From Gemmatimonadales bacterium (lineage in GTDB: Bacteria > Gemmatimonadota > Gemmatimonadetes > Gemmatimonadales > GWC2-71-9): 64,000 nt of DNA. Positions 1 to 64,000 of this stretch are shown here, piece by piece (the first letter of the stretch is position 1; each line of letters begins with the position of its first letter). Where the stretch lies: NCBI GenBank assembly GCA_035693225.1, contig DASSGV010000086.1, positions 1,335 through 65,334 on the forward strand, given 5' to 3'. Made by a program: the position numbers and the translations under genes. Under the pieces are notes generated by a model. That model was not told the DNA's origin. It saw only the letters and a list, made by a program, of their open reading frames with translations, and did not search any database.

Positions 1-994
1 CTGGAATCGGCTCACCAGCGCCATCGCCACGACCGCGGGAGTCCGGAGCGTCGGAGCGACGAGCAACATCCCCTTCGGCGGCAACTGGTCCACCTCGAGC
101 TTCAATGTGGAGGGCGTTCCCCGCCTCACCAACGGCGCTCCCGGTCCCTGGGGCGACATCCGGATCGTGACGCCGGACTTCCTCCCCACGATGCAGGCGC
201 GATTGATCGAGGGGCGGCAGTTCACCGATGCCGACCGCGACGGGGCCCCGCTCGTGGCCATCGTGGACGATCAGCTGGCCCACCGCTACTGGCCCAACGC
301 CGACGCGATCGGGAAGCGGATCACCTACGATAACCTGACCGATTCGGTGGTCCACTGGATCCAGATCGTCGGCGTGGTGGGCCACCTGGCGCACGAGGGG
401 CTCGACGCGTCGAAGCGCACCCAGGTTTACCTCTCCGCCGCGCAGGCGGGCCGGAGCGGACTCACCTTCGCGGTCCGGACCTCCGGCGACCCCCTCGGTG
501 CCGTCAATGCGATCCGCAGCGTGGTCCAGTCGGTGGATCCGAACCTCGCGATGGCCAACGTCAACACCATGACGGCGCTCGTCGAGTCGTCCACCGGCCC
601 CCGCCGCTTCGCGATGCTCCTCTTGGGCGGCTTCGCGGCGCTGGCCCTCACCCTCGCCGCGATCGGCCTCTACGGCGTGATGAGCTACACCGTCACCCAA
701 CGCACCCGGGAACTTGGCGTCCGTGTGGCACTCGGCGCTGAAGCAGGCCAGGTCCTCGGGCTGGTGCTGGGCCAGGGACTCAGACTGGCGCTCATCGGAG
801 TGGGGATCGGGCTCGTCACCTCGCTCCTGATGACACGCTTCCTCAGCGGCCTCCTCTATGACCTGAGCACCACCGATCCGACCACCTTCGCGGTCCTCTC
901 CGCGCTCCTGGTGCTCGTGGCCCTCCTCGCCAGCTACCTCCCCGCCCGCCGGGCGACGAAAGTGGATCCGATGGTGGCGTTGCGGGCGGAGTAG
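1..994 (+). CDS. ADOP-family MacB/FtsX-type ABC permease, C-terminal part (5' end outside window)
   Basis: The frame is open from nt 2 to TAG 992-994; the listed ORF 107..994 is only the part after the first Met. It has a C-terminal FtsX-type 4-TM module and the family tail [23 protein letters not shown]. Confidence 0.85.
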
Positions 995-1064
995 AGGAAT
1001 AGGCGCGTGAGGCGCATAGGGCGCGTGAGGCGCGTGGACGCAGAAGCTGGCGCGGGAGCAACCA

Positions 1065-1170
1065 CTGTCATCCCGAGCAGAGCGAGGGACCTGCCCCGGG
1101 GTCAGACGGGCATATGATGGCTGGTCCCGATCACCGCTGAGAAGGTCCCTCGCTCCGCTCGGGATGACAG
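1065..1170. repeat. MITE-like palindromic element, GTCATCCCGAG family (full copy)
   Basis: Termini ctgtcatcccgagcagagcgagggacc ... ggtccctcgctccgctcgggatgacag form terminal inverted repeats of ~27 nt around a ~50-nt core. It is flanked by word arrays 997-1040 (ggcgcgtgagg) and 1174-1235 (gctgatag). Confidence 0.85.
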
Positions 1171-1262
1171 CAAGCTGATAGCTGATAGCCGGTGGCTGAT
1201 AGCTCGCAGAGTGCTGATAGCTGATAGCTCGAAAATGATCAATAGCTGCCCAAGGAGCGAGC

Positions 1263-3641
1263 ATGCACACCCTCCTCCACGACCTGCGCTACGCCGTGCG
1301 CTCGCTGCTCAAGGCACCGGGGTTCACCGTGACTGCGGTGCTGACACTGGCGCTCGGCATCGGCGCCACCACGACGGTGTTCAGCGTGGTCGAAGGCGTG
1401 CTGCTGGCATCCCTCCCCTTCCCCCACGCCGACCGACTCGTCGACATCAAGCAGGTCCGCGCAAACAGCGGCGGAGGCGGGACAGCACCGTTCGGCTCCT
1501 ATCAGGTGTGGCAGACCGCCACTCGGAGCTTCGATGGCATCGCCGCATACAGCGGGAACAGCGCTGTCCTCACCGGCCGTGGCCCCGCGGAGCGGGTCAT
1601 GACGTGGAGCGCCACCTCGAGCTTCTTTAAGCTCCTCGGCACTCGACCCTACTTCGGTCGCCTGCTCACTGCCGATGACGACCGCACCGGGAGCGAACCG
1701 GTGGCGGTCCTGAGCCACACCTTCTGGATGTCCCATTTCGGCGGCGACCCGCACGCGATCGGTCGGTCGCTCACGCTCGACACGGTGAGCTACACCATCG
1801 TGGGAATCGCGCCCCCTGACTTTCAATACCCCGCCACGGCAGTGATCTGGTCCAATGTCGGCGCGTACCTGGCCGGCCCTGAAGGGGCACGTCGCGCCCA
1901 CCAGTGGGCCTTCTGGGTGGTCGCCCGCTTGCGCCCGTCGATCTCCCTTGCGCAGGCACAGACCGATCTTGACCTGGTCTCGCGCCAGGCGTGGGACCAG
2001 GCACCAGACCTGAACGGGGCACTGCCAGCCCTCAGTCCGCTGAAAGGCTACCTCGTCGGGCAGGTGCGGAGCGGGCTCCTCATCCTCCTCGGTGCGGTGG
2101 CGCTCCTCTTGCTGATCGCCTGCGCCAACGTGGCCAGCCTTCTCCTCTCTCGCGGCATCGCGCGTCAGCACGAGATGGCCATCCGCGTCGCACTGGGTGC
2201 GGGGCGGGCTCGCGTGGCGTTACTGGTGCTGGCCGAGTCGGCGGTGGTCGCGCTCACTGGAGGCGCCCTCGGGGTCCTTGGTGCGCTCTGGAGCGTGCCG
2301 GCCCTCGTGGCCCTTGCAGGGAGCCAACTCCCGGACATCGCCCACATCGGCGTCAATTTGCCTGTCCTGGCGATGGCGTGCGGTGCCACCCTGGCCGCCG
2401 GCATCCTCGCAGGCGTAGTACCGGCGATCCGTGCGACGCACCGACCGCCGGGTGCGGCGCTCAAGGCCCAGGGGGCCGGCACGACGGCGACGATGCGGAA
2501 TCGATCGGCGAGCGCACTCATCGTTGCACAGGTGGCATTGGCGTTGGTGCTGCTCGTCGGTGCCGGGCTTCTGACACGCAGCTTCCTGCGGCTGGTGGAT
2601 CTTGACCCCGGCTTTGCCGCAAGTCACGTGGTCGTGGCGACACTCGACCTCCCGACCACTCGATACGCCAATGCTGATCGGCGTCGAGTGTACGCGGCCG
2701 AAGCGCTGACCAGCATCGAGGCATTGCCGGGCGTCCTTGACGCGGCGATCGCATCGGGGATCCCGCTCGACGGCGGCGCCATCAGCGGCGTTTCGATCCC
2801 GGGCAGGTCAGAATCGCAGGACCTGCCGTGGGCCTGGTCTGCGGCAGTTTCACCCAACTATTTCCACACCCTGGGCATACCTGTCCTGCGGGGGAATACG
2901 GCGGGTGGTCCGCACACCGTGGTCATCGACGAGGCGGCAGCGCGCGCATACTTTCCCGGTGACGATCCGATCGGGAAGGAGATCAGCTTCTACGGCACGA
3001 GATCAGCGATCATCACCGGCGTGGTCGGCGACACCCGCCAGGAGTCGCTGGCCGAAGCGCCGCCGCCCCACATCTACGAGTCGCTCGACAACGACCCTCC
3101 GGAGTACGTCAAGGCGCTGGTGCGCACCTCCGGAGACCCGGCAGCACTCGTCCGGCCATTGCACGATGCGCTCCAGGCGATCGACCACGATGCGCCCATT
3201 GACCGGGCCGGGCCTCTGTCCGATCGGATCGGTGCCGCGCTCGCCACCGAGCGGCTCTACACCTTGATGCTCGGGCTCTTTGCCGCCGCGGCACTCGCCC
3301 TGGCGGCCACGGGCCTCTACGGTATCGCTGCGCATTCAGTCGCCCAGCGGACCCGCGAGATCGGCATTCGCCGGGCCCTCGGTGCGGAACGCCGGAATGT
3401 GCTGGCGCTGATCATCGGGCGCGGATTGTCGCTCGTAATGGTGGGCCTCACGCTCGGGCTCGCCGGAGCCGTCGTCGGCACCCGTGTCCTCAAGAGTTTC
3501 CTCTTCCAGGTCCAGCCCCTCGATCCGATGGTCATCGGCCTGGTCGGGGTCGCCCTGGCCGCCACCGCCCTCCTCGCCAGCTACCTCCCCGCCCGCCGGG
3601 CGACGAAAGTGGATCCGATGGTGGCGCTGCGGGCGGAATAG
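1263..3641 (+). CDS. ADOP-family (acidobacterial duplicated orphan permease, TIGR03434-like) MacB/FtsX permease
   Basis: 792-aa ORF with the family N-terminus MHTLLHDLRYAVRSLLKAPGFTVTAVLTLALGIGATT and two FtsX-like TM modules. It ends in the same tail as the upstream paralogue. AAGGAG lies 5 nt before the ATG. No ATPase gene is adjacent. Confidence 0.9.
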   Translation: MHTLLHDLRYAVRSLLKAPGFTVTAVLTLALGIGATTTVFSVVEGVLLASLPFPHADRLVDIKQVRANSGGGGTAPFGSYQVWQTATRSFDGIAAYSGNSAVLTGRGPAERVMTWSATSSFFKLLGTRPYFGRLLTADDDRTGSEPVAVLSHTFWMSHFGGDPHAIGRSLTLDTVSYTIVGIAPPDFQYPATAVIWSNVGAYLAGPEGARRAHQWAFWVVARLRPSISLAQAQTDLDLVSRQAWDQAPDLNGALPALSPLKGYLVGQVRSGLLILLGAVALLLLIACANVASLLLSRGIARQHEMAIRVALGAGRARVALLVLAESAVVALTGGALGVLGALWSVPALVALAGSQLPDIAHIGVNLPVLAMACGATLAAGILAGVVPAIRATHRPPGAALKAQGAGTTATMRNRSASALIVAQVALALVLLVGAGLLTRSFLRLVDLDPGFAASHVVVATLDLPTTRYANADRRRVYAAEALTSIEALPGVLDAAIASGIPLDGGAISGVSIPGRSESQDLPWAWSAAVSPNYFHTLGIPVLRGNTAGGPHTVVIDEAAARAYFPGDDPIGKEISFYGTRSAIITGVVGDTRQESLAEAPPPHIYESLDNDPPEYVKALVRTSGDPAALVRPLHDALQAIDHDAPIDRAGPLSDRIGAALATERLYTLMLGLFAAAALALAATGLYGIAAHSVAQRTREIGIRRALGAERRNVLALIIGRGLSLVMVGLTLGLAGAVVGTRVLKSFLFQVQPLDPMVIGLVGVALAATALLASYLPARRATKVDPMVALRAE

Positions 3642-3690
3642 GCGGTAAGGCGGGCGAAGCTGAAGCATCGGAGTTTCGTGTCAAGCAGAT

Positions 3691-3825
3691 CTGTCATCCC
3701 GACCCCGAGCGTAGTCAGAGGGAGGGACCTTGCCGGCGGAGTCTAGAACCTCTATGCCGACCCCGATCGCCGCGGAGAAGGTCCCTCGGGTCTGCGCCTT
3801 CGGCGCAGTTCCCTCGGGACGACAG
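3691..3825. repeat. MITE-like palindromic element, GTCATCCCGA family (variant copy)
   Basis: Termini ctgtcatcccgaccccgagcgtagtcagagggagggacc ... ggtccctcgggtctgcgccttcggcgcagttccctcgggacgacag. It is followed at 3890-3927 by the pyrimidine word array cttcttacttcttacctctcacttcttacc. Confidence 0.8.
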
Positions 3826-3928
3826 ATCGAAATGCGCCGGTCCCTCTTCCCCGCTGCGCCGCTACGCCGCTGACCCGCCCCCTAACACCCCTTCTTACTT
3901 CTTACCTCTCACTTCTTACCTTTCTCCC

Positions 3929-5290
3929 ATGGCCTCTCCCGGTACCCGCATCCTCGTCGCCGATGACGATACCCATGTCCTCGAAGCGCTCCGGCCGCTC
4001 CTCCTGGGCGAAGGGTACCAGGTGGAGAGCGCCACCTCCCCCGGCGGCATCCTCGCCGCGGTCGAGGTGCGCGACTTCGACCTGATCCTGATGGACATGA
4101 ACTACACCCGCGACACGACCGGCGGGCTCGAAGGACTCGACTTGATCTCGAGGATCCAGCGCCTCGACGCCACCCTGCCGCTGATGGTGATGACGGCGTG
4201 GGGGAGCATCGATGGCGCGGTCGAGGCGATGCGTCGCGGCGCCCGCGACTACATCGAGAAGCCCTGGGACAACACCCGCCTGCTCCACGTGGTGGAGACC
4301 CAGGTGGCCCTCGGCCGCGCCATTCGGCAGGGGCAGCGGCTCGAGGCCGAGAACCTGGTGCTGCGACGCCACGGCGCACCCGAACTGATCGCCAGCGCCC
4401 CCGCGATGCAGCCGGTGCTTCGGCTGATGGAGCGGGTGGGACCCTCCGATGCCAACGCGCTCATCACCGGCGAACATGGCACCGGCAAGGAGGTCGTGGC
4501 ACGCTGGCTCCACGCCGCTTCGCCCCGAGCCCACCGGCCGATGGTCACCGTGGACCTGGGAGGCCTGGCCGACGGCGTCTTCGAGAGCGAGCTCTTCGGA
4601 CACGTGAAGGGCGCCTTCACCGATGCCAAGACCGATCGGATAGGCCGCTTCGAGCTCGCCGATGGCGGCACCCTGCTGCTGGACGAGATCGCCAATCTCA
4701 CTATCCCGCAGCAGGCCAAGCTCCTGCGGGTCCTCCAGACCGGCCAGCTGGAACGGGTCGGCTCCTCCAAGACGCGGCAGGTGAACGTGCGGATCCTCGC
4801 CGCCACCAACGCCGACCTCCGCGCCGAAGTGGCGGCGGGGCGGTTCCGGGAGGACCTGCTCTTTCGGGTCGACACGATCGAGATCCACCTGCCGCCGCTT
4901 CGGGAACGCCGGGAGGACATCCCCACCCTGGCGGCCTGGTTCCTCCGCGAGCACGCCGCCCGTTACGGCAAGACGGTCACGGGCTTCCAGGCCGATGCGA
5001 TGCGCGCCCTCCTCGAGTATACCTGGCCCGGCAACGTGCGTGAGCTCTCCCACGCGGTCGAGCGCGCCGTCCTGCTCGCCGAGGGAGGGACGGTCCGGAC
5101 GACGGACTTGAACCTGCGTGCCCCCGGCGACGGGGGGACCCGGATGGAGGACCTGAGCCTTGAAGAAGTAGAGCGGCTCCTGATCCAGAAGGCGCTCGCC
5201 CGGTTCGATGGCAACGTCACCGCGGCGGCGCGCGCGCTGGGCCTCTCCCGCAGCGCCCTCTACCGCCGTCTCCACCGGCACACCCTCTGA
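3929..5290 (+). CDS. sigma-54-dependent two-component response regulator (NtrC family)
   Basis: Receiver domain (ILVADDD, LILMDMNY). AAA+ sigma-54 activator core (GEHGTGKE, ESELFGHVKGAFTDA, RVLQ..ERVG). C-terminal Fis-type HTH (AAARALGLSRSALYRRL). Confidence 0.93.
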   Translation: MASPGTRILVADDDTHVLEALRPLLLGEGYQVESATSPGGILAAVEVRDFDLILMDMNYTRDTTGGLEGLDLISRIQRLDATLPLMVMTAWGSIDGAVEAMRRGARDYIEKPWDNTRLLHVVETQVALGRAIRQGQRLEAENLVLRRHGAPELIASAPAMQPVLRLMERVGPSDANALITGEHGTGKEVVARWLHAASPRAHRPMVTVDLGGLADGVFESELFGHVKGAFTDAKTDRIGRFELADGGTLLLDEIANLTIPQQAKLLRVLQTGQLERVGSSKTRQVNVRILAATNADLRAEVAAGRFREDLLFRVDTIEIHLPPLRERREDIPTLAAWFLREHAARYGKTVTGFQADAMRALLEYTWPGNVRELSHAVERAVLLAEGGTVRTTDLNLRAPGDGGTRMEDLSLEEVERLLIQKALARFDGNVTAAARALGLSRSALYRRLHRHTL

Positions 5291-5312
5291 CCACACCCCG
5301 AGCGACCACACC

Positions 5313-6635
5313 GTGACGCCCCGCGCGCACGAACGCGACATCCTCCGCTTTGCCCTCCTCGGCGGGCTCCCCGCGGTCGTCGTGGCGCTGGTGTTCATCT
5401 GGACCGGCGGCCATTCCGATCGGGTGGAATGGACCCTCTCGCTCGCCATCGTGCTCCCGTGGATCGCCCTCGCGTTCGCCCTGCGGGAGCGCGTCGTCCG
5501 TCCGTGGCAGACGATCTCCAATATGCTGGCGGCCCTCCGCGAGCAGGACTATTCGCTCCGGGGCCGCAAGGCCGACGCCGAGGACTCCCTTGGCCTGGCG
5601 ATGCTGGAGCTCAACATCCTCACCCAGGAGCTCAAGGAGCGCCGACTTGGCGCCCTCGAAGCGACAGCCCTGCTGCGTCGAGTGATGGCCGAGATCGATG
5701 TTGCGGTGTTCGCGTTCGACGAGGAGGGGGTGCTGCGGCTCGCCAACCGGAGCGGGGAACTCCTGCTGGGGCTCCCGTCGGAGCGGCTCCTCGGTCGCGA
5801 CGCGGATGATCTCAAGCTCGGTGAATGCCTGCGGGGCGAGGCCCCCCGGGTGGTGGAGCTGGAGTTTCCCGCCGGTCGCGGCCGGTGGGAGGTGCGGCGT
5901 GGTGGATTCCGCCAGGGAGGCCGGCCCCACCAGTTCGTGGTGCTCGCCGATGTGAGTCGAGCCCTGCGCGAGGAGGAACGCGCCGCCTGGCAGCGCCTGG
6001 TACGGGTGCTGGGCCACGAGATCAACAACTCGTTGACGCCGATCAAGTCGGTGGCCCAACGGCTTCAGCTCCGCATTGCGAAGGAATCCGGAACGCCGCT
6101 CCGCGGTGAACTCGACGAAGGGCTGACGCTCATTGCCGGACGATCCGAGGCGTTGACCAGGTTTCTCGCCGGCTACGCCAAGCTCGCCCGGCTCCCGGCA
6201 CCGGCCCTGGGGCCGGTGGCGGTCGGGGCGTGGGTCGAGCGGGTCGTCCGACTGGAGACGCGGCTGCCCGTCACGATCCTGGCGGGCCCGCCGGTCACGA
6301 TCCGCGCCGACGGCGACCAGCTCGATCAGCTATTGATCAACCTGATCCGGAATGCCGTCGATGCCAGCCTGGAAACGAAGGGGAGAGCGCAGGTCGGGTG
6401 GCGGGTGGCGGGAGGCACGTTCGAATTGATCGTCGAAGATGAAGGACCCGGACTCCCCGAGACCGGCAACCTTTTCGTCCCGTTCTTCACCACCAAGCCC
6501 AACGGCACCGGGATCGGCCTGGCGCTCTCGCGGCAGATCGCGGAGGCCAACGGCGGACGCCTCGTCCTCGAGGGCCGCCGCGACCGCACCGGTTGTCGGG
6601 CGACGTTCTCGATGCGGGTAGGTGGGGGAAGCTGA
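5313..6635 (+). CDS. sensor histidine kinase (TM + HAMP-like linker + HisKA + HATPase_c)
   Basis: H-box LGHEINNSLTPI. N/G boxes LINLIRNAVDA, EDEGPGL, GTGIGLALSRQIA. The ORF is open from 5208, which would overlap the regulator by 83 nt. GTG 5313 is the first start after the regulator stop, so the start is uncertain. Confidence 0.85.
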   Translation: MTPRAHERDILRFALLGGLPAVVVALVFIWTGGHSDRVEWTLSLAIVLPWIALAFALRERVVRPWQTISNMLAALREQDYSLRGRKADAEDSLGLAMLELNILTQELKERRLGALEATALLRRVMAEIDVAVFAFDEEGVLRLANRSGELLLGLPSERLLGRDADDLKLGECLRGEAPRVVELEFPAGRGRWEVRRGGFRQGGRPHQFVVLADVSRALREEERAAWQRLVRVLGHEINNSLTPIKSVAQRLQLRIAKESGTPLRGELDEGLTLIAGRSEALTRFLAGYAKLARLPAPALGPVAVGAWVERVVRLETRLPVTILAGPPVTIRADGDQLDQLLINLIRNAVDASLETKGRAQVGWRVAGGTFELIVEDEGPGLPETGNLFVPFFTTKPNGTGIGLALSRQIAEANGGRLVLEGRRDRTGCRATFSMRVGGGS

Positions 6636-6672
6636 GGGGCTCGGAGCCGACAGCTCCGCTCCGCTCCGCTTT

Positions 6673-6711
6673 GAGAAGATCCCTCGGTCGCGTTGCTCCC
6701 TCGGGATGACA
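6673..6711. repeat. solo right end of the GTCATCCCGA element family
   Basis: gagaagatccctcggtcgcgttgctccctcgggatgaca. No matching left end was found nearby. Confidence 0.6.
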
Positions 6712-6732
6712 CCGAAGTCGGGATGATGTGAA

Positions 6733-6927
6733 GGGGTGGCCGCAGGCCACCCCCTACGGACGTTGTCCCAGGCGTTTGTACGACGAGAATGGGCGGGCGC
6801 CTCGAACATTGTCGGTAGGGGGTGGCCTGCGGCCACCCCTGGCGCACGGAATGTCACAACCAACGGAACCTTGTCGCGGGAGCGCAGCGACCGACGGACC
6901 CCGGGGTGGCCGCAGGCCACCCCCTAC
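6733..6927. repeat. three REP/BIME-like palindromic units in alternating orientation
   Basis: ggggtggccgcaggccaccccctac at 6733-6757 and 6903-6927, with the inverted copy gtagggggtggcctgcggccacccc at 6815-6839. The stem is ggggtggcc/ggccacccc. They lie between the convergent kinase and TonB-receptor genes. Confidence 0.85.
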
Positions 6928-6972
6928 GTTCATCGTCCGAGGTGCCACCCGCGCCTCATGCGCCCCACGCCT

Positions 6973-9255
6973 CTAGAAATCCACGTCATACCCCACCCGT
7001 ACTCCCCGCCCCGGTTGGGGAATGAAGTCCTTCACCACCGACAAATTGTCGCGGTACACGGTGTTGAACAGGTTGTCGACGTGGATAGTGATCTCGTGCA
7101 CTGCTTGTCCCTGAAAAAGCCGGATCCCGACCCCTACGTTCGTGACCGCGTACCCGTCGGTGGGCGTGTCGCCATCGCCGAGGCGGGTCTGCCTGGCGGC
7201 CATCCGTTCCTCGACCATTGCGGACCAACGCTCTCCCTGGTAGCTCCCCCGCAGCAGTCCCCGGAGTGGCGGGATGAAGGGGAGCGGCTGGTCGAGCTTG
7301 GTGTCTTGGGCGTTGACGTAATCGGTGCTGGCCCGCAAGGCGAAGTGCTCCGCCGGCGCCACCGTCACCGCTGCCTCGAAGCCCCAGAGGCGGGCCTCCG
7401 TGGCGGAGAACTGCCGCACCGGGAAGCCCTGGATGGTGTCGCCGCGCAGGAAGCCGAAGATGTAGTTGCTGATGGTATTGAGATACGGCGAGAACTCGAA
7501 CGCCACGGTGCGATAGTTCCCCCGCAGTGATGCGTCGATCCCGGTGCCGTGTTCCGGCGAAAGGGTCGCGGTGCCGACAGAGTAGGTGGCACTCGCGGCA
7601 TCGAGCCCGTCGGCAAAGAGCTCCTGTACGGTCGGTGCGCGGAAGGAGCGGGCCACATCGAGCGAGACGGTCCAGGCGGGAGAGATCTGCTGGATGGCGC
7701 CGAGGGAGGCGGTCATCGCGTTGGAGTTGCGCGACTCATTGCTCGACTGGAACACCGAGTCCGTGGACGACGGATCGGGATGGGTCTGGATCTTGTTGTA
7801 GTCGTACCGGACCCCCGCCTGGAACCGGGTGCGGGGTGACGCGGCATATTCCTCGAAGGCATAGCCGGCCAGGCCGGTGGTGGTGGAATTGGGGCCGAGG
7901 GGTTGGTCGCCGCTGATCGAGAGCTTCTCGATGTCGGTCCAGAGGCCAAGGGTGCCGGAGAGCTTCCCCGCCTGCCGCTGCCGCAGCTGAAGCACCGCGT
8001 TCAGGGTCTGCTTGTGGAAGTGGTTCGCCTGCGGATCGGAGACCCCGGTCGAATCCTGCGCCGTCGGGAATTCGGAGTGGTTGTAATCGTTGTAGCTGGC
8101 GTGGAGCTTGAGCTGGTCGGCAAAACTGCCGTGGAGATTCAAGGCGCCGCGCAACTCCAGCAGGTCCCGCGTCTGGGCAATGCGGGAAGTGGTGGGAGGC
8201 GTCGTCATCCAGTTCGGATTGGGAGGCGTGCCGGGAATGCCGTAATTCATCTCGTAACGCTTGCCGCCGATCCCGAGCATCCCGAACTCGCCCTGGTAGA
8301 CATACCCCGCCCCGGCTTCGTCACTGTGATCGAAGGTCTGCGGCATCCGGTCGAGCTGGAAGGTGCCGCCGGTGCCAGGATCGGTATAAGTGCCGGACGG
8401 GATATGGATGTCACTTCCGTGGAGGCCGGCGCCGAAGACGCTGAGCGCGCTGTGGGCGGTCGAATAGACCACATTGGCCGAGCCGGAGTACTGGTCTGCC
8501 ACGCTGTTCCCTTCCACCTGCGCCGAACCGGAGAGGGGATGGTCGGAGACTGTGGGGACCACGTTGGTGATGACGTTGACCAGCCCGCCGAGGGTGTTGG
8601 GGCCGTAGAGGATCGCGGCGGGGCCGCGAACCACATCGACCTGGGAGATCCCCGACGCCTCGATCGGGGTGGCGTGGGCGGGGTCATAGGTGGCGATGTC
8701 TCCCACCCGCATCCCGTTCTCGAGGACCAGTACCTCGTTGTCGCCGAGGCCGCGGATGATCGGGCGCGAAGGTGCGGAGCCGTTCCCGCGGACCGTCACA
8801 CCGGGAAGATCGGACAGCTTCTCGGCGAAGGTCGATCCCGGGCTGTTCACGAGGTCGCGTGCCGACTTCGACGAGACCGACTGATACGCTTCATCGCTGG
8901 TGCGGGGCTCGGGAGAAGCCGAGACGACCAGGTCACGCACCCGGATCGCGGCGGGGCGAAGGTCGATGGCGAGCGAGGCGCTGTCGCCGGTCAGCGCCAC
9001 CGAATCCCGGGCCGATGCGAAGCCGGGGGCGATGATGAAGAGGTGATACTCCCCCTTCGGGATCTGGTCGAAGCGGAACTCCCCCTGGGCACCGGTCCGT
9101 ACCGTGCGGTCAAGCTCCCCCAGGCGTACCTCGGCACCGACCACCGGGCGGGCGCCGCTTGTGACCGTACCAGAGATGGATTGGGCCGAGGCGGTGGCGG
9201 CGAGGAAGAGCGCCGCAGCGCTGGCAACGAGGGTCGTGGCGATCGGTCGGAGCAT
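6973..9255 (-). CDS. TonB-dependent outer-membrane receptor with N-terminal carboxypeptidase-regulatory-like domain
   Basis: Signal peptide MLRPIATTLVASAAALFLAATASAQS. CarboxypepD_reg-like segment (ISGTVTSGARPVVGAEVRL..KGEYHL). Plug domain (LPGVTVRGNG..RPIIRGLG). Long beta-barrel ending GYDVDF. Confidence 0.92.
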   Translation of the reverse strand: MLRPIATTLVASAAALFLAATASAQSISGTVTSGARPVVGAEVRLGELDRTVRTGAQGEFRFDQIPKGEYHLFIIAPGFASARDSVALTGDSASLAIDLRPAAIRVRDLVVSASPEPRTSDEAYQSVSSKSARDLVNSPGSTFAEKLSDLPGVTVRGNGSAPSRPIIRGLGDNEVLVLENGMRVGDIATYDPAHATPIEASGISQVDVVRGPAAILYGPNTLGGLVNVITNVVPTVSDHPLSGSAQVEGNSVADQYSGSANVVYSTAHSALSVFGAGLHGSDIHIPSGTYTDPGTGGTFQLDRMPQTFDHSDEAGAGYVYQGEFGMLGIGGKRYEMNYGIPGTPPNPNWMTTPPTTSRIAQTRDLLELRGALNLHGSFADQLKLHASYNDYNHSEFPTAQDSTGVSDPQANHFHKQTLNAVLQLRQRQAGKLSGTLGLWTDIEKLSISGDQPLGPNSTTTGLAGYAFEEYAASPRTRFQAGVRYDYNKIQTHPDPSSTDSVFQSSNESRNSNAMTASLGAIQQISPAWTVSLDVARSFRAPTVQELFADGLDAASATYSVGTATLSPEHGTGIDASLRGNYRTVAFEFSPYLNTISNYIFGFLRGDTIQGFPVRQFSATEARLWGFEAAVTVAPAEHFALRASTDYVNAQDTKLDQPLPFIPPLRGLLRGSYQGERWSAMVEERMAARQTRLGDGDTPTDGYAVTNVGVGIRLFQGQAVHEITIHVDNLFNTVYRDNLSVVKDFIPQPGRGVRVGYDVDF

Positions 9256-9621
9256 TGGTCGATCCGGATCGGGATGGATGATGCGACGGGGCGGGATCCT
9301 TCAGGCGCCGGGCCCGCCTGACTCTGCTGCCTACGGAAGAGGAACGCAAGGGGTTTCCGGGGCCGGTGCAGCAGCTCCTTGCAGATCGCGGCCGATTCTC
9401 TGCGGCGCTTTGCGGTGAGCGTGGGATACCCTGTGCGCAGTCCACCAAGCGCATCGAGGACGATCCGGGGGACGTTCAGCCGTGCGTTGGCTTTTTTGTC
9501 CCACGTCGTCGATCCACAGGACGAACCGCCGGCGAGTATGAAGCATCTCGCATTGGCCATGGAAACCCGAACGCGAACGCGGCCCTGATTCCCAGTTCAC
9601 CTGGTTGACCTACTGGGCGCA

Positions 9622-10302
9622 TCAGTGCGCGGGCCAGAGGTGATACCACTCCTCTACGGGCCGCTCCCTGAATCCGTCGACGAGTCGGGTGCGGCCCGCC
9701 TCCAGCGAGTATACCCGATCGGCGAATTCCAGCACCGATGTCACGTCGTGGTCCGCGAACAGCACCGCGAGCTCGTTGCTCGCCCGTCGGCGGAGGAGCG
9801 CACCCAAGGCATCGCGATGAACGGGCGCCAACCCTCGGAACGGCTCGTCGAGGATCAAGGTCGCCGGGCGAGCGGCCAGCGCCACACCAACCTCAGCCAG
9901 GCGCCGCTCCCCTCCAGAGAGGCTGGCCGCGGGCTGCCCGGCGACGCTCCCCAGACCAAGTTCTTCCAGAAGTCCAGTCGGCTCACTCCCCCAGACGCTC
10001 GCGACCGTTCGTGTCACCTCGTCGGGAGAGAGGTGGTCGGGGAGCCAGGCGCCTGAGGGCAGGCTGATCAAACCCATCCGGGCCCATTGGTATAGGCTCG
10101 GCCGCCGGAGATGGCGCCCGTTCCAGCGGACCGTCCCGCCGTGTGGACGCACAGTCCCTTCGATGACGCGGAACAGAGTGGTCTTCCCTGACCCCGATCG
10201 TCCGATCAGGGCGGTGATCACCCCAGGGACCGCATCGATGAAGGCAGATCGAAGGACCTGGCGTTCGCCGAACGCCGCCTGGATCGAGTCAGCGGCCATC
10301 AT
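9622..10302 (-). CDS. ABC transporter ATP-binding protein (stand-alone NBD)
   Basis: Walker A GRSGSGKTT, signature LSGGERR, Walker B LILDEP. The ATGATG start at 10302 overlaps the stop of the upstream membrane ORF (ATGA). The longer version to 10359 would overlap that ORF and was rejected. Confidence 0.85.
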   Translation of the reverse strand: MMAADSIQAAFGERQVLRSAFIDAVPGVITALIGRSGSGKTTLFRVIEGTVRPHGGTVRWNGRHLRRPSLYQWARMGLISLPSGAWLPDHLSPDEVTRTVASVWGSEPTGLLEELGLGSVAGQPAASLSGGERRLAEVGVALAARPATLILDEPFRGLAPVHRDALGALLRRRASNELAVLFADHDVTSVLEFADRVYSLEAGRTRLVDGFRERPVEEWYHLWPAH

Positions 10303-10670
10303 CCGGCCACCAGCCCACCGAAAGCAGCAACCGCGAGCGCCAAGACGCACAAGAGCCACCCAAAGGCCATCGCCTGAATGCCAAGAAGGGCCAGCAGACG
10401 GTCATCGCGCCGATCTCGCACGGTGGCGCGCCAGACGAAGAGCACCAAGCCAATGGCAAGGCACTCGCCGAGAAGGCTGAATTGGAGTGCTGGGTGGTGC
10501 GCACGCACCGCCCCAACGATGAGCGCGAGTTTCGCGACGAGCCAGAGCAGGAAGAAGCGTCCGGCGAGACCACGCCCGAATCGTGACCGCAGCAATACCG
10601 CCCACGCGTGGCGCGCATTCCAGTGGAGAGGCCGGTCAAGTCCAGAAGGTCGGATGTTTGATATGGTCAT
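10299..10670 (-). CDS. small hydrophobic membrane protein, function unknown
   Basis: 123-aa ORF with 3-4 hydrophobic stretches (FFLLWLVAKLALIVGAV, LAIGLVLFVW, AFGWLLCVLALAVAAFGGLV). Its stop is coupled to the ATPase start. No recognisable motif. Confidence 0.5.
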   Translation of the reverse strand: MTISNIRPSGLDRPLHWNARHAWAVLLRSRFGRGLAGRFFLLWLVAKLALIVGAVRAHHPALQFSLLGECLAIGLVLFVWRATVRDRRDDRLLALLGIQAMAFGWLLCVLALAVAAFGGLVAG

Positions 10671-10802
10671 CGACCAACGCTATCAGCGCAGCCACAATTG
10701 CGCCAACGAGTCTCGCCAGCACCACAGGGTCACCGGCCGTTCACCGCGTTACTGGAGATACCCTGCTACCGGCGTCACGGACACCACGGCCCATTTTCGG
10801 AC

Positions 10803-10922
10803 GGAAAACGGAAAGAGGAACGCCCCGCCCGGCAGCAACGCCAAACGGGGCAACGATTTCAGGATTATGGGCCTGGGAAGAGTTGAGCCGCAGGCGAGCG
10901 CAGCTCCACTGACGACCTCACG
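10803..10922 (-). repeat. degenerate second copy of the tRNA-Ile 3' end plus its terminator hairpin
   Basis: The 69-nt block 10818-10886 matches 10936-11004 with 5 mismatches by hand alignment (118-bp period). It includes the last 19 nt of the tRNA (TCAACTCTTCCCAGGCCCA). The fragment continues with cgacctcacgc after a 25-nt insertion that disrupts the T arm. Confidence 0.8.
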
Positions 10923-10928
10923 CGCCCC

Positions 10929-10969
10929 AAGAAACGAACGCCCCGCTCGGCAGCAACGCCAAGCGGGGC
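10929..10969 (-). terminator. hairpin plus T-rich tail immediately 3' of tRNA-Ile
   Basis: Minus strand reads GCCCCGC-(16-nt loop)-GCGGGGC followed by GTTCGTTTCTT. Confidence 0.55.
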
Positions 10970-10985
10970 AACGGTTTCCGGACTA

Positions 10986-11059
<74 letters not shown>

Positions 11060-11143
11060 TCACGCCCGATATGTGGCAACCGGACGGGGCGCGGAGAATA
11101 GCCGGGAACGGCGGGCATCGCAACCCGACCGCTCCCGCCACAT

Positions 11144-11422
11144 TCACTCGAAATCGCCGCCGCCACCGCTCCGCCCGCGGCGCCCCCGCTTGGGCGGGCC
11201 TTCCTCTTCATCGGCCTCCTCGAGGTCGACCTCGTCCTCGTCGGCATCCTCATCGTCGACGTCGTCGTCCCCCTCTTCGTCCTCGTCGTCGAAGTCGTCC
11301 TCGTCCTCGTCCTCTTCGTCGTCGAAGGCAAAGCCGTCGTCCTCGAAGTCGTTCCCGTCATCGTCCAGGGGGCGACGGCGCGCTTCGATGACCTCCAGCG
11401 ACCCCTCTTCCAGGACCAGCAT
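11144..11422 (-). CDS. hyper-acidic small protein (92 aa) with basic RGG-like tail, function unknown
   Basis: AGGAGG lies 4 nt before ATG 11422. Sequence: MLVLEEGSLEVIEARRRPLDDDGNDFEDDGFAFDDEEDEDEDDFDDEDEEGDDDVDDEDADEDEVDLEEADEEEGPPKRGRRGRSGGGGDFE. GC-rich third positions on this strand. It lies between typA and tRNA-Ile on the same strand. The longer ORF to 11620 overlaps typA. Confidence 0.55.
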   Translation of the reverse strand: MLVLEEGSLEVIEARRRPLDDDGNDFEDDGFAFDDEEDEDEDDFDDEDEEGDDDVDDEDADEDEVDLEEADEEEGPPKRGRRGRSGGGGDFE

Positions 11423-11483
11423 ATGTCCTCCTGCCGTTCGGTGCATTTGGTGCGTCATGGGTTGACGAGGCGGACCGCCCGCC

Positions 11484-13334
11484 TCAGGATGCGTTCTCCA
11501 CCCGGGCCGCCGCCCGCGCCGCCTTCTTCCGGTCGTTCGCGGCCAGGAGCCGCTTCCGAAGCCGGATGGTCTGCGGCGTGATCTCGATGAGCTCGTCCTC
11601 CTCGATGTACTCGAGGGCATATTCCAGCGTGATCTGCCGCGGCGGCTCCAGGATCACCATGTCGTCCGACGCGGTGGTCCGCATGTTCGAGAGCTTCTTT
11701 TCCTTCGTCACGTTCACGTCCATGTCGCCGGGTCGGGAGTTCTCGCCGGCGATCATCCCTTCGTACACGTGGTCGCCGGGGGCCACGAACATCTGGGCCC
11801 GCTCCTGCAGGTTGCCGAGCGCAAAGGCCACGACGCTTCCCTCCCGATCGGCCACCAGCACGCCCCGCTTCCGTCCCGCCAGCGGCCCCGCCCAGCCACC
11901 GTATTCCAGGAACCGGTGGTGCATGATCCCGGTGCCGCGGGTGTCGGTCAGGAACTCCGACCGGTACCCGAACAGGCCGCGTGCGGGGATCCTGAAGTTC
12001 ATACGCACCATCCCCTGCCCCGGATTCCGCATCTCGATCATCTCGGAGCGGCGGGGGCCGAGCTTTTCCATCACCGCCCCCATGTAGCCCTCGGGCACGT
12101 CGATCATCAGCTCCTCGTACGGCTCCAGCCGCTCCCCATCCGGCCCGACCTTGGTGATGACCCTCGGCCGCGACACCTGGAACTCGTACCCCTCGCGCCG
12201 CATCGTCTCCATCAGGATGCCCAGGTGCAGCTCGCCCCGCCCGGAGACGGAGTGGGTGTCGGGGCTGTCGGTCTCTTCCACCCGGAGCGCCACGTTCCGC
12301 TCCAGTTCCTTGAAGAGCCGGTCGCGCACCTGTCGGCTGGTGACGTACTTCCCCTCCCGCCCCGCAAAGGGAGAGTTGTTGACGATCACGTCGACCGAGA
12401 TGGTCGGCTCCTCGACCGCGATGCCGAGGAGGCGCTCGGGATGCTCGGGCGCGGTGAGGGTGAGGCCGATCTCGATCCCCTCAAGCCCCGAGAGCACCAC
12501 GATGTCACCCGCCGAGGCCTCGTTCACCTCGACCTTGTTGAGTCCGTCGAAGGTGTAGAGCTTGGTAATCCGCCCGTTCTGTACCTTCTCGTCATTCACC
12601 ATCCCCGGCACGCCGATCGGCAGGAGCGAGACCGCATCGCCCACCTTGAGCCGACCCCGTTCGATCCGGCCGATCGCCATCCGCCCCAGGAAGCTCGAAA
12701 AGTCGAGCGTCGAGATGAGCATCTGGAAGGGACCGTCGGGATCGCCCGAGGGGGGCGGCACGTGGTCCAGGATCGACTGGAAGAGCGGCTTCAGGTCGGT
12801 GCCGGGGTGGTCCAGTTCCGGCGTGGCGGTCCCCGCCCGACTGCTGGTATAAAGGAAGGGAGCGTCCAGCTGCTCCGGGCTCGCGTCAAGGTCGATGAAC
12901 AGGCCCAGCACTTCGTCGTGCACCCGGAAGGGTTCGGCATCCTGCCGGTCGATCTTGTTGATCGCCACGATGGGCCGAAGCCCCAGGGCCAGCGCCTTCC
13001 GGGTCACGAACCGCGTCTGCGGCATCGGCCCCTCGGCGGCATCGACCAGGATGAGGACGCCGTCCACCATCCGCAGGATCCGCTCGACCTCGCCCCCGAA
13101 ATCGGCGTGCCCGGGGGTGTCCACGATGTTGATCTTGGTCCCGCCCCAATTCACCGCCGTGTTCTTGGCCAGGATCGTGATGCCCCGCTCGCGTTCGAGG
13201 GGGTTGGAGTCCATCACCCGCTCCTCGACGTGCTGATTGGCCCGGAACGCCCCCGCCTGGCGGAGCATCTGGTCCACCAGCGTGGTCTTGCCGTGGTCGA
13301 CGTGCGCGATGATGGCGATATTGCGTATGTCCAC
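11484..13334 (-). CDS. typA: translational GTPase TypA/BipA
   Basis: G motifs [34 protein letters not shown], plus the BipA-type C-terminal region. Start set at GTG 13334 ([17 protein letters not shown]) by analogy with homologue N-termini. The ORF is open to 13475, with an alternative ATG at 13415. Confidence 0.93.
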
Positions 13335-13481
13335 AGTACATCCCGTCGAAAAGCCTGTCTGCCCCGGGCCTGGAGGTGCCACCACCGTGGCCCTTCCGGG
13401 GGTGCCGCGCGGCATATATAGACGCCTCACCCGGCCGCCGCAAGACAGCCGGAGGTCGAGTGTGCCGACGGTCACATCCTC

Positions 13482-14435
13482 TTAGTGGTGGTGGTGTCCG
13501 GCGTGGGAATGATGGGTGTGGCCGGCCGCCCCGGCGGGGGCCTCGATCTCGGCGCAGCCCTCGCCGGTCTCGAGCTGGATGGTGATGTGGCCGATGCCGA
13601 GTGCCGCCATCTCGCGCTGGATCCCGGTGAGGGCCTCGGGATGGCGGACCAGGTCGGGCACCACCGCGTGGCCGCTCATCGCCACCAGTCCGCTGGTGAC
13701 GGTCCAGACGTGCAGATCGTGCACCGCGCTCACCCCCGGCAACGCCCGCATCCGGCCCTCGACGTCGGTGAGCGAGATGTGCGAGGGCGTCCCCTCGAGC
13801 AGGATGTCGACGCTCTCCCGCACCAGGCGCCACGCCCCGACCAGCACCAGGAGGGCAATGAGGATCGACACGATCGGGTCGACCATCGTCCAGCCAGTGG
13901 TCAGGATGACGATACCCGCCACCAGCGCGCCCACCGAGCCGAGCGCATCGCCCAATATGTGCAGATACGCGCCGCGGACGTTCAGGTTCTCGGTATGGCC
14001 GGAGTGAAGCGTCAGCAACGACCCGAGGTTGGCCACCAATCCCACCAGCGCCACACCCAGCAGCACGCCCCCTGCCACCGGCGGCGGCGCGTGGAGCCGT
14101 TCAACGGCCTCGACGATGATCCACCCGGCAATGACGAAGAGGGCGGCCCCGTTGATGAAGGCGCCGAGAATCTCCCAGCGGAGATAGCCGTAGGTACGGT
14201 TGGCGTCGGCGGGGCGCTCGGCGATCCACGCGGTGAAGAGCGAAAGCCCGATCGCCGCGACATCGGCCAGCATATGCCCCGCGTCGGCCAGAAGCGCCAG
14301 CGACCCGCTGATGAGCGCCCCGGCCACCTCCACGCCGCAGATGAGGAGCGTCAGCATCAGCACCCACCAGAGCCGCCGGGTGAAGGTCCGGGGGACACGG
14401 ATGAGGCAGAGGGCCGGGGGAGTGGGGGCGGGCAT
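13482..14435 (-). CDS. czcD: cation diffusion facilitator family Zn/Co/Cd efflux transporter
   Basis: Six TM segments with [12 protein letters not shown] and [11 protein letters not shown] motifs, and a His-rich C-terminus [12 protein letters not shown]. Confidence 0.88.
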
Positions 14436-14446
14436 ATGTGGTAGAA

Positions 14447-14660
14447 AGCTAACAGCTATCAGCTATCAGCTATCGGCTACTAGCTATCAGCTATCAGCTA
14501 TCAGTGACTCCGTGCGCAATAAGAAATCGCTAAGACACAAGGGCCCCTCCCTTCAACCGACTGATCGCTGATAGCTCTTTACTGATAGCCGATAGCTGAT
14601 AGCTGGCTGCTGATAGCTGATAGCCGATAGCTGATAGCTCTGTGCTGATAGCTGATAGCT
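14447..14660. repeat. inverted arrays of the 8-nt word GCTGATAG/CTATCAGC around a ~56-nt AT-richer core
   Basis: The left arm 14447-14504 is (agctatc)n. The right arm 14561-14660 is (gctgatag)n, its reverse complement. It lies in the divergent czcD/BNR intergenic region. Confidence 0.85.
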
Positions 14661-14756
14661 CCTTCCCGTTAGCCCATCGCTCACTCAAACGCTAGCGCCC
14701 GACTCGCACCCGACCCATATTCGAATTCCCCCGCCGCCGCCCATCAGGAGCCACGC

Positions 14757-17654
14757 GTGCCCAGCAATCCCTCCGACCCGACCGATCCCGCCTCGCTCAC
14801 TCGCCGCAGTTTCATCGTCCACACCGGCGGTGCCAGCGGTGCCCTGCTCCTGGCTCCGTCATTCAAGCCGATGCTGCGCTCGGTGCTCCGGACCGCACCC
14901 GACGCCCAGCCCGGCACCACCAACGGCCCCGTCGACCCCGCGCTCTTTTCCGGTCTCGACTGGCGGATGCTGGGCCCCTTCCGCGGCGGCCGCACCGATG
15001 CGGTGAGCGGCGTCCCGGGACGCCCCGATGAGTTCTACTTCGGCCACGTCAACGGCGGGGTGTGGAAGACCATCGACGGCGGACGGACCTGGGACCCGAT
15101 CTTCGACTCCCAGCCGGTGGCATCGATCGGCGCCCTCGCGGTGGCCCCCTCGGCCCCCGACGTGGTGTACGTGGGAAGCGGAGAGTCCACCCTGCGCGAT
15201 TCGGTGGGCTATGGCAACGGGATGTACAAGTCGACCGATGCCGGCCGGACCTGGATCCACATCGGCCTCGACGACACCCAGCACATCGGCAAGATCGCGA
15301 TCCACCCGAAGGACCCCGACACGGTATTCGTCGCGGCACTCGGCCACTACTACGGCCCGTCGAAGGAACGCGGCGTCTTCCGGTCGAAGGACGGCGGCAA
15401 GCACTGGCAGCGCGTACTGGAGAAGGGCGACAACGTCGGCGCCATCGAAGTGACGATCGACCCGAATGATCCGAGCGTCGTCTTTGCCGGGCTCTGGAAC
15501 ACCCGGCGGCCGCCCTGGTTCACCTATCCTCCGACCAACGGCCCCGGCGGCGGGATCTTCAAGTCCACCGACGGCGGAGATTCCTGGACCCAGCTTACCC
15601 AGGGCCTGCCGACCGACGGCGTCGGACGCACCGGCATCGCCGTGGCACCCACCGACTCCAAGCGCGTCTACGCCGTCGTGGATTGCCTCACCCCGGTGCC
15701 CGGCGCTCCGGTGGCACCACCCGATCCGAGCGGGTTCGGGCGCGACACGACACCGCGCCAGGGCGGTTTCTTCCGCTCCGATGACGGCGGCGCCACCTGG
15801 ACCCGGCTCTCCGCCGACGAAGCGCTCTGGGGACGCGGCTGGTATTTCGAGCACGTGACGGTCGACCCGACCGACGCGAACGTCGTCTACGTCGCGAACG
15901 TGTCGGTCTCCCGCTCCACCGACGGCGGGCACAGCTGGGTGCCGCTGCGCGGCTCTCCCGGCGGCGATGACTACCATCAGCCCTGGGTCTCGCCCGACGA
16001 CCCCGATACGCTCATCGTCGCGAGCGACCAGGGGACGATCATCTCGCGCAACGCCAGGACCCCCGACCCGCGCGACGTGACCTGGACCTCCTGGCTCAAC
16101 CAGCCGACGGCGCAGATCTATCACGTCTCGGTCGACTACCGCACCCCCTATTGGGTGACCGGCGCGCAGCAGGACTCGGGATCGGTGGCGGTGCGCTCCC
16201 GCGGCAAGTTCGCCGAGATCTCGATGCGCGATTGGGAGCCGATCGGGGCCGGGGGGGAGAGCGGCTACACCGCCGGCGATCCGCTGCACCCCGGCATCGT
16301 CTACGGCGAGGCGGGGACCCGCTTCGACCTGGCGCTCAACCGTGAGGTCGCCGGCACCACGACACCCCAGTCGACCGACAAGGCGCCGGCTCGACACGAC
16401 TGGACCCAGCCGCTCGTCCTCTCCCAGGCCGATCCGCACGCGCTCTACTACGCCGACCAGTTCCTCTTCAAGTCCACCGACGGTGCCAGGAGCTGGATCC
16501 AGATCAGCGGCGACCTGACGCGTACCAATCCGGGGGTCCCCAAGGGCCTCGACGCCGCTGCGGCCGCCGATGTCCAGCAGAACGGTCAGCGCGGCGTGAT
16601 CTACACGGTGGCACCCTCGCCCCTTCAGGCGCCGCTCCTGTGGATCGGCACCGATGACGGCCTGATCCAGGTGAGCGCCGACGGCGGTGCCCACTGGCAG
16701 AACGTGACGCCGCCGGCGCTGAGCGGCTGGAGCCGGGTCACGATGATCGACGCAGGCCATTTTGACGCCGCCGTCGCCTACGCCAGCGTGGATCGCCATC
16801 AGCTCGAGGACTTCGACCCCTACATCTACCGCACCCGGGACCAGGGCCGGAGCTGGCACCTGATCACCGAGGGCCTGCCCAGGGGCGTGTACGTGCACAC
16901 GGTCAAGGAGGACCTGGTGCGTCGCGGTCTCCTCTTTGCCGGCACCGAACGCGGCGCCTTCGTCTCCTTCGACGACGGCGATCACTGGCAACCGCTGCAG
17001 CTCGACCTCCCGGTGACCTCGGTCCGCGACTTCCAGGTGTACCAGAACGACCTGATCGTCGCGACCCACGGCCGAGGCTTCTGGATCCTCGACGACATTT
17101 CGCCGCTCCGCCAGGTCGACGCAGAGGTGGCGGCCGCCGACGCCTGGCTCTTCCAGCCCCCCGATGCGGTGGACCTGACCCAGGGCGACGACAACGGCAC
17201 CCCGCTCCAGAAGGACGAGCCGCAGGCGGAGAACCCGCCGACCGGCGCGTATCTCTATTACTACCTCAAGCGGGACGTGACCTCCCCGGTGACGCTCGAG
17301 ATCCTCGACGCGAAGGGGACGGTGCTTCAGACCTTCTCCAGCGCCCCCGCCACCACGGCCGGCGGGCCTCGCATGCGCTCCTCCGGCATCCCAAGCACCA
17401 CGGCCCTCTGGCGGGAGCCGAGGGCGCCCTTCTCGGCGAGCGCCGGGCTCCATCGCGCGGAGTGGACGCCCAACACTCAGCACCGCCGTGGCTTCGGCGG
17501 GCCGGAGGCGCGGCGGCGCCCGGAGGAGCCGGTGGTGTCGCTGCCGGGCGAGTTCACGGCCCGGCTCACGGTCAACGGCAGGAGCCAGACCCGGACCTTC
17601 CGGGTGGACCCCGATCCCCGAGCCCCCTCGGAGTTGCCCGGCGGAGGCCAGTAG
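14757..17654 (+). CDS. exported BNR/Asp-box repeat protein (sortilin/VPS10-like, glycosidase-like beta-propellers)
   Basis: Twin-arginine-like signal LTRRSFIVHTGGASGALLLAP. About ten S/T-x-D-G-G-x-T/S-W Asp-boxes are present (KTIDGGRTW, KSTDAGRTW, RSKDGGKHW, KSTDGGDSW, RSDDGGATW, RSTDGGHSW, KSTDGARSW, SADGGAHW and others). GTG start. Confidence 0.85.
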   Translation: MPSNPSDPTDPASLTRRSFIVHTGGASGALLLAPSFKPMLRSVLRTAPDAQPGTTNGPVDPALFSGLDWRMLGPFRGGRTDAVSGVPGRPDEFYFGHVNGGVWKTIDGGRTWDPIFDSQPVASIGALAVAPSAPDVVYVGSGESTLRDSVGYGNGMYKSTDAGRTWIHIGLDDTQHIGKIAIHPKDPDTVFVAALGHYYGPSKERGVFRSKDGGKHWQRVLEKGDNVGAIEVTIDPNDPSVVFAGLWNTRRPPWFTYPPTNGPGGGIFKSTDGGDSWTQLTQGLPTDGVGRTGIAVAPTDSKRVYAVVDCLTPVPGAPVAPPDPSGFGRDTTPRQGGFFRSDDGGATWTRLSADEALWGRGWYFEHVTVDPTDANVVYVANVSVSRSTDGGHSWVPLRGSPGGDDYHQPWVSPDDPDTLIVASDQGTIISRNARTPDPRDVTWTSWLNQPTAQIYHVSVDYRTPYWVTGAQQDSGSVAVRSRGKFAEISMRDWEPIGAGGESGYTAGDPLHPGIVYGEAGTRFDLALNREVAGTTTPQSTDKAPARHDWTQPLVLSQADPHALYYADQFLFKSTDGARSWIQISGDLTRTNPGVPKGLDAAAAADVQQNGQRGVIYTVAPSPLQAPLLWIGTDDGLIQVSADGGAHWQNVTPPALSGWSRVTMIDAGHFDAAVAYASVDRHQLEDFDPYIYRTRDQGRSWHLITEGLPRGVYVHTVKEDLVRRGLLFAGTERGAFVSFDDGDHWQPLQLDLPVTSVRDFQVYQNDLIVATHGRGFWILDDISPLRQVDAEVAAADAWLFQPPDAVDLTQGDDNGTPLQKDEPQAENPPTGAYLYYYLKRDVTSPVTLEILDAKGTVLQTFSSAPATTAGGPRMRSSGIPSTTALWREPRAPFSASAGLHRAEWTPNTQHRRGFGGPEARRRPEEPVVSLPGEFTARLTVNGRSQTRTFRVDPDPRAPSELPGGGQ

Positions 17655-17671
17655 GCGCTACTATTGCACCG

Positions 17672-19006
17672 ATGAACGCCACACCCGGCACCTCGATCAC
17701 CTTCGGGCTCGTTTCGGTCGTCGGGTTGGTCCTCGGCAACGCCTTCTTCGTGGCGGCGGAATTCGCCCTCGTCGGGCTCCGCCGCTCCCGGATCGAGGAG
17801 CTCGCCCAGCGCGGGGTGAGCTCCGCGATCCTCGCCCGCCGGGCGGTCTCCTCCCTCGACCGCTACATCTCCGCCACCCAGCTCGGCATCACTCTCGCCT
17901 CACTCGGCCTCGGCTGGGTCGGCGAGCCGGCGCTCGCGTCGCTCATCGGCGGATGGTTCACCGGCCTCCCCGCCGGATTCCAATCCTGGGCCACCCATAC
18001 GGTCGCGGCTGCGTTCGCCTTCGCCCTCATCACGGTGCTCCACATCGTGCTGGGCGAGCTGGTCCCCAAGGCGCTCGCGATCACCTTCCCTGAACGCGTC
18101 AGCGCCTTCACCATCCGGCCGCTCACCGCCTTTCTCTGGGCCATGACCGGCCCCATCACCATCCTCAATGGGGCCGCCGGCGGGATCCTCCGGCTCCTGG
18201 GCGTGCGCCGTCGCACCAGCCAGGCCTCCCTGCATTCGCCCACCGAGCTCCGCATCCTGGTCGAACAGAGCCAGCAGGCAGGAAGCCTGGGGAGCGAGGA
18301 CGCGCGGCTCCTCGAGGGGGTGTTCGAATTCAGCGAGAAGAACGCCGAGCAGGTGATGACGCCGCGCACCCAGATGACCGCCATCGAGGCCGGCTCGTCG
18401 GTCGAGGAGGCCGCCGGTGTCGTGGCCGCGGCGGGGCGTTCACGCTATCCGGTGTACGAGGGATCGCTCGATGACATCGTGGGCGTGGTGCATGCCAAGG
18501 CCATCCTCGCCGCACTGCGCGCGGGCCCGCACCAGCCGGTACGACAGGTCATGCGGCCGCCGCTCTTCGTGCCGGGAAGTCGGGAGGTGGAGGACGTCCT
18601 GACCGACATGAAGCGGGTCAAGTCCCATATGGCCGTGGTGCTCGACGAATACGGCGGGACCGCGGGGCTCGTCACGATGGAGGACCTGCTGGAGGAGATC
18701 GTCGGCCCCATCGAGGATGAATACGACCGGCCCGACCGGGTACCGGCGCCCGCGGACGGGTCGCTGGTCCTCGACGGTGCCCTGCCCATCGCCGAGGCGA
18801 ACGAACGGCTCGACTTGAGGCTCGACGACGCCGAATACACCACGCTGGGCGGATATCTCTTTGGCCAGCTCGGGCGACTCCCCGCCGTCGGCGATCGGGT
18901 GCGGGCGGGTGGCAGGGAATTCGAGATCGCCGAGATGGAGGGACGCCGGGTCAGGCGGGTGCGGGTGATGACGAAGGCGGCAGGCGAGAAGAAGAGTGAA
19001 GAGTGA
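17672..19006 (+). CDS. HlyC/CorC family transporter (DUF21 + CBS pair + CorC_HlyC)
   Basis: N-terminal TM region (FFVAAEFALVGLRRSRIEEL), a CBS pair, and a C-terminal CorC_HlyC domain. ATG 17672 follows the BNR stop. The ORF's upstream extension to 17462 overlaps the BNR gene. Confidence 0.88.
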   Translation: MNATPGTSITFGLVSVVGLVLGNAFFVAAEFALVGLRRSRIEELAQRGVSSAILARRAVSSLDRYISATQLGITLASLGLGWVGEPALASLIGGWFTGLPAGFQSWATHTVAAAFAFALITVLHIVLGELVPKALAITFPERVSAFTIRPLTAFLWAMTGPITILNGAAGGILRLLGVRRRTSQASLHSPTELRILVEQSQQAGSLGSEDARLLEGVFEFSEKNAEQVMTPRTQMTAIEAGSSVEEAAGVVAAAGRSRYPVYEGSLDDIVGVVHAKAILAALRAGPHQPVRQVMRPPLFVPGSREVEDVLTDMKRVKSHMAVVLDEYGGTAGLVTMEDLLEEIVGPIEDEYDRPDRVPAPADGSLVLDGALPIAEANERLDLRLDDAEYTTLGGYLFGQLGRLPAVGDRVRAGGREFEIAEMEGRRVRRVRVMTKAAGEKKSEE

Positions 19007-19053
19007 AGAGTGAAGAGTGAAGAGGGGGAGTGAAGAGAAAGCGTGAAGAGTGG
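18987..19053. repeat. left arm of inverted repeat (GTGAAGAG words) flanking a four-helix-bundle gene
   Basis: Sequence gagaagaagagtgaagagtgaagagtgaagagtgaagagggggagtgaagagaaagcgtgaagagtgg. It is colinear with the reverse complement of 19548-19625 and contains the corC stop codon. Confidence 0.85.
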
Positions 19054-19131
19054 AGCTGGAAGCGCGATCTTCTGCGCTGGGGCGAGCAGGAATGGTTACC
19101 CGCCGATGGGCGGCGCAGGTAAGATCGTCCG

Positions 19132-19518
19132 ATGCGTGATCATACCAGCCTGAAAGCGTGGCAGTGCGCTCGTGCCGTAGCGTTCGGGGTGCTGCGCCTG
19201 GGACGTTCGCACTGGAAACCGTGGGCGGCAACACACTTCGACCAGGCGCTTCGAGCCTCGTTGTCGGTCCAGCTCAACATCGCCGAGGGTTATGCCTTCG
19301 GGGACGGACCCACATTCGTCCGTCATCTCCGGATCGCCTATGGCTCAGCGGTGGAGACGGGGGACATCCTCGTGTTGCTCAGGGATGCAGAGGTGGCAGA
19401 CATCGAGACCCTGGCGTCGCTGATCGATGCCAATGTCGAGGGCAAGGCGTGTTTGCTGGGATTGCTCCGACGGCGGAATGGCTGGCGCCCGGCCCAAGCC
19501 GGCACCCACCGATCGTGA
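19132..19518 (+). CDS. four-helix-bundle protein (PF05635 / TIGR02436, '23S rRNA intervening sequence protein', Avd-like)
   Basis: 128 aa with a diverged family pattern: L.AWQ.A......L......W......Q.LRAS.SV..NIAEGY......F...L.IAYGS..E. Confidence 0.8.
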   Translation: MRDHTSLKAWQCARAVAFGVLRLGRSHWKPWAATHFDQALRASLSVQLNIAEGYAFGDGPTFVRHLRIAYGSAVETGDILVLLRDAEVADIETLASLIDANVEGKACLLGLLRRRNGWRPAQAGTHRS

Positions 19519-19547
19519 CGGCCAATACCTTGCCTCTCCCGTTATCA

Positions 19548-19625
19548 CCCTCCCCTTTTCACTCTTCACTTCTCCTCTTCACTCCCCCTCTTCACTTTTC
19601 ACTCTTCACTTGTCACTTCTCCCCC
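19548..19625. repeat. right arm of inverted repeat (CTCTTCAC words)
   Basis: Sequence ccctccccttttcactcttcacttctcctcttcactccccctcttcacttttcactcttcacttgtcacttctccccc. It contains the last codons and the stop of pdxA on the minus strand. Confidence 0.85.
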
Positions 19626-20518
19626 AGCACCACCGCCAGATCCAGCGCCTTCCGCATGCTCCCGGCGTCTGCCGTGCCGGTCCCTGCGATGTCGAACGCC
19701 GTGCCGTGGTCCGGCGAGGTGCGTGGGAACGGCAGCCCCAGCGTGATATTCACCCCCGCGCCGAATGCCGCCACCTTGATGGCGGTCATCCCGACGTCGT
19801 GATAGGGCGCCAGGACCGCGTCGAACTCCCCCCGCATCGCGCGGACGAAGACGGTGTCGGCGGGAAAGGGACCGGCGGCGCCCAGCATCTTCGCGGCCGG
19901 CGCCAGGATCCGTGTTTCCTCGTCGCCGAAGAGCCCCTGCTCCCCGGCGTGCGGGTTGACGGCACAGAGCGCCAGTCGCGGCGCCGGTATACCGAACCAC
20001 TCCTGCAGGGCGCGGGTCGTCACCTGGCCGGTGCGGACGATCTTGTCGGCGGTGAGGAGGACGGGCACATCGCGGAATGGCACGTGGGTGGTCACCAGGA
20101 CCACCCGGAGGGCGTCGGCGGCGAGCATCATGGCCACCGGCACATCGCCGGCCAGGTGGGCCAGCCATTCGGTGTGTCCGGCAAACGGGAAGCCGGCGAG
20201 CCGGAGGGCGTGCTTCTCCAGCGGCGCCGTCACGATGGCGTCGACCTCGCCGTTCAGGGCGAGCCGGGCCGCGGTCTCCACCGCATGGCCGGCGATCTTC
20301 CCGGCCCGGACGGCGCGAGGGCGGTCGGCGGCGCCTTCGCCGCTTCCCGCCCCCCACTGTCCGACGGCGATCCGCCGTGCCGCCGGGATCTCCGCCACCT
20401 GGTCTTCCGCCCCGACCAGCGTGATCTCCGCATCGAGCGGTGCGGCCAGGGCCCGGGAGACGATCTCCGGCCCGATGCCGCGCGGGTCGCCGAGGGTCAC
20501 GGCGATCCGCCGGGTCAC
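19613..20518 (-). CDS. pdxA: 4-hydroxythreonine-4-phosphate dehydrogenase PdxA
   Basis: Motifs GDPRGIGPEI, GHTEWLA, NPHAGE, SPDHGTAFDIAG. The GTG start overlaps the surA stop (GTGA at 20515-20518). The ORF extension to 20674 lies inside surA. Confidence 0.9.
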   Translation of the reverse strand: MTRRIAVTLGDPRGIGPEIVSRALAAPLDAEITLVGAEDQVAEIPAARRIAVGQWGAGSGEGAADRPRAVRAGKIAGHAVETAARLALNGEVDAIVTAPLEKHALRLAGFPFAGHTEWLAHLAGDVPVAMMLAADALRVVLVTTHVPFRDVPVLLTADKIVRTGQVTTRALQEWFGIPAPRLALCAVNPHAGEQGLFGDEETRILAPAAKMLGAAGPFPADTVFVRAMRGEFDAVLAPYHDVGMTAIKVAAFGAGVNITLGLPFPRTSPDHGTAFDIAGTGTADAGSMRKALDLAVVLGEK

Positions 20519-21843
20519 GGCCCGCGCACCTCGACGAAGTTGTCGCGCCGGAGTCGGGCGATATAGCGCTGGACCGCCAGCTGCTTGGCCAGCTGCGGGC
20601 GCAGCTGGTCCTCCACTTCCTCGAACTTCATCGGCCCCGCGGCGCGTCGGCCGGTCACCATCGCGAAGGCCCACTTGCCCCGCAGGGAGTCGACGGGGTT
20701 GGGCAGCTGGAACACGTCGGTCACCTGCCCCGAGTCGGCCTGGACCACCATCCGGTAGGCGGCCGGCAGCTGATCCAGCGGGATGAAGTCGAACGACCGT
20801 TCCTCGCCGGAATCGGAATAGATCCGCTGCAGGGAGTCGAACGACGCCCCGGCCAGCACCTGGTCGCGCAGCTTCACCGCGAAGGCGCGGGCCGAATCGG
20901 ACTCACCCGCCGTGATGCCCGGGGTGATGAGCACGTGGCGCGCCTCGACCTCGGTGGGCTGCACGCGCTCGACCTGGATCACGTGATAGCCGAACGGCGT
21001 CTCGACCGGGTCGGAGATGACCCCGGGCTTGAGGCGGAACGCGACGTCGTCGAAGGCGCGGACCATCTGGCCCCGCCGGAACCAGCCGAGCTCGCCACCC
21101 TGCTCCTTGGACCCCGGGTCCTCCGAAAAGCGGCGGGCCGCCGAGGCGAAGTCGCCGCCGGCACGGAGCGCCTTCGCGATCGAATCGGCGGTGGCGAACG
21201 CCACCTTGCGGGCCGCCGGTGAGGCGCGGGGGGCCACCACGATCTGCTTGAATGCCACCGAGGCCTTCCGGGCCCCCTTGTCGGCCGCCGTGTTGAAGTA
21301 GTCCCGGAGCTCGCGCTCCGTCGGCGTCACCGGCTTCAACTTCTCGTTGTCGAAGAGCGAGGAGACCAGGTGGTTCTGCAGCAGCGTCCGACGCTGCTGG
21401 TCGGTGAGCCAGCGGCGATACTCCTCCGGGGAGATGAATCCGGCCTTCTTCAGTTCGTTCTTGTAGTCCAGCTCCGAGGCGAAGCTGGTGCGGATCTGGC
21501 GGATGCGCTGGTCCACGGCGTCCGAGACGTCCTGGTCGGTCACGTGGATGGTGGTGTCACGGAGGGCCTGCTGCACCAGGAGCTCTTCGTTGATCAGGTC
21601 GTTCAGGACCTGACCCCGCAGCTTGGCCAGCGAATCCGGATCGGTGGGGACGGCTTGTCCGGCCTGCTGGTCGGAGAAGATCCGCTCCTCGACCTGCGAA
21701 CTCAGGATCGGCACGTTCCCCACCACCGCCACGACGTGATCCACCGCTTCGCCCGTGTCGCCGGGCGCCTGGGCCGCGAGCAGCAGCGGCGCCAGGCACA
21801 GTGTCGACGCCAGGGCGGCGGCGGAGAACGCGCGCATCCTCAC
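20515..21843 (-). CDS. surA: periplasmic chaperone/peptidyl-prolyl isomerase SurA-like
   Basis: Signal peptide MRMRAFSAAALASTLCLAPLLLAAQA, a SurA_N-like region, and a parvulin domain (ARHVLITPG...PFGYHVIQV). Classic surA-pdxA synteny. Confidence 0.85.
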   Translation of the reverse strand: MRMRAFSAAALASTLCLAPLLLAAQAPGDTGEAVDHVVAVVGNVPILSSQVEERIFSDQQAGQAVPTDPDSLAKLRGQVLNDLINEELLVQQALRDTTIHVTDQDVSDAVDQRIRQIRTSFASELDYKNELKKAGFISPEEYRRWLTDQQRRTLLQNHLVSSLFDNEKLKPVTPTERELRDYFNTAADKGARKASVAFKQIVVAPRASPAARKVAFATADSIAKALRAGGDFASAARRFSEDPGSKEQGGELGWFRRGQMVRAFDDVAFRLKPGVISDPVETPFGYHVIQVERVQPTEVEARHVLITPGITAGESDSARAFAVKLRDQVLAGASFDSLQRIYSDSGEERSFDFIPLDQLPAAYRMVVQADSGQVTDVFQLPNPVDSLRGKWAFAMVTGRRAAGPMKFEEVEDQLRPQLAKQLAVQRYIARLRRDNFVEVRGP

Positions 21844-21844
21844 G

Positions 21845-23341
21845 TCACTTCTTCTTGGCGGGCGGAGCCGACGCCGGCGGATTCGACGGGGCCGCCGGTG
21901 CGGCAGAGCCGGGCAGCGGGGCCGGTGCGCCCGCTCCGCGATGGGCGCGCGCCGCGCTGTCCGCCGCCATCTCGCCCGCGGCCTTGATGTTCAGCGCCAG
22001 CTCGACCGCCCGGGCGGTGCCCTGCGGGTCGACCCGGCTCGGGAAGCGGTCCCGCAGGTAGTCCACCATCGGCGCGGGGATCGGGGTCATCCCGACCCGC
22101 GCTGCGAACCCATAGGCCAGGAACTGGTCGACCTTGAGCGCGGCGGCCTTTTCGCGATCGGCGAGCGGGGTGGCCGGATTGGAGATGTCCGCCCCGAGCC
22201 CCATCTTGGCCCGCAAGGTATCGAGCCCTGCCACATACGCCTGCCGCATCGTCTCCTGGTCGGCGGCCGAGACCTTGATGCCGTGCGCCCTGGCATCCTG
22301 GACGAAGAGCACGTTCTCCGCCACCCGGCTGATGAATCCCGAGATCTGCGAGTCGGTGGCCTGGCCCAGTCCGGAGGCGATCTGCGGCGGGAGGACGTTC
22401 ACCCAGCGCACCATCTCCTTGCCCTCGAGCTTGCCGCCGTCATACGTCGCGAACGCGGTGGTCGAATGCCGATACGATTCGGCGTCGGTGAGCAGCTCGC
22501 GGAGCTTGAGCGGCGCCTTGGAGGCCACCTTCAAGTGCTTGGACTTGGCCAGGCTGTCGAAATACATCTGGTCGAGCATCAACCCGGCACGACGATCGAG
22601 GAAATCGAGGAACCGCCCCCGCACCTCCGCCACCGGTGGACGCCGGACGATATGGTACCCATACGGCGTCGACACGATCCCGCTCACGGCCCCCGGCGCC
22701 AGCACCCACGCCGCACTGTCGAACGACGTGACGTAGGCACCCCGCGGCGCCGGATCCATGTAGCCGGAATCCTTGGCGCTGCCGGGATCGCCCGAGAGCT
22801 TGAGCGCCAACGCGCCGAAGTTGGCCCCCGCCCGCACCTGGGCCGCCGCCGCGGTGATCGCCTTGAGGGCCCGGGCCCGGGCGGTGTCCGGCGCGTTGGC
22901 CGGGAGCCGGATCAGGATGTGCTGCACCAGCCGGAGCGCCTGGGTGTCGGTGCTCACGTACGCGCTGTCGACCGATTTGTCGGTGAAATTGGTGTGCCGC
23001 GCAACCACGGAATCGTGCCACTCCCCGGCCAGCCGCTCGGTCATCTCCGGCCACATCACCTCGGCCACCGCGGCGGAATCGGTAGCGATCTTCCCGTCGG
23101 CCACCGCGAGCGCGAACAGGTGGTAGTTGATCCACAGGTTCGCCACGAAATCGGCGGTCGCGGGGGAGAGCTGCGCGCCCTTCAGGCCCGCCAGCGTCAC
23201 CGCGAGCGAGTCCGGCGAGAGGGAGATCGGCCCGGCAGACGCCGCTTCCTTGGCGTGGGCGCTGAACAGGTTGCCGATCCCGCCCCGGCAACCGGCGACG
23301 AGGACCAGGCCGAGCCCGAGGTACAACGTGATGCGGCGCAT
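21845..23341 (-). CDS. parvulin-type peptidyl-prolyl isomerase lipoprotein (PpiC/SurA-N family)
   Basis: Lipobox LVLVAGC. Rotamase domain VQHILIRLPAN...GDPGSAKDSGYM...YGYHIVRR. Ala/Pro-rich C-terminal tail. Confidence 0.82.
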   Translation of the reverse strand: MRRITLYLGLGLVLVAGCRGGIGNLFSAHAKEAASAGPISLSPDSLAVTLAGLKGAQLSPATADFVANLWINYHLFALAVADGKIATDSAAVAEVMWPEMTERLAGEWHDSVVARHTNFTDKSVDSAYVSTDTQALRLVQHILIRLPANAPDTARARALKAITAAAAQVRAGANFGALALKLSGDPGSAKDSGYMDPAPRGAYVTSFDSAAWVLAPGAVSGIVSTPYGYHIVRRPPVAEVRGRFLDFLDRRAGLMLDQMYFDSLAKSKHLKVASKAPLKLRELLTDAESYRHSTTAFATYDGGKLEGKEMVRWVNVLPPQIASGLGQATDSQISGFISRVAENVLFVQDARAHGIKVSAADQETMRQAYVAGLDTLRAKMGLGADISNPATPLADREKAAALKVDQFLAYGFAARVGMTPIPAPMVDYLRDRFPSRVDPQGTARAVELALNIKAAGEMAADSAARAHRGAGAPAPLPGSAAPAAPSNPPASAPPAKKK

Positions 23342-26300
23342 CTAATCTCCCTGGGAGTGTACGGTCGCGTGGACGGCGCTCAGGGCGCGGACCAACGCGG
23401 GGACCAGCGGCTCGCCACCGAGCCGCGTCAGACGAAGGGCGAGTGGGACCGTCCGGCGGACCTCCGCGGCCAACTGGACGTCGTCGAGCGCGCGGGTGAG
23501 GCCGGTCAGGCGGGGAGCGGCACCGGCGCGGAACGACAGCCGCACCTCATCGCCCTGCACCAACACGTTCTGCAGACCCAGCCGGGCGCCCAACACCCGG
23601 AGCCGGGCCACGTCCAGCAACACCGCCACCGGCTTCGGGACCGGCCCGAACCGGTCCCGCAGCTCCTCATCAAGCGCATCAATTTCACCCGATGACGCGG
23701 CCCGCGCCAGTCGGCGGTAGATGTCCAGTTTGGCGTCGTCCGCCGGGACATACCCATCGGGCAGGTGGCTCGGCTGGTCGATGGCCACCTCCGGCGGCAC
23801 CGGCGCATTCCCGCCCTGCACCGCCCCGTGCAACGCCTCGACCGTTTCCTCCAGCCAGCGCAGGTAGAGGTCGAAGCCCACCGCGTGGGCGTGCCCCGAC
23901 TGTTCCGCGCCCAGCAGGTTCCCGGCCCCGCGGATCTCCAGGTCCTTCACCGCGATGCGGTAGCCGGCCCCGAGTTCGGTGTGGTGCTCCAGCACCTTGA
24001 GCCGTTCCTGCGCCATGAGGTCGAGCTCGTCCGGCGCCAGCAGGTAGCAATACGCCCGCCGGTGGCTCCGCCCCACCCGTCCCCGCAACTGGTAGAGCTG
24101 CGCCAGGCCGAACCGGTGCGCATCGTGCACCACCATCGTGTTGGCGTTGGGAACGTCGAGCCCCGACTCCACGATCATCGTCGACACCAGGATGTCGAGC
24201 TCCCCCCGCACGAACGCCTCCATCACGCTCTCCAGCTCCTCCGCCCCCTGCTGTCCGTGCGCCACCCCCACCCGGGCCCGCGGCGCCAGCTTCCGCACCC
24301 GCTGCGCGATCGTCGCGATGGTCTCGATCCGGTTGTGCACCACGAACACCTGCCCGCCCCGATCGAGCTCCCGCGCGAACGCCTCCTCCAGCAAGGCGTC
24401 GTCCCAGGGCTCCACGAAGGTGAGCACCGGCGACCGGTCCCGCGGCGCGGTCTCGATGAGCGTCAGGTCGCGCAGGCCGGTGAGGGAAAGGTGGAGGGTC
24501 CGGGGGATCGGGGTCGCGGTCATCGTCAGCACATCCACCGCCAGCTTGAGCGCCTTGATCCGCTCCTTGTGCTTCACCCCGAAGCGATGCTCCTCGTCGA
24601 CCACGAGAAGTCCCACGTCCTTGAACGACACGTCGGGCGAGAGGAGCCGGTGGGTCCCGATCACGATGTCGGTCTCGCCGGTGGCCAGGCGCGCCAACGC
24701 TGCCGCCTGCTCCTTGCCGGTGCGGAAGCGCGAGAGCACTTCCAGGTGCACCGGAAAGTCGGCCATCCGTTCCTGGAAGGTCCGCCCGTGCTGCTCCGCC
24801 AGGATGGTGGTGGGGACCAGCACCGCGACCTGCTTTCCACCCTGCACCGCCTTGAACGCCGCCCGCACCGCGACCTCGGTCTTGCCGTACCCGACGTCGC
24901 CCACCAGGAGCCGGTCCATCGGTCGCGGCAGCTCCATGTCGTGCTTGACGTCGGCGGTGGCGGTCCGCTGGTCCGGGGTGTCCTCGTAGAGGAATCCCGA
25001 TTCGAGCTCGCGCTGCTGGCGGGTGTCGGGTGGGAACGCATACCCCGCGGTCACCTTGCGCCGGGCATAGAGATCCACCAACTCCCCCGCCATCTGCCGG
25101 ATGGCCGCCCGGGTCCGGTCCCGGGTCTTCTGCCACGCCGATCCGCCGATGGTGTGAAGCTTCGGCGGTGGACGATCGCCGTCGTCCCCGGCGGCGCGAT
25201 AATGTTCGAGCAGGTCGAGTCGGTAGAGTGGCACGTTCACCCGGGTCCCGCCGGCGTATTCCACCATCGCCACTTCAAGCGTCCCCGCGCCGATGGTGAT
25301 GGTCTCGATCCCGCGGTAGATCCCGATCCCGTGGTCCAGATGGACCACGTAATCCCCGGCGGAGAGCGCGCCGGTCGCCGACGACGGCGCGGCGGTGCGG
25401 TACCGCCGGGCCCGCCGGAGCCGCCGGGCACGGCGGAAGATCTCATGGTCGGTCAGCACCCGGAGCGTCGACATCACGAAGCCGCCGTCGAGGGCGCCGA
25501 CCTTGAGCGCGGCATTCACGATGCGCGCACCTTCGGAGAGCAGGTCGTCGAGCCGCTCCCGCTGACCTTCGTTGTCGCAGAGGATGACGCTGGGATGATC
25601 GCCGGACAGGACGGCACGGAGCCGCCCCAGGTCGCGGTCCACCCGCTCCGGCGGCAGGAACCCCATGTCGAGCGCCGGTGCCCGATCGCGGACGGTGAGC
25701 CGGGCGAACTTGCCCAACGCCCGCATCCAGCGATCGGGCGCCTCCAGCACCTCCTCCCGCGCCGGGGCCTCCTCTCCCAACTTCCGCGCCACGGCCAGAT
25801 GATGCTCGGCGTCCCGCCAGGCCCGCTGCACTTCCTCGGCGTCGGGGCCCTCCCGCTCCTGCAGGACAAGGGCGTCGACCGGCAGGAGTTCCAGCAGGCT
25901 CCGCCGCGGCGCCGGGGCTTCTCCCTTGGCCCGCCCCTTTCCGACCACGCCGCGGTCCGGTGCCCGCACCGGCAGGATGGTCACGTCGGCCAGCGGCCCC
26001 AGTGAACGCTGCGTCGTCAGGTCGAACGCGCGCAATGAAATGAGGTCGTCCCCCCACCACTCCGCCCGCACCGGTTGGGCCATCCCGAATCCATACGCGT
26101 CGACGATCCCGCCCCGCACGCTGTACTCGGCCACTGCCGAGACCGTAGGGACCCGCTGGTAGCCCATCGCCTCGAGTCGCTCCGTCACCGACGCGAGCGT
26201 CGGTCCCTCCGCCAGATCCTTGCCGTCCTCCGGCGCACGCAATGTCAGCCGCGCCGACTCCAGCGCAGCCGCCATCGGGGTGCGCTCGGCCGTCGCCCGC

Positions 26301-26710
26301 GCGGTGGTCACCAGGATCCGGATCCGTCCGTGCGCCAGGTCGTCCAAGGTCTCGGCCCGCTCGCCGGCGATCTCGTAGTGCGATTCCTCCTCACCCAACG
26401 ACTCCCGCTGCGGATAGTGCCCCACCGGCAGTTCGGTCAGGTGCTTCAAGTCGGTGAGCCATCGCTCCGCCTCGGCCGGCCCCGGCGCCACGATGGCGAT
26501 GAGCCGCTCCGGATGGGCCCGCGCGAGCGATGCGGCGAGGACCACGGGGCTCGATCCTGGAAGTCCGCCGAGCGCCAGGCGCTCCGCACGGGCGGGGAGC
26601 CGGGGCCCCAGCTCGAATGCCCCGCGGGTCCGGTCGAAGGCGTCGACGATCAGGTCGAGCGGGCCCGACCTGGGTGTGGTCTGGTTGGGCGGACGTACGG
26701 TCGCAGTCAC
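23342..26710 (-). CDS. mfd: transcription-repair coupling factor Mfd
   Basis: 1122 aa with a CarD-like RNAP-interaction domain (GDYVVHLDHGIGIY), SF2 helicase motifs (GDVGYGKTEVA, VVDEEHRFG, TATPIPRT) and a TRG motif. The GTG start overlaps the upstream stop (GTGA). Confidence 0.95.
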   Translation of the reverse strand: MTATVRPPNQTTPRSGPLDLIVDAFDRTRGAFELGPRLPARAERLALGGLPGSSPVVLAASLARAHPERLIAIVAPGPAEAERWLTDLKHLTELPVGHYPQRESLGEEESHYEIAGERAETLDDLAHGRIRILVTTARATAERTPMAAALESARLTLRAPEDGKDLAEGPTLASVTERLEAMGYQRVPTVSAVAEYSVRGGIVDAYGFGMAQPVRAEWWGDDLISLRAFDLTTQRSLGPLADVTILPVRAPDRGVVGKGRAKGEAPAPRRSLLELLPVDALVLQEREGPDAEEVQRAWRDAEHHLAVARKLGEEAPAREEVLEAPDRWMRALGKFARLTVRDRAPALDMGFLPPERVDRDLGRLRAVLSGDHPSVILCDNEGQRERLDDLLSEGARIVNAALKVGALDGGFVMSTLRVLTDHEIFRRARRLRRARRYRTAAPSSATGALSAGDYVVHLDHGIGIYRGIETITIGAGTLEVAMVEYAGGTRVNVPLYRLDLLEHYRAAGDDGDRPPPKLHTIGGSAWQKTRDRTRAAIRQMAGELVDLYARRKVTAGYAFPPDTRQQRELESGFLYEDTPDQRTATADVKHDMELPRPMDRLLVGDVGYGKTEVAVRAAFKAVQGGKQVAVLVPTTILAEQHGRTFQERMADFPVHLEVLSRFRTGKEQAAALARLATGETDIVIGTHRLLSPDVSFKDVGLLVVDEEHRFGVKHKERIKALKLAVDVLTMTATPIPRTLHLSLTGLRDLTLIETAPRDRSPVLTFVEPWDDALLEEAFARELDRGGQVFVVHNRIETIATIAQRVRKLAPRARVGVAHGQQGAEELESVMEAFVRGELDILVSTMIVESGLDVPNANTMVVHDAHRFGLAQLYQLRGRVGRSHRRAYCYLLAPDELDLMAQERLKVLEHHTELGAGYRIAVKDLEIRGAGNLLGAEQSGHAHAVGFDLYLRWLEETVEALHGAVQGGNAPVPPEVAIDQPSHLPDGYVPADDAKLDIYRRLARAASSGEIDALDEELRDRFGPVPKPVAVLLDVARLRVLGARLGLQNVLVQGDEVRLSFRAGAAPRLTGLTRALDDVQLAAEVRRTVPLALRLTRLGGEPLVPALVRALSAVHATVHSQGD

Positions 26711-28506
26711 TCGGTGGAATCCCTCCGCGGCGCGCCAGCGCCAGCAACGATCAGTTCGGCGAACGCCAGGATCAACGCTGCCCAGAGCAGTGGACCGCGC
26801 AGGTCGGTCCGTCCGGCCAGGCCGAATGCGGCCGCCGGCACATCAGCAAGTCCGATCACCCGCGCCGTGGGCCACAGCGCGCGCACGCTCGCGGCGTCGG
26901 CTGGTGTCAGGTCCGACTCCCTCGGATCGGCGTTGGCGGCCAGCGCGCCGACGGTGTCGCCCCGCGACAGCAGCCAGTAGAGGCCGGGCGTCGGCGGGAC
27001 GAACGCCGCGCCACCTTCGACCCGCGCCTTCCGGTCGCTCCAGCGGACAAGGTCGACGGCCGCGGGAAGGAGCACCGGCTCGCCGACCGACCCGTCGATC
27101 GTGGCCTCCTGGCCGAGGGCGATCCGCCCGACCAGCGCATCCACGAACGGGACGAATCCAGCCACCAACGGGAGGTCCGTCCACTCCGGCTCCAGCCGGC
27201 TTCCGAACAGCAGAGCCGACCCGGACCGCACCAGCCACGGTGCGCCATCGACGGAAAGGAGCACCCCGGTCTGACCGCTTCCGGTTGCCTCCAGCCGGTA
27301 GCGCCGGACCACCCGCACCGGACGGAGCCAGACGGAACTGTCGGTCGTGGCGCTGTCCTGGATCGGCGCGCCGTACCTCCACGCCACACCCCGCGCCGCC
27401 AGCTGGCGGTCGAGTGCACCGACTTGTGCGGGGTCGCTCGGCGGCCAGATGATCGACCGACCGCTGCCGAGGCTTCCGAGCCGGATCCCGTCCCCCGGCG
27501 CCACCCGGCCGTCCGCGGCGAGCGTCGCGAGGGCGGCCGCCACGTACCGATCCGCGGGCGACCACGCCACCCGCGCCGGCGGTGCCACACGGATCGCGAC
27601 GGTGCGGGCATCGTCGCCCCGGAGTTCGTCAGGATCGAGGCGCGCCGTGAGCGGATACCACCCGGGCCGCCCGCCCGGCAGGGTGACGACTGCGGGGCGC
27701 CCGAGCCCCACCACCGCCTGACGGGCCGGTCCCGTTCCCAGCGTCACCGCCACCGCAACCGGTGTCGAGTCGTGGTCGCCGGTCACGGTCAGCGTGATCC
27801 TGCCGCCGTCGGGCCCCCACGGTTCTGCGCCGGTGGCGATCGCCGCGATGCCGAGGTTCGGCACCGCAGGTCCACCCGGCGCCGTGACCAGGATCGGATG
27901 ACGGGTCGCGGCGGCGCTCAGCCCGCTCTGCTGCAGGTCCGTCAAGACCACGATCCCACCGGGCCGATCCTCGCCGTCCAGGATCCGGCCGGCCAGATCC
28001 ACGCTCCGGCCCAGGTCCATCCGTCCGGCGCTCACCGGGAGCGAATCGACCATTCGGCCGAGGTCCGCCGGGCCGCCGCGATGGGGAACGCCGTCGGTGG
28101 CGATGAGCCAGAGTCGGTCCCCGGCGCTCGCGCGGGCGAGCAGGGCGCGGGCGGCGCGGCGCAGCCGGTCGATGCGGGGCGTCCCGCCCGCGGTGACGCC
28201 GGTCGAGAGCGAGTTGTCGAACACCAGCACCAGCGCCATCGGTGCGTGCGGTCCGGTCGATCGGAGCGGGAGCGTCGGCCCCGCGGCCGCGAACACCAGG
28301 GCCATCACCAGGAGCGTGCGCAGGAGCAGCAGGAGCCACTGGCGCAGCCGGAGTCGGTGCTGGTGCTGCCGCGACGCGTCCCGCAGGTATCGCACCGCCG
28401 GGAAGAGAACCGTCGGCGGCTCGCGTTGCGCCCGAAAGTGGAGGAGCAGCGGGATCGCCGCAGCCACCAGGCCCGCGAGCGCCCACGGGTACAGGAATCC
28501 GATCAC
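26707..28506 (-). CDS. BatA-N (aerotolerance regulator N-terminal, PF07584/TIGR02226) domain membrane protein with vWA-like region
   Basis: N-terminus MIGFLYPWALAGLVAAAIPLLLHFRAQREPPTVLFPAVRYL, a second TM, and a vWA-like block (MALVLVFDNSLS). The GTG start overlaps the DUF58 stop. Confidence 0.8.
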   Translation of the reverse strand: MIGFLYPWALAGLVAAAIPLLLHFRAQREPPTVLFPAVRYLRDASRQHQHRLRLRQWLLLLLRTLLVMALVFAAAGPTLPLRSTGPHAPMALVLVFDNSLSTGVTAGGTPRIDRLRRAARALLARASAGDRLWLIATDGVPHRGGPADLGRMVDSLPVSAGRMDLGRSVDLAGRILDGEDRPGGIVVLTDLQQSGLSAAATRHPILVTAPGGPAVPNLGIAAIATGAEPWGPDGGRITLTVTGDHDSTPVAVAVTLGTGPARQAVVGLGRPAVVTLPGGRPGWYPLTARLDPDELRGDDARTVAIRVAPPARVAWSPADRYVAAALATLAADGRVAPGDGIRLGSLGSGRSIIWPPSDPAQVGALDRQLAARGVAWRYGAPIQDSATTDSSVWLRPVRVVRRYRLEATGSGQTGVLLSVDGAPWLVRSGSALLFGSRLEPEWTDLPLVAGFVPFVDALVGRIALGQEATIDGSVGEPVLLPAAVDLVRWSDRKARVEGGAAFVPPTPGLYWLLSRGDTVGALAANADPRESDLTPADAASVRALWPTARVIGLADVPAAAFGLAGRTDLRGPLLWAALILAFAELIVAGAGAPRRDSTE

Positions 28507-29426
28507 GCGAGCCCGGGCCGCACCAGCACCTCACGCAACGCCACCCCGAAGGGCGTGTCGGTGGTCACGCGGTGATACCCGATCCCGCGCCGGCCACACG
28601 CGTTCTGCCAGCCGGTCACCACGCCCCGGACCGCGGCCCGATAGGCCGGCGCCCATTCGCGGGGTCGGACCACCACCGCCGCGCCGCTCTCGGGGTCCTC
28701 GTACCGCGCTTCTGCAGGCCCGCCGAGCTCGACCTCCGCGGGATCCATCAGGTGGAGTACCAGCACCTGATGGCCCCGATGGCGGAGGAACTGGAGCGCT
28801 CGCAGCGCCAGCTCCGGTTCGAACAGCAGGTCGGAAATGAAGACCACCAGGCCGCGACGGCGCAGGAGTTCGGTGACCCGCCGCAAGGCTGGCGCGGCCG
28901 CCGTGCCCGCGCCGGGCTCGATCCCGGTCAGGGTGTGGCAGAGCTGCTGCCACTGGGCCGGCCGCGCCCGAGGGGGGAGCACCGCGCGCACCGCGTCATC
29001 GAAGGCGATGCAGCCGGTGGCATCACGCTGTCGGAGGAGCACCAACGCCAGCGCCGCAGCGATCCGGCGTGCGTATTCGAGCTTCGTCACGGTGCGATCC
29101 GGCGCGCCCGACCAGTCCATCGACCGGCTCACGTCGCACACCAGCATCGCGCGGAGGTTGGTCTCCTCCTCGAACTGCTTGACGTAGGGCCGTTCGGTCC
29201 GGGCCAGGAGCCGCCAGTCGAGGTAGCGGGGCTCATCGCCAGGTTGGTACGCCCGGTGCTCCGCGAACTCGACGGAGAACCCCCGGCGAGGCGAACGGTG
29301 CAGTCCTGCGAGGAATCCTTCCACCACTCCTTCGGCGAACAGCTCAAGCCCGCTGAGGCGGGAGGCCTCCAGCGGGTCGAGAAGATCGTACCGGGCGGGA
29401 CGCGCCGCCACGGGAGGTCCTGTCAT
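28503..29426 (-). CDS. DUF58 domain protein (MoxR/Bat-operon associated)
   Basis: Pattern GLHRSPRRGFSVEFAEHRAYQPGDEPRYLDWRLLARTERPYVKQFEEETNLRAMLVCDVSRSM. Start chosen at ATG 29426; the ORF's 82-aa Arg/Gly-rich N-extension looks non-coding. Confidence 0.85.
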   Translation of the reverse strand: MTGPPVAARPARYDLLDPLEASRLSGLELFAEGVVEGFLAGLHRSPRRGFSVEFAEHRAYQPGDEPRYLDWRLLARTERPYVKQFEEETNLRAMLVCDVSRSMDWSGAPDRTVTKLEYARRIAAALALVLLRQRDATGCIAFDDAVRAVLPPRARPAQWQQLCHTLTGIEPGAGTAAAPALRRVTELLRRRGLVVFISDLLFEPELALRALQFLRHRGHQVLVLHLMDPAEVELGGPAEARYEDPESGAAVVVRPREWAPAYRAAVRGVVTGWQNACGRRGIGYHRVTTDTPFGVALREVLVRPGLA

Positions 29427-29625
29427 TCCGGGCCGCAAACTACCCCGACCGGCCGCCGCCGTCAACGCGACCTGCCCTGTCCCGCCGGACGGACACCGGG
29501 CCGGGGCATTGCCGAAGCGACCGCCCCGCAAGCGCCTGAAACACAACAAGTTGACCCGACACTGGCGGGTGGCACGGCTCCTGCCCATCCTTCCGGAGCA
29601 GCCAGTCCCGTCCCTCGGAGGACAT

Positions 29626-31029
29626 ATGCTCCCCTTGTTCGGCCTGGCGGTAGCGCTCGCCGCTCCCGCCACCCACAGCGTGCCGTTGGCGGTCCGGGAA
29701 CGCCGCGACCTGTCGACCGCACCGCTCTATCGCATCATCAGCGATGCGCGGCCCCAGGTGAGCGTCTGGACCAATACGACCGACCCCTACCAGCGCGGCG
29801 ACCGGGCCCGGGTATACGTCTCCGCCGGGACCGACGCCTACGTGATGGTCCTCCGGATCGACACCGACGGACGCGTCCGGGTGCTGTACCCGGTGGAACC
29901 GTGGCAGGATGACTTCGTGCGCGGCGGCCGGACCTTCGAGGTGCTCGGCCGTGACGAGGACAACGCGTTCGATGTCGACGACAACCCCGGCGTCGGCTAC
30001 GTCTTTGCCATCGCTTCCGCTGACCCGATCAAGTTCGACCAGTTCGTGCGGGGCGATCACTGGGATTATCGCACCATCGCCAATGGGCGCGTCGTGGGTG
30101 ACCCGTACGTGGCGCTCACCGACTTTGCCAACCAGCTCGAAGGCGAGAGCGACTGGGACTACGACATCACGTCGTATGATGTCGAGCAGCATTACGACTA
30201 CCCGCGGTTCCTGTGCTACGACTGCCACGCGTATGCCGCGTACTCCTACTGGGACCCCTACGCCCAGCAATGCCCGCGATTCCGGATCGTGATGTACAAC
30301 GATCCCTACTACTACCCCTACTACTACGGCGGGCGCCGGGTGGCGGTGGTGCGTCCCATCCGCCCCCAGCCCCGCTTCGTGTTCAAGGATTACAGCGGCA
30401 CCGGGACGTATGTGACCCAGCTTCCCCGGCGTCCGATACGCCCCATCACGGGTGGAGGTGCCGGTGGCACCGGTCAGGGATTCGCGATCGACCGGGGCCG
30501 TACCGGCGCTGAACTCGGCGGCCGCGGTTCCATCCCGACACCGCAAGGGTACGGTCGGCGGCCGGTGCGGCCCGACGCCGGGGGCGGCAGCGCAGCACCC
30601 CAGGGCCGCCAGGTCCAACCTGACGTCGGCGGGATCGGGCCGATGCGCCGACCGGTGACCGGTGGCGCTGGCCAGGACAACGGACAGGCGCCGAACGTCA
30701 CACCGCGCCCCGACCCCAATGGCGGGCGACGCCCGGAGGTCGATCCGAAGGCGGGCGGTCAGCCCCAGGCCCAACCGCCGGCAGGCCGGCAGGGGCAACC
30801 ACAGGGAGAGCAGCCGCGACCCGAGCGACGCCCGGTGACGCCGCCGCCGCGGATGGAGCCGGAACGCCAGCCGCAGCAGCGGCCGCCGGAAGAGCCGCGA
30901 CGGGTGGAGCCGCGCAGTCAGGCGCCACCGCGGATGGAACGCCCAGCCCCCCCTCAAGCGCGCCCGCGGTCGGAGCCGCCACGGGGCGGCGGGGGCGGGC
31001 AACCGGAGCTCCGCCGCCGGAAGCCGTGA
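29626..31029 (+). CDS. secreted DUF4384-like protein with Tyr-rich segment and long Pro/Arg/Gly/Gln-rich disordered tail
   Basis: GGAGG lies 4 nt before ATG 29626. Signal-like MLPLFGLAVALAAPATH. DUF4384-type core (GDRARVYVSAGTDAYVMVLRIDTDGRVRVLYP). Tyr-rich segment YNDPYYYPYYYGG. The last ~170 aa are low complexity. Confidence 0.7.
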   Translation: MLPLFGLAVALAAPATHSVPLAVRERRDLSTAPLYRIISDARPQVSVWTNTTDPYQRGDRARVYVSAGTDAYVMVLRIDTDGRVRVLYPVEPWQDDFVRGGRTFEVLGRDEDNAFDVDDNPGVGYVFAIASADPIKFDQFVRGDHWDYRTIANGRVVGDPYVALTDFANQLEGESDWDYDITSYDVEQHYDYPRFLCYDCHAYAAYSYWDPYAQQCPRFRIVMYNDPYYYPYYYGGRRVAVVRPIRPQPRFVFKDYSGTGTYVTQLPRRPIRPITGGGAGGTGQGFAIDRGRTGAELGGRGSIPTPQGYGRRPVRPDAGGGSAAPQGRQVQPDVGGIGPMRRPVTGGAGQDNGQAPNVTPRPDPNGGRRPEVDPKAGGQPQAQPPAGRQGQPQGEQPRPERRPVTPPPRMEPERQPQQRPPEEPRRVEPRSQAPPRMERPAPPQARPRSEPPRGGGGGQPELRRRKP

Positions 31030-31095
31030 TCGAAGGCCGCGAACGAGGGCCCGGCGCCGGATCCCAGGCGCCGGGCCTTCTCGTATATTCCACCG

Positions 31096-31446
31096 ATGCC
31101 CGACCCACTCCCTGATTTCAACGCCTTCCGCTCCCGGATGAACGAGCGGATCTTCGGCGCCGACAACCTTGTCATCAACCGATTCTTCCGACTCGACGGC
31201 CAGGCCTACGAGGACGGCGCGCTCGGCCGGAAGACCAAGGAGATGCTCGGTCTCGTCTCCTCGATGGTGCTGCGCTGCGACGACTGCATCACCTATCACA
31301 TCATCCAGTGCGCGGCCGAGGGCGTGAGCGACGAGGAGTTCTTCGAGGTCTTTTCCGTGGCGCTCGTGGTCGGTGGGAGCATCGTGATCCCGCACCTGCG
31401 GCGCGCAGTCGATCGGTTGGACGAGGTGCGGAGAGCGGGCGGGTAG
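31096..31446 (+). CDS. carboxymuconolactone decarboxylase (AhpD-like) family protein
   Basis: 116 aa with the AhpD-type motif [10 protein letters not shown] and a CMD-fold helix pattern. Confidence 0.82.
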
Positions 31447-31533
31447 GACGGGTCGAGCGGGTCTGGGACGATCGAACAGGTGCCACGATCCACCCGCCGC
31501 ACCCGTTTCACCCGCCCTACCCGCTCCACCCGC
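31425..31533. repeat. short inverted word arrays (GCGGGT / ACCCGC words) around a ~23-nt loop
   Basis: Left arm gcggagagcgggcgggtaggacgggtcgagcgggtctggg. Right arm cacccgccgcacccgtttcacccgccctacccgctccacccgc. The CMD-gene stop TAG (31444-31446) lies inside the left arm. Confidence 0.7.
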
Positions 31534-31547
31534 TTATCTTCCCCGCC

Positions 31548-33350
31548 ATGAAGCAGTCGCGGATCCGCAATTTCTGCATCGTCGCGCACATCGACCACGG
31601 CAAATCCACCCTCGCCGACCGGCTGATCGAGGCCACCGGCGCGGTCGAGAAGCGCGCGATGCGGGCACAGATGCTCGACACGATGGACCTGGAACGCGAG
31701 CGCGGCATCACCATCAAGTTGAACGCCGTGCGCATGCAGTATCAGGCCGGGGACGGTCACGCCTACGAGCTCAACCTCATCGACACGCCCGGACACGTCG
31801 ACTTCACCTATGAGGTGAGCCGATCCCTGGCCGCCTGCGAGGGCGCCATCCTGGTGGTGGATGCGTCGCAGGGGCTCCAGGCCCAGACCCTCTCGAACCT
31901 CTTCCTGGCGCTCGACGCGGGGTTGGAGATCATCCCGGTCCTCAACAAGATCGACCTCCCCGGCGCGGAGCCGGAGCGCCGAGCGAAGGAGATCATCGAC
32001 CTGATCGGGGCGCGGCGGGAGGAGATCCTGGCGGTGAGTGCCAAGGAAGGCACCGGGATCCCCGCCCTGCTCGAGGCGATCGTGGCACGGGTGCCTCCAC
32101 CCAGGGGCCGACCCGACACGCCGTTCCGCGCGCTGGTCTTCGACAGCTACTTCGACCGCTACCGCGGCGCCATCCCCAGCATCCGGGTCGTCGACGGCAC
32201 CATCCGCCCCAAGATGCGGATCGCCTTCGGGGCGCATCCGGCCGACGTCTATCTGGTCGATGAGGTGGGCTACCTGCAGCTGGGCCAGCGCCCCACCGAC
32301 GCGCTGGAGGCCGGCGAGGTGGGCTACCTCGTGGCCAATCTCCGCACCGTGGGCGACACCCGCGCCGGCGACACCATCTTCGACGCCGATAACCGCGCCA
32401 CCGAGCTGCTGCCAGGCTATCGCAACGTCAAACCGATGGTGTTCGCGGGGCTCTACCCCACCGACGCCAATCAATATGAGGCGCTCCGCGACGCGCTGGA
32501 GCGGCTCAAGCTGAACGACGCCTCGCTCCAGTACGAGCCCGAGACCTCGACGGCCCTCGGCTTCGGATTCCGGGCCGGGTTCCTGGGCCTCCTGCACATG
32601 GAGATCGTCGGCGAACGGCTGCAGCGGGAGTTCGACCTCGACCTCATCACCACCGTGCCGACGGTGGAGTATCACGTCCATCGCACCAACGGGGAGGAAG
32701 TGATCGTCGAGAACCCCTCGACCCTTCCCGACCCCGGCGGCATCGACCGGATCGAGGAACCGTACGTGAAGGGGCGCATCATGGTCCCCGCCGACTACAT
32801 CGGCGGGATCATGAAGCTGGGCCAGGACCGCCGCGGGGTGTACCTCGGGATGAAGTACCTCGACCCCACCCGGGTCGAGTTCGACTGGGAGTTCCCCCTG
32901 GGCGAGATCGTGCTCGACTTCTACGACCGGCTGAAGAGCATCAGCCGAGGGTACGCGTCGTTCGACTATGAACTCTCGGGGTATCGTCCCAACGACCTGG
33001 TGCGGCTCGACATGCTCATCAACGGGGAGCAGATCGACGCGTTCAGCGTCATCATCCACCGCGACAAGGCCTACGAGTGGGGCCGGAAGGTGGCGGAGAA
33101 GCTCAAGGAACTCATCCCACGGCAGCTCTTTGCCGTGGCGATCCAGGCCGCCATCGGGTCGAATGTCATCGCCCGCGAGACCATCAGCGCCCTCCGCAAG
33201 GACGTCCTGGCCAAGTGCTACGGCGGCGATGTCACCCGCAAGCGGAAGCTGCTGGAGAAGCAGAAAGAAGGAAAGAAGCGGATGAAGCAGATCGGCACCG
33301 TCGAGATCCCGCAGGAGGCGTTCCTGGCGGTGCTGCAGGTGGAGGACTAG
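31548..33350 (+). CDS. lepA: elongation factor 4 (LepA)
   Basis: [40 protein letters not shown], and a LepA C-terminal domain. The ORF extension to 31308 overlaps the CMD gene and a repeat. Confidence 0.95.
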
Positions 33351-33440
33351 GCGCAGGGGCGGAGAGACGCAGGGGCGGAGAGGCGGGTGGACGCAGTAAG
33401 GCGCGTGGACAGGCGCGTGAGGCGCGAGGGTGGAGCGGAG

Positions 33441-33509
33441 CGTCATCCCGAGCAGAGCGAGGGATCTTCTCCGCAGAGAGAGGACCGTCCCACCACGCTG
33501 GGATGACAG
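33441..33509. repeat. MITE-like palindromic element, GTCATCCCGAG family (short copy)
   Basis: Termini cgtcatcccgagcagagcgagggatcttctcc ... ccacgctgggatgacag. It is preceded (33352-33440) by purine word arrays gcaggggcggagag / ggcgcgtgg. Confidence 0.75.
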
Positions 33510-33548
33510 ATCGGTGGACGATCCGCCTGGCCACGAAAGGCGACATGC

Positions 33549-34559
33549 ATGACCGAACCATCCGCCACCCTTGTCATCCAGACCGCCTTCCTGGGCGACG
33601 TGGTACTGACGATCCCGCTCCTCGACGCGCTCGCGGAACGGTTCGGCCCGGTGGATGTGGTGACGACACCGGCGGCAGCCCCCCTGATCGAGACCCATCC
33701 CGCGGTGCGGCGGGTGATCCGCTACGACAAACGGGGCGCCGACCGCGGCTTCCGGCGCTTGCGCCACCTCATTACGACACTGCGGGCCGAAGGCTATGCC
33801 CGGGCATACCTGCCCCACCGCTCGTGGCGTTCGGCGGCATTGGCCACGCTGGCCGGGATCCCGGTGCGCATCGGTTTCCGCGACAGTCCGGCGCGCACGA
33901 CGTACACCGAACGCCGGGAGCGGCCGACCGGCGTACACGAGTCGATCCGACTCCTTGCCCTGCTCGATCCGATCCCGGCGCCGCGCCCTTTCCACCTGGC
34001 ACTGACCGAGCAGGATCGTGGTCGTGCCGCGGCGTGGCTGGCGGCAGCGGGGGTGACGGCGCCGTTCGTGGCCCTGGCCCCCGGCTCGATCTGGGGGACC
34101 AAACGGTGGCCCTACTATGCGGAGCTGACCCAAAAGCTCGATATTGCAGTGGTGGCGATCGGCGGGGCGGATGACGCCGCCCACGGCGCGGCGATCGCGG
34201 CCGCCGCACCAGGCCGAGCGTTCAACGCCGTGGGCGCCCTCTCCCTGCGGGAGTCGGCGGCGCTGATCGAACGCGCGGCGGTGCTCGTGACCAACGATTC
34301 GGCCCCGCTCCACCTGGCGACCGGCGTGGGTACGCCGGTGGTGGCGATCTTCGGCCCCACGGTGCCGGCCTTCGGGTTCGGCCCGCTCGGGCCCGATGAC
34401 GCGGTCGTGGAGCATCACGCGATGCCCTGCCGTCCCTGCTCGCCGCACGGGCCGCAGGTCTGCCCGCTGAAGCACCACCGCTGCATGATCGAACTCGGTC
34501 CCGACCTCGTGGTGCGCGAGGTCCGGCGCATCCTCACCCTCCGCGGAGCTCGTCGGTGA
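33549..34559 (+). CDS. glycosyltransferase family 9 (LPS heptosyltransferase-like)
   Basis: N-terminus LVIQTAFLGDVVLTIPLLDAL and C-terminal LVTNDSAPLHLA..GTPVVAIFGPT, typical of GT9. Confidence 0.85.
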   Translation: MTEPSATLVIQTAFLGDVVLTIPLLDALAERFGPVDVVTTPAAAPLIETHPAVRRVIRYDKRGADRGFRRLRHLITTLRAEGYARAYLPHRSWRSAALATLAGIPVRIGFRDSPARTTYTERRERPTGVHESIRLLALLDPIPAPRPFHLALTEQDRGRAAAWLAAAGVTAPFVALAPGSIWGTKRWPYYAELTQKLDIAVVAIGGADDAAHGAAIAAAAPGRAFNAVGALSLRESAALIERAAVLVTNDSAPLHLATGVGTPVVAIFGPTVPAFGFGPLGPDDAVVEHHAMPCRPCSPHGPQVCPLKHHRCMIELGPDLVVREVRRILTLRGARR

Positions 34560-35527
34560 AGCACATCCTCGGCATCGACCTGGGCGGCACCAACATCAGC
34601 GCCGGCTGCGTGGCCGAGGACGGGTCGCGCGTGGCGGGCCTGGTGACCGAGCCGACCGAGGCGGCGCACGGCGCAGAAGGGGTGCTGGGGCGGATGCTCG
34701 ACCTCTCCCGGCGCTCGATGGCGCTCGCCGGGAAGGAGCACCCCTCGCTCGACGTCATCGGCGTCGGGATCGGGGCGCCCGGGCCGCTCGATGCGGCGCG
34801 CAACATCATCCGGTTGGCGCCGAACCTCGGGTGGCGTGACTTCCCGCTCCGCCAGCGCATCGGCGACGGGCTCGGGATCCCGGCGGTGCTCGACAACGAC
34901 GCCAACTGCGCCGCGCTGGGCGAATGGTGGCAGGGGGCGGCCCGGCGCACCCGCGACGCGATCTGCCTGACGATCGGGACCGGCATCGGCGGCGGGATCA
35001 TCATCGACGGCGCGCTCTATCACGGTGCTTCCAGCGCGGCGGGCGAGCTCGGCCACACCACCATCGACGTCGGCGGGCGCCGCTGCAAGTGCGGCAATTA
35101 CGGCTGCATCGAAGCGTACGCCTCGGGGCCGGCCATCGCGGCGCGCGCGGTCGAAGTGCTGGAGGCGGGTGCCGAGTCGAAGCTTCCCGGGATGGTGGGG
35201 GGCGACTTCGCGAAGATCACCGCCGAGACCGTCTACGACGCCGCCTACGCCGGCGACGAACTGGCGCTGGAAGTGGTGCGGGACACGGCGGTGTACCTCG
35301 GTGCCGCCATTGCCAACTTCATCAACATCTTCAATCCCGAGGTCGTGGTGGTGTGCGGTGGCGTCACCAAGGCGGGTGAGAAGCTGTTCCACCCGCTGCA
35401 GCGGGAAGTGAGCAAGCGCGCCTTCAAGCCGGCCGTCGAGGTCTGCCGGATCGTGCCGGGACAATTGCACGGCACCGCCGGCATCCTGGGCGCCGCCAAG
35501 GCGTTCCTCGACGACAGGCGTACCTGA
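34556..35527 (+). CDS. ROK family sugar kinase (glucokinase-like)
   Basis: GIDLGGTNISAG, GELGH, and the Zn motif CKCGNYGCIEAYASG. The GTG start overlaps the upstream stop (GTGA). Confidence 0.88.
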   Translation: MKHILGIDLGGTNISAGCVAEDGSRVAGLVTEPTEAAHGAEGVLGRMLDLSRRSMALAGKEHPSLDVIGVGIGAPGPLDAARNIIRLAPNLGWRDFPLRQRIGDGLGIPAVLDNDANCAALGEWWQGAARRTRDAICLTIGTGIGGGIIIDGALYHGASSAAGELGHTTIDVGGRRCKCGNYGCIEAYASGPAIAARAVEVLEAGAESKLPGMVGGDFAKITAETVYDAAYAGDELALEVVRDTAVYLGAAIANFINIFNPEVVVVCGGVTKAGEKLFHPLQREVSKRAFKPAVEVCRIVPGQLHGTAGILGAAKAFLDDRRT

Positions 35528-36492
35528 TGCCCCGCATCGGTGTGGTGGGTTCGATGGTGTGGGACGTGATCCACGGCCGCTCCCCCGGCGAGAGCCAGGT
35601 GGAGGAGTGGGGAGGGATCGCCTATGCGCTGGCGGCGATGGATGCGAGCCTCCCCGAGGGGTGGGAGATCGTCCCGCTCATCAAGGTAGGGCAGGATCGC
35701 GCCCGGGCGGCGGCGGAGTTCGCGCAGGGCCTCCGACACTGGGCGCCGGGTGCACGGTTCATCGAGGTGCCGGCGCTCAACAATGCCGTGCACCTCCGCT
35801 ACGACCAGGCGGAGCGGCGCTGCGAGCGGATGGCGGGCGGCGTGCCGGGCTGGACCTGGCCCGAGCTGGGCCCGATGGTCCGTGACCTGGACGGACTCTA
35901 CGTCAATTTCATCTCCGGTTACGAGATGTGCCTTGGCACCGCCCAGGCGCTCCGGGCCGGCTTCCAGCGTCCGATCTACGCCGACCTCCATTCGCTGTTC
36001 TTCGGGATGCGGCACGACGGCATCCGCACCCTGCGCCCGCTGCCGGATGCACCGAGTTGGTTCGGGTGCTTCGACGTGCTCCAGATGAACGAGGACGAGA
36101 TGCGGCAGATCTCCGACGACCCGCTGGCGCTGTCGGTGGACGCGCTCGCCGCCGGGGTCAAGCTCCTCAACGTGACGCTCGGCTCCCGCGGCGTGGCCTA
36201 CGTGGCGGCGCCGGGATTCGAACGGCTCCCTGCGACCCGCGACCCGCGACCGGCGACCGCAGGGATCGGAAGCACGATCAAGACCGCCCGGCTGGCGCCG
36301 CCGAGCGTCGAGATGCTCGACCCGACCGGTTGCGGCGATGTCTTCGGCGCCGCCTGTGCCGCCCGGCTCCTTGCGGGCGACACCTTCGAGGAGGCCCTGA
36401 CCCACGCCAACCGGATGGGGGCCCGGAACGCCGCCTTCCGGGGCGCCGGAGCGCTCAACGCGCACCTGCGGGGGGAGCTGGTGCACGCATGA
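35527..36492 (+). CDS. PfkB-family carbohydrate kinase
   Basis: C-terminal signature DPTGCGDVFGAA. The start overlaps the ROK stop (TGATG). Confidence 0.82.
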   Translation: MPRIGVVGSMVWDVIHGRSPGESQVEEWGGIAYALAAMDASLPEGWEIVPLIKVGQDRARAAAEFAQGLRHWAPGARFIEVPALNNAVHLRYDQAERRCERMAGGVPGWTWPELGPMVRDLDGLYVNFISGYEMCLGTAQALRAGFQRPIYADLHSLFFGMRHDGIRTLRPLPDAPSWFGCFDVLQMNEDEMRQISDDPLALSVDALAAGVKLLNVTLGSRGVAYVAAPGFERLPATRDPRPATAGIGSTIKTARLAPPSVEMLDPTGCGDVFGAACAARLLAGDTFEEALTHANRMGARNAAFRGAGALNAHLRGELVHA

Positions 36493-37388
36493 CCCGCATC
36501 GTCGAGGTCCCCGCGCAGCTCGATGACCGTACCTTCGAGCAGTTCGCCACGAGCTTTGCCGAGGGCGCGCCGACCGACAAGATGCTCTTCGACGCGCGGG
36601 GAGCGAAGTGGTCGTCGCCATACGGATTCACCGGGTTGCTCATTGCCGGCCAGTCGGTGGCGGAGGCGGGGGGACCCAAGCCGCTCTTCACCGTGCCGGA
36701 GGATGAGCAGGTCAAGAGCTACTGGACCAGGATCGGCTTCCTCCGCCACGCCGCCGAGTTCTTCGAGCTCCACGGCAAGGTGCCGCGGGCCCGCGCCCAG
36801 GACGAGAGCGATGTCCTTCTCGAAGTGACGCCGGTGCGGGCGTCCGAGGACGTTCACGCCGTGGTGGAGCGGGTCCAGGATCGCTCCGCCCGGATCGTGA
36901 CCGGCGAGCTGGGGCTCGAGGCGAAGGCCGTGATGGGGTTCGCTATGGCGCTCAGCGAGGCTTGTCAGAATATTGTGGAGCACGCCGGGACCACCGGATG
37001 GGTGGCGATCCAGGCGTACAACTGGAAAAGGCGCCTGGGCCGACGGGTGGTGGTCATTGCCGTGGCCGACGGCGGGGTGGGCTTCCGGAAGAGCCTGGAA
37101 GCGACGCAGGCCAAGCGGATCGGGGAGCGGTGGGGGGATGGTGCCGCGCTCGAGTGCGCGCTGGTCCAGGGGATCAGCCGGTTCCGTGACCCCGGCCGCG
37201 GCCAGGGCCTGGCAGGGATCAAGCGGTATCTTGAACGGTGGGAGGGGAAGATCAGCATCCGCAGCGGCAGCGCCCGACTGGCCATCGTGCCGGCGTGGGA
37301 CGAGGACGTCCCGCTGCGGGAGCATCTGGCCCCCTTCCCCGGCGCCCAGGTCCAGATCGTCATCCCCGCAGCCCAAGGGACCCCCTGA
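36489..37388 (+). CDS. GHKL-fold ATP-binding protein, RsbW/SpoIIAB-like kinase domain with unknown ~125-aa N-terminal region
   Basis: Motif order: N-box EACQNIVEHAG, G1 VADGGVGF, G2 GRGQGLAGIKRYL. ATG 36489 overlaps the PfkB stop (ATGA). The upstream extension of the supplied ORF (from 35928) lies inside the PfkB gene. Confidence 0.75.
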   Translation: MTRIVEVPAQLDDRTFEQFATSFAEGAPTDKMLFDARGAKWSSPYGFTGLLIAGQSVAEAGGPKPLFTVPEDEQVKSYWTRIGFLRHAAEFFELHGKVPRARAQDESDVLLEVTPVRASEDVHAVVERVQDRSARIVTGELGLEAKAVMGFAMALSEACQNIVEHAGTTGWVAIQAYNWKRRLGRRVVVIAVADGGVGFRKSLEATQAKRIGERWGDGAALECALVQGISRFRDPGRGQGLAGIKRYLERWEGKISIRSGSARLAIVPAWDEDVPLREHLAPFPGAQVQIVIPAAQGTP

Positions 37389-37933
37389 TGGTCACCACGA
37401 TCCGTCTCGACTCGCTGCTGCAGGAAGCCCACCCGGCGATGACGCCGAAGAACCTCGTCACTCGTCCCACCGGAGCGGCGGTGCGGACCTCCATCGAGCG
37501 GGAGATGACGCTGCGACGCGCCCAGGTGGCGTTGCTCGACTTCTCCGAGCTCGACCTGGTGGACCTCTCCTGCGCCGATGAGGTCGTGGCCAAGCTGCTG
37601 CAGCGGATGGACGCTACCGACCAGCGCTATGTGGCGCTCACCGGGCTGACCGAGGACCAGGCCGAGGCCATCGACCACGTGCTCTCCCATCACCAGCTCG
37701 GGGTGCAGGCGATCACCCGCGACTCCGCCCGCCCCCGGCTCCTGGGGCACTTCGGGAATGACAGCCGCGCCGCCTTCGATATGCTGATCGACCGCGGTCC
37801 GCTCGACGGTGGCTCCCTTGCCACGGAGCTGGGCTGGCACTCCGATCGGCTGGCCGATGCGCTCCAGGTCCTCTGCCTGCTGGGCGTGGTGATCGGCACC
37901 GGCGGGGCGTTCCAGGCGGTGATGGTGGCGTGA
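37388..37933 (+). CDS. STAS-like DUF4325 (PF14213-like) domain protein with C-terminal extension
   Basis: LVTRPTGAAVRTSIE...VALLDFSELDLVDLSCADEVVAKLL matches the DUF4325 pattern. The ATG overlaps the upstream stop (TGATG). 181 aa. Confidence 0.65.
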   Translation: MVTTIRLDSLLQEAHPAMTPKNLVTRPTGAAVRTSIEREMTLRRAQVALLDFSELDLVDLSCADEVVAKLLQRMDATDQRYVALTGLTEDQAEAIDHVLSHHQLGVQAITRDSARPRLLGHFGNDSRAAFDMLIDRGPLDGGSLATELGWHSDRLADALQVLCLLGVVIGTGGAFQAVMVA

Positions 37934-37997
37934 GGGTGGGGCCGTCCGGCGGGATCTTGCGCTAGACACCCCCCGCCACCGTTCCTATCATTCACGC

Positions 37998-38702
37998 GTG
38001 ATCCAGTTCACCAGCGTCTTCAAGGCGTACCCCAAGGGCCACTTCGGCCTCCGCGACGTCTCGCTCCGGGTCCACAAGGGCGAGTTCGTCTTCCTCACCG
38101 GCCACTCCGGCGCCGGCAAGTCCACCATCCTCAAGCTGATGTTCGCCGAGCAGCGCCCCTCCGAAGGGGAGGTGCGGGTCTCGGGCTTCAACATCGGCGT
38201 CCTCTCCCGGGGTGATGTCCCCAAGCTGCGCCGGCGCCTGGGGGTCGTCTTCCAGGACTTCCGGCTCCTGGAGGACCGCACCGCGCACGAGAACGTCGCC
38301 TTTGCCCTCGAGGTGACGGGGGCCAAGCGCGACAGCATCCCGGGTCGGGTGATGCGGGTGCTCACCCAGGTGGGGCTGGCGGCCAAGGGGCAGGCGTACC
38401 CGCGCGAGCTCTCGGGCGGGGAGCAGCAGCGGGTGGCCATCGCACGCGCGCTGGTGAATGACCCCGCCATCCTCCTGGCCGATGAACCCACCGGCAATCT
38501 CGACGAGCGGGCCACCCGGGGCGTCTTCCAGCTGCTGCGCGACATCAACGCGGGCGGCACCTGTGTCGTGATGGCCACCCACGACCTCGACCTCGTCAAG
38601 TCGGCGCCCTACCGCACCATCGAGATGCGGGAGGGGATGGTGGTGTACGACAGCGGCGACCAGCCGGCTCCCGTCGACGGGGACCAGGAGGACGGCCGGT
38701 GA
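37998..38702 (+). CDS. ftsE: cell-division ABC ATPase FtsE
   Basis: GHSGAGKST, LSGGEQQR, LLADEPTGNLD. Followed by ftsX with overlapping stop/start. Confidence 0.93.
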   Translation: MIQFTSVFKAYPKGHFGLRDVSLRVHKGEFVFLTGHSGAGKSTILKLMFAEQRPSEGEVRVSGFNIGVLSRGDVPKLRRRLGVVFQDFRLLEDRTAHENVAFALEVTGAKRDSIPGRVMRVLTQVGLAAKGQAYPRELSGGEQQRVAIARALVNDPAILLADEPTGNLDERATRGVFQLLRDINAGGTCVVMATHDLDLVKSAPYRTIEMREGMVVYDSGDQPAPVDGDQEDGR

Positions 38703-39565
38703 GGCTCTTCATCCGCGAGGCGTTCCTGTCGTTCCGCCGGACGCCGCTCCTCTCGATATTGTCGATCACCACGATCGCGTTCAGCCTCTTCGTGGTGGGG
38801 CTCTTCGGGCTGGTGGCCGTCAACCTCCGCCAGGCGCTCAAGGGCGTCGAAGAGCGGGTCGAGATCGTGGCGTACGTCCTCCGCGGGACGCCGGCCGAGG
38901 TGATCGCGCAGGCCTCGACCGACATCGCCGCGTTCCCGGAGGTGAAGGAGGTCACCTACGTGAGCGAGGACGTGGCGCTGGCCCGGGCCCGGCGCGAGCT
39001 CACCGAATTCCGCGACGCCTATCGTGACCTCCAGGTCAACCCCCTCCCCGCCTCGCTCGAGATCACCCTCAAGGACGGATCGCGTGACGAGGCGACGGTC
39101 TCGCGGGTCGCGGAGCGGATCAAGGGATACCAGTTCGTGGATGACGTGCGCTTCGGGCGCGACTGGATCGCCAAGCTCGACCGCATCCGTGACATCGCGG
39201 GGCTGGTCGGGTTCGTGATCGGGCTCGCGTTCGCAGTGGTCGCCGTCGTCATCATCGGGACCACCATCCGGATGGCGGTGCTGCAACGGGGGCGGGAGAT
39301 CGGCATCATGCGCCTGGTGGGCGCCTCCAACTGGTTCGTCCGCGGCCCGTTCCTCCTGGAAGGCGCGCTCAAGGGGCTCCTGGGCGGGCTGCTCGCGGTG
39401 GGGCTCTGCTGGCTCGCCTTTTCCGCCGTCCAGGAGACCTCGGGGCTCTTCAGCGGGCTCGTCTTCTTCCAGCCCGAGTACCTCGGCGCCATCGTGCTCT
39501 TCGGTGCCGCGATCGGACTGGGAGGGAGCCTCGTCAGCGTGGGCCGGCATCTCAAGGATGTGTAA
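38699..39565 (+). CDS. ftsX: cell-division permease FtsX
   Basis: One TM, a periplasmic domain and three TM segments, with the RREIGIMRLVGAS motif. Confidence 0.92.
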   Translation: MRLFIREAFLSFRRTPLLSILSITTIAFSLFVVGLFGLVAVNLRQALKGVEERVEIVAYVLRGTPAEVIAQASTDIAAFPEVKEVTYVSEDVALARARRELTEFRDAYRDLQVNPLPASLEITLKDGSRDEATVSRVAERIKGYQFVDDVRFGRDWIAKLDRIRDIAGLVGFVIGLAFAVVAVVIIGTTIRMAVLQRGREIGIMRLVGASNWFVRGPFLLEGALKGLLGGLLAVGLCWLAFSAVQETSGLFSGLVFFQPEYLGAIVLFGAAIGLGGSLVSVGRHLKDV

Positions 39566-39593
39566 CCGCAGGGGCGCAGGGACGCAGGGGCGG

Positions 39594-40859
39594 ATGGGCG
39601 CACGGGCGGACGGGCGCACCAGCGGACGGGCGCGGGGGCGCAGGGGGCTCGGCTTGCTGGTCGGGTTCATCCTGGCGACCGCCTCCGTCGCTGCGCCGCT
39701 CTGCCTCTCCGCCCAGGGCACCATCCAGCAACGGATGCAGGACTCCCAGAAACGCCTCCAGCAGATCCGGGCGGAGCGGGAGCGCCTCCAGCAGCAGCGT
39801 TCCGCGCTCCAGGGTCAGGCGCACGACGTCGAGTCGGAACTCGTCAACATCACCCGCCAGCGGGACGCCACCAACCGCATCGTCAACGAACTCGACCGCC
39901 AGATCGGCGGCCTCAACCAGGAACTTGACCAGGTGAGCGGGAGCCTGGCACTGGCGCAGGACAACCTGGCCGACAAGCGCGCCGTGCTCTACCGGCGCCT
40001 GGTGGACATCTACAAACGCGGACCACTCTACGACTTCCAGGCACTCCTCGCCGCGGAATCCTTCGGCGACCTGGTGAGCCGGTTCAAGTACCTGTACCTG
40101 GGCAGTCGGCAGGATCGGCAGCTGGTGTCCGACGTCGAAGGGCTGCGTGACCGCGTCAATCGCCAGCGCGACGACCTGCTCAACTACCGCGCCAGCCTGA
40201 CCCGCTCACGGGAGGAACGGGACCAGGAGCTCCAGCACTACGGCGACCTGGCCGATGACCAGCGCTCCCGGCTCCGGGACGTACGACGCGACACCCGCAG
40301 CACCGAGACCCGGCTCACGGCGCTCCAGCAGGACGAGGAGGCGCTCAACACCCTCATCGCCACGCTGGAACGCGCCCGGCGCGAGGCCGCGGCCCGCGCC
40401 GCCGCCGCCCGGGCCTCCGGCCGCCGGGTGGCCCCCCCTGCGTCATCGATCACCACCGCCAGCATCGGGAAGCTGGGCTGGCCGATGGACGGCACGGTCC
40501 TCTACGGCTTCGGCACCGACGCCCTCAATTCCGGCGCGGTCATCAAGCACAACGGCATCGCGATCGCCGCGCCACCCGGCACCCCGGTCAAGGCGGTCGA
40601 GGCCGGCACGGTCGAGCTGGTCCAGCCGCTGGGCACCTACGGTCTCTCGGTCGTGCTGAGCCACGGTGGCGGCTACTATTCGATCTACTCCCAGCTCTCG
40701 ACGTCCTCGGTCACCAAGGGACAGACGGTCGTCCGGGGCCAGATGATCGGCACCTCCGGCGGCGCCAACACCGACGAGGGCCCCCACCTCTACTTCGAGA
40801 TCCGCGGCGAGAACGGTGTCGCACTCGACCCGACCGAATGGCTCCAGCGAAGAAAGTGA
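39594..40859 (+). CDS. M23/LytM-domain murein hydrolase activator (EnvC-like)
   Basis: Coiled-coil N-half, then an M23 domain (GWPMDG, HNGIAIAAPPGTPVKAVEAGTV, GLSVVLSHGGGYYSIYSQL, PHLYFEIR). The start is ambiguous (ATG 39558, ATG 39594 or later) because the 5' end runs through a G-rich word array. Confidence 0.85.
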   Translation: MGARADGRTSGRARGRRGLGLLVGFILATASVAAPLCLSAQGTIQQRMQDSQKRLQQIRAERERLQQQRSALQGQAHDVESELVNITRQRDATNRIVNELDRQIGGLNQELDQVSGSLALAQDNLADKRAVLYRRLVDIYKRGPLYDFQALLAAESFGDLVSRFKYLYLGSRQDRQLVSDVEGLRDRVNRQRDDLLNYRASLTRSREERDQELQHYGDLADDQRSRLRDVRRDTRSTETRLTALQQDEEALNTLIATLERARREAAARAAAARASGRRVAPPASSITTASIGKLGWPMDGTVLYGFGTDALNSGAVIKHNGIAIAAPPGTPVKAVEAGTVELVQPLGTYGLSVVLSHGGGYYSIYSQLSTSSVTKGQTVVRGQMIGTSGGANTDEGPHLYFEIRGENGVALDPTEWLQRRK

Positions 40860-41716
40860 CCACGGGCGAACTCCTCGGCGCCCACGTATCCACCGCCGGC
40901 GGGCCCCAGACGGCGCCGCCGCGTGGCGTCGACATCGGCGCCACCGCCATCCAGCTCTTCACCAAGACCCCGAACCAGTGGCGGGAACCGGTCCTCTCCG
41001 ACGAGACGATCGCCGCTTGGCGGAAGGCGTGGACGGAGAGCGGGCTCGGTGTGGCGGTGTCCCACGACAGCTACCTGATCAACCTCGCGTCCCCCGACGC
41101 GGCGCTGCGCAAGCGATCGATCGCCTCCTTCACCGCGGAACTCACCCGCTGCACCCAGCTCGGCATCCCGTACGTGGTGTCCCACCCCGGCAACTTCATG
41201 GACGACCGAGACCAGGGGCTCACCCGGAACGCCGCGGCGTACGCCGAGTGCCTCGAGTCGGTGCCAGGACCGGTGATGGTGCTGATGGAGACCACCGCCG
41301 GCACCGGCACCGCCCTCGGCAGCACCTTCGAGGAACTGGCGGAGCTCCGGGCCCGGATGCCCAAGGCGGTCCAGGCGCGGGTCGGGTACTGTGCCGATAC
41401 CTGTCACATCTACGCCGCGGGATACGACCTCGTCGGCGACTACGACGGCGTCTGGGAACGCTTCGACCGGAGCTGCGGGCTCGAACGGCTCCGCTGCCTC
41501 CACCTGAACGACTCCAAGACGCCGTTCAACTCCCATCGTGACCGGCACGGACTGATCGCGGAGGGATCGCTGGGGGCCGAACCCTTCCGCCGCATCATGA
41601 ACGACCCGCGGATGACCGGCGTGGCCAAGATCCTGGAGACCCCGAAGAGCGAGGATATGGTGACCAACGACCGGAAGATGCTGGCAAGACTGCGGGGGTA
41701 CGTCGGGAAGAAGTGA
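40838..41716 (+). CDS. nfo: endonuclease IV (AP endonuclease family 2)
   Basis: LGAHVS..GG, HDSYLINLAS, VSHPG, ETTAG and CADTCH motifs. It overlaps the preceding gene by 22 nt. Confidence 0.92.
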   Translation: MAPAKKVTTGELLGAHVSTAGGPQTAPPRGVDIGATAIQLFTKTPNQWREPVLSDETIAAWRKAWTESGLGVAVSHDSYLINLASPDAALRKRSIASFTAELTRCTQLGIPYVVSHPGNFMDDRDQGLTRNAAAYAECLESVPGPVMVLMETTAGTGTALGSTFEELAELRARMPKAVQARVGYCADTCHIYAAGYDLVGDYDGVWERFDRSCGLERLRCLHLNDSKTPFNSHRDRHGLIAEGSLGAEPFRRIMNDPRMTGVAKILETPKSEDMVTNDRKMLARLRGYVGKK

Positions 41717-41935
41717 GAAGTAAGAAGTAAGAAGTGAGAAGGAAGAAGTGAGAGGGGAGAGGTAAGAAGTGAGAAGTGAGAAGGGATAGTGAAGGGTGAA
41801 AAGTGAAGAGTGAAGGGTAGTGACGAGTGAAGAGCGAAGAGTAAGAAGCGAGGAGCCCAGGTTTTCGCCGCCCGCTTGTCCCTTCTTACTTCTCACTCTT
41901 AACTCGTCACTTCTCCCCCCCTCCCCCTTCCCCGA
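41714..41935. repeat. purine word array (GTGAGAAG/GTAAGAAG/GTGAAGAG) ending in a hairpin with its pyrimidine complement
   Basis: gtgacgagtgaagagcgaagagtaagaag (left) versus cttcttacttctcactcttaactcgtcac (right) shows 4 mismatches in 29 by hand. The loop is about 30 nt. The nfo stop TGA is the first word. Confidence 0.8.
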
Positions 41936-41979
41936 ACATCCCCCGGCACCACCCCACCGCCGCTATCTTTCTCCCTCTC

Positions 41980-42597
41980 ATGCGAACCGCATCCACCCCC
42001 GCCCTCCGGCGCCTCACGATTCGAACGGCGGTGGCACTTGCCTTCGTTCCCGGAGCCCTCACGGCGCAGGTCCAGTGGACGGCCCGGCTCGGTGCCGTCG
42101 GATCCACCAAGATCGTCAGCGACGCGATCGTCTCCCCGCTCACGGTGACGCCGGCGGTGGCGCCGACGCTCCTCCTCGGCGGCTCGATCCCGATGGATAA
42201 CAAGGGACGACGCTTCAGCGTTGAACTTGGGGTGGCCAGCGGGTCATACAACTCGAAGGAGAACGGGACCACCACGCCGCTGGGCACCTTGCGCACCGCG
42301 ACCCTGACCGCCGGCGCCGAGGGGTTGATGATGCCGCAGCTGCGCTGGCGGGTGGCGCTTGGGTTCATCAAGTACCTGCCGGCGGAGAAGACCGGGATCT
42401 TCCAGGACGGTGCACCCACCCGGCTCGATATCGGGGCGGGGCTCGACTACCGCCACCCCTGGCGGCCGGGGTGGGAGCTGAGCGCCGCACTGCGGTGGGA
42501 CTACCATCGATTCACCACCGCCCACCTGCAGTCGCAGGGATACACCGGGAGTGAGGACGTGCATCGGATCACGCTGGCCATCGGGGTAGTGCATTGA
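41980..42597 (+). CDS. putative outer-membrane beta-barrel protein
   Basis: Signal peptide ...AVALAFVPGALTAQ and an alternating amphipathic beta-strand pattern. No family-specific motif recognised. Confidence 0.6.
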   Translation: MRTASTPALRRLTIRTAVALAFVPGALTAQVQWTARLGAVGSTKIVSDAIVSPLTVTPAVAPTLLLGGSIPMDNKGRRFSVELGVASGSYNSKENGTTTPLGTLRTATLTAGAEGLMMPQLRWRVALGFIKYLPAEKTGIFQDGAPTRLDIGAGLDYRHPWRPGWELSAALRWDYHRFTTAHLQSQGYTGSEDVHRITLAIGVVH

Positions 42598-43310
42598 AGC
42601 GGCGCATCGTGTTCGGCCTCCTGGCCGCCAGCGTCGTGGCGCTCGCCTGCAACGAGCTGTCGGGCCCGATCCGGCCGACCGGGTACGGGTTCACGCTGGT
42701 GGCGCGGGATTCGGTCACTGCGGACACCACCGTGGCCGGCAAGCTCTACCACCAGGACTCGATCTACACCGACACCATCTGGTTCCACTGGCCGGAGTCG
42801 CGACTGCCGGTGCGGATCTGGGCCGACACCGGCGGCGGGCTCGGCCTCCCCGGTCACGTGCGGGACGGCATCGCCCTCTGGGAGCAGGTGCTGCAGTACG
42901 GCGAGTATGACGCCACCCTCGTGGGCGACTCCACCCACGCGGACGTGCTGGTCTATGCAGGCGTGCCCTCGGACACGGCCGGCATCTTCGCGGTCCGAAT
43001 GGGCTCGATGGCGCCCCAGTGCAGCGGGGCCACCGACATCCGGGTGAGCAGCCCCGACCACAAGAAGCTGCTCCTGCCTATCCGGGTCTACATCGAGAAC
43101 AAGTATCCCCTCGGTGAGGACAGCACGACCTGGTGCCTGGGGCTCACCGTGGCGCACGAACTGGGGCACAGCCTGGGGCTTTTCCAGCACAGCGACTCGA
43201 CCGATGACCTGATGTCATCCAACCCGCTGGTCCCCGCGCCGACGGCGCGGGATGTGTCGACGGTGCTCTTCCTCTATCACTTCCGCCCCGACCTCGTTCC
43301 GGTGCCCTGA
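42594..43310 (+). CDS. matrixin-like zinc metalloprotease lipoprotein
   Basis: Signal/lipobox [11 protein letters not shown] and zinc motif [12 protein letters not shown] (HExxHxxGxxH). The TTG start overlaps the upstream stop (TTGA). Confidence 0.75.
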
Positions 43311-43312
43311 CC

Positions 43313-45586
<2,274 letters not shown>

Positions 45587-45628
45587 ATCCACCGGCGGGG
45601 CCGGGGATCACTGACCGAGGGTTCCTGA

Positions 45629-47220
<1,592 letters not shown>

Positions 47221-47227
<7 letters not shown>

Positions 47228-47390
47228 ACGGTCGCGTAACTGATCGCGTGAAAGAACGCGTAACTGATCGCGTGGACGGCCGCGTGAGAGTCGTGTAACT
47301 GATCGCGTAAGAGAACGCGTAACAGAACGCGTGAAAAGCCGCGTGACTGATCGGGTGAAGAGCCGCGTGACTGATCGCGTGGACGGCTGC
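47221..47390. repeat. left arm of inverted repeat (CGCGTAAC/TGATCGCG/TGA.. words)
   Basis: Sequence cgcgtgaacggtcgcgtaactgatcgcgtgaaagaacgcgtaactgatcgcgtggacgg... The pckA stop lies in the first word. Confidence 0.85.
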
Positions 47391-47456
47391 GCGGAAATGA
47401 TCGGTATCGGGTGATTTTGGTTGCCGGTGGGTGGGGGTGACCCGATAACTTGGGGG

Positions 47457-47807
47457 ATGGACCCCTACGAGCGCTTCGACGCGTGGACGCGATCGCACGA
47501 ACTGGCCGTTGCGGTGCACCGCGCTACCCGGAACTGGCCGCCGGACGAACGCTTCGGGCTCGTTGCCCAGGTGCGCCGAGCGGCCTTTTCAGTCCCGGCC
47601 AATATCGTCGAGGGACGTGCCAGAAGGGGGCCCAAGGAATTCCGCCGGTTTCTCGACATCGCGTGGGCGTCGCTCGCCGAAGTCGGTTACACTCTGCGAT
47701 ACGCACACGATGTGGGTTACTTGACGCCTGAAGCACACGCCGAGCTCGAGCACGCACGGGCAAAGGCCGGCCGATCGCTCTACGCCCTGCTTCGCAATAT
47801 GAGTTGA
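47457..47807 (+). CDS. four-helix-bundle protein (PF05635 / TIGR02436, Avd / 23S rRNA IVS protein family)
   Basis: MDPYERFDAWTRSHELAVAVHRATRNWPPDERFGLVAQVRRAAFSVPANIVEGRARRGPKEFRRFLDIAWASLAEVGYTLRYAHDVGYL is a close match to the family consensus. Confidence 0.9.
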   Translation: MDPYERFDAWTRSHELAVAVHRATRNWPPDERFGLVAQVRRAAFSVPANIVEGRARRGPKEFRRFLDIAWASLAEVGYTLRYAHDVGYLTPEAHAELEHARAKAGRSLYALLRNMS

Positions 47808-47813
47808 GCTTTG

Positions 47814-47928
47814 CGCGGTCAGTTACGCGATCACTCACGCGATCATTCACGCGGTCAGTTACGCGATTATGTACGCGGTCAGTTACGCGATCACCCACGC
47901 GATCAGTTACGCGCCATTTCACCCGATC
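47814..47928. repeat. right arm of inverted repeat (CGCGATCAGTTACGCG words)
   Basis: Sequence gcgcggtcagttacgcgatcactcacgcgatcattcacgcggtcagttacgcg..., the reverse complement of the left-arm words. It ends within ~10 nt of the HD-gene ATG. Confidence 0.85.
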
Positions 47929-47936
47929 CGTCCCCC

Positions 47937-49223
47937 ATGCCCATTCCCCCCGACTTCGAGATCGTCCGCGACCCGGTCTGGGACAACATCCGTCTCGACC
48001 GCCCCGTCGCGACACTGGTCGACACACCCACCGTCCAGCGGCTCCGCTACGTGCGCCAGCTGGGCCACGCCTTCCTGGTCTACCCCGGCGCCACCCACTC
48101 CCGCTTCGAACACGCACTCGGCACCTACCACCTGGCCCGGAGCGCCCTGGTGGCGCTGGAAGAGCGGGGCGAACTGGACGGCGTGCCGGAGGAGGAACGG
48201 CTGGCGGTGCGGCTGGCGGCATTGCTGCACGACATTGGCCACTACCCCTTTTCCCACGCGCTCGAAGAGGCAGGCTTTCCCGACCACGAATCGCTGGGCC
48301 AGGCCAAGCTCTCCCGCGGCCCCCTGGGCGACTCGCTCCGCTCCCTCGGCGGCGACGCGCTCATCGCGCGCATCGGCGAGCTCATCCGCGGCAAGAGCGC
48401 GTCGCCGCTGGCGGGACTCATCTCCGGATCTCTTGACCTCGACAAGATCGACTACCTGAGTCGAGACGCGCGGATGTGCGGGGTGCCGTACGGGACCGTG
48501 GACGTCAACCGGCTCCTGGCGGCGCTGGCACTGGTGGAGGTAGGTGGTGGAAGACGGGAGGCGGGGGTTCACGAGAAGGGGGTGAGTGCCCTCGAATCGC
48601 TCCTCTTTGCCAAGTACCAGATGTACCGGAACGTCTACTGGCACCACGCCGTGCGCTCCGCCACCTCGATGTTCAAGCGGGCGGTGCGGAACGCCGTGGC
48701 ACGCAAGGTACTGACCCCCGCGGCAATTGCCGACGCCACCGATGCGAGCCTGGAAGAGGCCCTCCTTCGCGACGACCCGACCGGACTGGCACGGGCGGTA
48801 CACGAACGCCGACTCTACAAGCGGGCCCTCGACATCGCCGCCGCCGACCTTCCCGCCGATATCCAGCCCTGGCTCTCGGAGGACGCCGATCTTCTGGAGC
48901 GGGTCGAGGATGCGCTTGCCAGGGAGCTGGGTCTCAAACCGGGAGAGCTGCTGCTCGACTTCCCGAGCCGCCCCTCGATGCTCTCGGTCGATCTCCCCCT
49001 CCGCACCCGCACCGGCGGCACCGAGCGCCTCACCGACGAGGGGCGTGCCGGCCAGCTCGGCCTCCCCCGCGTGGCGGAAGAGCTCTACCAGAGCGCCCGG
49101 CGGCTCCGGGTGTTCACGGCAGAGCGCGTAAAGAGCGGTTTGGAGCGTGTGCTGGCGGTGGTGACGTTGCCGAGCGCGGAGATCGAGAAGCGGGTGAAGG
49201 AGGGGAAGGCGTTGCTGGCGTGA
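47937..49223 (+). CDS. HD-domain phosphohydrolase (COG1078-type, dNTP triphosphohydrolase-like)
   Basis: HSRFEHALGTYHLA and LAALLHDIGHYPFSHALE. The ORF extension from 47811 translates the repeat arm (GQLRDHSRDHSRGQLRD) and was rejected. Confidence 0.85.
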   Translation: MPIPPDFEIVRDPVWDNIRLDRPVATLVDTPTVQRLRYVRQLGHAFLVYPGATHSRFEHALGTYHLARSALVALEERGELDGVPEEERLAVRLAALLHDIGHYPFSHALEEAGFPDHESLGQAKLSRGPLGDSLRSLGGDALIARIGELIRGKSASPLAGLISGSLDLDKIDYLSRDARMCGVPYGTVDVNRLLAALALVEVGGGRREAGVHEKGVSALESLLFAKYQMYRNVYWHHAVRSATSMFKRAVRNAVARKVLTPAAIADATDASLEEALLRDDPTGLARAVHERRLYKRALDIAAADLPADIQPWLSEDADLLERVEDALARELGLKPGELLLDFPSRPSMLSVDLPLRTRTGGTERLTDEGRAGQLGLPRVAEELYQSARRLRVFTAERVKSGLERVLAVVTLPSAEIEKRVKEGKALLA

Positions 49224-49255
49224 ATGAGAAGAGGAGGCGAAGAGAGGAGGAGAAG

Positions 49256-49286
49256 AACGGGGCTCCGAGCTGATTCGGGGCCCCGT
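49256..49286 (+). terminator. terminator-type hairpin H1 (family AACGGGGCTCCG-loop-CGGGGCCCCGT)
   Basis: aacggggctccgagctgattcggggccccgt lies 33 nt after the HD-gene stop. The stem is better on plus-strand RNA (G-U pair rather than a C-A mismatch). Confidence 0.55.
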
Positions 49287-49804
49287 CGTCGCACGTCGGC
49301 CGATACCGCTGCGTCGAGCGGGGCCAGCCCGTGCACCAACAGGCCCGGCGTTTCGAGCGGCCGGTGGGGAGCGCCTCAGTGACCGCGCGCCGCCGCTGCG
49401 CCACGGTCACCACTCTTGTCCTGGCAAGTCCTTGCGAACCAGGAGGTTGGACGCCTGGTCGGGCACCACCCGCATCGGTCCTCCTCGGTGAGGGCCGGTA
49501 AGAATATCTAGGTCCAGCCGGTGGGGGTCACGTCAGAAGGTCTATGGCAACCGGCGGGATTTGGCAAACTGGGAGTGCACCAAAGCTTGCCGTTGCGTCT
49601 TGCTGTCTAACTTTGTGACGGTCGTGAATTCTCCACGTGTGCGATTTCTGATGGTTGACTCCACGCATTCCAATCAATACACTGGCATCTGTGCATGATG
49701 CTAGATGACACTATCGTGTAGAAGCCCGTATCGGCTGTCGATTCTGGCCTCGGCCGCACGAGTTCGTGGCGAGTGCGACCGGTCAAGTTTCTGAGCGAGA
49801 CGAT

Positions 49805-50407
49805 ATGCGAACATCCACTCCATTGTCGATCTCCCGACATCGTATCAGCATTGGGGCGCTGATCTTTGCGCTTGCCATGGTGTCCGATTGTTCGTCGCTA
49901 ACGGCTCCGCGGCCGTTACCGACGGTACTCGTCACAAACACGATGTGCGATGCTGCCCACTGCGGCACGCTCGAGATTCGAGCGTTTGTCTGGAAGTTCA
50001 CAGTCCCACAGCAACCTTGGGGGCTGGAGGTGCTGGGATATGTGCGGCCCGGGCAGGCATGCCTCACGTTTCCGGCATCGTGGCCTTTCAGTATCATCGG
50101 CCCTGACAGCACGGGCCGAATTGACACCACGACGATCACCTGGACCCCGAATGATACGATCCCGATCTATTTAATAGCGGTCGATTCCACGTTCTTCCAC
50201 TCGCAGCTCGACAGCGCACAGATCGACAGCGTGCAACGAGGAATTTGGCCCTTTGATGGTGTCGCTTCCGGGAGCGTTGGGGAAACGGGGAACTTTGTAC
50301 CCGGAGATGCACCTGGTTGGAGCATCACCTTCCCGAGCCCACCGGGCGCGCCAACCCTCTTCCAGGGCGGTGTTCGAATTACAGCGGACAGCGTATGCAA
50401 GCCGTGA
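49805..50407 (+). CDS. secreted hypothetical protein (200 aa)
   Basis: Signal-like RHRISIGALIFALAMVSDC. No recognisable motif. Lower-GC codon usage. The alternative start at 49766 is less likely. Confidence 0.5.
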   Translation: MRTSTPLSISRHRISIGALIFALAMVSDCSSLTAPRPLPTVLVTNTMCDAAHCGTLEIRAFVWKFTVPQQPWGLEVLGYVRPGQACLTFPASWPFSIIGPDSTGRIDTTTITWTPNDTIPIYLIAVDSTFFHSQLDSAQIDSVQRGIWPFDGVASGSVGETGNFVPGDAPGWSITFPSPPGAPTLFQGGVRITADSVCKP

Positions 50408-50486
50408 ATACCTGGCAAACGGCTTTACCGTTCCCTACTTCACGACATATCTGGCCAACCAAGAGCGGCTACTGCGGAGGTTTCGT

Positions 50487-51764
50487 ATGGCGCCACGCCG
50501 AACTACGTTCACGCTACTCGCGCTAGTCTTACCCTCACTGTTGCTCGTCTCCGCCTGCGGTGAGACATCAACGCAGCCCAACACACCGCTTGGTGGAATG
50601 AGCCGATCCAATGCGGCTCCGCCAAGTGACTATGTTGCAACCCCAGCGGGCTGGTATCATCGCTCGTGTGTTCATGAGATTCCCAATGGCGCCCGTGTGG
50701 ACGCCAAGGGACTCGTCACCCGTAGCGACCGAAGCACCTTTCAAATCCCTCAGTGCTCGTACCCCATCTATCCTAGCGCACCGGGGCTCAGCGCACAGGC
50801 CATACCGGCTTCGCCCACAAACAATGGTTGGATCGAATTCGCGTCCTACCAGTTGCCCTCCGGCAACAGCTTCCGTCAACTCACCGCGGGCTGGCATATC
50901 GGAGCCGCGCCAACAGGTGCTTACACTGGTACGCAGCTTTTCTACAGTTTTCCCGGTCTCGAAGATCTTCTAGATCCGACGGTCTATATCATCCAGCCGG
51001 TGATTCAATATGGCTACAATGGCAGCTTCGGCGGATCGTACTGGACCGCAGCGTCGTGGCGCTGTAACTCCGGAAGCGATTGCCGGTATGGGACTCCGAT
51101 CGTCGCAGCCGTCGGGGACTCTGTGTACGGAAGTGTGCAGGCCAGCGCGTGCGTGAACGGTATATGCACCTGGACAATTTCCGTGGTAGATGTGACCAAG
51201 GGCACGCGCTCCGATTGGACGGCCGATGATACGGACAACTACGATTGGGTGACAGGCGGGGCTGTTGAAGTCAACGACCTCACCGAATGCAACCAATACC
51301 CCGATACCGGCGTGTATTATTCGAGCATCTCGCTGTACGATCGATACGGGAGCCGAACCACACCGGCGTGGGCCAACTCCCTGCCGCTGAACCCCAGCCC
51401 GTCGTGTGGGTTTGATGTTGCCTCGGGACCGACCACCGTGAACCTGTTCTACAATAGACCGCCACCGCCGCCACCACCATCACCGCTATCAAACTCCATC
51501 TATGCCAATCCACCATCGTATACTGCACAGCCGACCGGCGGTACCCTGCCGTACAGCTATTCGTGGGAGTGGTGCGCGATCAACTGTTACACGCAATATT
51601 CTCCTGCCAAGGCGAGCAGCTCAGTGCCCGACGTAGTTTCGCAGGGCTGGCATACCTTCTCAACAAGCCGGTCGGTCCAATGGACGATGTCGCAGAGTAC
51701 GTTGCGCTCGACCGTGACTGATGCGCACAGCGCGCAGGCTGTGGCCACGAATTACGTCCAGTGA
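50487..51764 (+). CDS. lipoprotein with possible glutamic-peptidase (G1/eqolisin)-like beta-sandwich domain, poly-Pro linker and PKD-like C-terminal domain
   Basis: GGAGG lies 6 nt before ATG 50487. Lipobox LLLVSAC. Gln-containing motif IIQPVIQYG and Glu-containing motif GGAVEVND are spaced as in G1 peptidases (weak, by eye). PPPPPPPP linker. GGTLPYSYSWEW. Confidence 0.6.
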   Translation: MAPRRTTFTLLALVLPSLLLVSACGETSTQPNTPLGGMSRSNAAPPSDYVATPAGWYHRSCVHEIPNGARVDAKGLVTRSDRSTFQIPQCSYPIYPSAPGLSAQAIPASPTNNGWIEFASYQLPSGNSFRQLTAGWHIGAAPTGAYTGTQLFYSFPGLEDLLDPTVYIIQPVIQYGYNGSFGGSYWTAASWRCNSGSDCRYGTPIVAAVGDSVYGSVQASACVNGICTWTISVVDVTKGTRSDWTADDTDNYDWVTGGAVEVNDLTECNQYPDTGVYYSSISLYDRYGSRTTPAWANSLPLNPSPSCGFDVASGPTTVNLFYNRPPPPPPPSPLSNSIYANPPSYTAQPTGGTLPYSYSWEWCAINCYTQYSPAKASSSVPDVVSQGWHTFSTSRSVQWTMSQSTLRSTVTDAHSAQAVATNYVQ

Positions 51765-51843
51765 CGCCACTGGCATAAACAAGTCAATTGGCTCGAACCA
51801 GGCCACTCACCGCGGCTGTCGCAGCGGGCTTGTCCGCAACGCC

Positions 51844-51877
51844 AACGGGGCTCCGATGTGATTCGGGGCCCCGTTTT
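51844..51877 (+). terminator. terminator-type hairpin H2 (same family as H1) with T-tail
   Basis: aacggggctccgatgtgattcggggccccgtttt lies between the convergent lipoprotein gene and the parE-like gene. Confidence 0.6.
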
Positions 51878-51896
51878 GGTATGCGTCAGCCGGGCC

Positions 51897-52193
51897 TCAG
51901 CCGCGCGACTGCCAGGTATTCGGGTCCCGGCGTGCGTGAACGCATCCGACGACGACCGTGACGGTCTCCTCAGCCACGTAGTAGACGGCGTACGGAAAGC
52001 GCCGGAGGTTCGCCCGACGCACCGTCCCGTGCACTATCGGAAAGAGATCCGGCTGACGCGCGATGGCCGACAGCGTCGCCCGGACGTTCCGGAGGAACTC
52101 GGCGCCCAATCCGATCGACCGCTCCTCGTACCAGGCCCCCGCCGCCGCGAGATCGAGTTCCGCCTCGGGCTCAAGCAACAAGCGCGGCGTCAT
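51897..52193 (-). CDS. type II toxin, RelE/ParE family
   Basis: 98 aa. The LEPEAELDLAAAGAWYEE...RRFPYAVYYVAEETVTVVVGCVHARRDP pattern is typical of ParE-like toxins. Its start overlaps the antitoxin stop by 4 nt. Confidence 0.8.
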   Translation of the reverse strand: MTPRLLLEPEAELDLAAAGAWYEERSIGLGAEFLRNVRATLSAIARQPDLFPIVHGTVRRANLRRFPYAVYYVAEETVTVVVGCVHARRDPNTWQSRG

Positions 52194-52405
52194 CCGCCGC
52201 GCTTCTCGAGATCCCGCATCGCCTCATCCCACGGCCGCCCTCGTTGGGGATCCTGGCGGTGCAGTTCCATCCGGCGATCGAGCTCGGCCCGATGGCTCTC
52301 CAGGATCGGGACGGACTCGGAGGGCAGGCTGTCCCACAGGTCCTCGGCGAGCTGAATGCGCTCAGCGGGGCTCAGACGGCTGAAGTCAAAGGCCGGGGCG
52401 GACAT
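52190..52405 (-). CDS. putative addiction-module antitoxin component (TIGR02574-like)
   Basis: LSPAERIQLAEDLWDSL....HRAELDRR pattern. 71 aa, immediately upstream of the toxin. Confidence 0.75.
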   Translation of the reverse strand: MSAPAFDFSRLSPAERIQLAEDLWDSLPSESVPILESHRAELDRRMELHRQDPQRGRPWDEAMRDLEKRGG

Positions 52406-52573
52406 GGCCGAAATCTTGGGAATCCGGGGCGGGCTGGCAAGAGGGGGCCGGGATCAGGCCGTATGGCGACAATCCCGCGAAGGGGGTGACCCGCGCGGGG
52501 CGAAGCTGGCCCCGGCGGATCTTCCCGGCCTGCTTGATGCTGGCCACCAGTCGCTTGAAATCAGTCGGGTTCA
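52386..52573 (-). pseudogene. possible remnant of an XRE-type antitoxin (N-terminal motif only)
   Basis: GAGGAGG lies 7 nt before ATG 52573. MNPTDFKRLVASIKQAGKIRRGQLRPARVT resembles the N-terminal leader of HTH antitoxins, but no HTH follows and the frame runs into the next gene. Confidence 0.3.
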
Positions 52574-52664
52574 TTTCAATTCCTCCTCGATCAGCCGCCC
52601 AAGAATAAGGAGGCAAGAGAAAAGAGACAACGCAGATCGAGATCAATACAAGATCAGGAATGTC

Positions 52665-52697
52665 AAACCGGGCTCCGAAGAATTCGGAGCCCCGTTT
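52665..52697 (-). terminator. terminator-type hairpin H3 (same family)
   Basis: aaaccgggctccgaagaattcggagccccgttt lies downstream of the orphan antitoxin gene on the minus strand. Confidence 0.5.
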
Positions 52698-52794
52698 CAT
52701 TCACATTACTCCCAGCCCAGGTGCCTGGCCTGATACCAAGAAAAAGCCTCCGCGACGTCCGCGAAGGCCTCGTTCCGAAAGCGGATCGCGACAG

Positions 52795-53013
52795 TCACTC
52801 TTGCCGCCGGAGGCGCTCCAGGACCTCTTCCCATGGAAGGCTTGGAGCCGCAGACGGGTCATCCAACCGACGATCCAACTCCGCCCGGTGCCAGTCGGGG
52901 ATCGGGACCGCCTCCGGCGTGGCGGCGATGCCATCCCAGATATCCTCGACCAGGCGAAGCCGTTCTTCGAGCGGGAGCCGGCTGATCTCGTCCATAATGG
53001 TCTTGGGCGTCAT
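52795..53013 (-). CDS. orphan addiction-module antitoxin component (TIGR02574-like), no cognate toxin downstream
   Basis: LPLEERLRLVEDIWDGI....WHRAELDRRL, a paralogue of 52190..52405. About 100 nt of non-coding sequence and hairpin H3 follow instead of a toxin ORF. Confidence 0.7.
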   Translation of the reverse strand: MTPKTIMDEISRLPLEERLRLVEDIWDGIAATPEAVPIPDWHRAELDRRLDDPSAAPSLPWEEVLERLRRQE

Positions 53014-53072
53014 AGGATTATCTGCGGGTTCCGCGCCCCTGGGGCAAGCGCCGATAGCGGATAGACCGCCCG

Positions 53073-53729
53073 CTACTTCGCCAAACGATACAGGTAGTTG
53101 CGCTGAGCGACCGGCCCGATGCCAGGGATGTCGGTCCGCCGGATGAACGTGACCAGCTTCTTGCTCGAGTCATCAACGCTGTCCTTCACCCAGAACCCGA
53201 CCCGTTTCCCGTCGACCAATCCGACCACCCGATAGGAATTCGCCGCCGCATTGACCTCCACTTCAAATTGCTCCCCCGCCCTCCAGGGGTGAGCGATGCT
53301 GGTGTCGGGCTCGGAACCGAGCGCATTCACCTTGACGTCGAGGTCATAGGAAACCGCGGGGCCGTGGTTCTCGGCGTACCACAGGATCGTGTCCGCCTGG
53401 CCGATGTGGACCCGGTTCGAGTCCACGAGCCGGCACGCAGCCTCCGGCCTGCAGTGCAGGATGCTGTCGCTGACAACGGCGACCATCTCGGACTGGGGCA
53501 GCGGAAAGGCGCTGATGGTGACATTCGGATGGGCGGCCGTTCCGCCCCGGAGCCGCACCTGCGTCGAGCCCGACGAGGGGTGCCATTGGCCGGCCGGGAC
53601 CGTGTAGGTGGTGATGAGCTGCCAACTGTTGTCCGACCCCGCGGCCGGCACGATCGGCTCCCGAGCGCATCCCCCGAGGAGGAGGCTCACACAGGCGGCA
53701 CCGATGGCGTTACCAGACTTGACGGGCAC
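53073..53729 (-). CDS. hypothetical lipoprotein (218 aa)
   Basis: GTG 53729 is preceded by AGAGG. Lipobox SLLLGGC. The rest has no recognisable motif. The ORF extension to 53927 covers the pyrimidine-rich leader. Confidence 0.55.
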   Translation of the reverse strand: MPVKSGNAIGAACVSLLLGGCAREPIVPAAGSDNSWQLITTYTVPAGQWHPSSGSTQVRLRGGTAAHPNVTISAFPLPQSEMVAVVSDSILHCRPEAACRLVDSNRVHIGQADTILWYAENHGPAVSYDLDVKVNALGSEPDTSIAHPWRAGEQFEVEVNAAANSYRVVGLVDGKRVGFWVKDSVDDSSKKLVTFIRRTDIPGIGPVAQRNYLYRLAK

Positions 53730-53996
53730 AAGACCTCTAGCAGGAGACAAGAGAAAAGGGAGAACGCAGATCGGGAAAGCTGCGGAAACAGGGAAACGAA
53801 GAGGGCCCTTGGTCAACCCGGCCCCTTTGAGCGAGCTTACCTGCAAACCAGACCAAGGCCAACACCGCTCCCCAAGTCTATCTGCGCCGGCCCGCCTGAC
53901 GGGGAAGCTTACGGCAGTCCTTAGCAATCAATCATGTCCCGCGCCGCCGCGCCTCCGCCCGGTCAGCAGCAAGCGCGCGTTAGATGGCCGCCCTTG

Positions 53997-55490
53997 TCAC
54001 TGCGATACAACAAACGTCCCGAGCATCGGAAGCAATGCCCGCTCGTATTCTCCTTCGCGCACGCCAGGGTATGGCTTCGACTGCATCCGTACCACAATCA
54101 GGTCGAGCGCCGGTAGGACGTGGATATCTGTGTCAAGGTGTCCGTGAGTCGCGTAGGCGTGCGCCTCCGGGTCAAGCCACCACAGCAGGCCGTAATGTGA
54201 GTTCAGCGGTTGCGGTGTCGTCAGTGTATCCAACGCGTGCTCAGGGAACACTTGCGTCCCGAGCCAGTTGCCACGATGGAGGGCAAGTACTCCGATCCGT
54301 GCAAAATCACGTGCCGTGGTATACATACCCGCATATGTCCACGCGTGACCCGCCTGATCAATGTGCAATGAAGTGTTGCGCATACCAGCGGGACCGAACA
54401 ATCGCTTTGCGGCGTAGGCCTGAATCGGTTCGCCGGCGGCGGCATCGAGAATGGGGGACAACAACTGCGCGCCTTCGTTGCTGTACGCCCAAGTCGTGCC
54501 CGGGGATTCCTTGGGCACCAAGCCGATTACGAACCGGTCTTTGTCGGCAACAAATCCGACACTGCTGTCGGCACGTTGCATTGGCAAACCCGATGTCATA
54601 CTCATCAGCTGGCGGATAGTGACAAGACCCCGAACGCCAGTGCACCAGCTGGCGATATATCTGCATACCGTGTCGTCGAGCCCATGGAGCTTGCCGTCAG
54701 CCCGAAGCATGGTGATCAGGAGGCCCGTCACCGACTTCGTTGACGACATCGCCATCATCGGCTCGGCATATCGGGACGAATACCATTCTTGGACAATTTT
54801 ATCGTGGCGGATCACGAGGCACGCGTCCGCACCCGTACGCTGGCAAAGCTCTAAGTGTGCTTTCAGCGCAGTAGGTGACACCCCGACGGACTCAGCTGTC
54901 GTTAACTGCCAGAAGGTGTCTGCGGCCCGAACAGCGGAAGTCACGGCCCCCGCCCCGCCGCTCACGACGGCGGGCTTCTCGTCGCGCAGGGCGCGGAGCT
55001 CCCGCACGCTTGACGAATCACCGGTGGCCGCACAGAGGCTGTCGGTAGTGCGTAGTGCCACGGTAGCTTCGGCCGTCCTCGACAGGCGGTGCTCGGCGTA
55101 GGTCAATGACACCGCAACGCGGCACCGGTCGGTACCCGAGAGACCCGGCTTGGAGAGCTGTTCGCGAGCAATGCTGGAGGCGGCAACCCATTGACCCACG
55201 CGGTTGAGCTTCATGGCGGTGTCGACCGGTAGCTGCGCAGCCAGCGAGCCCGCGAACGCTAGTACGGCCCCGGCGGTCGCTGACACGACGATGAGGCTGC
55301 TGCCGCCGAAACTCACGAGCCGCCGCACGCCACCTCCAGGCAGCATGAGACTCGGCCATCTAAAGGCCGCGCTTGAGCTGCGGGCCCAAGCCAGCCGTGC
55401 GGATGGAGTGTGACGCGTCGCCGCGCTGCGATTTACCCGTCGAGTGAACAGAACGCCTCCACGGAACGGGCTCGCCAGCGTCATGCGCAT
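53997..55490 (-). CDS. serine hydrolase (beta-lactamase/transpeptidase-like fold) with ~200-aa N-terminal extension
   Basis: SxxK motif (MSSTKS), Y-x-N motif (WAYSNEG), and a third motif variant HGH. TM/signal RRLVSFGGSSLIVVSATAGAVLAFAG. Start uncertain (55490 or ATG 55346). Confidence 0.8.
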   Translation of the reverse strand: MRMTLASPFRGGVLFTRRVNRSAATRHTPSARLAWARSSSAAFRWPSLMLPGGGVRRLVSFGGSSLIVVSATAGAVLAFAGSLAAQLPVDTAMKLNRVGQWVAASSIAREQLSKPGLSGTDRCRVAVSLTYAEHRLSRTAEATVALRTTDSLCAATGDSSSVRELRALRDEKPAVVSGGAGAVTSAVRAADTFWQLTTAESVGVSPTALKAHLELCQRTGADACLVIRHDKIVQEWYSSRYAEPMMAMSSTKSVTGLLITMLRADGKLHGLDDTVCRYIASWCTGVRGLVTIRQLMSMTSGLPMQRADSSVGFVADKDRFVIGLVPKESPGTTWAYSNEGAQLLSPILDAAAGEPIQAYAAKRLFGPAGMRNTSLHIDQAGHAWTYAGMYTTARDFARIGVLALHRGNWLGTQVFPEHALDTLTTPQPLNSHYGLLWWLDPEAHAYATHGHLDTDIHVLPALDLIVVRMQSKPYPGVREGEYERALLPMLGTFVVSQ

Positions 55491-55502
55491 GTTAGAGCCA
55501 TG

Positions 55503-55922
55503 TCAAGACAAGCCAGATGGCGAATCCTTCGCGATGTGCGCCTCATAGCCAGCCACCACGGCGTCATAGACCAAGTCCGCGGATTCAGGAGCTGGGCGAT
55601 TGACAGCAAGGCAAGCATCCCTGATCCCATCTACTTGCATCCTGGCCGCAAACTTCCCTGGGTACCCATCGACGTTGTAGAGGCGCTGCCGAAACATCGT
55701 CATGGTGGATGTCATCACGACATTGGCCAACTTCGGGTCCTTCTTGTTGCGCATGTAGATGAACATGTCTACAAGGTACCACGCCACTTTATCGGCATCG
55801 TCGAAGCTCAGGCCATCCTCGATGTAGGCCGCCCGGATTGCCGAATGAATACGCCTCATCCGTGTCGTATTGAAAAGGAAGAGCGCGCCTGCGCCGAGTG
55901 CCAGCAGCAATATCCAACTCAT
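55503..55922 (-). CDS. hypothetical N-terminally anchored membrane protein (139 aa)
   Basis: ATG 55922, MSWILLLALGAGALFLF. It lies 13 nt upstream of the hydrolase gene. The 99-aa upstream extension of the ORF crosses repeat/leader sequence. Confidence 0.5.
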   Translation of the reverse strand: MSWILLLALGAGALFLFNTTRMRRIHSAIRAAYIEDGLSFDDADKVAWYLVDMFIYMRNKKDPKLANVVMTSTMTMFRQRLYNVDGYPGKFAARMQVDGIRDACLAVNRPAPESADLVYDAVVAGYEAHIAKDSPSGLS

Positions 55923-56136
55923 GATGGGCGGCTCTCCTATGGTCGGCGTACGCCTAACCAGTATTGGATCACAGTCCTGCTGGATACTGTACCGCCCCCG
56001 CAAGTTGCGCCAGTACAGGGGTGACGTGAGCAAACAATGGAGTCTCTCAAATGCGTTAGGCACCTCGTCCACGACCGGAGCTGCGTTTTCTCCTGTCTCT
56101 TTTCTCTCTCTTCTCCTCGCCTCATCCCCAAAAGCC

Positions 56137-56169
56137 AACGGGGCCCCGTCCACCACCGGAGCCCCGTTT
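56137..56169 (-). terminator. terminator-type hairpin H4 (inverted copy of H1)
   Basis: aacggggccccgtccaccaccggagccccgttt. Its reverse complement matches the H1 arms. The stem is better on minus-strand RNA. It lies 40 nt after the PP2C stop. Confidence 0.55.
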
Positions 56170-56208
56170 ACTTTCCCTCGCCTTCCCCCGCTTTCCTCCG
56201 CTTTCCCC

Positions 56209-56937
56209 TCACTCCTCAATCCTCACCACGATCGCCGTGATGTTGTCGAGCCCGCCGCGCCGGTTGGCGTCGGTGATGAGCGCATCGACCCATTCCTGTG
56301 GCCCGCCGGGTGAGGAGAGGATCTTCTGCAGGTGCTCGTCCTCCAGCATCCCGGTGAGGCCGTCGGAGGCGAGGAGGAGGACGTCTCCGGCGCGGAGGGC
56401 GCCGAAGTAGAGGTCGGGAAGCACGTCGGCGTTGGCGCCGACGCAGCGGGTGATGACGTTGCTGTAGGGGTGGACCCGCGCCTGTTCCGGCGTCAGCAAC
56501 CCGGCATCTACCTGTTCCTGCACGTAGGAGTGGTCCTTGGTGACCTGGAGCAGCTGACCATCCCGCAGCAGGTACGCTCGACTATCTCCCACCTGCCCCA
56601 TCAGGTACCGCCCCGCCAGGAGGACCAGCGAGGTGGCGGTGGTGCCCATCCCGCGCTTGTCGTGCTCGGTGAGGGTGCGCTCGAAGATGGCGGCGTTGGC
56701 GGCGCGGATGGCACCGCGCATCCGCTCGCCGACCTCTTCGTCGGTCAGGCCGCGGAGGGCGCCGAGCTCCTTGGCGATCGTGTTGACCGCCATCTCGCTG
56801 GCGACTTCGCCGGCGGCGTGGCCCCCCATCCCGTCGGCCACGATGAAGACGCCGCGATCGTCCTGCATGAGGTAGTTGTCCTCATTGCCGGAGCGGACGA
56901 TGCCGACGTCAGTGCGGGCCGCGCAGGAGAAGCGCAC
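56209..56937 (-). CDS. PP2C-family Ser/Thr protein phosphatase
   Basis: RTDVGIVRSGNEDN, VADGMGGHAAGEVAS, LLASDGL, DNITAIVV. GTG 56937 lies 5 nt after the FHA-gene stop. The ORF extension to 57402 is inside the FHA gene. Confidence 0.9.
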   Translation of the reverse strand: MRFSCAARTDVGIVRSGNEDNYLMQDDRGVFIVADGMGGHAAGEVASEMAVNTIAKELGALRGLTDEEVGERMRGAIRAANAAIFERTLTEHDKRGMGTTATSLVLLAGRYLMGQVGDSRAYLLRDGQLLQVTKDHSYVQEQVDAGLLTPEQARVHPYSNVITRCVGANADVLPDLYFGALRAGDVLLLASDGLTGMLEDEHLQKILSSPGGPQEWVDALITDANRRGGLDNITAIVVRIEE

Positions 56938-56942
56938 GGTGA

Positions 56943-58421
56943 TTATTTGAGGAGGAAGATGAGGACGGCGATGACGACCACGACGCCGATGATCGCCGGA
57001 ACGAGCCACTTGGGGCTCCCACTCCCCGCAGGCTTGGCGGCGGGCTTGGGTGCGGCGGCCGCAGGGGCGGCCGCCCTCGGCGCAGCAGCAGCGGCGGCGG
57101 GCTTCGGCTTGGCCATCGGCTCGGTGGTGCGTGGTGCGGCCGCAGGGGCTGCCGCGGCAGCAGCCGCGGGCTTGGGCGTGGCGGCCGCAGGGGCGGCCGC
57201 CCTCGGCGCCAGCACCGCGACGGCCTGGAGCATCTTGGTGCTCCCGCCCTTCTCGACCCCCGCACCTTCGTCCTTCGGGTCGAAGATGACAGATGCATCG
57301 CCGAAGCGGAGCGTGGCCCCGGGGGTGATCGGTGCTTCCCCCTCGACCCGCTCCCCGTCGACGAACGACCCGTTGGTGGAGCCCAGGTCGACCAGGACCC
57401 ACACCCCTTCCCGCCGCTGCAGCTTGGCGTGCTGGGTGCTGACGCTCTCCTCGGCCAGCACCACGTCGTTGTACTCCGCCCGACCGATGTTGACCACCGG
57501 CACGCGGATCGCGACCCGCTCACCCTTGCGGGCACCGCTGCGAATGAGCAGAGACGCGAGCGGCCCCGGTGCCGGGGCCGCCGCGGCGGCCGCTCCGGAG
57601 GGCGCGCCATGCATCGTGTCGTTCAATCGCTGGCGCGCCCCCGGAGGGGGCGCGGATACCGGCTGGGCGGCGGGAGCGGCGGGCGGCATCGGTGGCGCCG
57701 GCGCCGCGGCCGGGGCCGCACTCGCGGGAGGTGGCGGCGCCGGCTGACCGCCGCCCGGAGGCTGGTCGGCATAGAAGCGGAAATCATCCTCACCGACCCG
57801 GATCACGTCGGCGCGAGCCAGGAGCCGCTGGCCCGCGATCTTCTCGCCGTTGACCTGCACTCCGTTGGTGCTGTGGTCGATCAGCAAGTACCCATTGGGC
57901 GAGGTCATGATCTCGGCGTGCTTCCGGGAGACGTTCTTGCTCTCGACCACGACATCGCAGCTCGCGTCGCGACCGAGGACAAGGGATCCCTTGCTGATGG
58001 CGTACTCCCGGCCGTCGGTCAGGGAGACCAGCCGCCCGTTGACGAGCCCCGCCGTGGGCTTGGCCTTGCCACCCTTCTTCATCCCGGCGACCGCGTTGGC
58101 CAGATCGGAGGCGCTCACGTACTGGGTGCTGCCGCTCCGCTGCGGGTCCACCACCAGCATTTCGTGGGACCCGACCTTGAGCTTGTCGCCGTGGAGGACC
58201 GGATGCGGGTCGCTGGCGACCTTGACCCCGTTGAGCGAAAGCTCCGCCCCGGCCGCCACCAGGCGCACCGACACCGAACCATCCGCCGCGCTGTTGAGGA
58301 CGGCGTGGCGGGGCTGGATCCCGGCCCCGGCCACGGTGATGGCCAGACCGGGGTCACTGCCGATCACCGCTTCAGGGGCCGGGATCGGGTACTTCTGACC
58401 ACCGAACTCAAGCTGCAGCAT
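56943..58421 (-). CDS. triple-FHA-domain protein with Ala/Pro-rich linker and C-terminal TM anchor
   Basis: Three FHA cores (VIGSD..RHAVL..NG, LGRD..VSRKHAEI..STNGVQVNG, IGRA..VSTQHAKL..STNGSFVDG), then (PAAAAAA)n low complexity, then WLVPAIIGVVVVIAVLIFLLK. Confidence 0.88.
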   Translation of the reverse strand: MLQLEFGGQKYPIPAPEAVIGSDPGLAITVAGAGIQPRHAVLNSAADGSVSVRLVAAGAELSLNGVKVASDPHPVLHGDKLKVGSHEMLVVDPQRSGSTQYVSASDLANAVAGMKKGGKAKPTAGLVNGRLVSLTDGREYAISKGSLVLGRDASCDVVVESKNVSRKHAEIMTSPNGYLLIDHSTNGVQVNGEKIAGQRLLARADVIRVGEDDFRFYADQPPGGGQPAPPPPASAAPAAAPAPPMPPAAPAAQPVSAPPPGARQRLNDTMHGAPSGAAAAAAPAPGPLASLLIRSGARKGERVAIRVPVVNIGRAEYNDVVLAEESVSTQHAKLQRREGVWVLVDLGSTNGSFVDGERVEGEAPITPGATLRFGDASVIFDPKDEGAGVEKGGSTKMLQAVAVLAPRAAAPAAATPKPAAAAAAAPAAAPRTTEPMAKPKPAAAAAAPRAAAPAAAAPKPAAKPAGSGSPKWLVPAIIGVVVVIAVLIFLLK

Positions 58422-58553
58422 GGACCTGTCCCGGGGAAGATCAATGAAGGGGGAAAGCTACCGCGGCCCCTTCTACGTGCGCAAGCGAGGTGCAAATACC
58501 TCTGGATCGCGTCATTCTCACGCCATTCCGGCAGGGCGGCACGGGCCCCGATC

Positions 58554-60338
58554 CTATGCCGCCCCCGCCGCCGAGGCGATCTGGAGACGGTAGAGCCGCT
58601 CATAGAGGCCGCCGGCGGCGAGCAGTTCGCGGTGGCTTCCGCGCTCCTTCACTTCGCCGTGGTGGAGCACCAGGATCTCGTCGGCGTGGAGGATGGTGCT
58701 CAGCCGGTGCGCCACCACGATCGACGTCCGCCCCGCCATCAGCTCCGCCATTGCCCGCTGGATCAGCGCCTCCGACTCGGCGTCGACGGAGCTCGTGGCC
58801 TCGTCGAGGAGGAGGATGGCGGGGTCGAGCGCCAGCGCCCGCGCAAAGCTCAGCAGCTGCCGCTCCCCCACGCTCAGGCTCCGCCCCCGCTCTCCCAGCA
58901 CGTGCCCATATCCCGTCGGCAGGCGTTCGATGAACCGCTCCGCCCCGACGCGCCGTGCCGCTTCTCGCGCCCGTTCTTCCGTCACGCCGGTATCGAGGAC
59001 CAGGTTCCGGAGGACATCGCCAGTAAAGAGGAAGAGGTCCTGCTGCACGAATCCGATCAGCCGGCGAAGCTCGCCGAGGTCGAGTTCGCGGATGTCCACG
59101 CCGTCGACCGTCACCCGCCCCTCGGTCACGTCGTAGAAGCGGAGCAGGAGGCTCACGATCGTCGTCTTCCCCGCCCCGGTGTAGCCGACCAGGGCCAGGG
59201 TGCGGCCGGGGCTCGCCGTGAAGCTCACGTCCCGGAGCACCCAGGGACCGTCGGGGGAGTAGCGGAAGGAGACGTGCTCGAAGCGCACCTCTCCCCGCAC
59301 CGGCCTGGGGAGCCGCCGTGGGGCGGCCGGCGCCGGCACCGTGATCGGCTGGTCGAGGAGGGTGAAGATCCGCTCCGAGGAGGCCATCGCGCTCTGCAGA
59401 AGGTTGAACTTCTCCGACAGGTCCTGCAGCGGCTGGAAGAAGCGGCGGGTGAGCTGGATGAACGCCGCGAGCACGCCGACGGTGAGGCTCCCCCCCAGCG
59501 ACCGGAGCCCGCCGTACCAGAGCAGGAGGGCCACCGCCACCGACGCGAGCACTTCCATGATCGGCAGGAAGACGGCGTAGATCGTGATCGACCGGAGGTG
59601 AGCCTCCAGGTGATCTTCGTTGGCCTTGTCGAAGCGATCCCAGGTGGCCTGCTCCTGGCCGAAGAGCTGCACCACGCGCATCCCGGTCAGGTGCTCGGTG
59701 AGGAACGAGTTGAGCCGGGCCAGGCGGGTACGGATGTCGCGAAAGGCCTGACGGACGTGGCGCCGGAAGACGATGGCCACGACGAGGACCACCGGCATCA
59801 CGGCGAACGTGACCAGCGCCAGCTGCCAGTCCATCGCCAGCATCAGGATCATGATCGCCGCGAGCGTCATCACGTCGCCGATGACGGTGACGAACCCCGA
59901 CGAGAGCAGGTCGTTGAGCGTCTCGACGTCGCTGGTGACGCGGGTGAGGAGCCGACCCACCGGATTGCGGTCGAAGTACGGGATGCTCAGGCGCTGCAGG
60001 TGGCCGAAGATCTGGCGCCGCAGGTCGTCCATCACCCGCTGCCCGATGAGCGTGGTGAGGTAGGCGCCGCCGAAGTCGGCGCCGAAGCTCAGGGCCAGTG
60101 CCGCGACGAACACCCCGGCCAGCGTCAGCAGGAGCCCGCTGTCCCCGGCGGGGATCGCCACGTCGATGGCGCGCTTGGTGAGCTCCGGCCCCACCAGCGC
60201 GAGCGCGGCCTCCACCGCCAGGAGCGAGAGCGCCGCGGCGACCAGCCAGCGGTACGGGGCCAGGTAGCGCACCAGCCGCTTGAAGAGCGCCGAGTCGTAC
60301 CCGGCCTGGAGTGCGTCCTCCGAAATGCCGCCGCTCAC
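58554..60338 (-). CDS. ABC exporter, fused permease/ATPase (MsbA/ABCB-like)
   Basis: Six-TM ABC_membrane domain plus an NBD (GYTGAGKTT, LSVGERQ, LLLDEATS). GTG 60338 overlaps the upstream stop (GTGA). The ORF extension to 60710 lies inside the upstream gene. Confidence 0.9.
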   Translation of the reverse strand: MSGGISEDALQAGYDSALFKRLVRYLAPYRWLVAAALSLLAVEAALALVGPELTKRAIDVAIPAGDSGLLLTLAGVFVAALALSFGADFGGAYLTTLIGQRVMDDLRRQIFGHLQRLSIPYFDRNPVGRLLTRVTSDVETLNDLLSSGFVTVIGDVMTLAAIMILMLAMDWQLALVTFAVMPVVLVVAIVFRRHVRQAFRDIRTRLARLNSFLTEHLTGMRVVQLFGQEQATWDRFDKANEDHLEAHLRSITIYAVFLPIMEVLASVAVALLLWYGGLRSLGGSLTVGVLAAFIQLTRRFFQPLQDLSEKFNLLQSAMASSERIFTLLDQPITVPAPAAPRRLPRPVRGEVRFEHVSFRYSPDGPWVLRDVSFTASPGRTLALVGYTGAGKTTIVSLLLRFYDVTEGRVTVDGVDIRELDLGELRRLIGFVQQDLFLFTGDVLRNLVLDTGVTEERAREAARRVGAERFIERLPTGYGHVLGERGRSLSVGERQLLSFARALALDPAILLLDEATSSVDAESEALIQRAMAELMAGRTSIVVAHRLSTILHADEILVLHHGEVKERGSHRELLAAGGLYERLYRLQIASAAGAA

Positions 60339-61417
60339 GTGGCGCCCACCGCCGCGGTCCCGTCGGCATCGATGCTGCGGAGGCCCTGCCGGACCCAGTT
60401 GGAGAAGACCAGGAACCCGAAGGCCAGCGTGTAGTAGCTGAGTGTCAGGCGCCAGAGCAGCGTGTAGAGCGGGAGCGAGGTGCGCGGCACGTATCCCGCC
60501 GCCATCACCGCCGCGGAGAGGAGCTCGGCGATCCCAGACCCGCCGGGCGTCGGCGCGAAGTAGAGCAGAAATGTGATGAGCGTCTGCAGCAGGAGCACGT
60601 CGACGAAGTTGGCTTCGACCCCGATGGCCCGGAGCGCCACATACCCGGCCAGGAGCTTGTTGGCGTGGGAGGGCGCCGAGAGGAGCGTGGCCCACAGGAG
60701 CGAGACCCACCCACGCGGAGTGTTGAACCGGAGCAGGCTCGTGTGGGCCTCATCGATGCCGGCGCCCAGGCGATCCAGCCGCTCGGCCACCCGCGGGTGC
60801 CGGCGTCCGGCCCAGCGGGTGAGCCGATGGATGATGTCCCGGGCGACCCCCGGGAACACCATCACGGCGACCATCACCACTCCGAGCCCCGCGAAGATCC
60901 CGAGGCTGCCGAGGAAGAGGTCGTAGAGCGAAAGGCCGAGGACGTCGCCCTGGGTGCCGAGGGCCTTGCCGGCGCCGAGGACGATGGCGAGCGGGCCCGC
61001 GATGGCAAAGAACGCGACCGTGGCGACGAAGGTCATCAGCGTCGAGGTCATCGCGACCGGGACCGGGACGCCGCTGCGCTTCATCGTGTAGATCATCATC
61101 GGTCCCGCACCCGACTGGACCGGCGTCAGGTACGCGGCCCAGGCGCTCATCCCCCCCGCCAGGATCATTCCGCTGAGCGGCGGCTCCGGATGCACCTGGC
61201 GGGTCACCACCCAGAGCCGGAGTCCCCCGCCGATCCAGTCCATCGACGCCAGACAGAGGCCGATGAACACCCACACCCAATGGACCTGCCCCACCGAGGC
61301 GAGGAAGGCGGGGAGGTTGTTCCCGTAGAGGAGCACCGCGCCGAATCCCGCGAGGGAGATGACGGCGAAGAGTTCGAACCCGCGGCGGAGGAGGGTGGGT
61401 GAAAGGGTTCTGGACAT
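60335..61417 (-). CDS. flippase-like membrane protein (LPG_synthase_TM / UPF0104 family, PF03706-like)
   Basis: Polytopic protein with PTPGGSGIAEL, the family's P-x-GG-x-G-x-E motif. ATG 61417 (MSRTLSPTLLRRGFELF); a TTG at 61456 is possible. Confidence 0.8.
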   Translation of the reverse strand: MSRTLSPTLLRRGFELFAVISLAGFGAVLLYGNNLPAFLASVGQVHWVWVFIGLCLASMDWIGGGLRLWVVTRQVHPEPPLSGMILAGGMSAWAAYLTPVQSGAGPMMIYTMKRSGVPVPVAMTSTLMTFVATVAFFAIAGPLAIVLGAGKALGTQGDVLGLSLYDLFLGSLGIFAGLGVVMVAVMVFPGVARDIIHRLTRWAGRRHPRVAERLDRLGAGIDEAHTSLLRFNTPRGWVSLLWATLLSAPSHANKLLAGYVALRAIGVEANFVDVLLLQTLITFLLYFAPTPGGSGIAELLSAAVMAAGYVPRTSLPLYTLLWRLTLSYYTLAFGFLVFSNWVRQGLRSIDADGTAAVGAT

Positions 61418-61456
61418 GTCGGGCGAAACGTACCGGGAGGGAGCGGGGCGGGTCAA

Positions 61457-62036
61457 CGAGTGGTGAGTGGTGAGTGGCGAGAGGCGAGTGGCGAGTGGTG
61501 AGTGGCGGGTGGCGGGTGGCGGGTGACGAGGGGTAAGGCGTGCGCCAATGAACTGTCATCCCGACCCCGAGCGGCGCGAGGGGGAGGGGCCTTCTCCGCT
61601 GGCCCTCGAACTGGACGACAGTGATTAGTGCGAGTGGCGAGTGGCGAGAGGCGAGGGGTAGGGGGTGCACCAATGAACTGTCATCCCGACCCCGAGCAGC
61701 GCGAGGGGGAGGGACCTTCTCCACTGGCCCCCGAACTGGGCGACAGTGATTAGTGCGAGTGGCGAGAGGCGAGAGGCGAGTGGCGAGGGGCGAGGGGTAG
61801 GGAGTGCGCCAATGAACTGTCATCCCGACCCCGAGTAGCGCGAGGGGGAGGGACCTTCTCCGCTGGCCCCGGATCGGGCGGCACCGGTCCGATGTTGACG
61901 GACAAGGTCCCTCGGTCGGCGCTGCCTCCCTCGGGATGACAGCACATTGTAAGCACGGCCCCCGCGACTCACGCCCACGACCCACTCACCACTAACCACT
62001 CTCCACTCGCCACTCGCCACCAACCACCCGCCACCC
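61457..62036. repeat. composite repeat: GCGAGTGG/GCGGGTGG word arrays + 3 tandem MITE-like half units + closing MITE end + complementary CCACTCGC word array
   Basis: ccaatgaactgtcatcccgaccccgag recurs at 61545, 61670 and 61809 (periods 125 and 139). The closing end ggtccctcggtcggcgctgcctccctcgggatgacag finishes at 61942. The right array 61966-62036 is made of the reverse complements of the left-array words. Confidence 0.85.
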
Positions 62037-62055
62037 AATTATTCTTCCCCCTGCA

Positions 62056-64000
62056 ATGCACCGCTCTTCCATCCGCATCGTCAACGCCCGCCAGCACAAC
62101 CTGCGCGGCATCACGGTCGACCTGCCCCACCGCGCGCTCATCGCGATCACGGGTCCATCGGGTTCCGGGAAGAGCTCGCTCGCCTTCGACACCCTCTACG
62201 CCGAAGGACAGCGGCGCTACATCGAGTCGCTCTCCACCTACGCCAAGCAGTTCCTCGACCGGATGCCCAAGCCGCTGGTCGACCACATCGAGGGGATCGC
62301 CCCCGCGGTCGCCATCGAGCAGCGCAATCCGACCACGTCGAGCCGCTCCACGGTCGGGACGGCGACCGAGATCTACGACCACCTCCGGCTCCTCTGGGCC
62401 CGGGTCGGCATCCAGATCTGCCGCAACTGCGGTGGTCGAGTGCGCCGCGACAACCCCGAAGTGGCCACCGATCAACTCCTCGCTCGCGCGTCAGGGCGCC
62501 TCCAGGTGGCGTTCCCCCTCCCCGCCTCGACCCGGAGCGATCACCACCTCGTCATCGATAACCTGCGCGCGCTCGGCTTCGTGCGGCTCCTGGTCGATGC
62601 CCGGCCGCTCCACCTCGACGAACTCCCCGCCGACACCGACCTGACCAAGGCCGGTGAGGTGCTGGTGATCGTCGACCGACTGACGGCGGAGCCCGCGGCG
62701 CGGGGCCGCATCGTCGACGCGATCGCCACTGCATTCTCGGAAGGGGAAGGTGTCGCCCTCGCCCTCTTCGAGGGCCCCGCCGGCACGGAGCGGATGCGCT
62801 TTTCCGAATTCCCCTCGTGCAGCGTGTGCGATACCCCCGCCGCCACCCTCACGCCGGCGCTCTTTTCGTTCAACAACCCCCGCGGCGCCTGCGCCGGATG
62901 CAAGGGATTCGGCGCGGTGCTCGAGTACGACGAATCGCTCGTCATCCCCGACCCGAAGCGTTCGATCGCCGAAGGCGCCATCGATCCCTGGACCAAGCCG
63001 CGCTACGAGACCCGCCGGAAGCTCCTTCACGACGCCGCCCGGAAGCTCGGCGCTTTGACGGACGTGCCGTGGGGCAAGCTCAAGAAGACCGTCCAGCGGG
63101 AGCTGCTCTATGGCAAGGTGGGGCGCTTCATCGGGATCTTCCCCTTCCTCAAGGGACTCGAGGAGAAACGCTACAAGCAGTACATCCGTGTCTTCCTGCG
63201 GCAGTACCAGCTCGCCAGGACCTGTCCGGTATGCGGCGGCTCCCGCCTCAACGCCGATGCCCTGGCGGTGCAGGTCGCGGGAGAGACCATCGCCGCGGTG
63301 GCGGCGTGGCCGGTGGACCAGCTCGCCACCTGGGTCGACGGGCTCGCCCTCGGCGAATTCGAGCAGCAGATCGCGCAGCTGATCGTGGCCCAGCTCCGCT
63401 CCCGGGTCTCCTTCCTCCGCGACGTGGGACTCGGCTACCTGACCCTCGACCGCCAGACCCGCACCCTCTCCGGCGGCGAGGCCCAGCGCATCTCCCTGTC
63501 CAACGCCCTCGGCTCCGAACTGGTGGACACGTTGTACGTCCTCGACGAACCGTCCATCGGTCTCCACCCCCGCGACATCGACCGCCTCCTCGGTCTCCTC
63601 GACCGGTTGCGCGACCTCGGCAACACCGTGGTCGTGGTGGAACACGACATGGCGGCGATCGCCAAGGCCGACTGGATGGTGGAGCTCGGCCCCGGCGCCG
63701 GGGAACATGGCGGGCAACTGGTCTACGCAGGTCCCGCCTCCGGCGCCGGGAACTCGCTCACCGGACAGTACCTCTCGGGGCGGAAGCGGATCGCGGTACC
63801 GAGCGTGCGGCGGAAGGCCGGCCCGGGATGGCTCCGGATCCGCGGCGCCGCGCTCCACAACCTCCGCGGCGCCGATGCCGACATCCCCCTCGGCACACTC
63901 ACCGTGGTCACGGGCGTCTCCGGCTCGGGCAAGAGCACCCTCGTGCACGACGTCCTGTATCGGCGGCTCGAGGAAAAGCTGCACGGCGCCCACTCCGCCA
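62056..64000 (+). CDS. uvrA: excinuclease ABC subunit A (UvrA family), 3' end outside window
   Basis: Hand translation from ATG 62056: MHRSSIRIVNARQHNLRGITVDLPHRALIAITGPSGSGKSSLAFDTLYAEGQRRYIESLS, FSFNNPRGACAGCKGFG, LSGGEAQRI, second Walker A GVSGSGKSTL. It is absent from the ORF track because there is no stop before the window end. Confidence 0.92.
   Translation, partial: MHRSSIRIVNARQHNLRGITVDLPHRALIAITGPSGSGKSSLAFDTLYAEGQRRYIESLSTYAKQFLDRMPKPLVDHIEGIAPAVAIEQRNPTTSSRSTVGTATEIYDHLRLLWARVGIQICRNCGGRVRRDNPEVATDQLLARASGRLQVAFPLPASTRSDHHLVIDNLRALGFVRLLVDARPLHLDELPADTDLTKAGEVLVIVDRLTAEPAARGRIVDAIATAFSEGEGVALALFEGPAGTERMRFSEFPSCSVCDTPAATLTPALFSFNNPRGACAGCKGFGAVLEYDESLVIPDPKRSIAEGAIDPWTKPRYETRRKLLHDAARKLGALTDVPWGKLKKTVQRELLYGKVGRFIGIFPFLKGLEEKRYKQYIRVFLRQYQLARTCPVCGGSRLNADALAVQVAGETIAAVAAWPVDQLATWVDGLALGEFEQQIAQLIVAQLRSRVSFLRDVGLGYLTLDRQTRTLSGGEAQRISLSNALGSELVDTLYVLDEPSIGLHPRDIDRLLGLLDRLRDLGNTVVVVEHDMAAIAKADWMVELGPGAGEHGGQLVYAGPASGAGNSLTGQYLSGRKRIAVPSVRRKAGPGWLRIRGAALHNLRGADADIPLGTLTVVTGVSGSGKSTLVHDVLYRRLEEKLHGAHSA

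What the first reader, a model, noticed from the sequence alone, without database searches (positions are those of the whole stretch)
49226..56225. The 6.8-kb low-GC island sits in the payload position of a word-array/hairpin structure between convergent genes
The HD gene (plus strand) ends in gcgTGAatgagaagaggaggcgaagagaggaggagaagaa followed by hairpin H1. The PP2C gene (minus strand) ends, in its own sense, in gagTGAggggaaagcggaggaaagcgggggaaggcgagggaaagtaa followed by hairpin H4.

H1 and H4 are inverted copies of one another. Reverse-complemented H1 reads acggggccccg-N8-cggagccccgt, and so does H4.

Removing 49287-56136 would leave a convergent gene pair separated only by purine words and a hairpin. 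That is the same layout as corC/pdxA, whose payload is the 4HB gene. This suggests such structures act as insertion hot spots or cargo slots that can hold nothing, MITEs, a 4HB gene, or a multi-gene island. This is an inference from layout only.
Basis: inference. Interest (0 to 1): 0.55.

Follow-up and report, generated by a model that had tools for sequence, protein, structure and literature searches.

The report
Foreign gene islet at a terminator hot spot
A 6.8-kb block of foreign, lower-GC accessory genes sits exactly where sister species have only one terminator hairpin between two converging core genes, and it is exchanged between strains by ordinary homologous recombination, so it is a clearly delimited but not exotic genomic islet.

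Summary
Window 49287-56136 has 61.3% GC against 68.9% elsewhere, and GC3 of 0.66-0.70 against 0.86-0.93 in core genes. It is bracketed by two copies of one 30-nt hairpin (H1, H4), with two more inside (H2, H3).

The window is from a Gemmatimonadales MAG. Across 65 relatives this convergent junction holds anything from -14 bp to 4 kb of unrelated cargo. The neighbouring pckA-HD junction never exceeds 250 bp.

The island occurs at the same site in contigs from 12 sequencing runs. Between strains, HD and PP2C differ by 3-7.5%, almost all at third codon positions. The block 49047-56247, including words and hairpins, differs by about 0.15%. This indicates recent exchange by homologous recombination in the flanking genes.

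Cargo:
- a lipoprotein pair that also occurs next to a tRNA gene elsewhere, one member with a glutamic-peptidase-like fold
- ParE toxin-antitoxin genes plus truncated remnants
- a serine hydrolase

No recombinase is present. The claim that word arrays act as dedicated cargo slots is only partly supported: most relatives carry cargo here without arrays.

The parts
47937..49223 (+). HD-domain phosphohydrolase, the conserved left flank. The real start is MPIPPDFE.
   Evidence: Pfam HD plus HD_assoc_2. 100% match to P0070, 'HD domain-containing protein [Gemmatimonadales bacterium]'. Relatives align from residue about 44 of the longer ORF.
49047..56247 (.). Block that is nearly identical between strains. 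It comprises the island plus the last 177 bp or fewer of HD, both word runs, H1, H4 and the last 39 bp or fewer of PP2C.
   Evidence: Second-strain contigs differ at 40 sites in HD 48005-49046 but at only 5 sites in 3.4 kb of island. L212 differs at 16 sites in PP2C 56248-56431 and at 0 sites in 55077-56247.
49224..49256 (+). Purine word run after the HD stop (array A)
   Evidence: Weak similarity to inner unit c (p = 0.03).
49257..49286 (+). Hairpin H1 (T|G type, G.U wobble in the HD sense). No T-tract follows it.
   Evidence: RNA fold -26.3 kcal/mol, z = -4.0. Not flagged as a terminator.
49287..49804 (+). Spacer: about 200 nt GC-rich, then low-GC DNA with a sigma-70-like promoter match at 49655-49683 upstream of isl1
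49805..50407 (+). isl1, a lipoprotein of unknown function (GC3 0.66)
   Evidence: Gene call in L081/L213. 63% identical homolog next to an isl2 homolog in L087-L089. No Pfam or NCBIfam hit.
50487..51764 (+). isl2, a lipoprotein (GC3 0.66) with a predicted glutamic-peptidase (eqolisin/neprosin)-like beta-sandwich fold
   Evidence: 69 homologs, all unnamed. AlphaFold pLDDT 86.7. Foldseek match to 2ifr_A, E = 1.3e-8, TM-score 0.70 normalised to the target.
51845..51874 (+). Hairpin H2 between the convergent isl2 and ParE genes. Direct copy of H1 (28/30).
   Evidence: RNA fold -29.8 kcal/mol on the + strand against -23.3 on the - strand.
51897..52193 (-). ParE-family toxin
   Evidence: Pfam PF05016, 26.9 bits against a cut-off of 23
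52190..52405 (-). Antitoxin (Unstab_antitox / TIGR02574)
52386..52574 (-). 62-aa fragment with a good ribosome-binding site. It looks like the N-terminus of an antitoxin fused to upstream DNA, so it is a probable gene remnant.
   Evidence: Read from the sequence. No family hit. Inference.
52600..52642 (+). Purine-rich unit a (AAGAGAAAAGAGACA..ACGCAGATC)
   Evidence: 89% identical to unit b (D8). a-b p < 0.0005 and c-a p = 0.0025.
52667..52696 (.). Hairpin H3 (variant, T|A type), lying exactly where a ParE-like gene is truncated
52700..52799 (-). Truncated 5' fragment of a second ParE-like toxin gene (VTVAIRFRNEAFADVAEAFSWYQARHLGWE*)
   Evidence: Translation. The resemblance to the ParE N-terminus was judged by eye, so this is an inference.
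52795..53013 (-). Second antitoxin (Unstab_antitox / TIGR02574), now without a partner toxin
53073..53729 (-). isl6, a lipoprotein-like protein of unknown function (GC3 0.85)
   Evidence: Gene call in L081. No family hit.
53735..53776 (+). Purine-rich unit b
53997..55328 (-). Serine hydrolase of the beta-lactamase / class C family (GC3 0.70)
   Evidence: Pfam PF00144, E = 1.5e-32. No NCBIfam equivalog reaches its cut-off. The named homologs, at 47-51% identity, are from Pyrinomonadaceae and other Acidobacteriota.
55503..55922 (-). isl8, a small protein of unknown function with a hydrophobic N-terminus (GC3 0.69)
   Evidence: Gene call in L081 and L212. No family hit.
56084..56129 (-). Purine-rich unit c (purine sense on the - strand), immediately inside H4
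56138..56167 (-). Hairpin H4 (C|A on the + strand, which gives a G.U wobble in the PP2C sense). Ortholog of the single hairpin of the sister species.
   Evidence: RNA fold -29.5 kcal/mol on the - strand against -21.3 on the + strand.
56168..56208 (-). Purine word run after the PP2C stop (array B). It matches the L001 HD-side words (32/36).
56209..56937 (-). Stp1-type PP2C Ser/Thr phosphatase, the conserved right flank
   Evidence: NCBIfam NF033484, 246.5 bits against a cut-off of 230

Best explanation
Window 49287-56136 is a lineage-specific, horizontally acquired, mosaic islet of accessory genes. It lies in the terminator region between the converging core genes for an HD phosphohydrolase and a PP2C phosphatase.

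The ancestral state, kept in sister species, is a short spacer holding short-word runs and one GC-rich hairpin. H4 is that resident hairpin. Across Gemmatimonadales this convergent junction is a recurrent gene gain and loss hot spot, whether or not word arrays are present.

Shown: within the species the whole block, with its word runs and both outer hairpins, is shared almost unchanged between strains whose flanking genes have diverged.

Inferred from that pattern: the block is moved or kept by homologous recombination with crossovers in the 3' ends of HD and PP2C, as in the 'minimal mobile elements' of Neisseria, with no recombinase of its own.

Inferred, not shown: the islet was built stepwise from at least three pieces.
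- the isl1-isl2 lipoprotein and peptidase-like module
- a toxin-antitoxin 'junkyard'
- the hydrolase segment
These were joined by illegitimate or short-homology recombination at copies of the resident hairpin. That would explain why hairpin copies sit at every joint, one of them exactly at a truncated toxin gene, and why each is oriented so that the transcript reading into it can form the G.U-containing, more stable stem.
For: Foreign composition: (GC and GC3).

Absence from relatives, and the empty site with one hairpin: 65 junctions; L001; L223, L224. The 80-86% nt synteny breaks only at array sites.

Hot spot: 30 of 65 HD/PP2C gaps exceed 400 bp. They contain at least 8 gene clusters plus 31 singleton ORFs, including MacB/FtsX, TauE, DUF411, GNAT, HD-GYP, BNR, MscS, MBL and DoxX. 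At the pckA-HD junction 0 of 57 gaps exceed 400 bp.

Not an assembly artefact, and fixed in the population: same configuration at 99-100% identity in contigs from 12 SRA runs.

Recombination in the flanks: 40 differences in HD 48005-49046 and 16 in PP2C 56248-56431 (15 of those 16 PP2C sites, and the four HD sites checked, are third codon positions). This compares with 5 differences in 3.4 kb and 0 in 1.17 kb of island.

Modularity:
- The isl1-isl2 pair recurs at 63-66% aa identity between a thiF-like gene and a tRNA/smpB locus, and is low-GC there too.
- H1 and H2 are 28/30 direct repeats around exactly that module.
- A truncated ParE fragment abuts H3.
- Three copies of a purine-rich unit lie in the island.

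No mobility or defence genes. No Rfam family. Strand-asymmetric hairpin stability. Definition of minimal mobile elements: PMC3787668.
Against: - No island-free strain of the same species was found, so the direction of the exchange is not settled. It could be the island spreading into diverged backgrounds, or the flanks being replaced up to the island edge.
- The stepwise-assembly story has many free parameters. My first version, with H1 and H4 as attL/attR hybrids, was weakened when L224 turned out to carry the H4-type hairpin at the empty site.
- The hairpin stem is a generic terminator stem, found in more than 120 unrelated metagenome contigs. Some of the similarity could therefore be convergent.
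- H1 lacks a T-tract, and only H3 passes the simple terminator scan.
- Only 64 kb of the genome was examined, so a genome-wide hairpin family or a distant recombinase cannot be excluded.
Confidence: 0.7

Rival explanations
1. The inverted word-array plus hairpin structure is itself a dedicated landing pad, a 'cargo slot'. Foreign DNA is captured in its centre by a structure-directed process, for example cleavage of the extruded palindrome with fill-in. This duplicates the hairpin on both sides of each captured piece.
For: - All four synteny breaks with L223 and L224 lie at array sites, and the window always has the larger payload.
- Both 4HB genes of the window lie between inverted arrays and have atypical GC3 of 0.72-0.74.
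- H1 and H2 are a 30-nt direct duplication, exactly hairpin-sized, around the isl1-isl2 module.
- The HD-side words and inner unit c may form an inverted pair around the island (p = 0.03).
Against: - 30 of 65 relatives carry gene-sized cargo at this junction, almost all without arrays or this hairpin.
- Typical array pairs in 1.9 Mb of Gemmatimonadales DNA enclose only 10-130 bp.
- No other duplicated-hairpin insert was found among 603 hairpins.
- Crossovers between strains lie in coding DNA, not in the hairpins.
- Array sites fail to align partly because the arrays themselves turn over fast.
- In Xanthomonas, intergenic regions with inverted heptamer arrays are more conserved than controls (PMC4692102).
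Confidence: 0.18
2. The segment is an integron-like cassette array or CALIN. The hairpins would be attC-like sites recombined by an integrase encoded elsewhere.
For: - Four hairpins within 7 kb lie at the ends of gene blocks.
- The outer stem bases read AAC...GTT in H2-H4.
- The cargo is typical of chromosomal cassette arrays: toxin-antitoxin genes, lipoproteins and unknowns.
Against: - The hairpins are 30-34 nt, not 55-140 nt. They have no bipartite R''-L''/L'-R' boxes or extrahelical bases, and no RYYYAAC/GTTRRRY match beyond the triplet (read).
- Genes lie on both strands, with their own promoter-like site.
- There is no integrase in the island, and sister contigs show no extra gene within 12 kb on either side.
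- The resident hairpin exists at the empty site as an ordinary terminator.
Confidence: 0.04
3. The segment is a decayed transposon, integrative element or prophage remnant whose mobility genes have been lost.
For: - Low GC, toxin-antitoxin modules, truncated genes and terminal repeats.
- The isl1-isl2 module lies next to a tRNA gene and smpB in another genome.
Against: - No transposase, integrase or phage gene, and no recognisable fragment of one (tblastx).
- No tRNA gene at this site.
- No short target-site duplication. The terminal repeats are the resident terminator hairpin.
Confidence: 0.05
4. The genes are ancestral and were lost in the relatives, or the contig is a metagenomic chimera.
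For: Only MAG data are available. Some island genes (isl6, ParE and its antitoxin) have near-host GC3.
Against: - 65 of 65 relatives lack every island gene.
- The three sister contigs keep an intact short spacer.
- GC3 of 0.66-0.70 in four island genes (isl1, isl2, the hydrolase and isl8).
- Both junctions were assembled independently in 12 runs.
Confidence: 0.02

Closest known systems
Minimal mobile elements (MMEs) of Neisseria, and more generally integration hot spots between conserved core genes (Saunders and Snyder 2002, as described in PMC3787668)
   Same: - Variable gene content between the same two conserved flanking genes in related genomes.
- Cargo of mostly unknown function and atypical composition.
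- No mobility genes.
- Signature of homologous recombination in the flanking genes.
   Different: - The host is an uncultured Gemmatimonadales bacterium whose competence is unknown.
- The site is a convergent-gene terminator occupied by word runs and a hairpin.
- Copies of that hairpin mark the internal joints of the islet. This is not a described MME feature.
Integron cassette arrays and CALINs (clusters of attC sites lacking an integrase)
   Same: - Gene blocks separated by imperfect hairpins.
- Toxin-antitoxin genes and unknown cargo.
- No recombinase inside the array.
   Different: - The hairpins are half the minimum attC length and lack the R/L box architecture.
- Genes lie on both strands.
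- The resident copy is an ordinary terminator at the empty site.
REP/BIME/REPIN palindromes, which serve as recombination and IS-insertion targets (PMC2817692, PMC3116915, PMC12288879)
   Same: - Short GC-rich extragenic palindromes at gene ends, in alternating orientations.
- Known to attract insertions and rearrangements.
   Different: REPs occur in tens to hundreds of copies per genome and are associated with a RAYT transposase. This hairpin occurs only in the island within 64 kb, once or twice per sister contig, and singly in unrelated metagenome contigs.
Inverted pairs of intergenic heptamer tandem repeats in Xanthomonas (GGGAATC; PMC4692102), and STRR heptamers of cyanobacteria
   Same: - Tandem 7-mers close to gene ends in intergenic regions.
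- Often paired in convergent orientation, so that they can form a long stem.
- Length and sequence vary between close relatives.
   Different: - In Gemmatimonadales the word differs from site to site and from genome to genome.
- The two runs flanking this island are irregular and were not called by TRF.
- In Xanthomonas the repeat-bearing regions were reported to be more conserved than controls, not less.
23S rRNA intervening sequences carrying a four-helix-bundle (PF05635) ORF between inverted repeats
   Same: The two 4HB genes of the window (19132-19518 and 47421-47807) lie between inverted repeat arrays.
   Different: These copies sit between protein-coding genes, not in rRNA. The island carries no 4HB gene. 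No 4HB homolog was detected in the other 1.9 Mb of loci.

Membership tests
Horizontally acquired genomic island | Composition and codon usage differ from the host | tested here: met
   GC 0.613 against 0.689. GC3 0.66-0.70 in four genes against 0.86-0.93 in core genes.
Horizontally acquired genomic island | Absent from related genomes at a conserved syntenic site | tested here: met
   65 of 65 relatives lack it. Three sister contigs have gaps of 79-265 bp.
Horizontally acquired genomic island | Own integrase or transposase, tRNA target, short flanking direct repeats | tested here: not met
   No such genes. The only tRNA gene is at 10986. The flanking repeats are 30-nt near-palindromic hairpins.
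Minimal mobile element (MME) | Different gene content between the same conserved flanking genes in relatives | tested here: met
   Gaps from -14 to 3982 bp, with at least 8 gene clusters and 31 singleton ORFs. The control junction pckA-HD reaches 250 bp at most.
Minimal mobile element (MME) | Exchange by homologous recombination in the flanking genes | tested here: met
   Flanks are 3-7.5% diverged, at third codon positions where checked, against about 0.15% or less for the block. The direction of exchange is not resolved.
Minimal mobile element (MME) | Host takes up DNA naturally | not testable with these tools
   Uncultured MAG. Competence genes were not examined.
Integron cassette array / CALIN | attC sites of 55-140 nt with R''-L''...L'-R' boxes, RYYYAAC/GTTRRRY and extrahelical bases | tested here: not met
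   The hairpins are 30-34 nt, with one continuous 11-12 bp stem and only the AAC/GTT triplet. No attC covariance model was available.
Integron cassette array / CALIN | Co-oriented, mostly promoterless cassettes; intI nearby for a complete integron | tested here: not met
   Genes lie on both strands, with a promoter-like site at 49655-49683. No integrase in the island. The rest of the genome was not examined.
REP / REPIN family | Many dispersed copies per genome with an associated RAYT transposase | tested here: inconclusive
   All four copies in the 64 kb lie in the island. There are 1-2 related hairpins per sister contig. The whole genome and RAYT were not examined.
Intrinsic (rho-independent) terminator | GC-rich stem-loop followed by a U-tract, downstream of a gene | tested here: inconclusive
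   All four fold strongly (-21 to -30 kcal/mol, z from -4 to -6) and lie after stop codons. Only H3 passes the T-tract rule, and H1 has no T-tract.
Type II toxin-antitoxin module (ParE with a TIGR02574 antitoxin) | Adjacent small genes that match the toxin and antitoxin families above their curated cut-offs | tested here: met
   PF05016 at 26.9 bits against 23; PF09720 at 66.5 bits against 23.3; TIGR02574 at 62.8 bits against 31.9. The two genes overlap by 4 nt.
Inverted heptamer tandem-array pair (as in Xanthomonas) | Two tandem arrays of the same 7-8-nt word in convergent orientation | tested here: inconclusive
   Met at window sites 14447, 18991, 47221 and 61457. The runs at the HD and PP2C ends are irregular and use different words. 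The possible pairing of the HD-side run with unit c is only p = 0.03.

The most novel reading that the evidence does not exclude
The word-array and hairpin structures of this Gemmatimonadales lineage are a previously undescribed landing pad. Gene modules are captured at an extruded terminator palindrome, and the palindrome is duplicated at each capture (H1/H2 being a 30-nt palindrome-sized target duplication). This would build cassette-like arrays without a dedicated integrase. The 4HB genes and MITE-like units found inside other array pairs would be cargo of the same process.
Probability: 0.1. Interest if true: 0.8.

Novelty: new variant of a known kind. Interest (0 to 1): 0.42.

Why it matters
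- It gives a cleanly resolved example, from metagenomes alone, of how an uncultured soil phylum gains accessory genes. The evidence includes the empty site in sister species, the filled site in 12 samples, and a strain comparison that locates the recombination crossovers.
- It shows that a convergent-gene terminator can be a phylum-wide hot spot for gene gain and loss.
- The repeated terminator hairpin at every internal joint, and the pervasive site-specific inverted 7-8-mer arrays around it, are not explained by known repeat families. They could be tested directly in complete genomes.
- The cargo itself is ordinary: a peptidase-like lipoprotein pair, toxin-antitoxin genes and a serine hydrolase.

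Tried and rejected
1. H1 and H4 as attL/attR hybrids of a Campbell-type crossover between a T|A chromosomal hairpin and a C|G incoming hairpin. This fitted L001, but L224 carries the H4-type (C|A) hairpin at the empty site, so H4 is simply the resident hairpin.

2. The hairpin as a dispersed mobile repeat. The metagenome scan returned more than 120 contigs, each with a single copy and unrelated flanks, and none homologous to the window. The stem is generic. Of 80 relatives' loci, 79 have none.

3. Integron attC reading. Rejected on length and box architecture.

4. Arrays as termini of 4HB-carrying elements. No 4HB homolog was found in 1.9 Mb of other loci, although arrays are everywhere.

5. 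A recombination signature in window-versus-sister identity profiles. No clear step was seen, only a gradual 3' decline in HD.

6. Rfam and PADLOC gave nothing.

7. Exact-protein look-ups for HD, pckA and PP2C, aimed at finding island-free conspecific contigs, returned nothing on record.

8. Look-up of the closest hydrolase homolog (P0192, 83% identity) returned no DNA.

9. Part (L220 and L222) used the wrong orientation and is disregarded.

Full report
**What is there**

The window has about 69% GC and comes from a Gemmatimonadales MAG. The gene order is as follows.

| Feature | Coordinates | Strand |
|---|---|---|
| pckA | 45629-47227 | + |
| four-helix-bundle (4HB, PF05635) gene between inverted 12-mer arrays | 47421-47807 | + |
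| HD phosphohydrolase | 47937-49223 | + |
| the segment in question | 49287-56136 | |
| Stp1-type PP2C phosphatase | 56209-56937 | - |
| FHA protein | downstream of PP2C | - |

The segment has 0.613 GC against 0.689 for the rest. No other 6.85-kb stretch falls below 0.661, and the 22 lowest 1-kb windows of the 64 kb all lie in or overlap it.

GC3 shows a mosaic:
- isl1 and isl2 0.66, isl8 0.69, serine hydrolase 0.70
- second antitoxin 0.77, ParE and its antitoxin 0.81-0.84, isl6 0.85
- core genes 0.86-0.93

**The hairpins**

| Hairpin | Coordinates | Sequence |
|---|---|---|
| H1 | 49257-49286 | ACGGGGCTCCG AGCTGATT CGGGGCCCCGT |
| H2 | 51845-51874 | ACGGGGCTCCG ATGTGATT CGGGGCCCCGT |
| H3 | about 52667-52696 | ACCGGGCTCCG AAGAATT CGGAGCCCCGT |
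| H4 | 56138-56167 | ACGGGGCCCCG TCCACCAC CGGAGCCCCGT |

The full pattern gives three matches against 0.00 expected, and none elsewhere in the 64 kb.

The stem is almost a palindrome, so orientation rests on one position. H1 and H2 have a G.T pair on the + strand. H4 has it on the - strand. As RNA, each hairpin is more stable in the sense of the gene that reads into it:
- H2: -29.8 kcal/mol on the + strand against -23.3 on the - strand
- H4: -29.5 kcal/mol on the - strand against -21.3 on the + strand

The H1 and H4 loops are unrelated in either orientation. H1 and H2 are 28/30 identical as direct repeats. Only H3 passes a simple stem-plus-T-tract terminator rule, and H1 has no T-tract.

**Relatives**

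A scan with the HD protein returned 80 Gemmatimonadales loci, and pckA-HD-PP2C-FHA synteny is conserved. In the 65 loci that span the junction:
- 27 have stop-to-stop distances of -14 to +45 bp
- 38 have distances of 137 to 3982 bp

None contains a homolog of any island protein.

The inserts are unrelated to one another: 8 small clusters and 31 singleton ORFs. They encode ordinary accessory proteins such as MacB/FtsX permease, TauE, DUF411, GNAT, HD-GYP/TPR, BNR, MscS, metallo-beta-lactamase fold and DoxX. No mobility genes were seen among the 10 insert proteins scanned against Pfam. As a control, the neighbouring pckA-HD junction never exceeds 250 bp in 57 loci. The convergent HD/PP2C junction is therefore a genuine, phylum-wide gain and loss hot spot. 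Most filled sites have neither word arrays nor this hairpin.

**The empty site**

The closest relatives have HD 81-82% identical at the amino-acid level, and L001 has PP2C 93% identical. Each has one hairpin of the same stem family between the two stops.
- L001: 168 nt of purine words, aaaGGGGGCTCCG ATCGACAC CGGAGCCCCCtttt, then pyrimidine words.
- L223: 14 nt, then AACGGGGGCCCGG CACAGCT CCGGAGCCCCCGTT, then words.
- L224: (CGTGAGA)x10, whose first word supplies the HD stop codon, then a 33-nt spacer, then GGGGCCCCG TCACTCGA CGGAGCCCC, then inverted words.

The L224 hairpin has the same C|A asymmetry as H4. Its spacer contains aaaatgccaac, compared with aaaagccaac immediately left of H4. H4 is therefore the resident, ancestral hairpin.

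L223 and L224 align with window 37.2-64 kb at 80-86% nucleotide identity. The only four breaks are at 41742-41907, 47215-47947, 49223-56213 and 61447-62027. All four are word-array sites, and at each the window holds more DNA.

**Population evidence**

Exact-protein look-ups found the island at the same site in contigs from 12 sequencing runs, at 98.8-100% identity. This excludes a chimera.

A second strain (L082, L214-L216, L218, L219) differs from the window as follows:
- 40 sites within HD 48005-49046
- 5 sites in the following 3.4 kb
- 0 sites in isl1-isl2

L212 differs at 16 sites, all in PP2C 56248-56431 and 15 of them at third codon positions. It differs at 0 sites in 55077-56247.

The block 49047-56247, which includes the word runs, H1 and H4, is thus about 20 times less diverged than the genes on either side. 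The simplest reading is a recent exchange of the whole block by homologous recombination, with crossovers in the last 177 bp or fewer of HD and the last 39 bp or fewer of PP2C. This matches the behaviour described for Neisseria minimal mobile elements (PMC3787668).

The alternative is that both flanks were independently replaced up to the island edge. That needs two events, but it also involves flank recombination. I could not find an island-free contig of the same species.

**Cargo and internal structure**

- isl1 and isl2 are lipoproteins with no family assignment. The same pair, 63-66% identical, lies between a thiF-like gene and a tRNA/smpB locus in another Gemmatimonadota genome, and it is low-GC there too. 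It is therefore a mobile two-gene module.
- A confident model of isl2 (pLDDT 86.7) resembles glutamic peptidases: scytalidoglutamic peptidase at E = 1.3e-8, and also neprosin. Catalytic residues were not verified.
- The middle of the island holds a ParE toxin with a TIGR02574 antitoxin, a second solitary antitoxin, a 5' fragment of a second ParE-like gene cut off exactly at H3, and a probable antitoxin fragment.
- The right part holds a lipoprotein-like gene, a class-C-type serine hydrolase whose named homologs are acidobacterial, and a small unknown protein.
- A purine-rich unit (AAGAGAAAAGAGACA..ACGCAG.TC) occurs three times.
- There is no recombinase, phage, defence or Rfam hit.

Hairpin copies thus sit at every boundary between pieces that differ in composition and orientation. 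This is the basis for inferring stepwise assembly by recombination at copies of the resident hairpin. That step is an inference.

**Is the array and hairpin structure a cargo slot?**

Inverted pairs of tandem 7-8-mers around a short, unrelated centre are pervasive in Gemmatimonadales DNA. The same word is reused at several sites within a genome, and the first word often provides the stop codon. A precedent exists in Xanthomonas (PMC4692102).

Typical centres are 10-130 bp. Large payloads in the data are the two 4HB genes, the MITE-like triplet and this island, all in the window genome. Several results argue against a structure-directed mechanism:
- The hot spot exists without arrays.
- No other duplicated-hairpin insert exists among 603 strong hairpins in 1.94 Mb.
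- The hairpin stem is generic, present in more than 120 unrelated metagenome contigs, one copy each.
- The crossovers between strains are in coding DNA.

The layout claim is correct. The mechanistic claim remains a minority possibility, which I put at about 0.1-0.2.

**Verdict**

This is a real, well-delimited, recently exchanged accessory islet at a convergent-gene terminator hot spot. Its way of spreading is ordinary and MME-like. Two features are unusual: the resident terminator hairpin is repeated at each internal joint, and the islet lies within a lineage-specific system of inverted short-word arrays.

Noticed in passing
window 47197-47937: A four-helix-bundle gene (PF05635, 47421-47807, GC3 0.72) lies between inverted arrays of a 12-nt repeat (CGCGTAACTGAT-like, 13.5 and 8.3 copies), between pckA and HD. 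In L223 and L224 the same junction is 175-185 bp with different words and no gene. In 57 relatives it never exceeds 250 bp. Logan contigs break at this array (47876).
   Followed up: partly
window 14447-14660, 18991-19618, 41700-41935, 61457-62036; many loci (for example L224 4421-4550, L041 3098-3203, L053 9860-10011): Inverted pairs of tandem 7-8-nt words around a short, unrelated centre are pervasive in Gemmatimonadales intergenic DNA. The word differs between sites and genomes but is reused at several sites within one genome. The first word often contains the upstream gene's stop codon. Words at orthologous sites differ completely between sister species that are 80-86% identical. Apart from the single-word inverted heptamer repeats of Xanthomonas, I found no description of this.
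   Followed up: partly
window 61457-62036: Between divergent genes (LPG-synthase-like and uvrA), GTGGCGA-type arrays enclose three tandem copies of a MITE-like unit of about 120 bp (tgtcatcccgaccccgag...). L224 has only 217 bp with different words at this site.
   Followed up: no
L001 2047-2090 and 2170-2213: The last about 25 nt of the HD gene, together with the first words of the array, are duplicated about 123 bp downstream within the L001 word array. This suggests that arrays grow by local duplication that includes the gene end.
   Followed up: no
L224 9886-9909: The sister contig has a second hairpin of the same stem family (GGGGCTCCG GAGGAT CGGGGCCCT, H1-type asymmetry) in the centre of the array pair at its pckA-HD junction. 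The stem family may therefore be mildly dispersed in this lineage.
   Followed up: no
window 50487-51764 (isl2) and homologs P0002-P0069: This family of about 70 unnamed lipoproteins (the one named member is from Gemmatimonadales) has a predicted glutamic-peptidase (G1/G3)-like fold with nearly invariant E117, Q170 and E261. In at least two genomes it is paired with a smaller lipoprotein (isl1).
   Followed up: partly
L087 3661-3831 / L088 3783-4019: The isl1-isl2 homolog module in another Gemmatimonadota genome abuts what reads as a tRNA gene on the opposite strand (not run through the tRNA finder) followed by smpB. It has 0.60-0.63 GC against 0.69 in the flanks. This is a classic island context, unlike the site in the window.
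   Followed up: partly
window 56173-56208 vs L001 2087-2122: The PP2C-side word run of the window matches the HD-side word run of L001 on the opposite strand (32/36). The same word family therefore sits on opposite sides of the hairpin in the two species.
   Followed up: no
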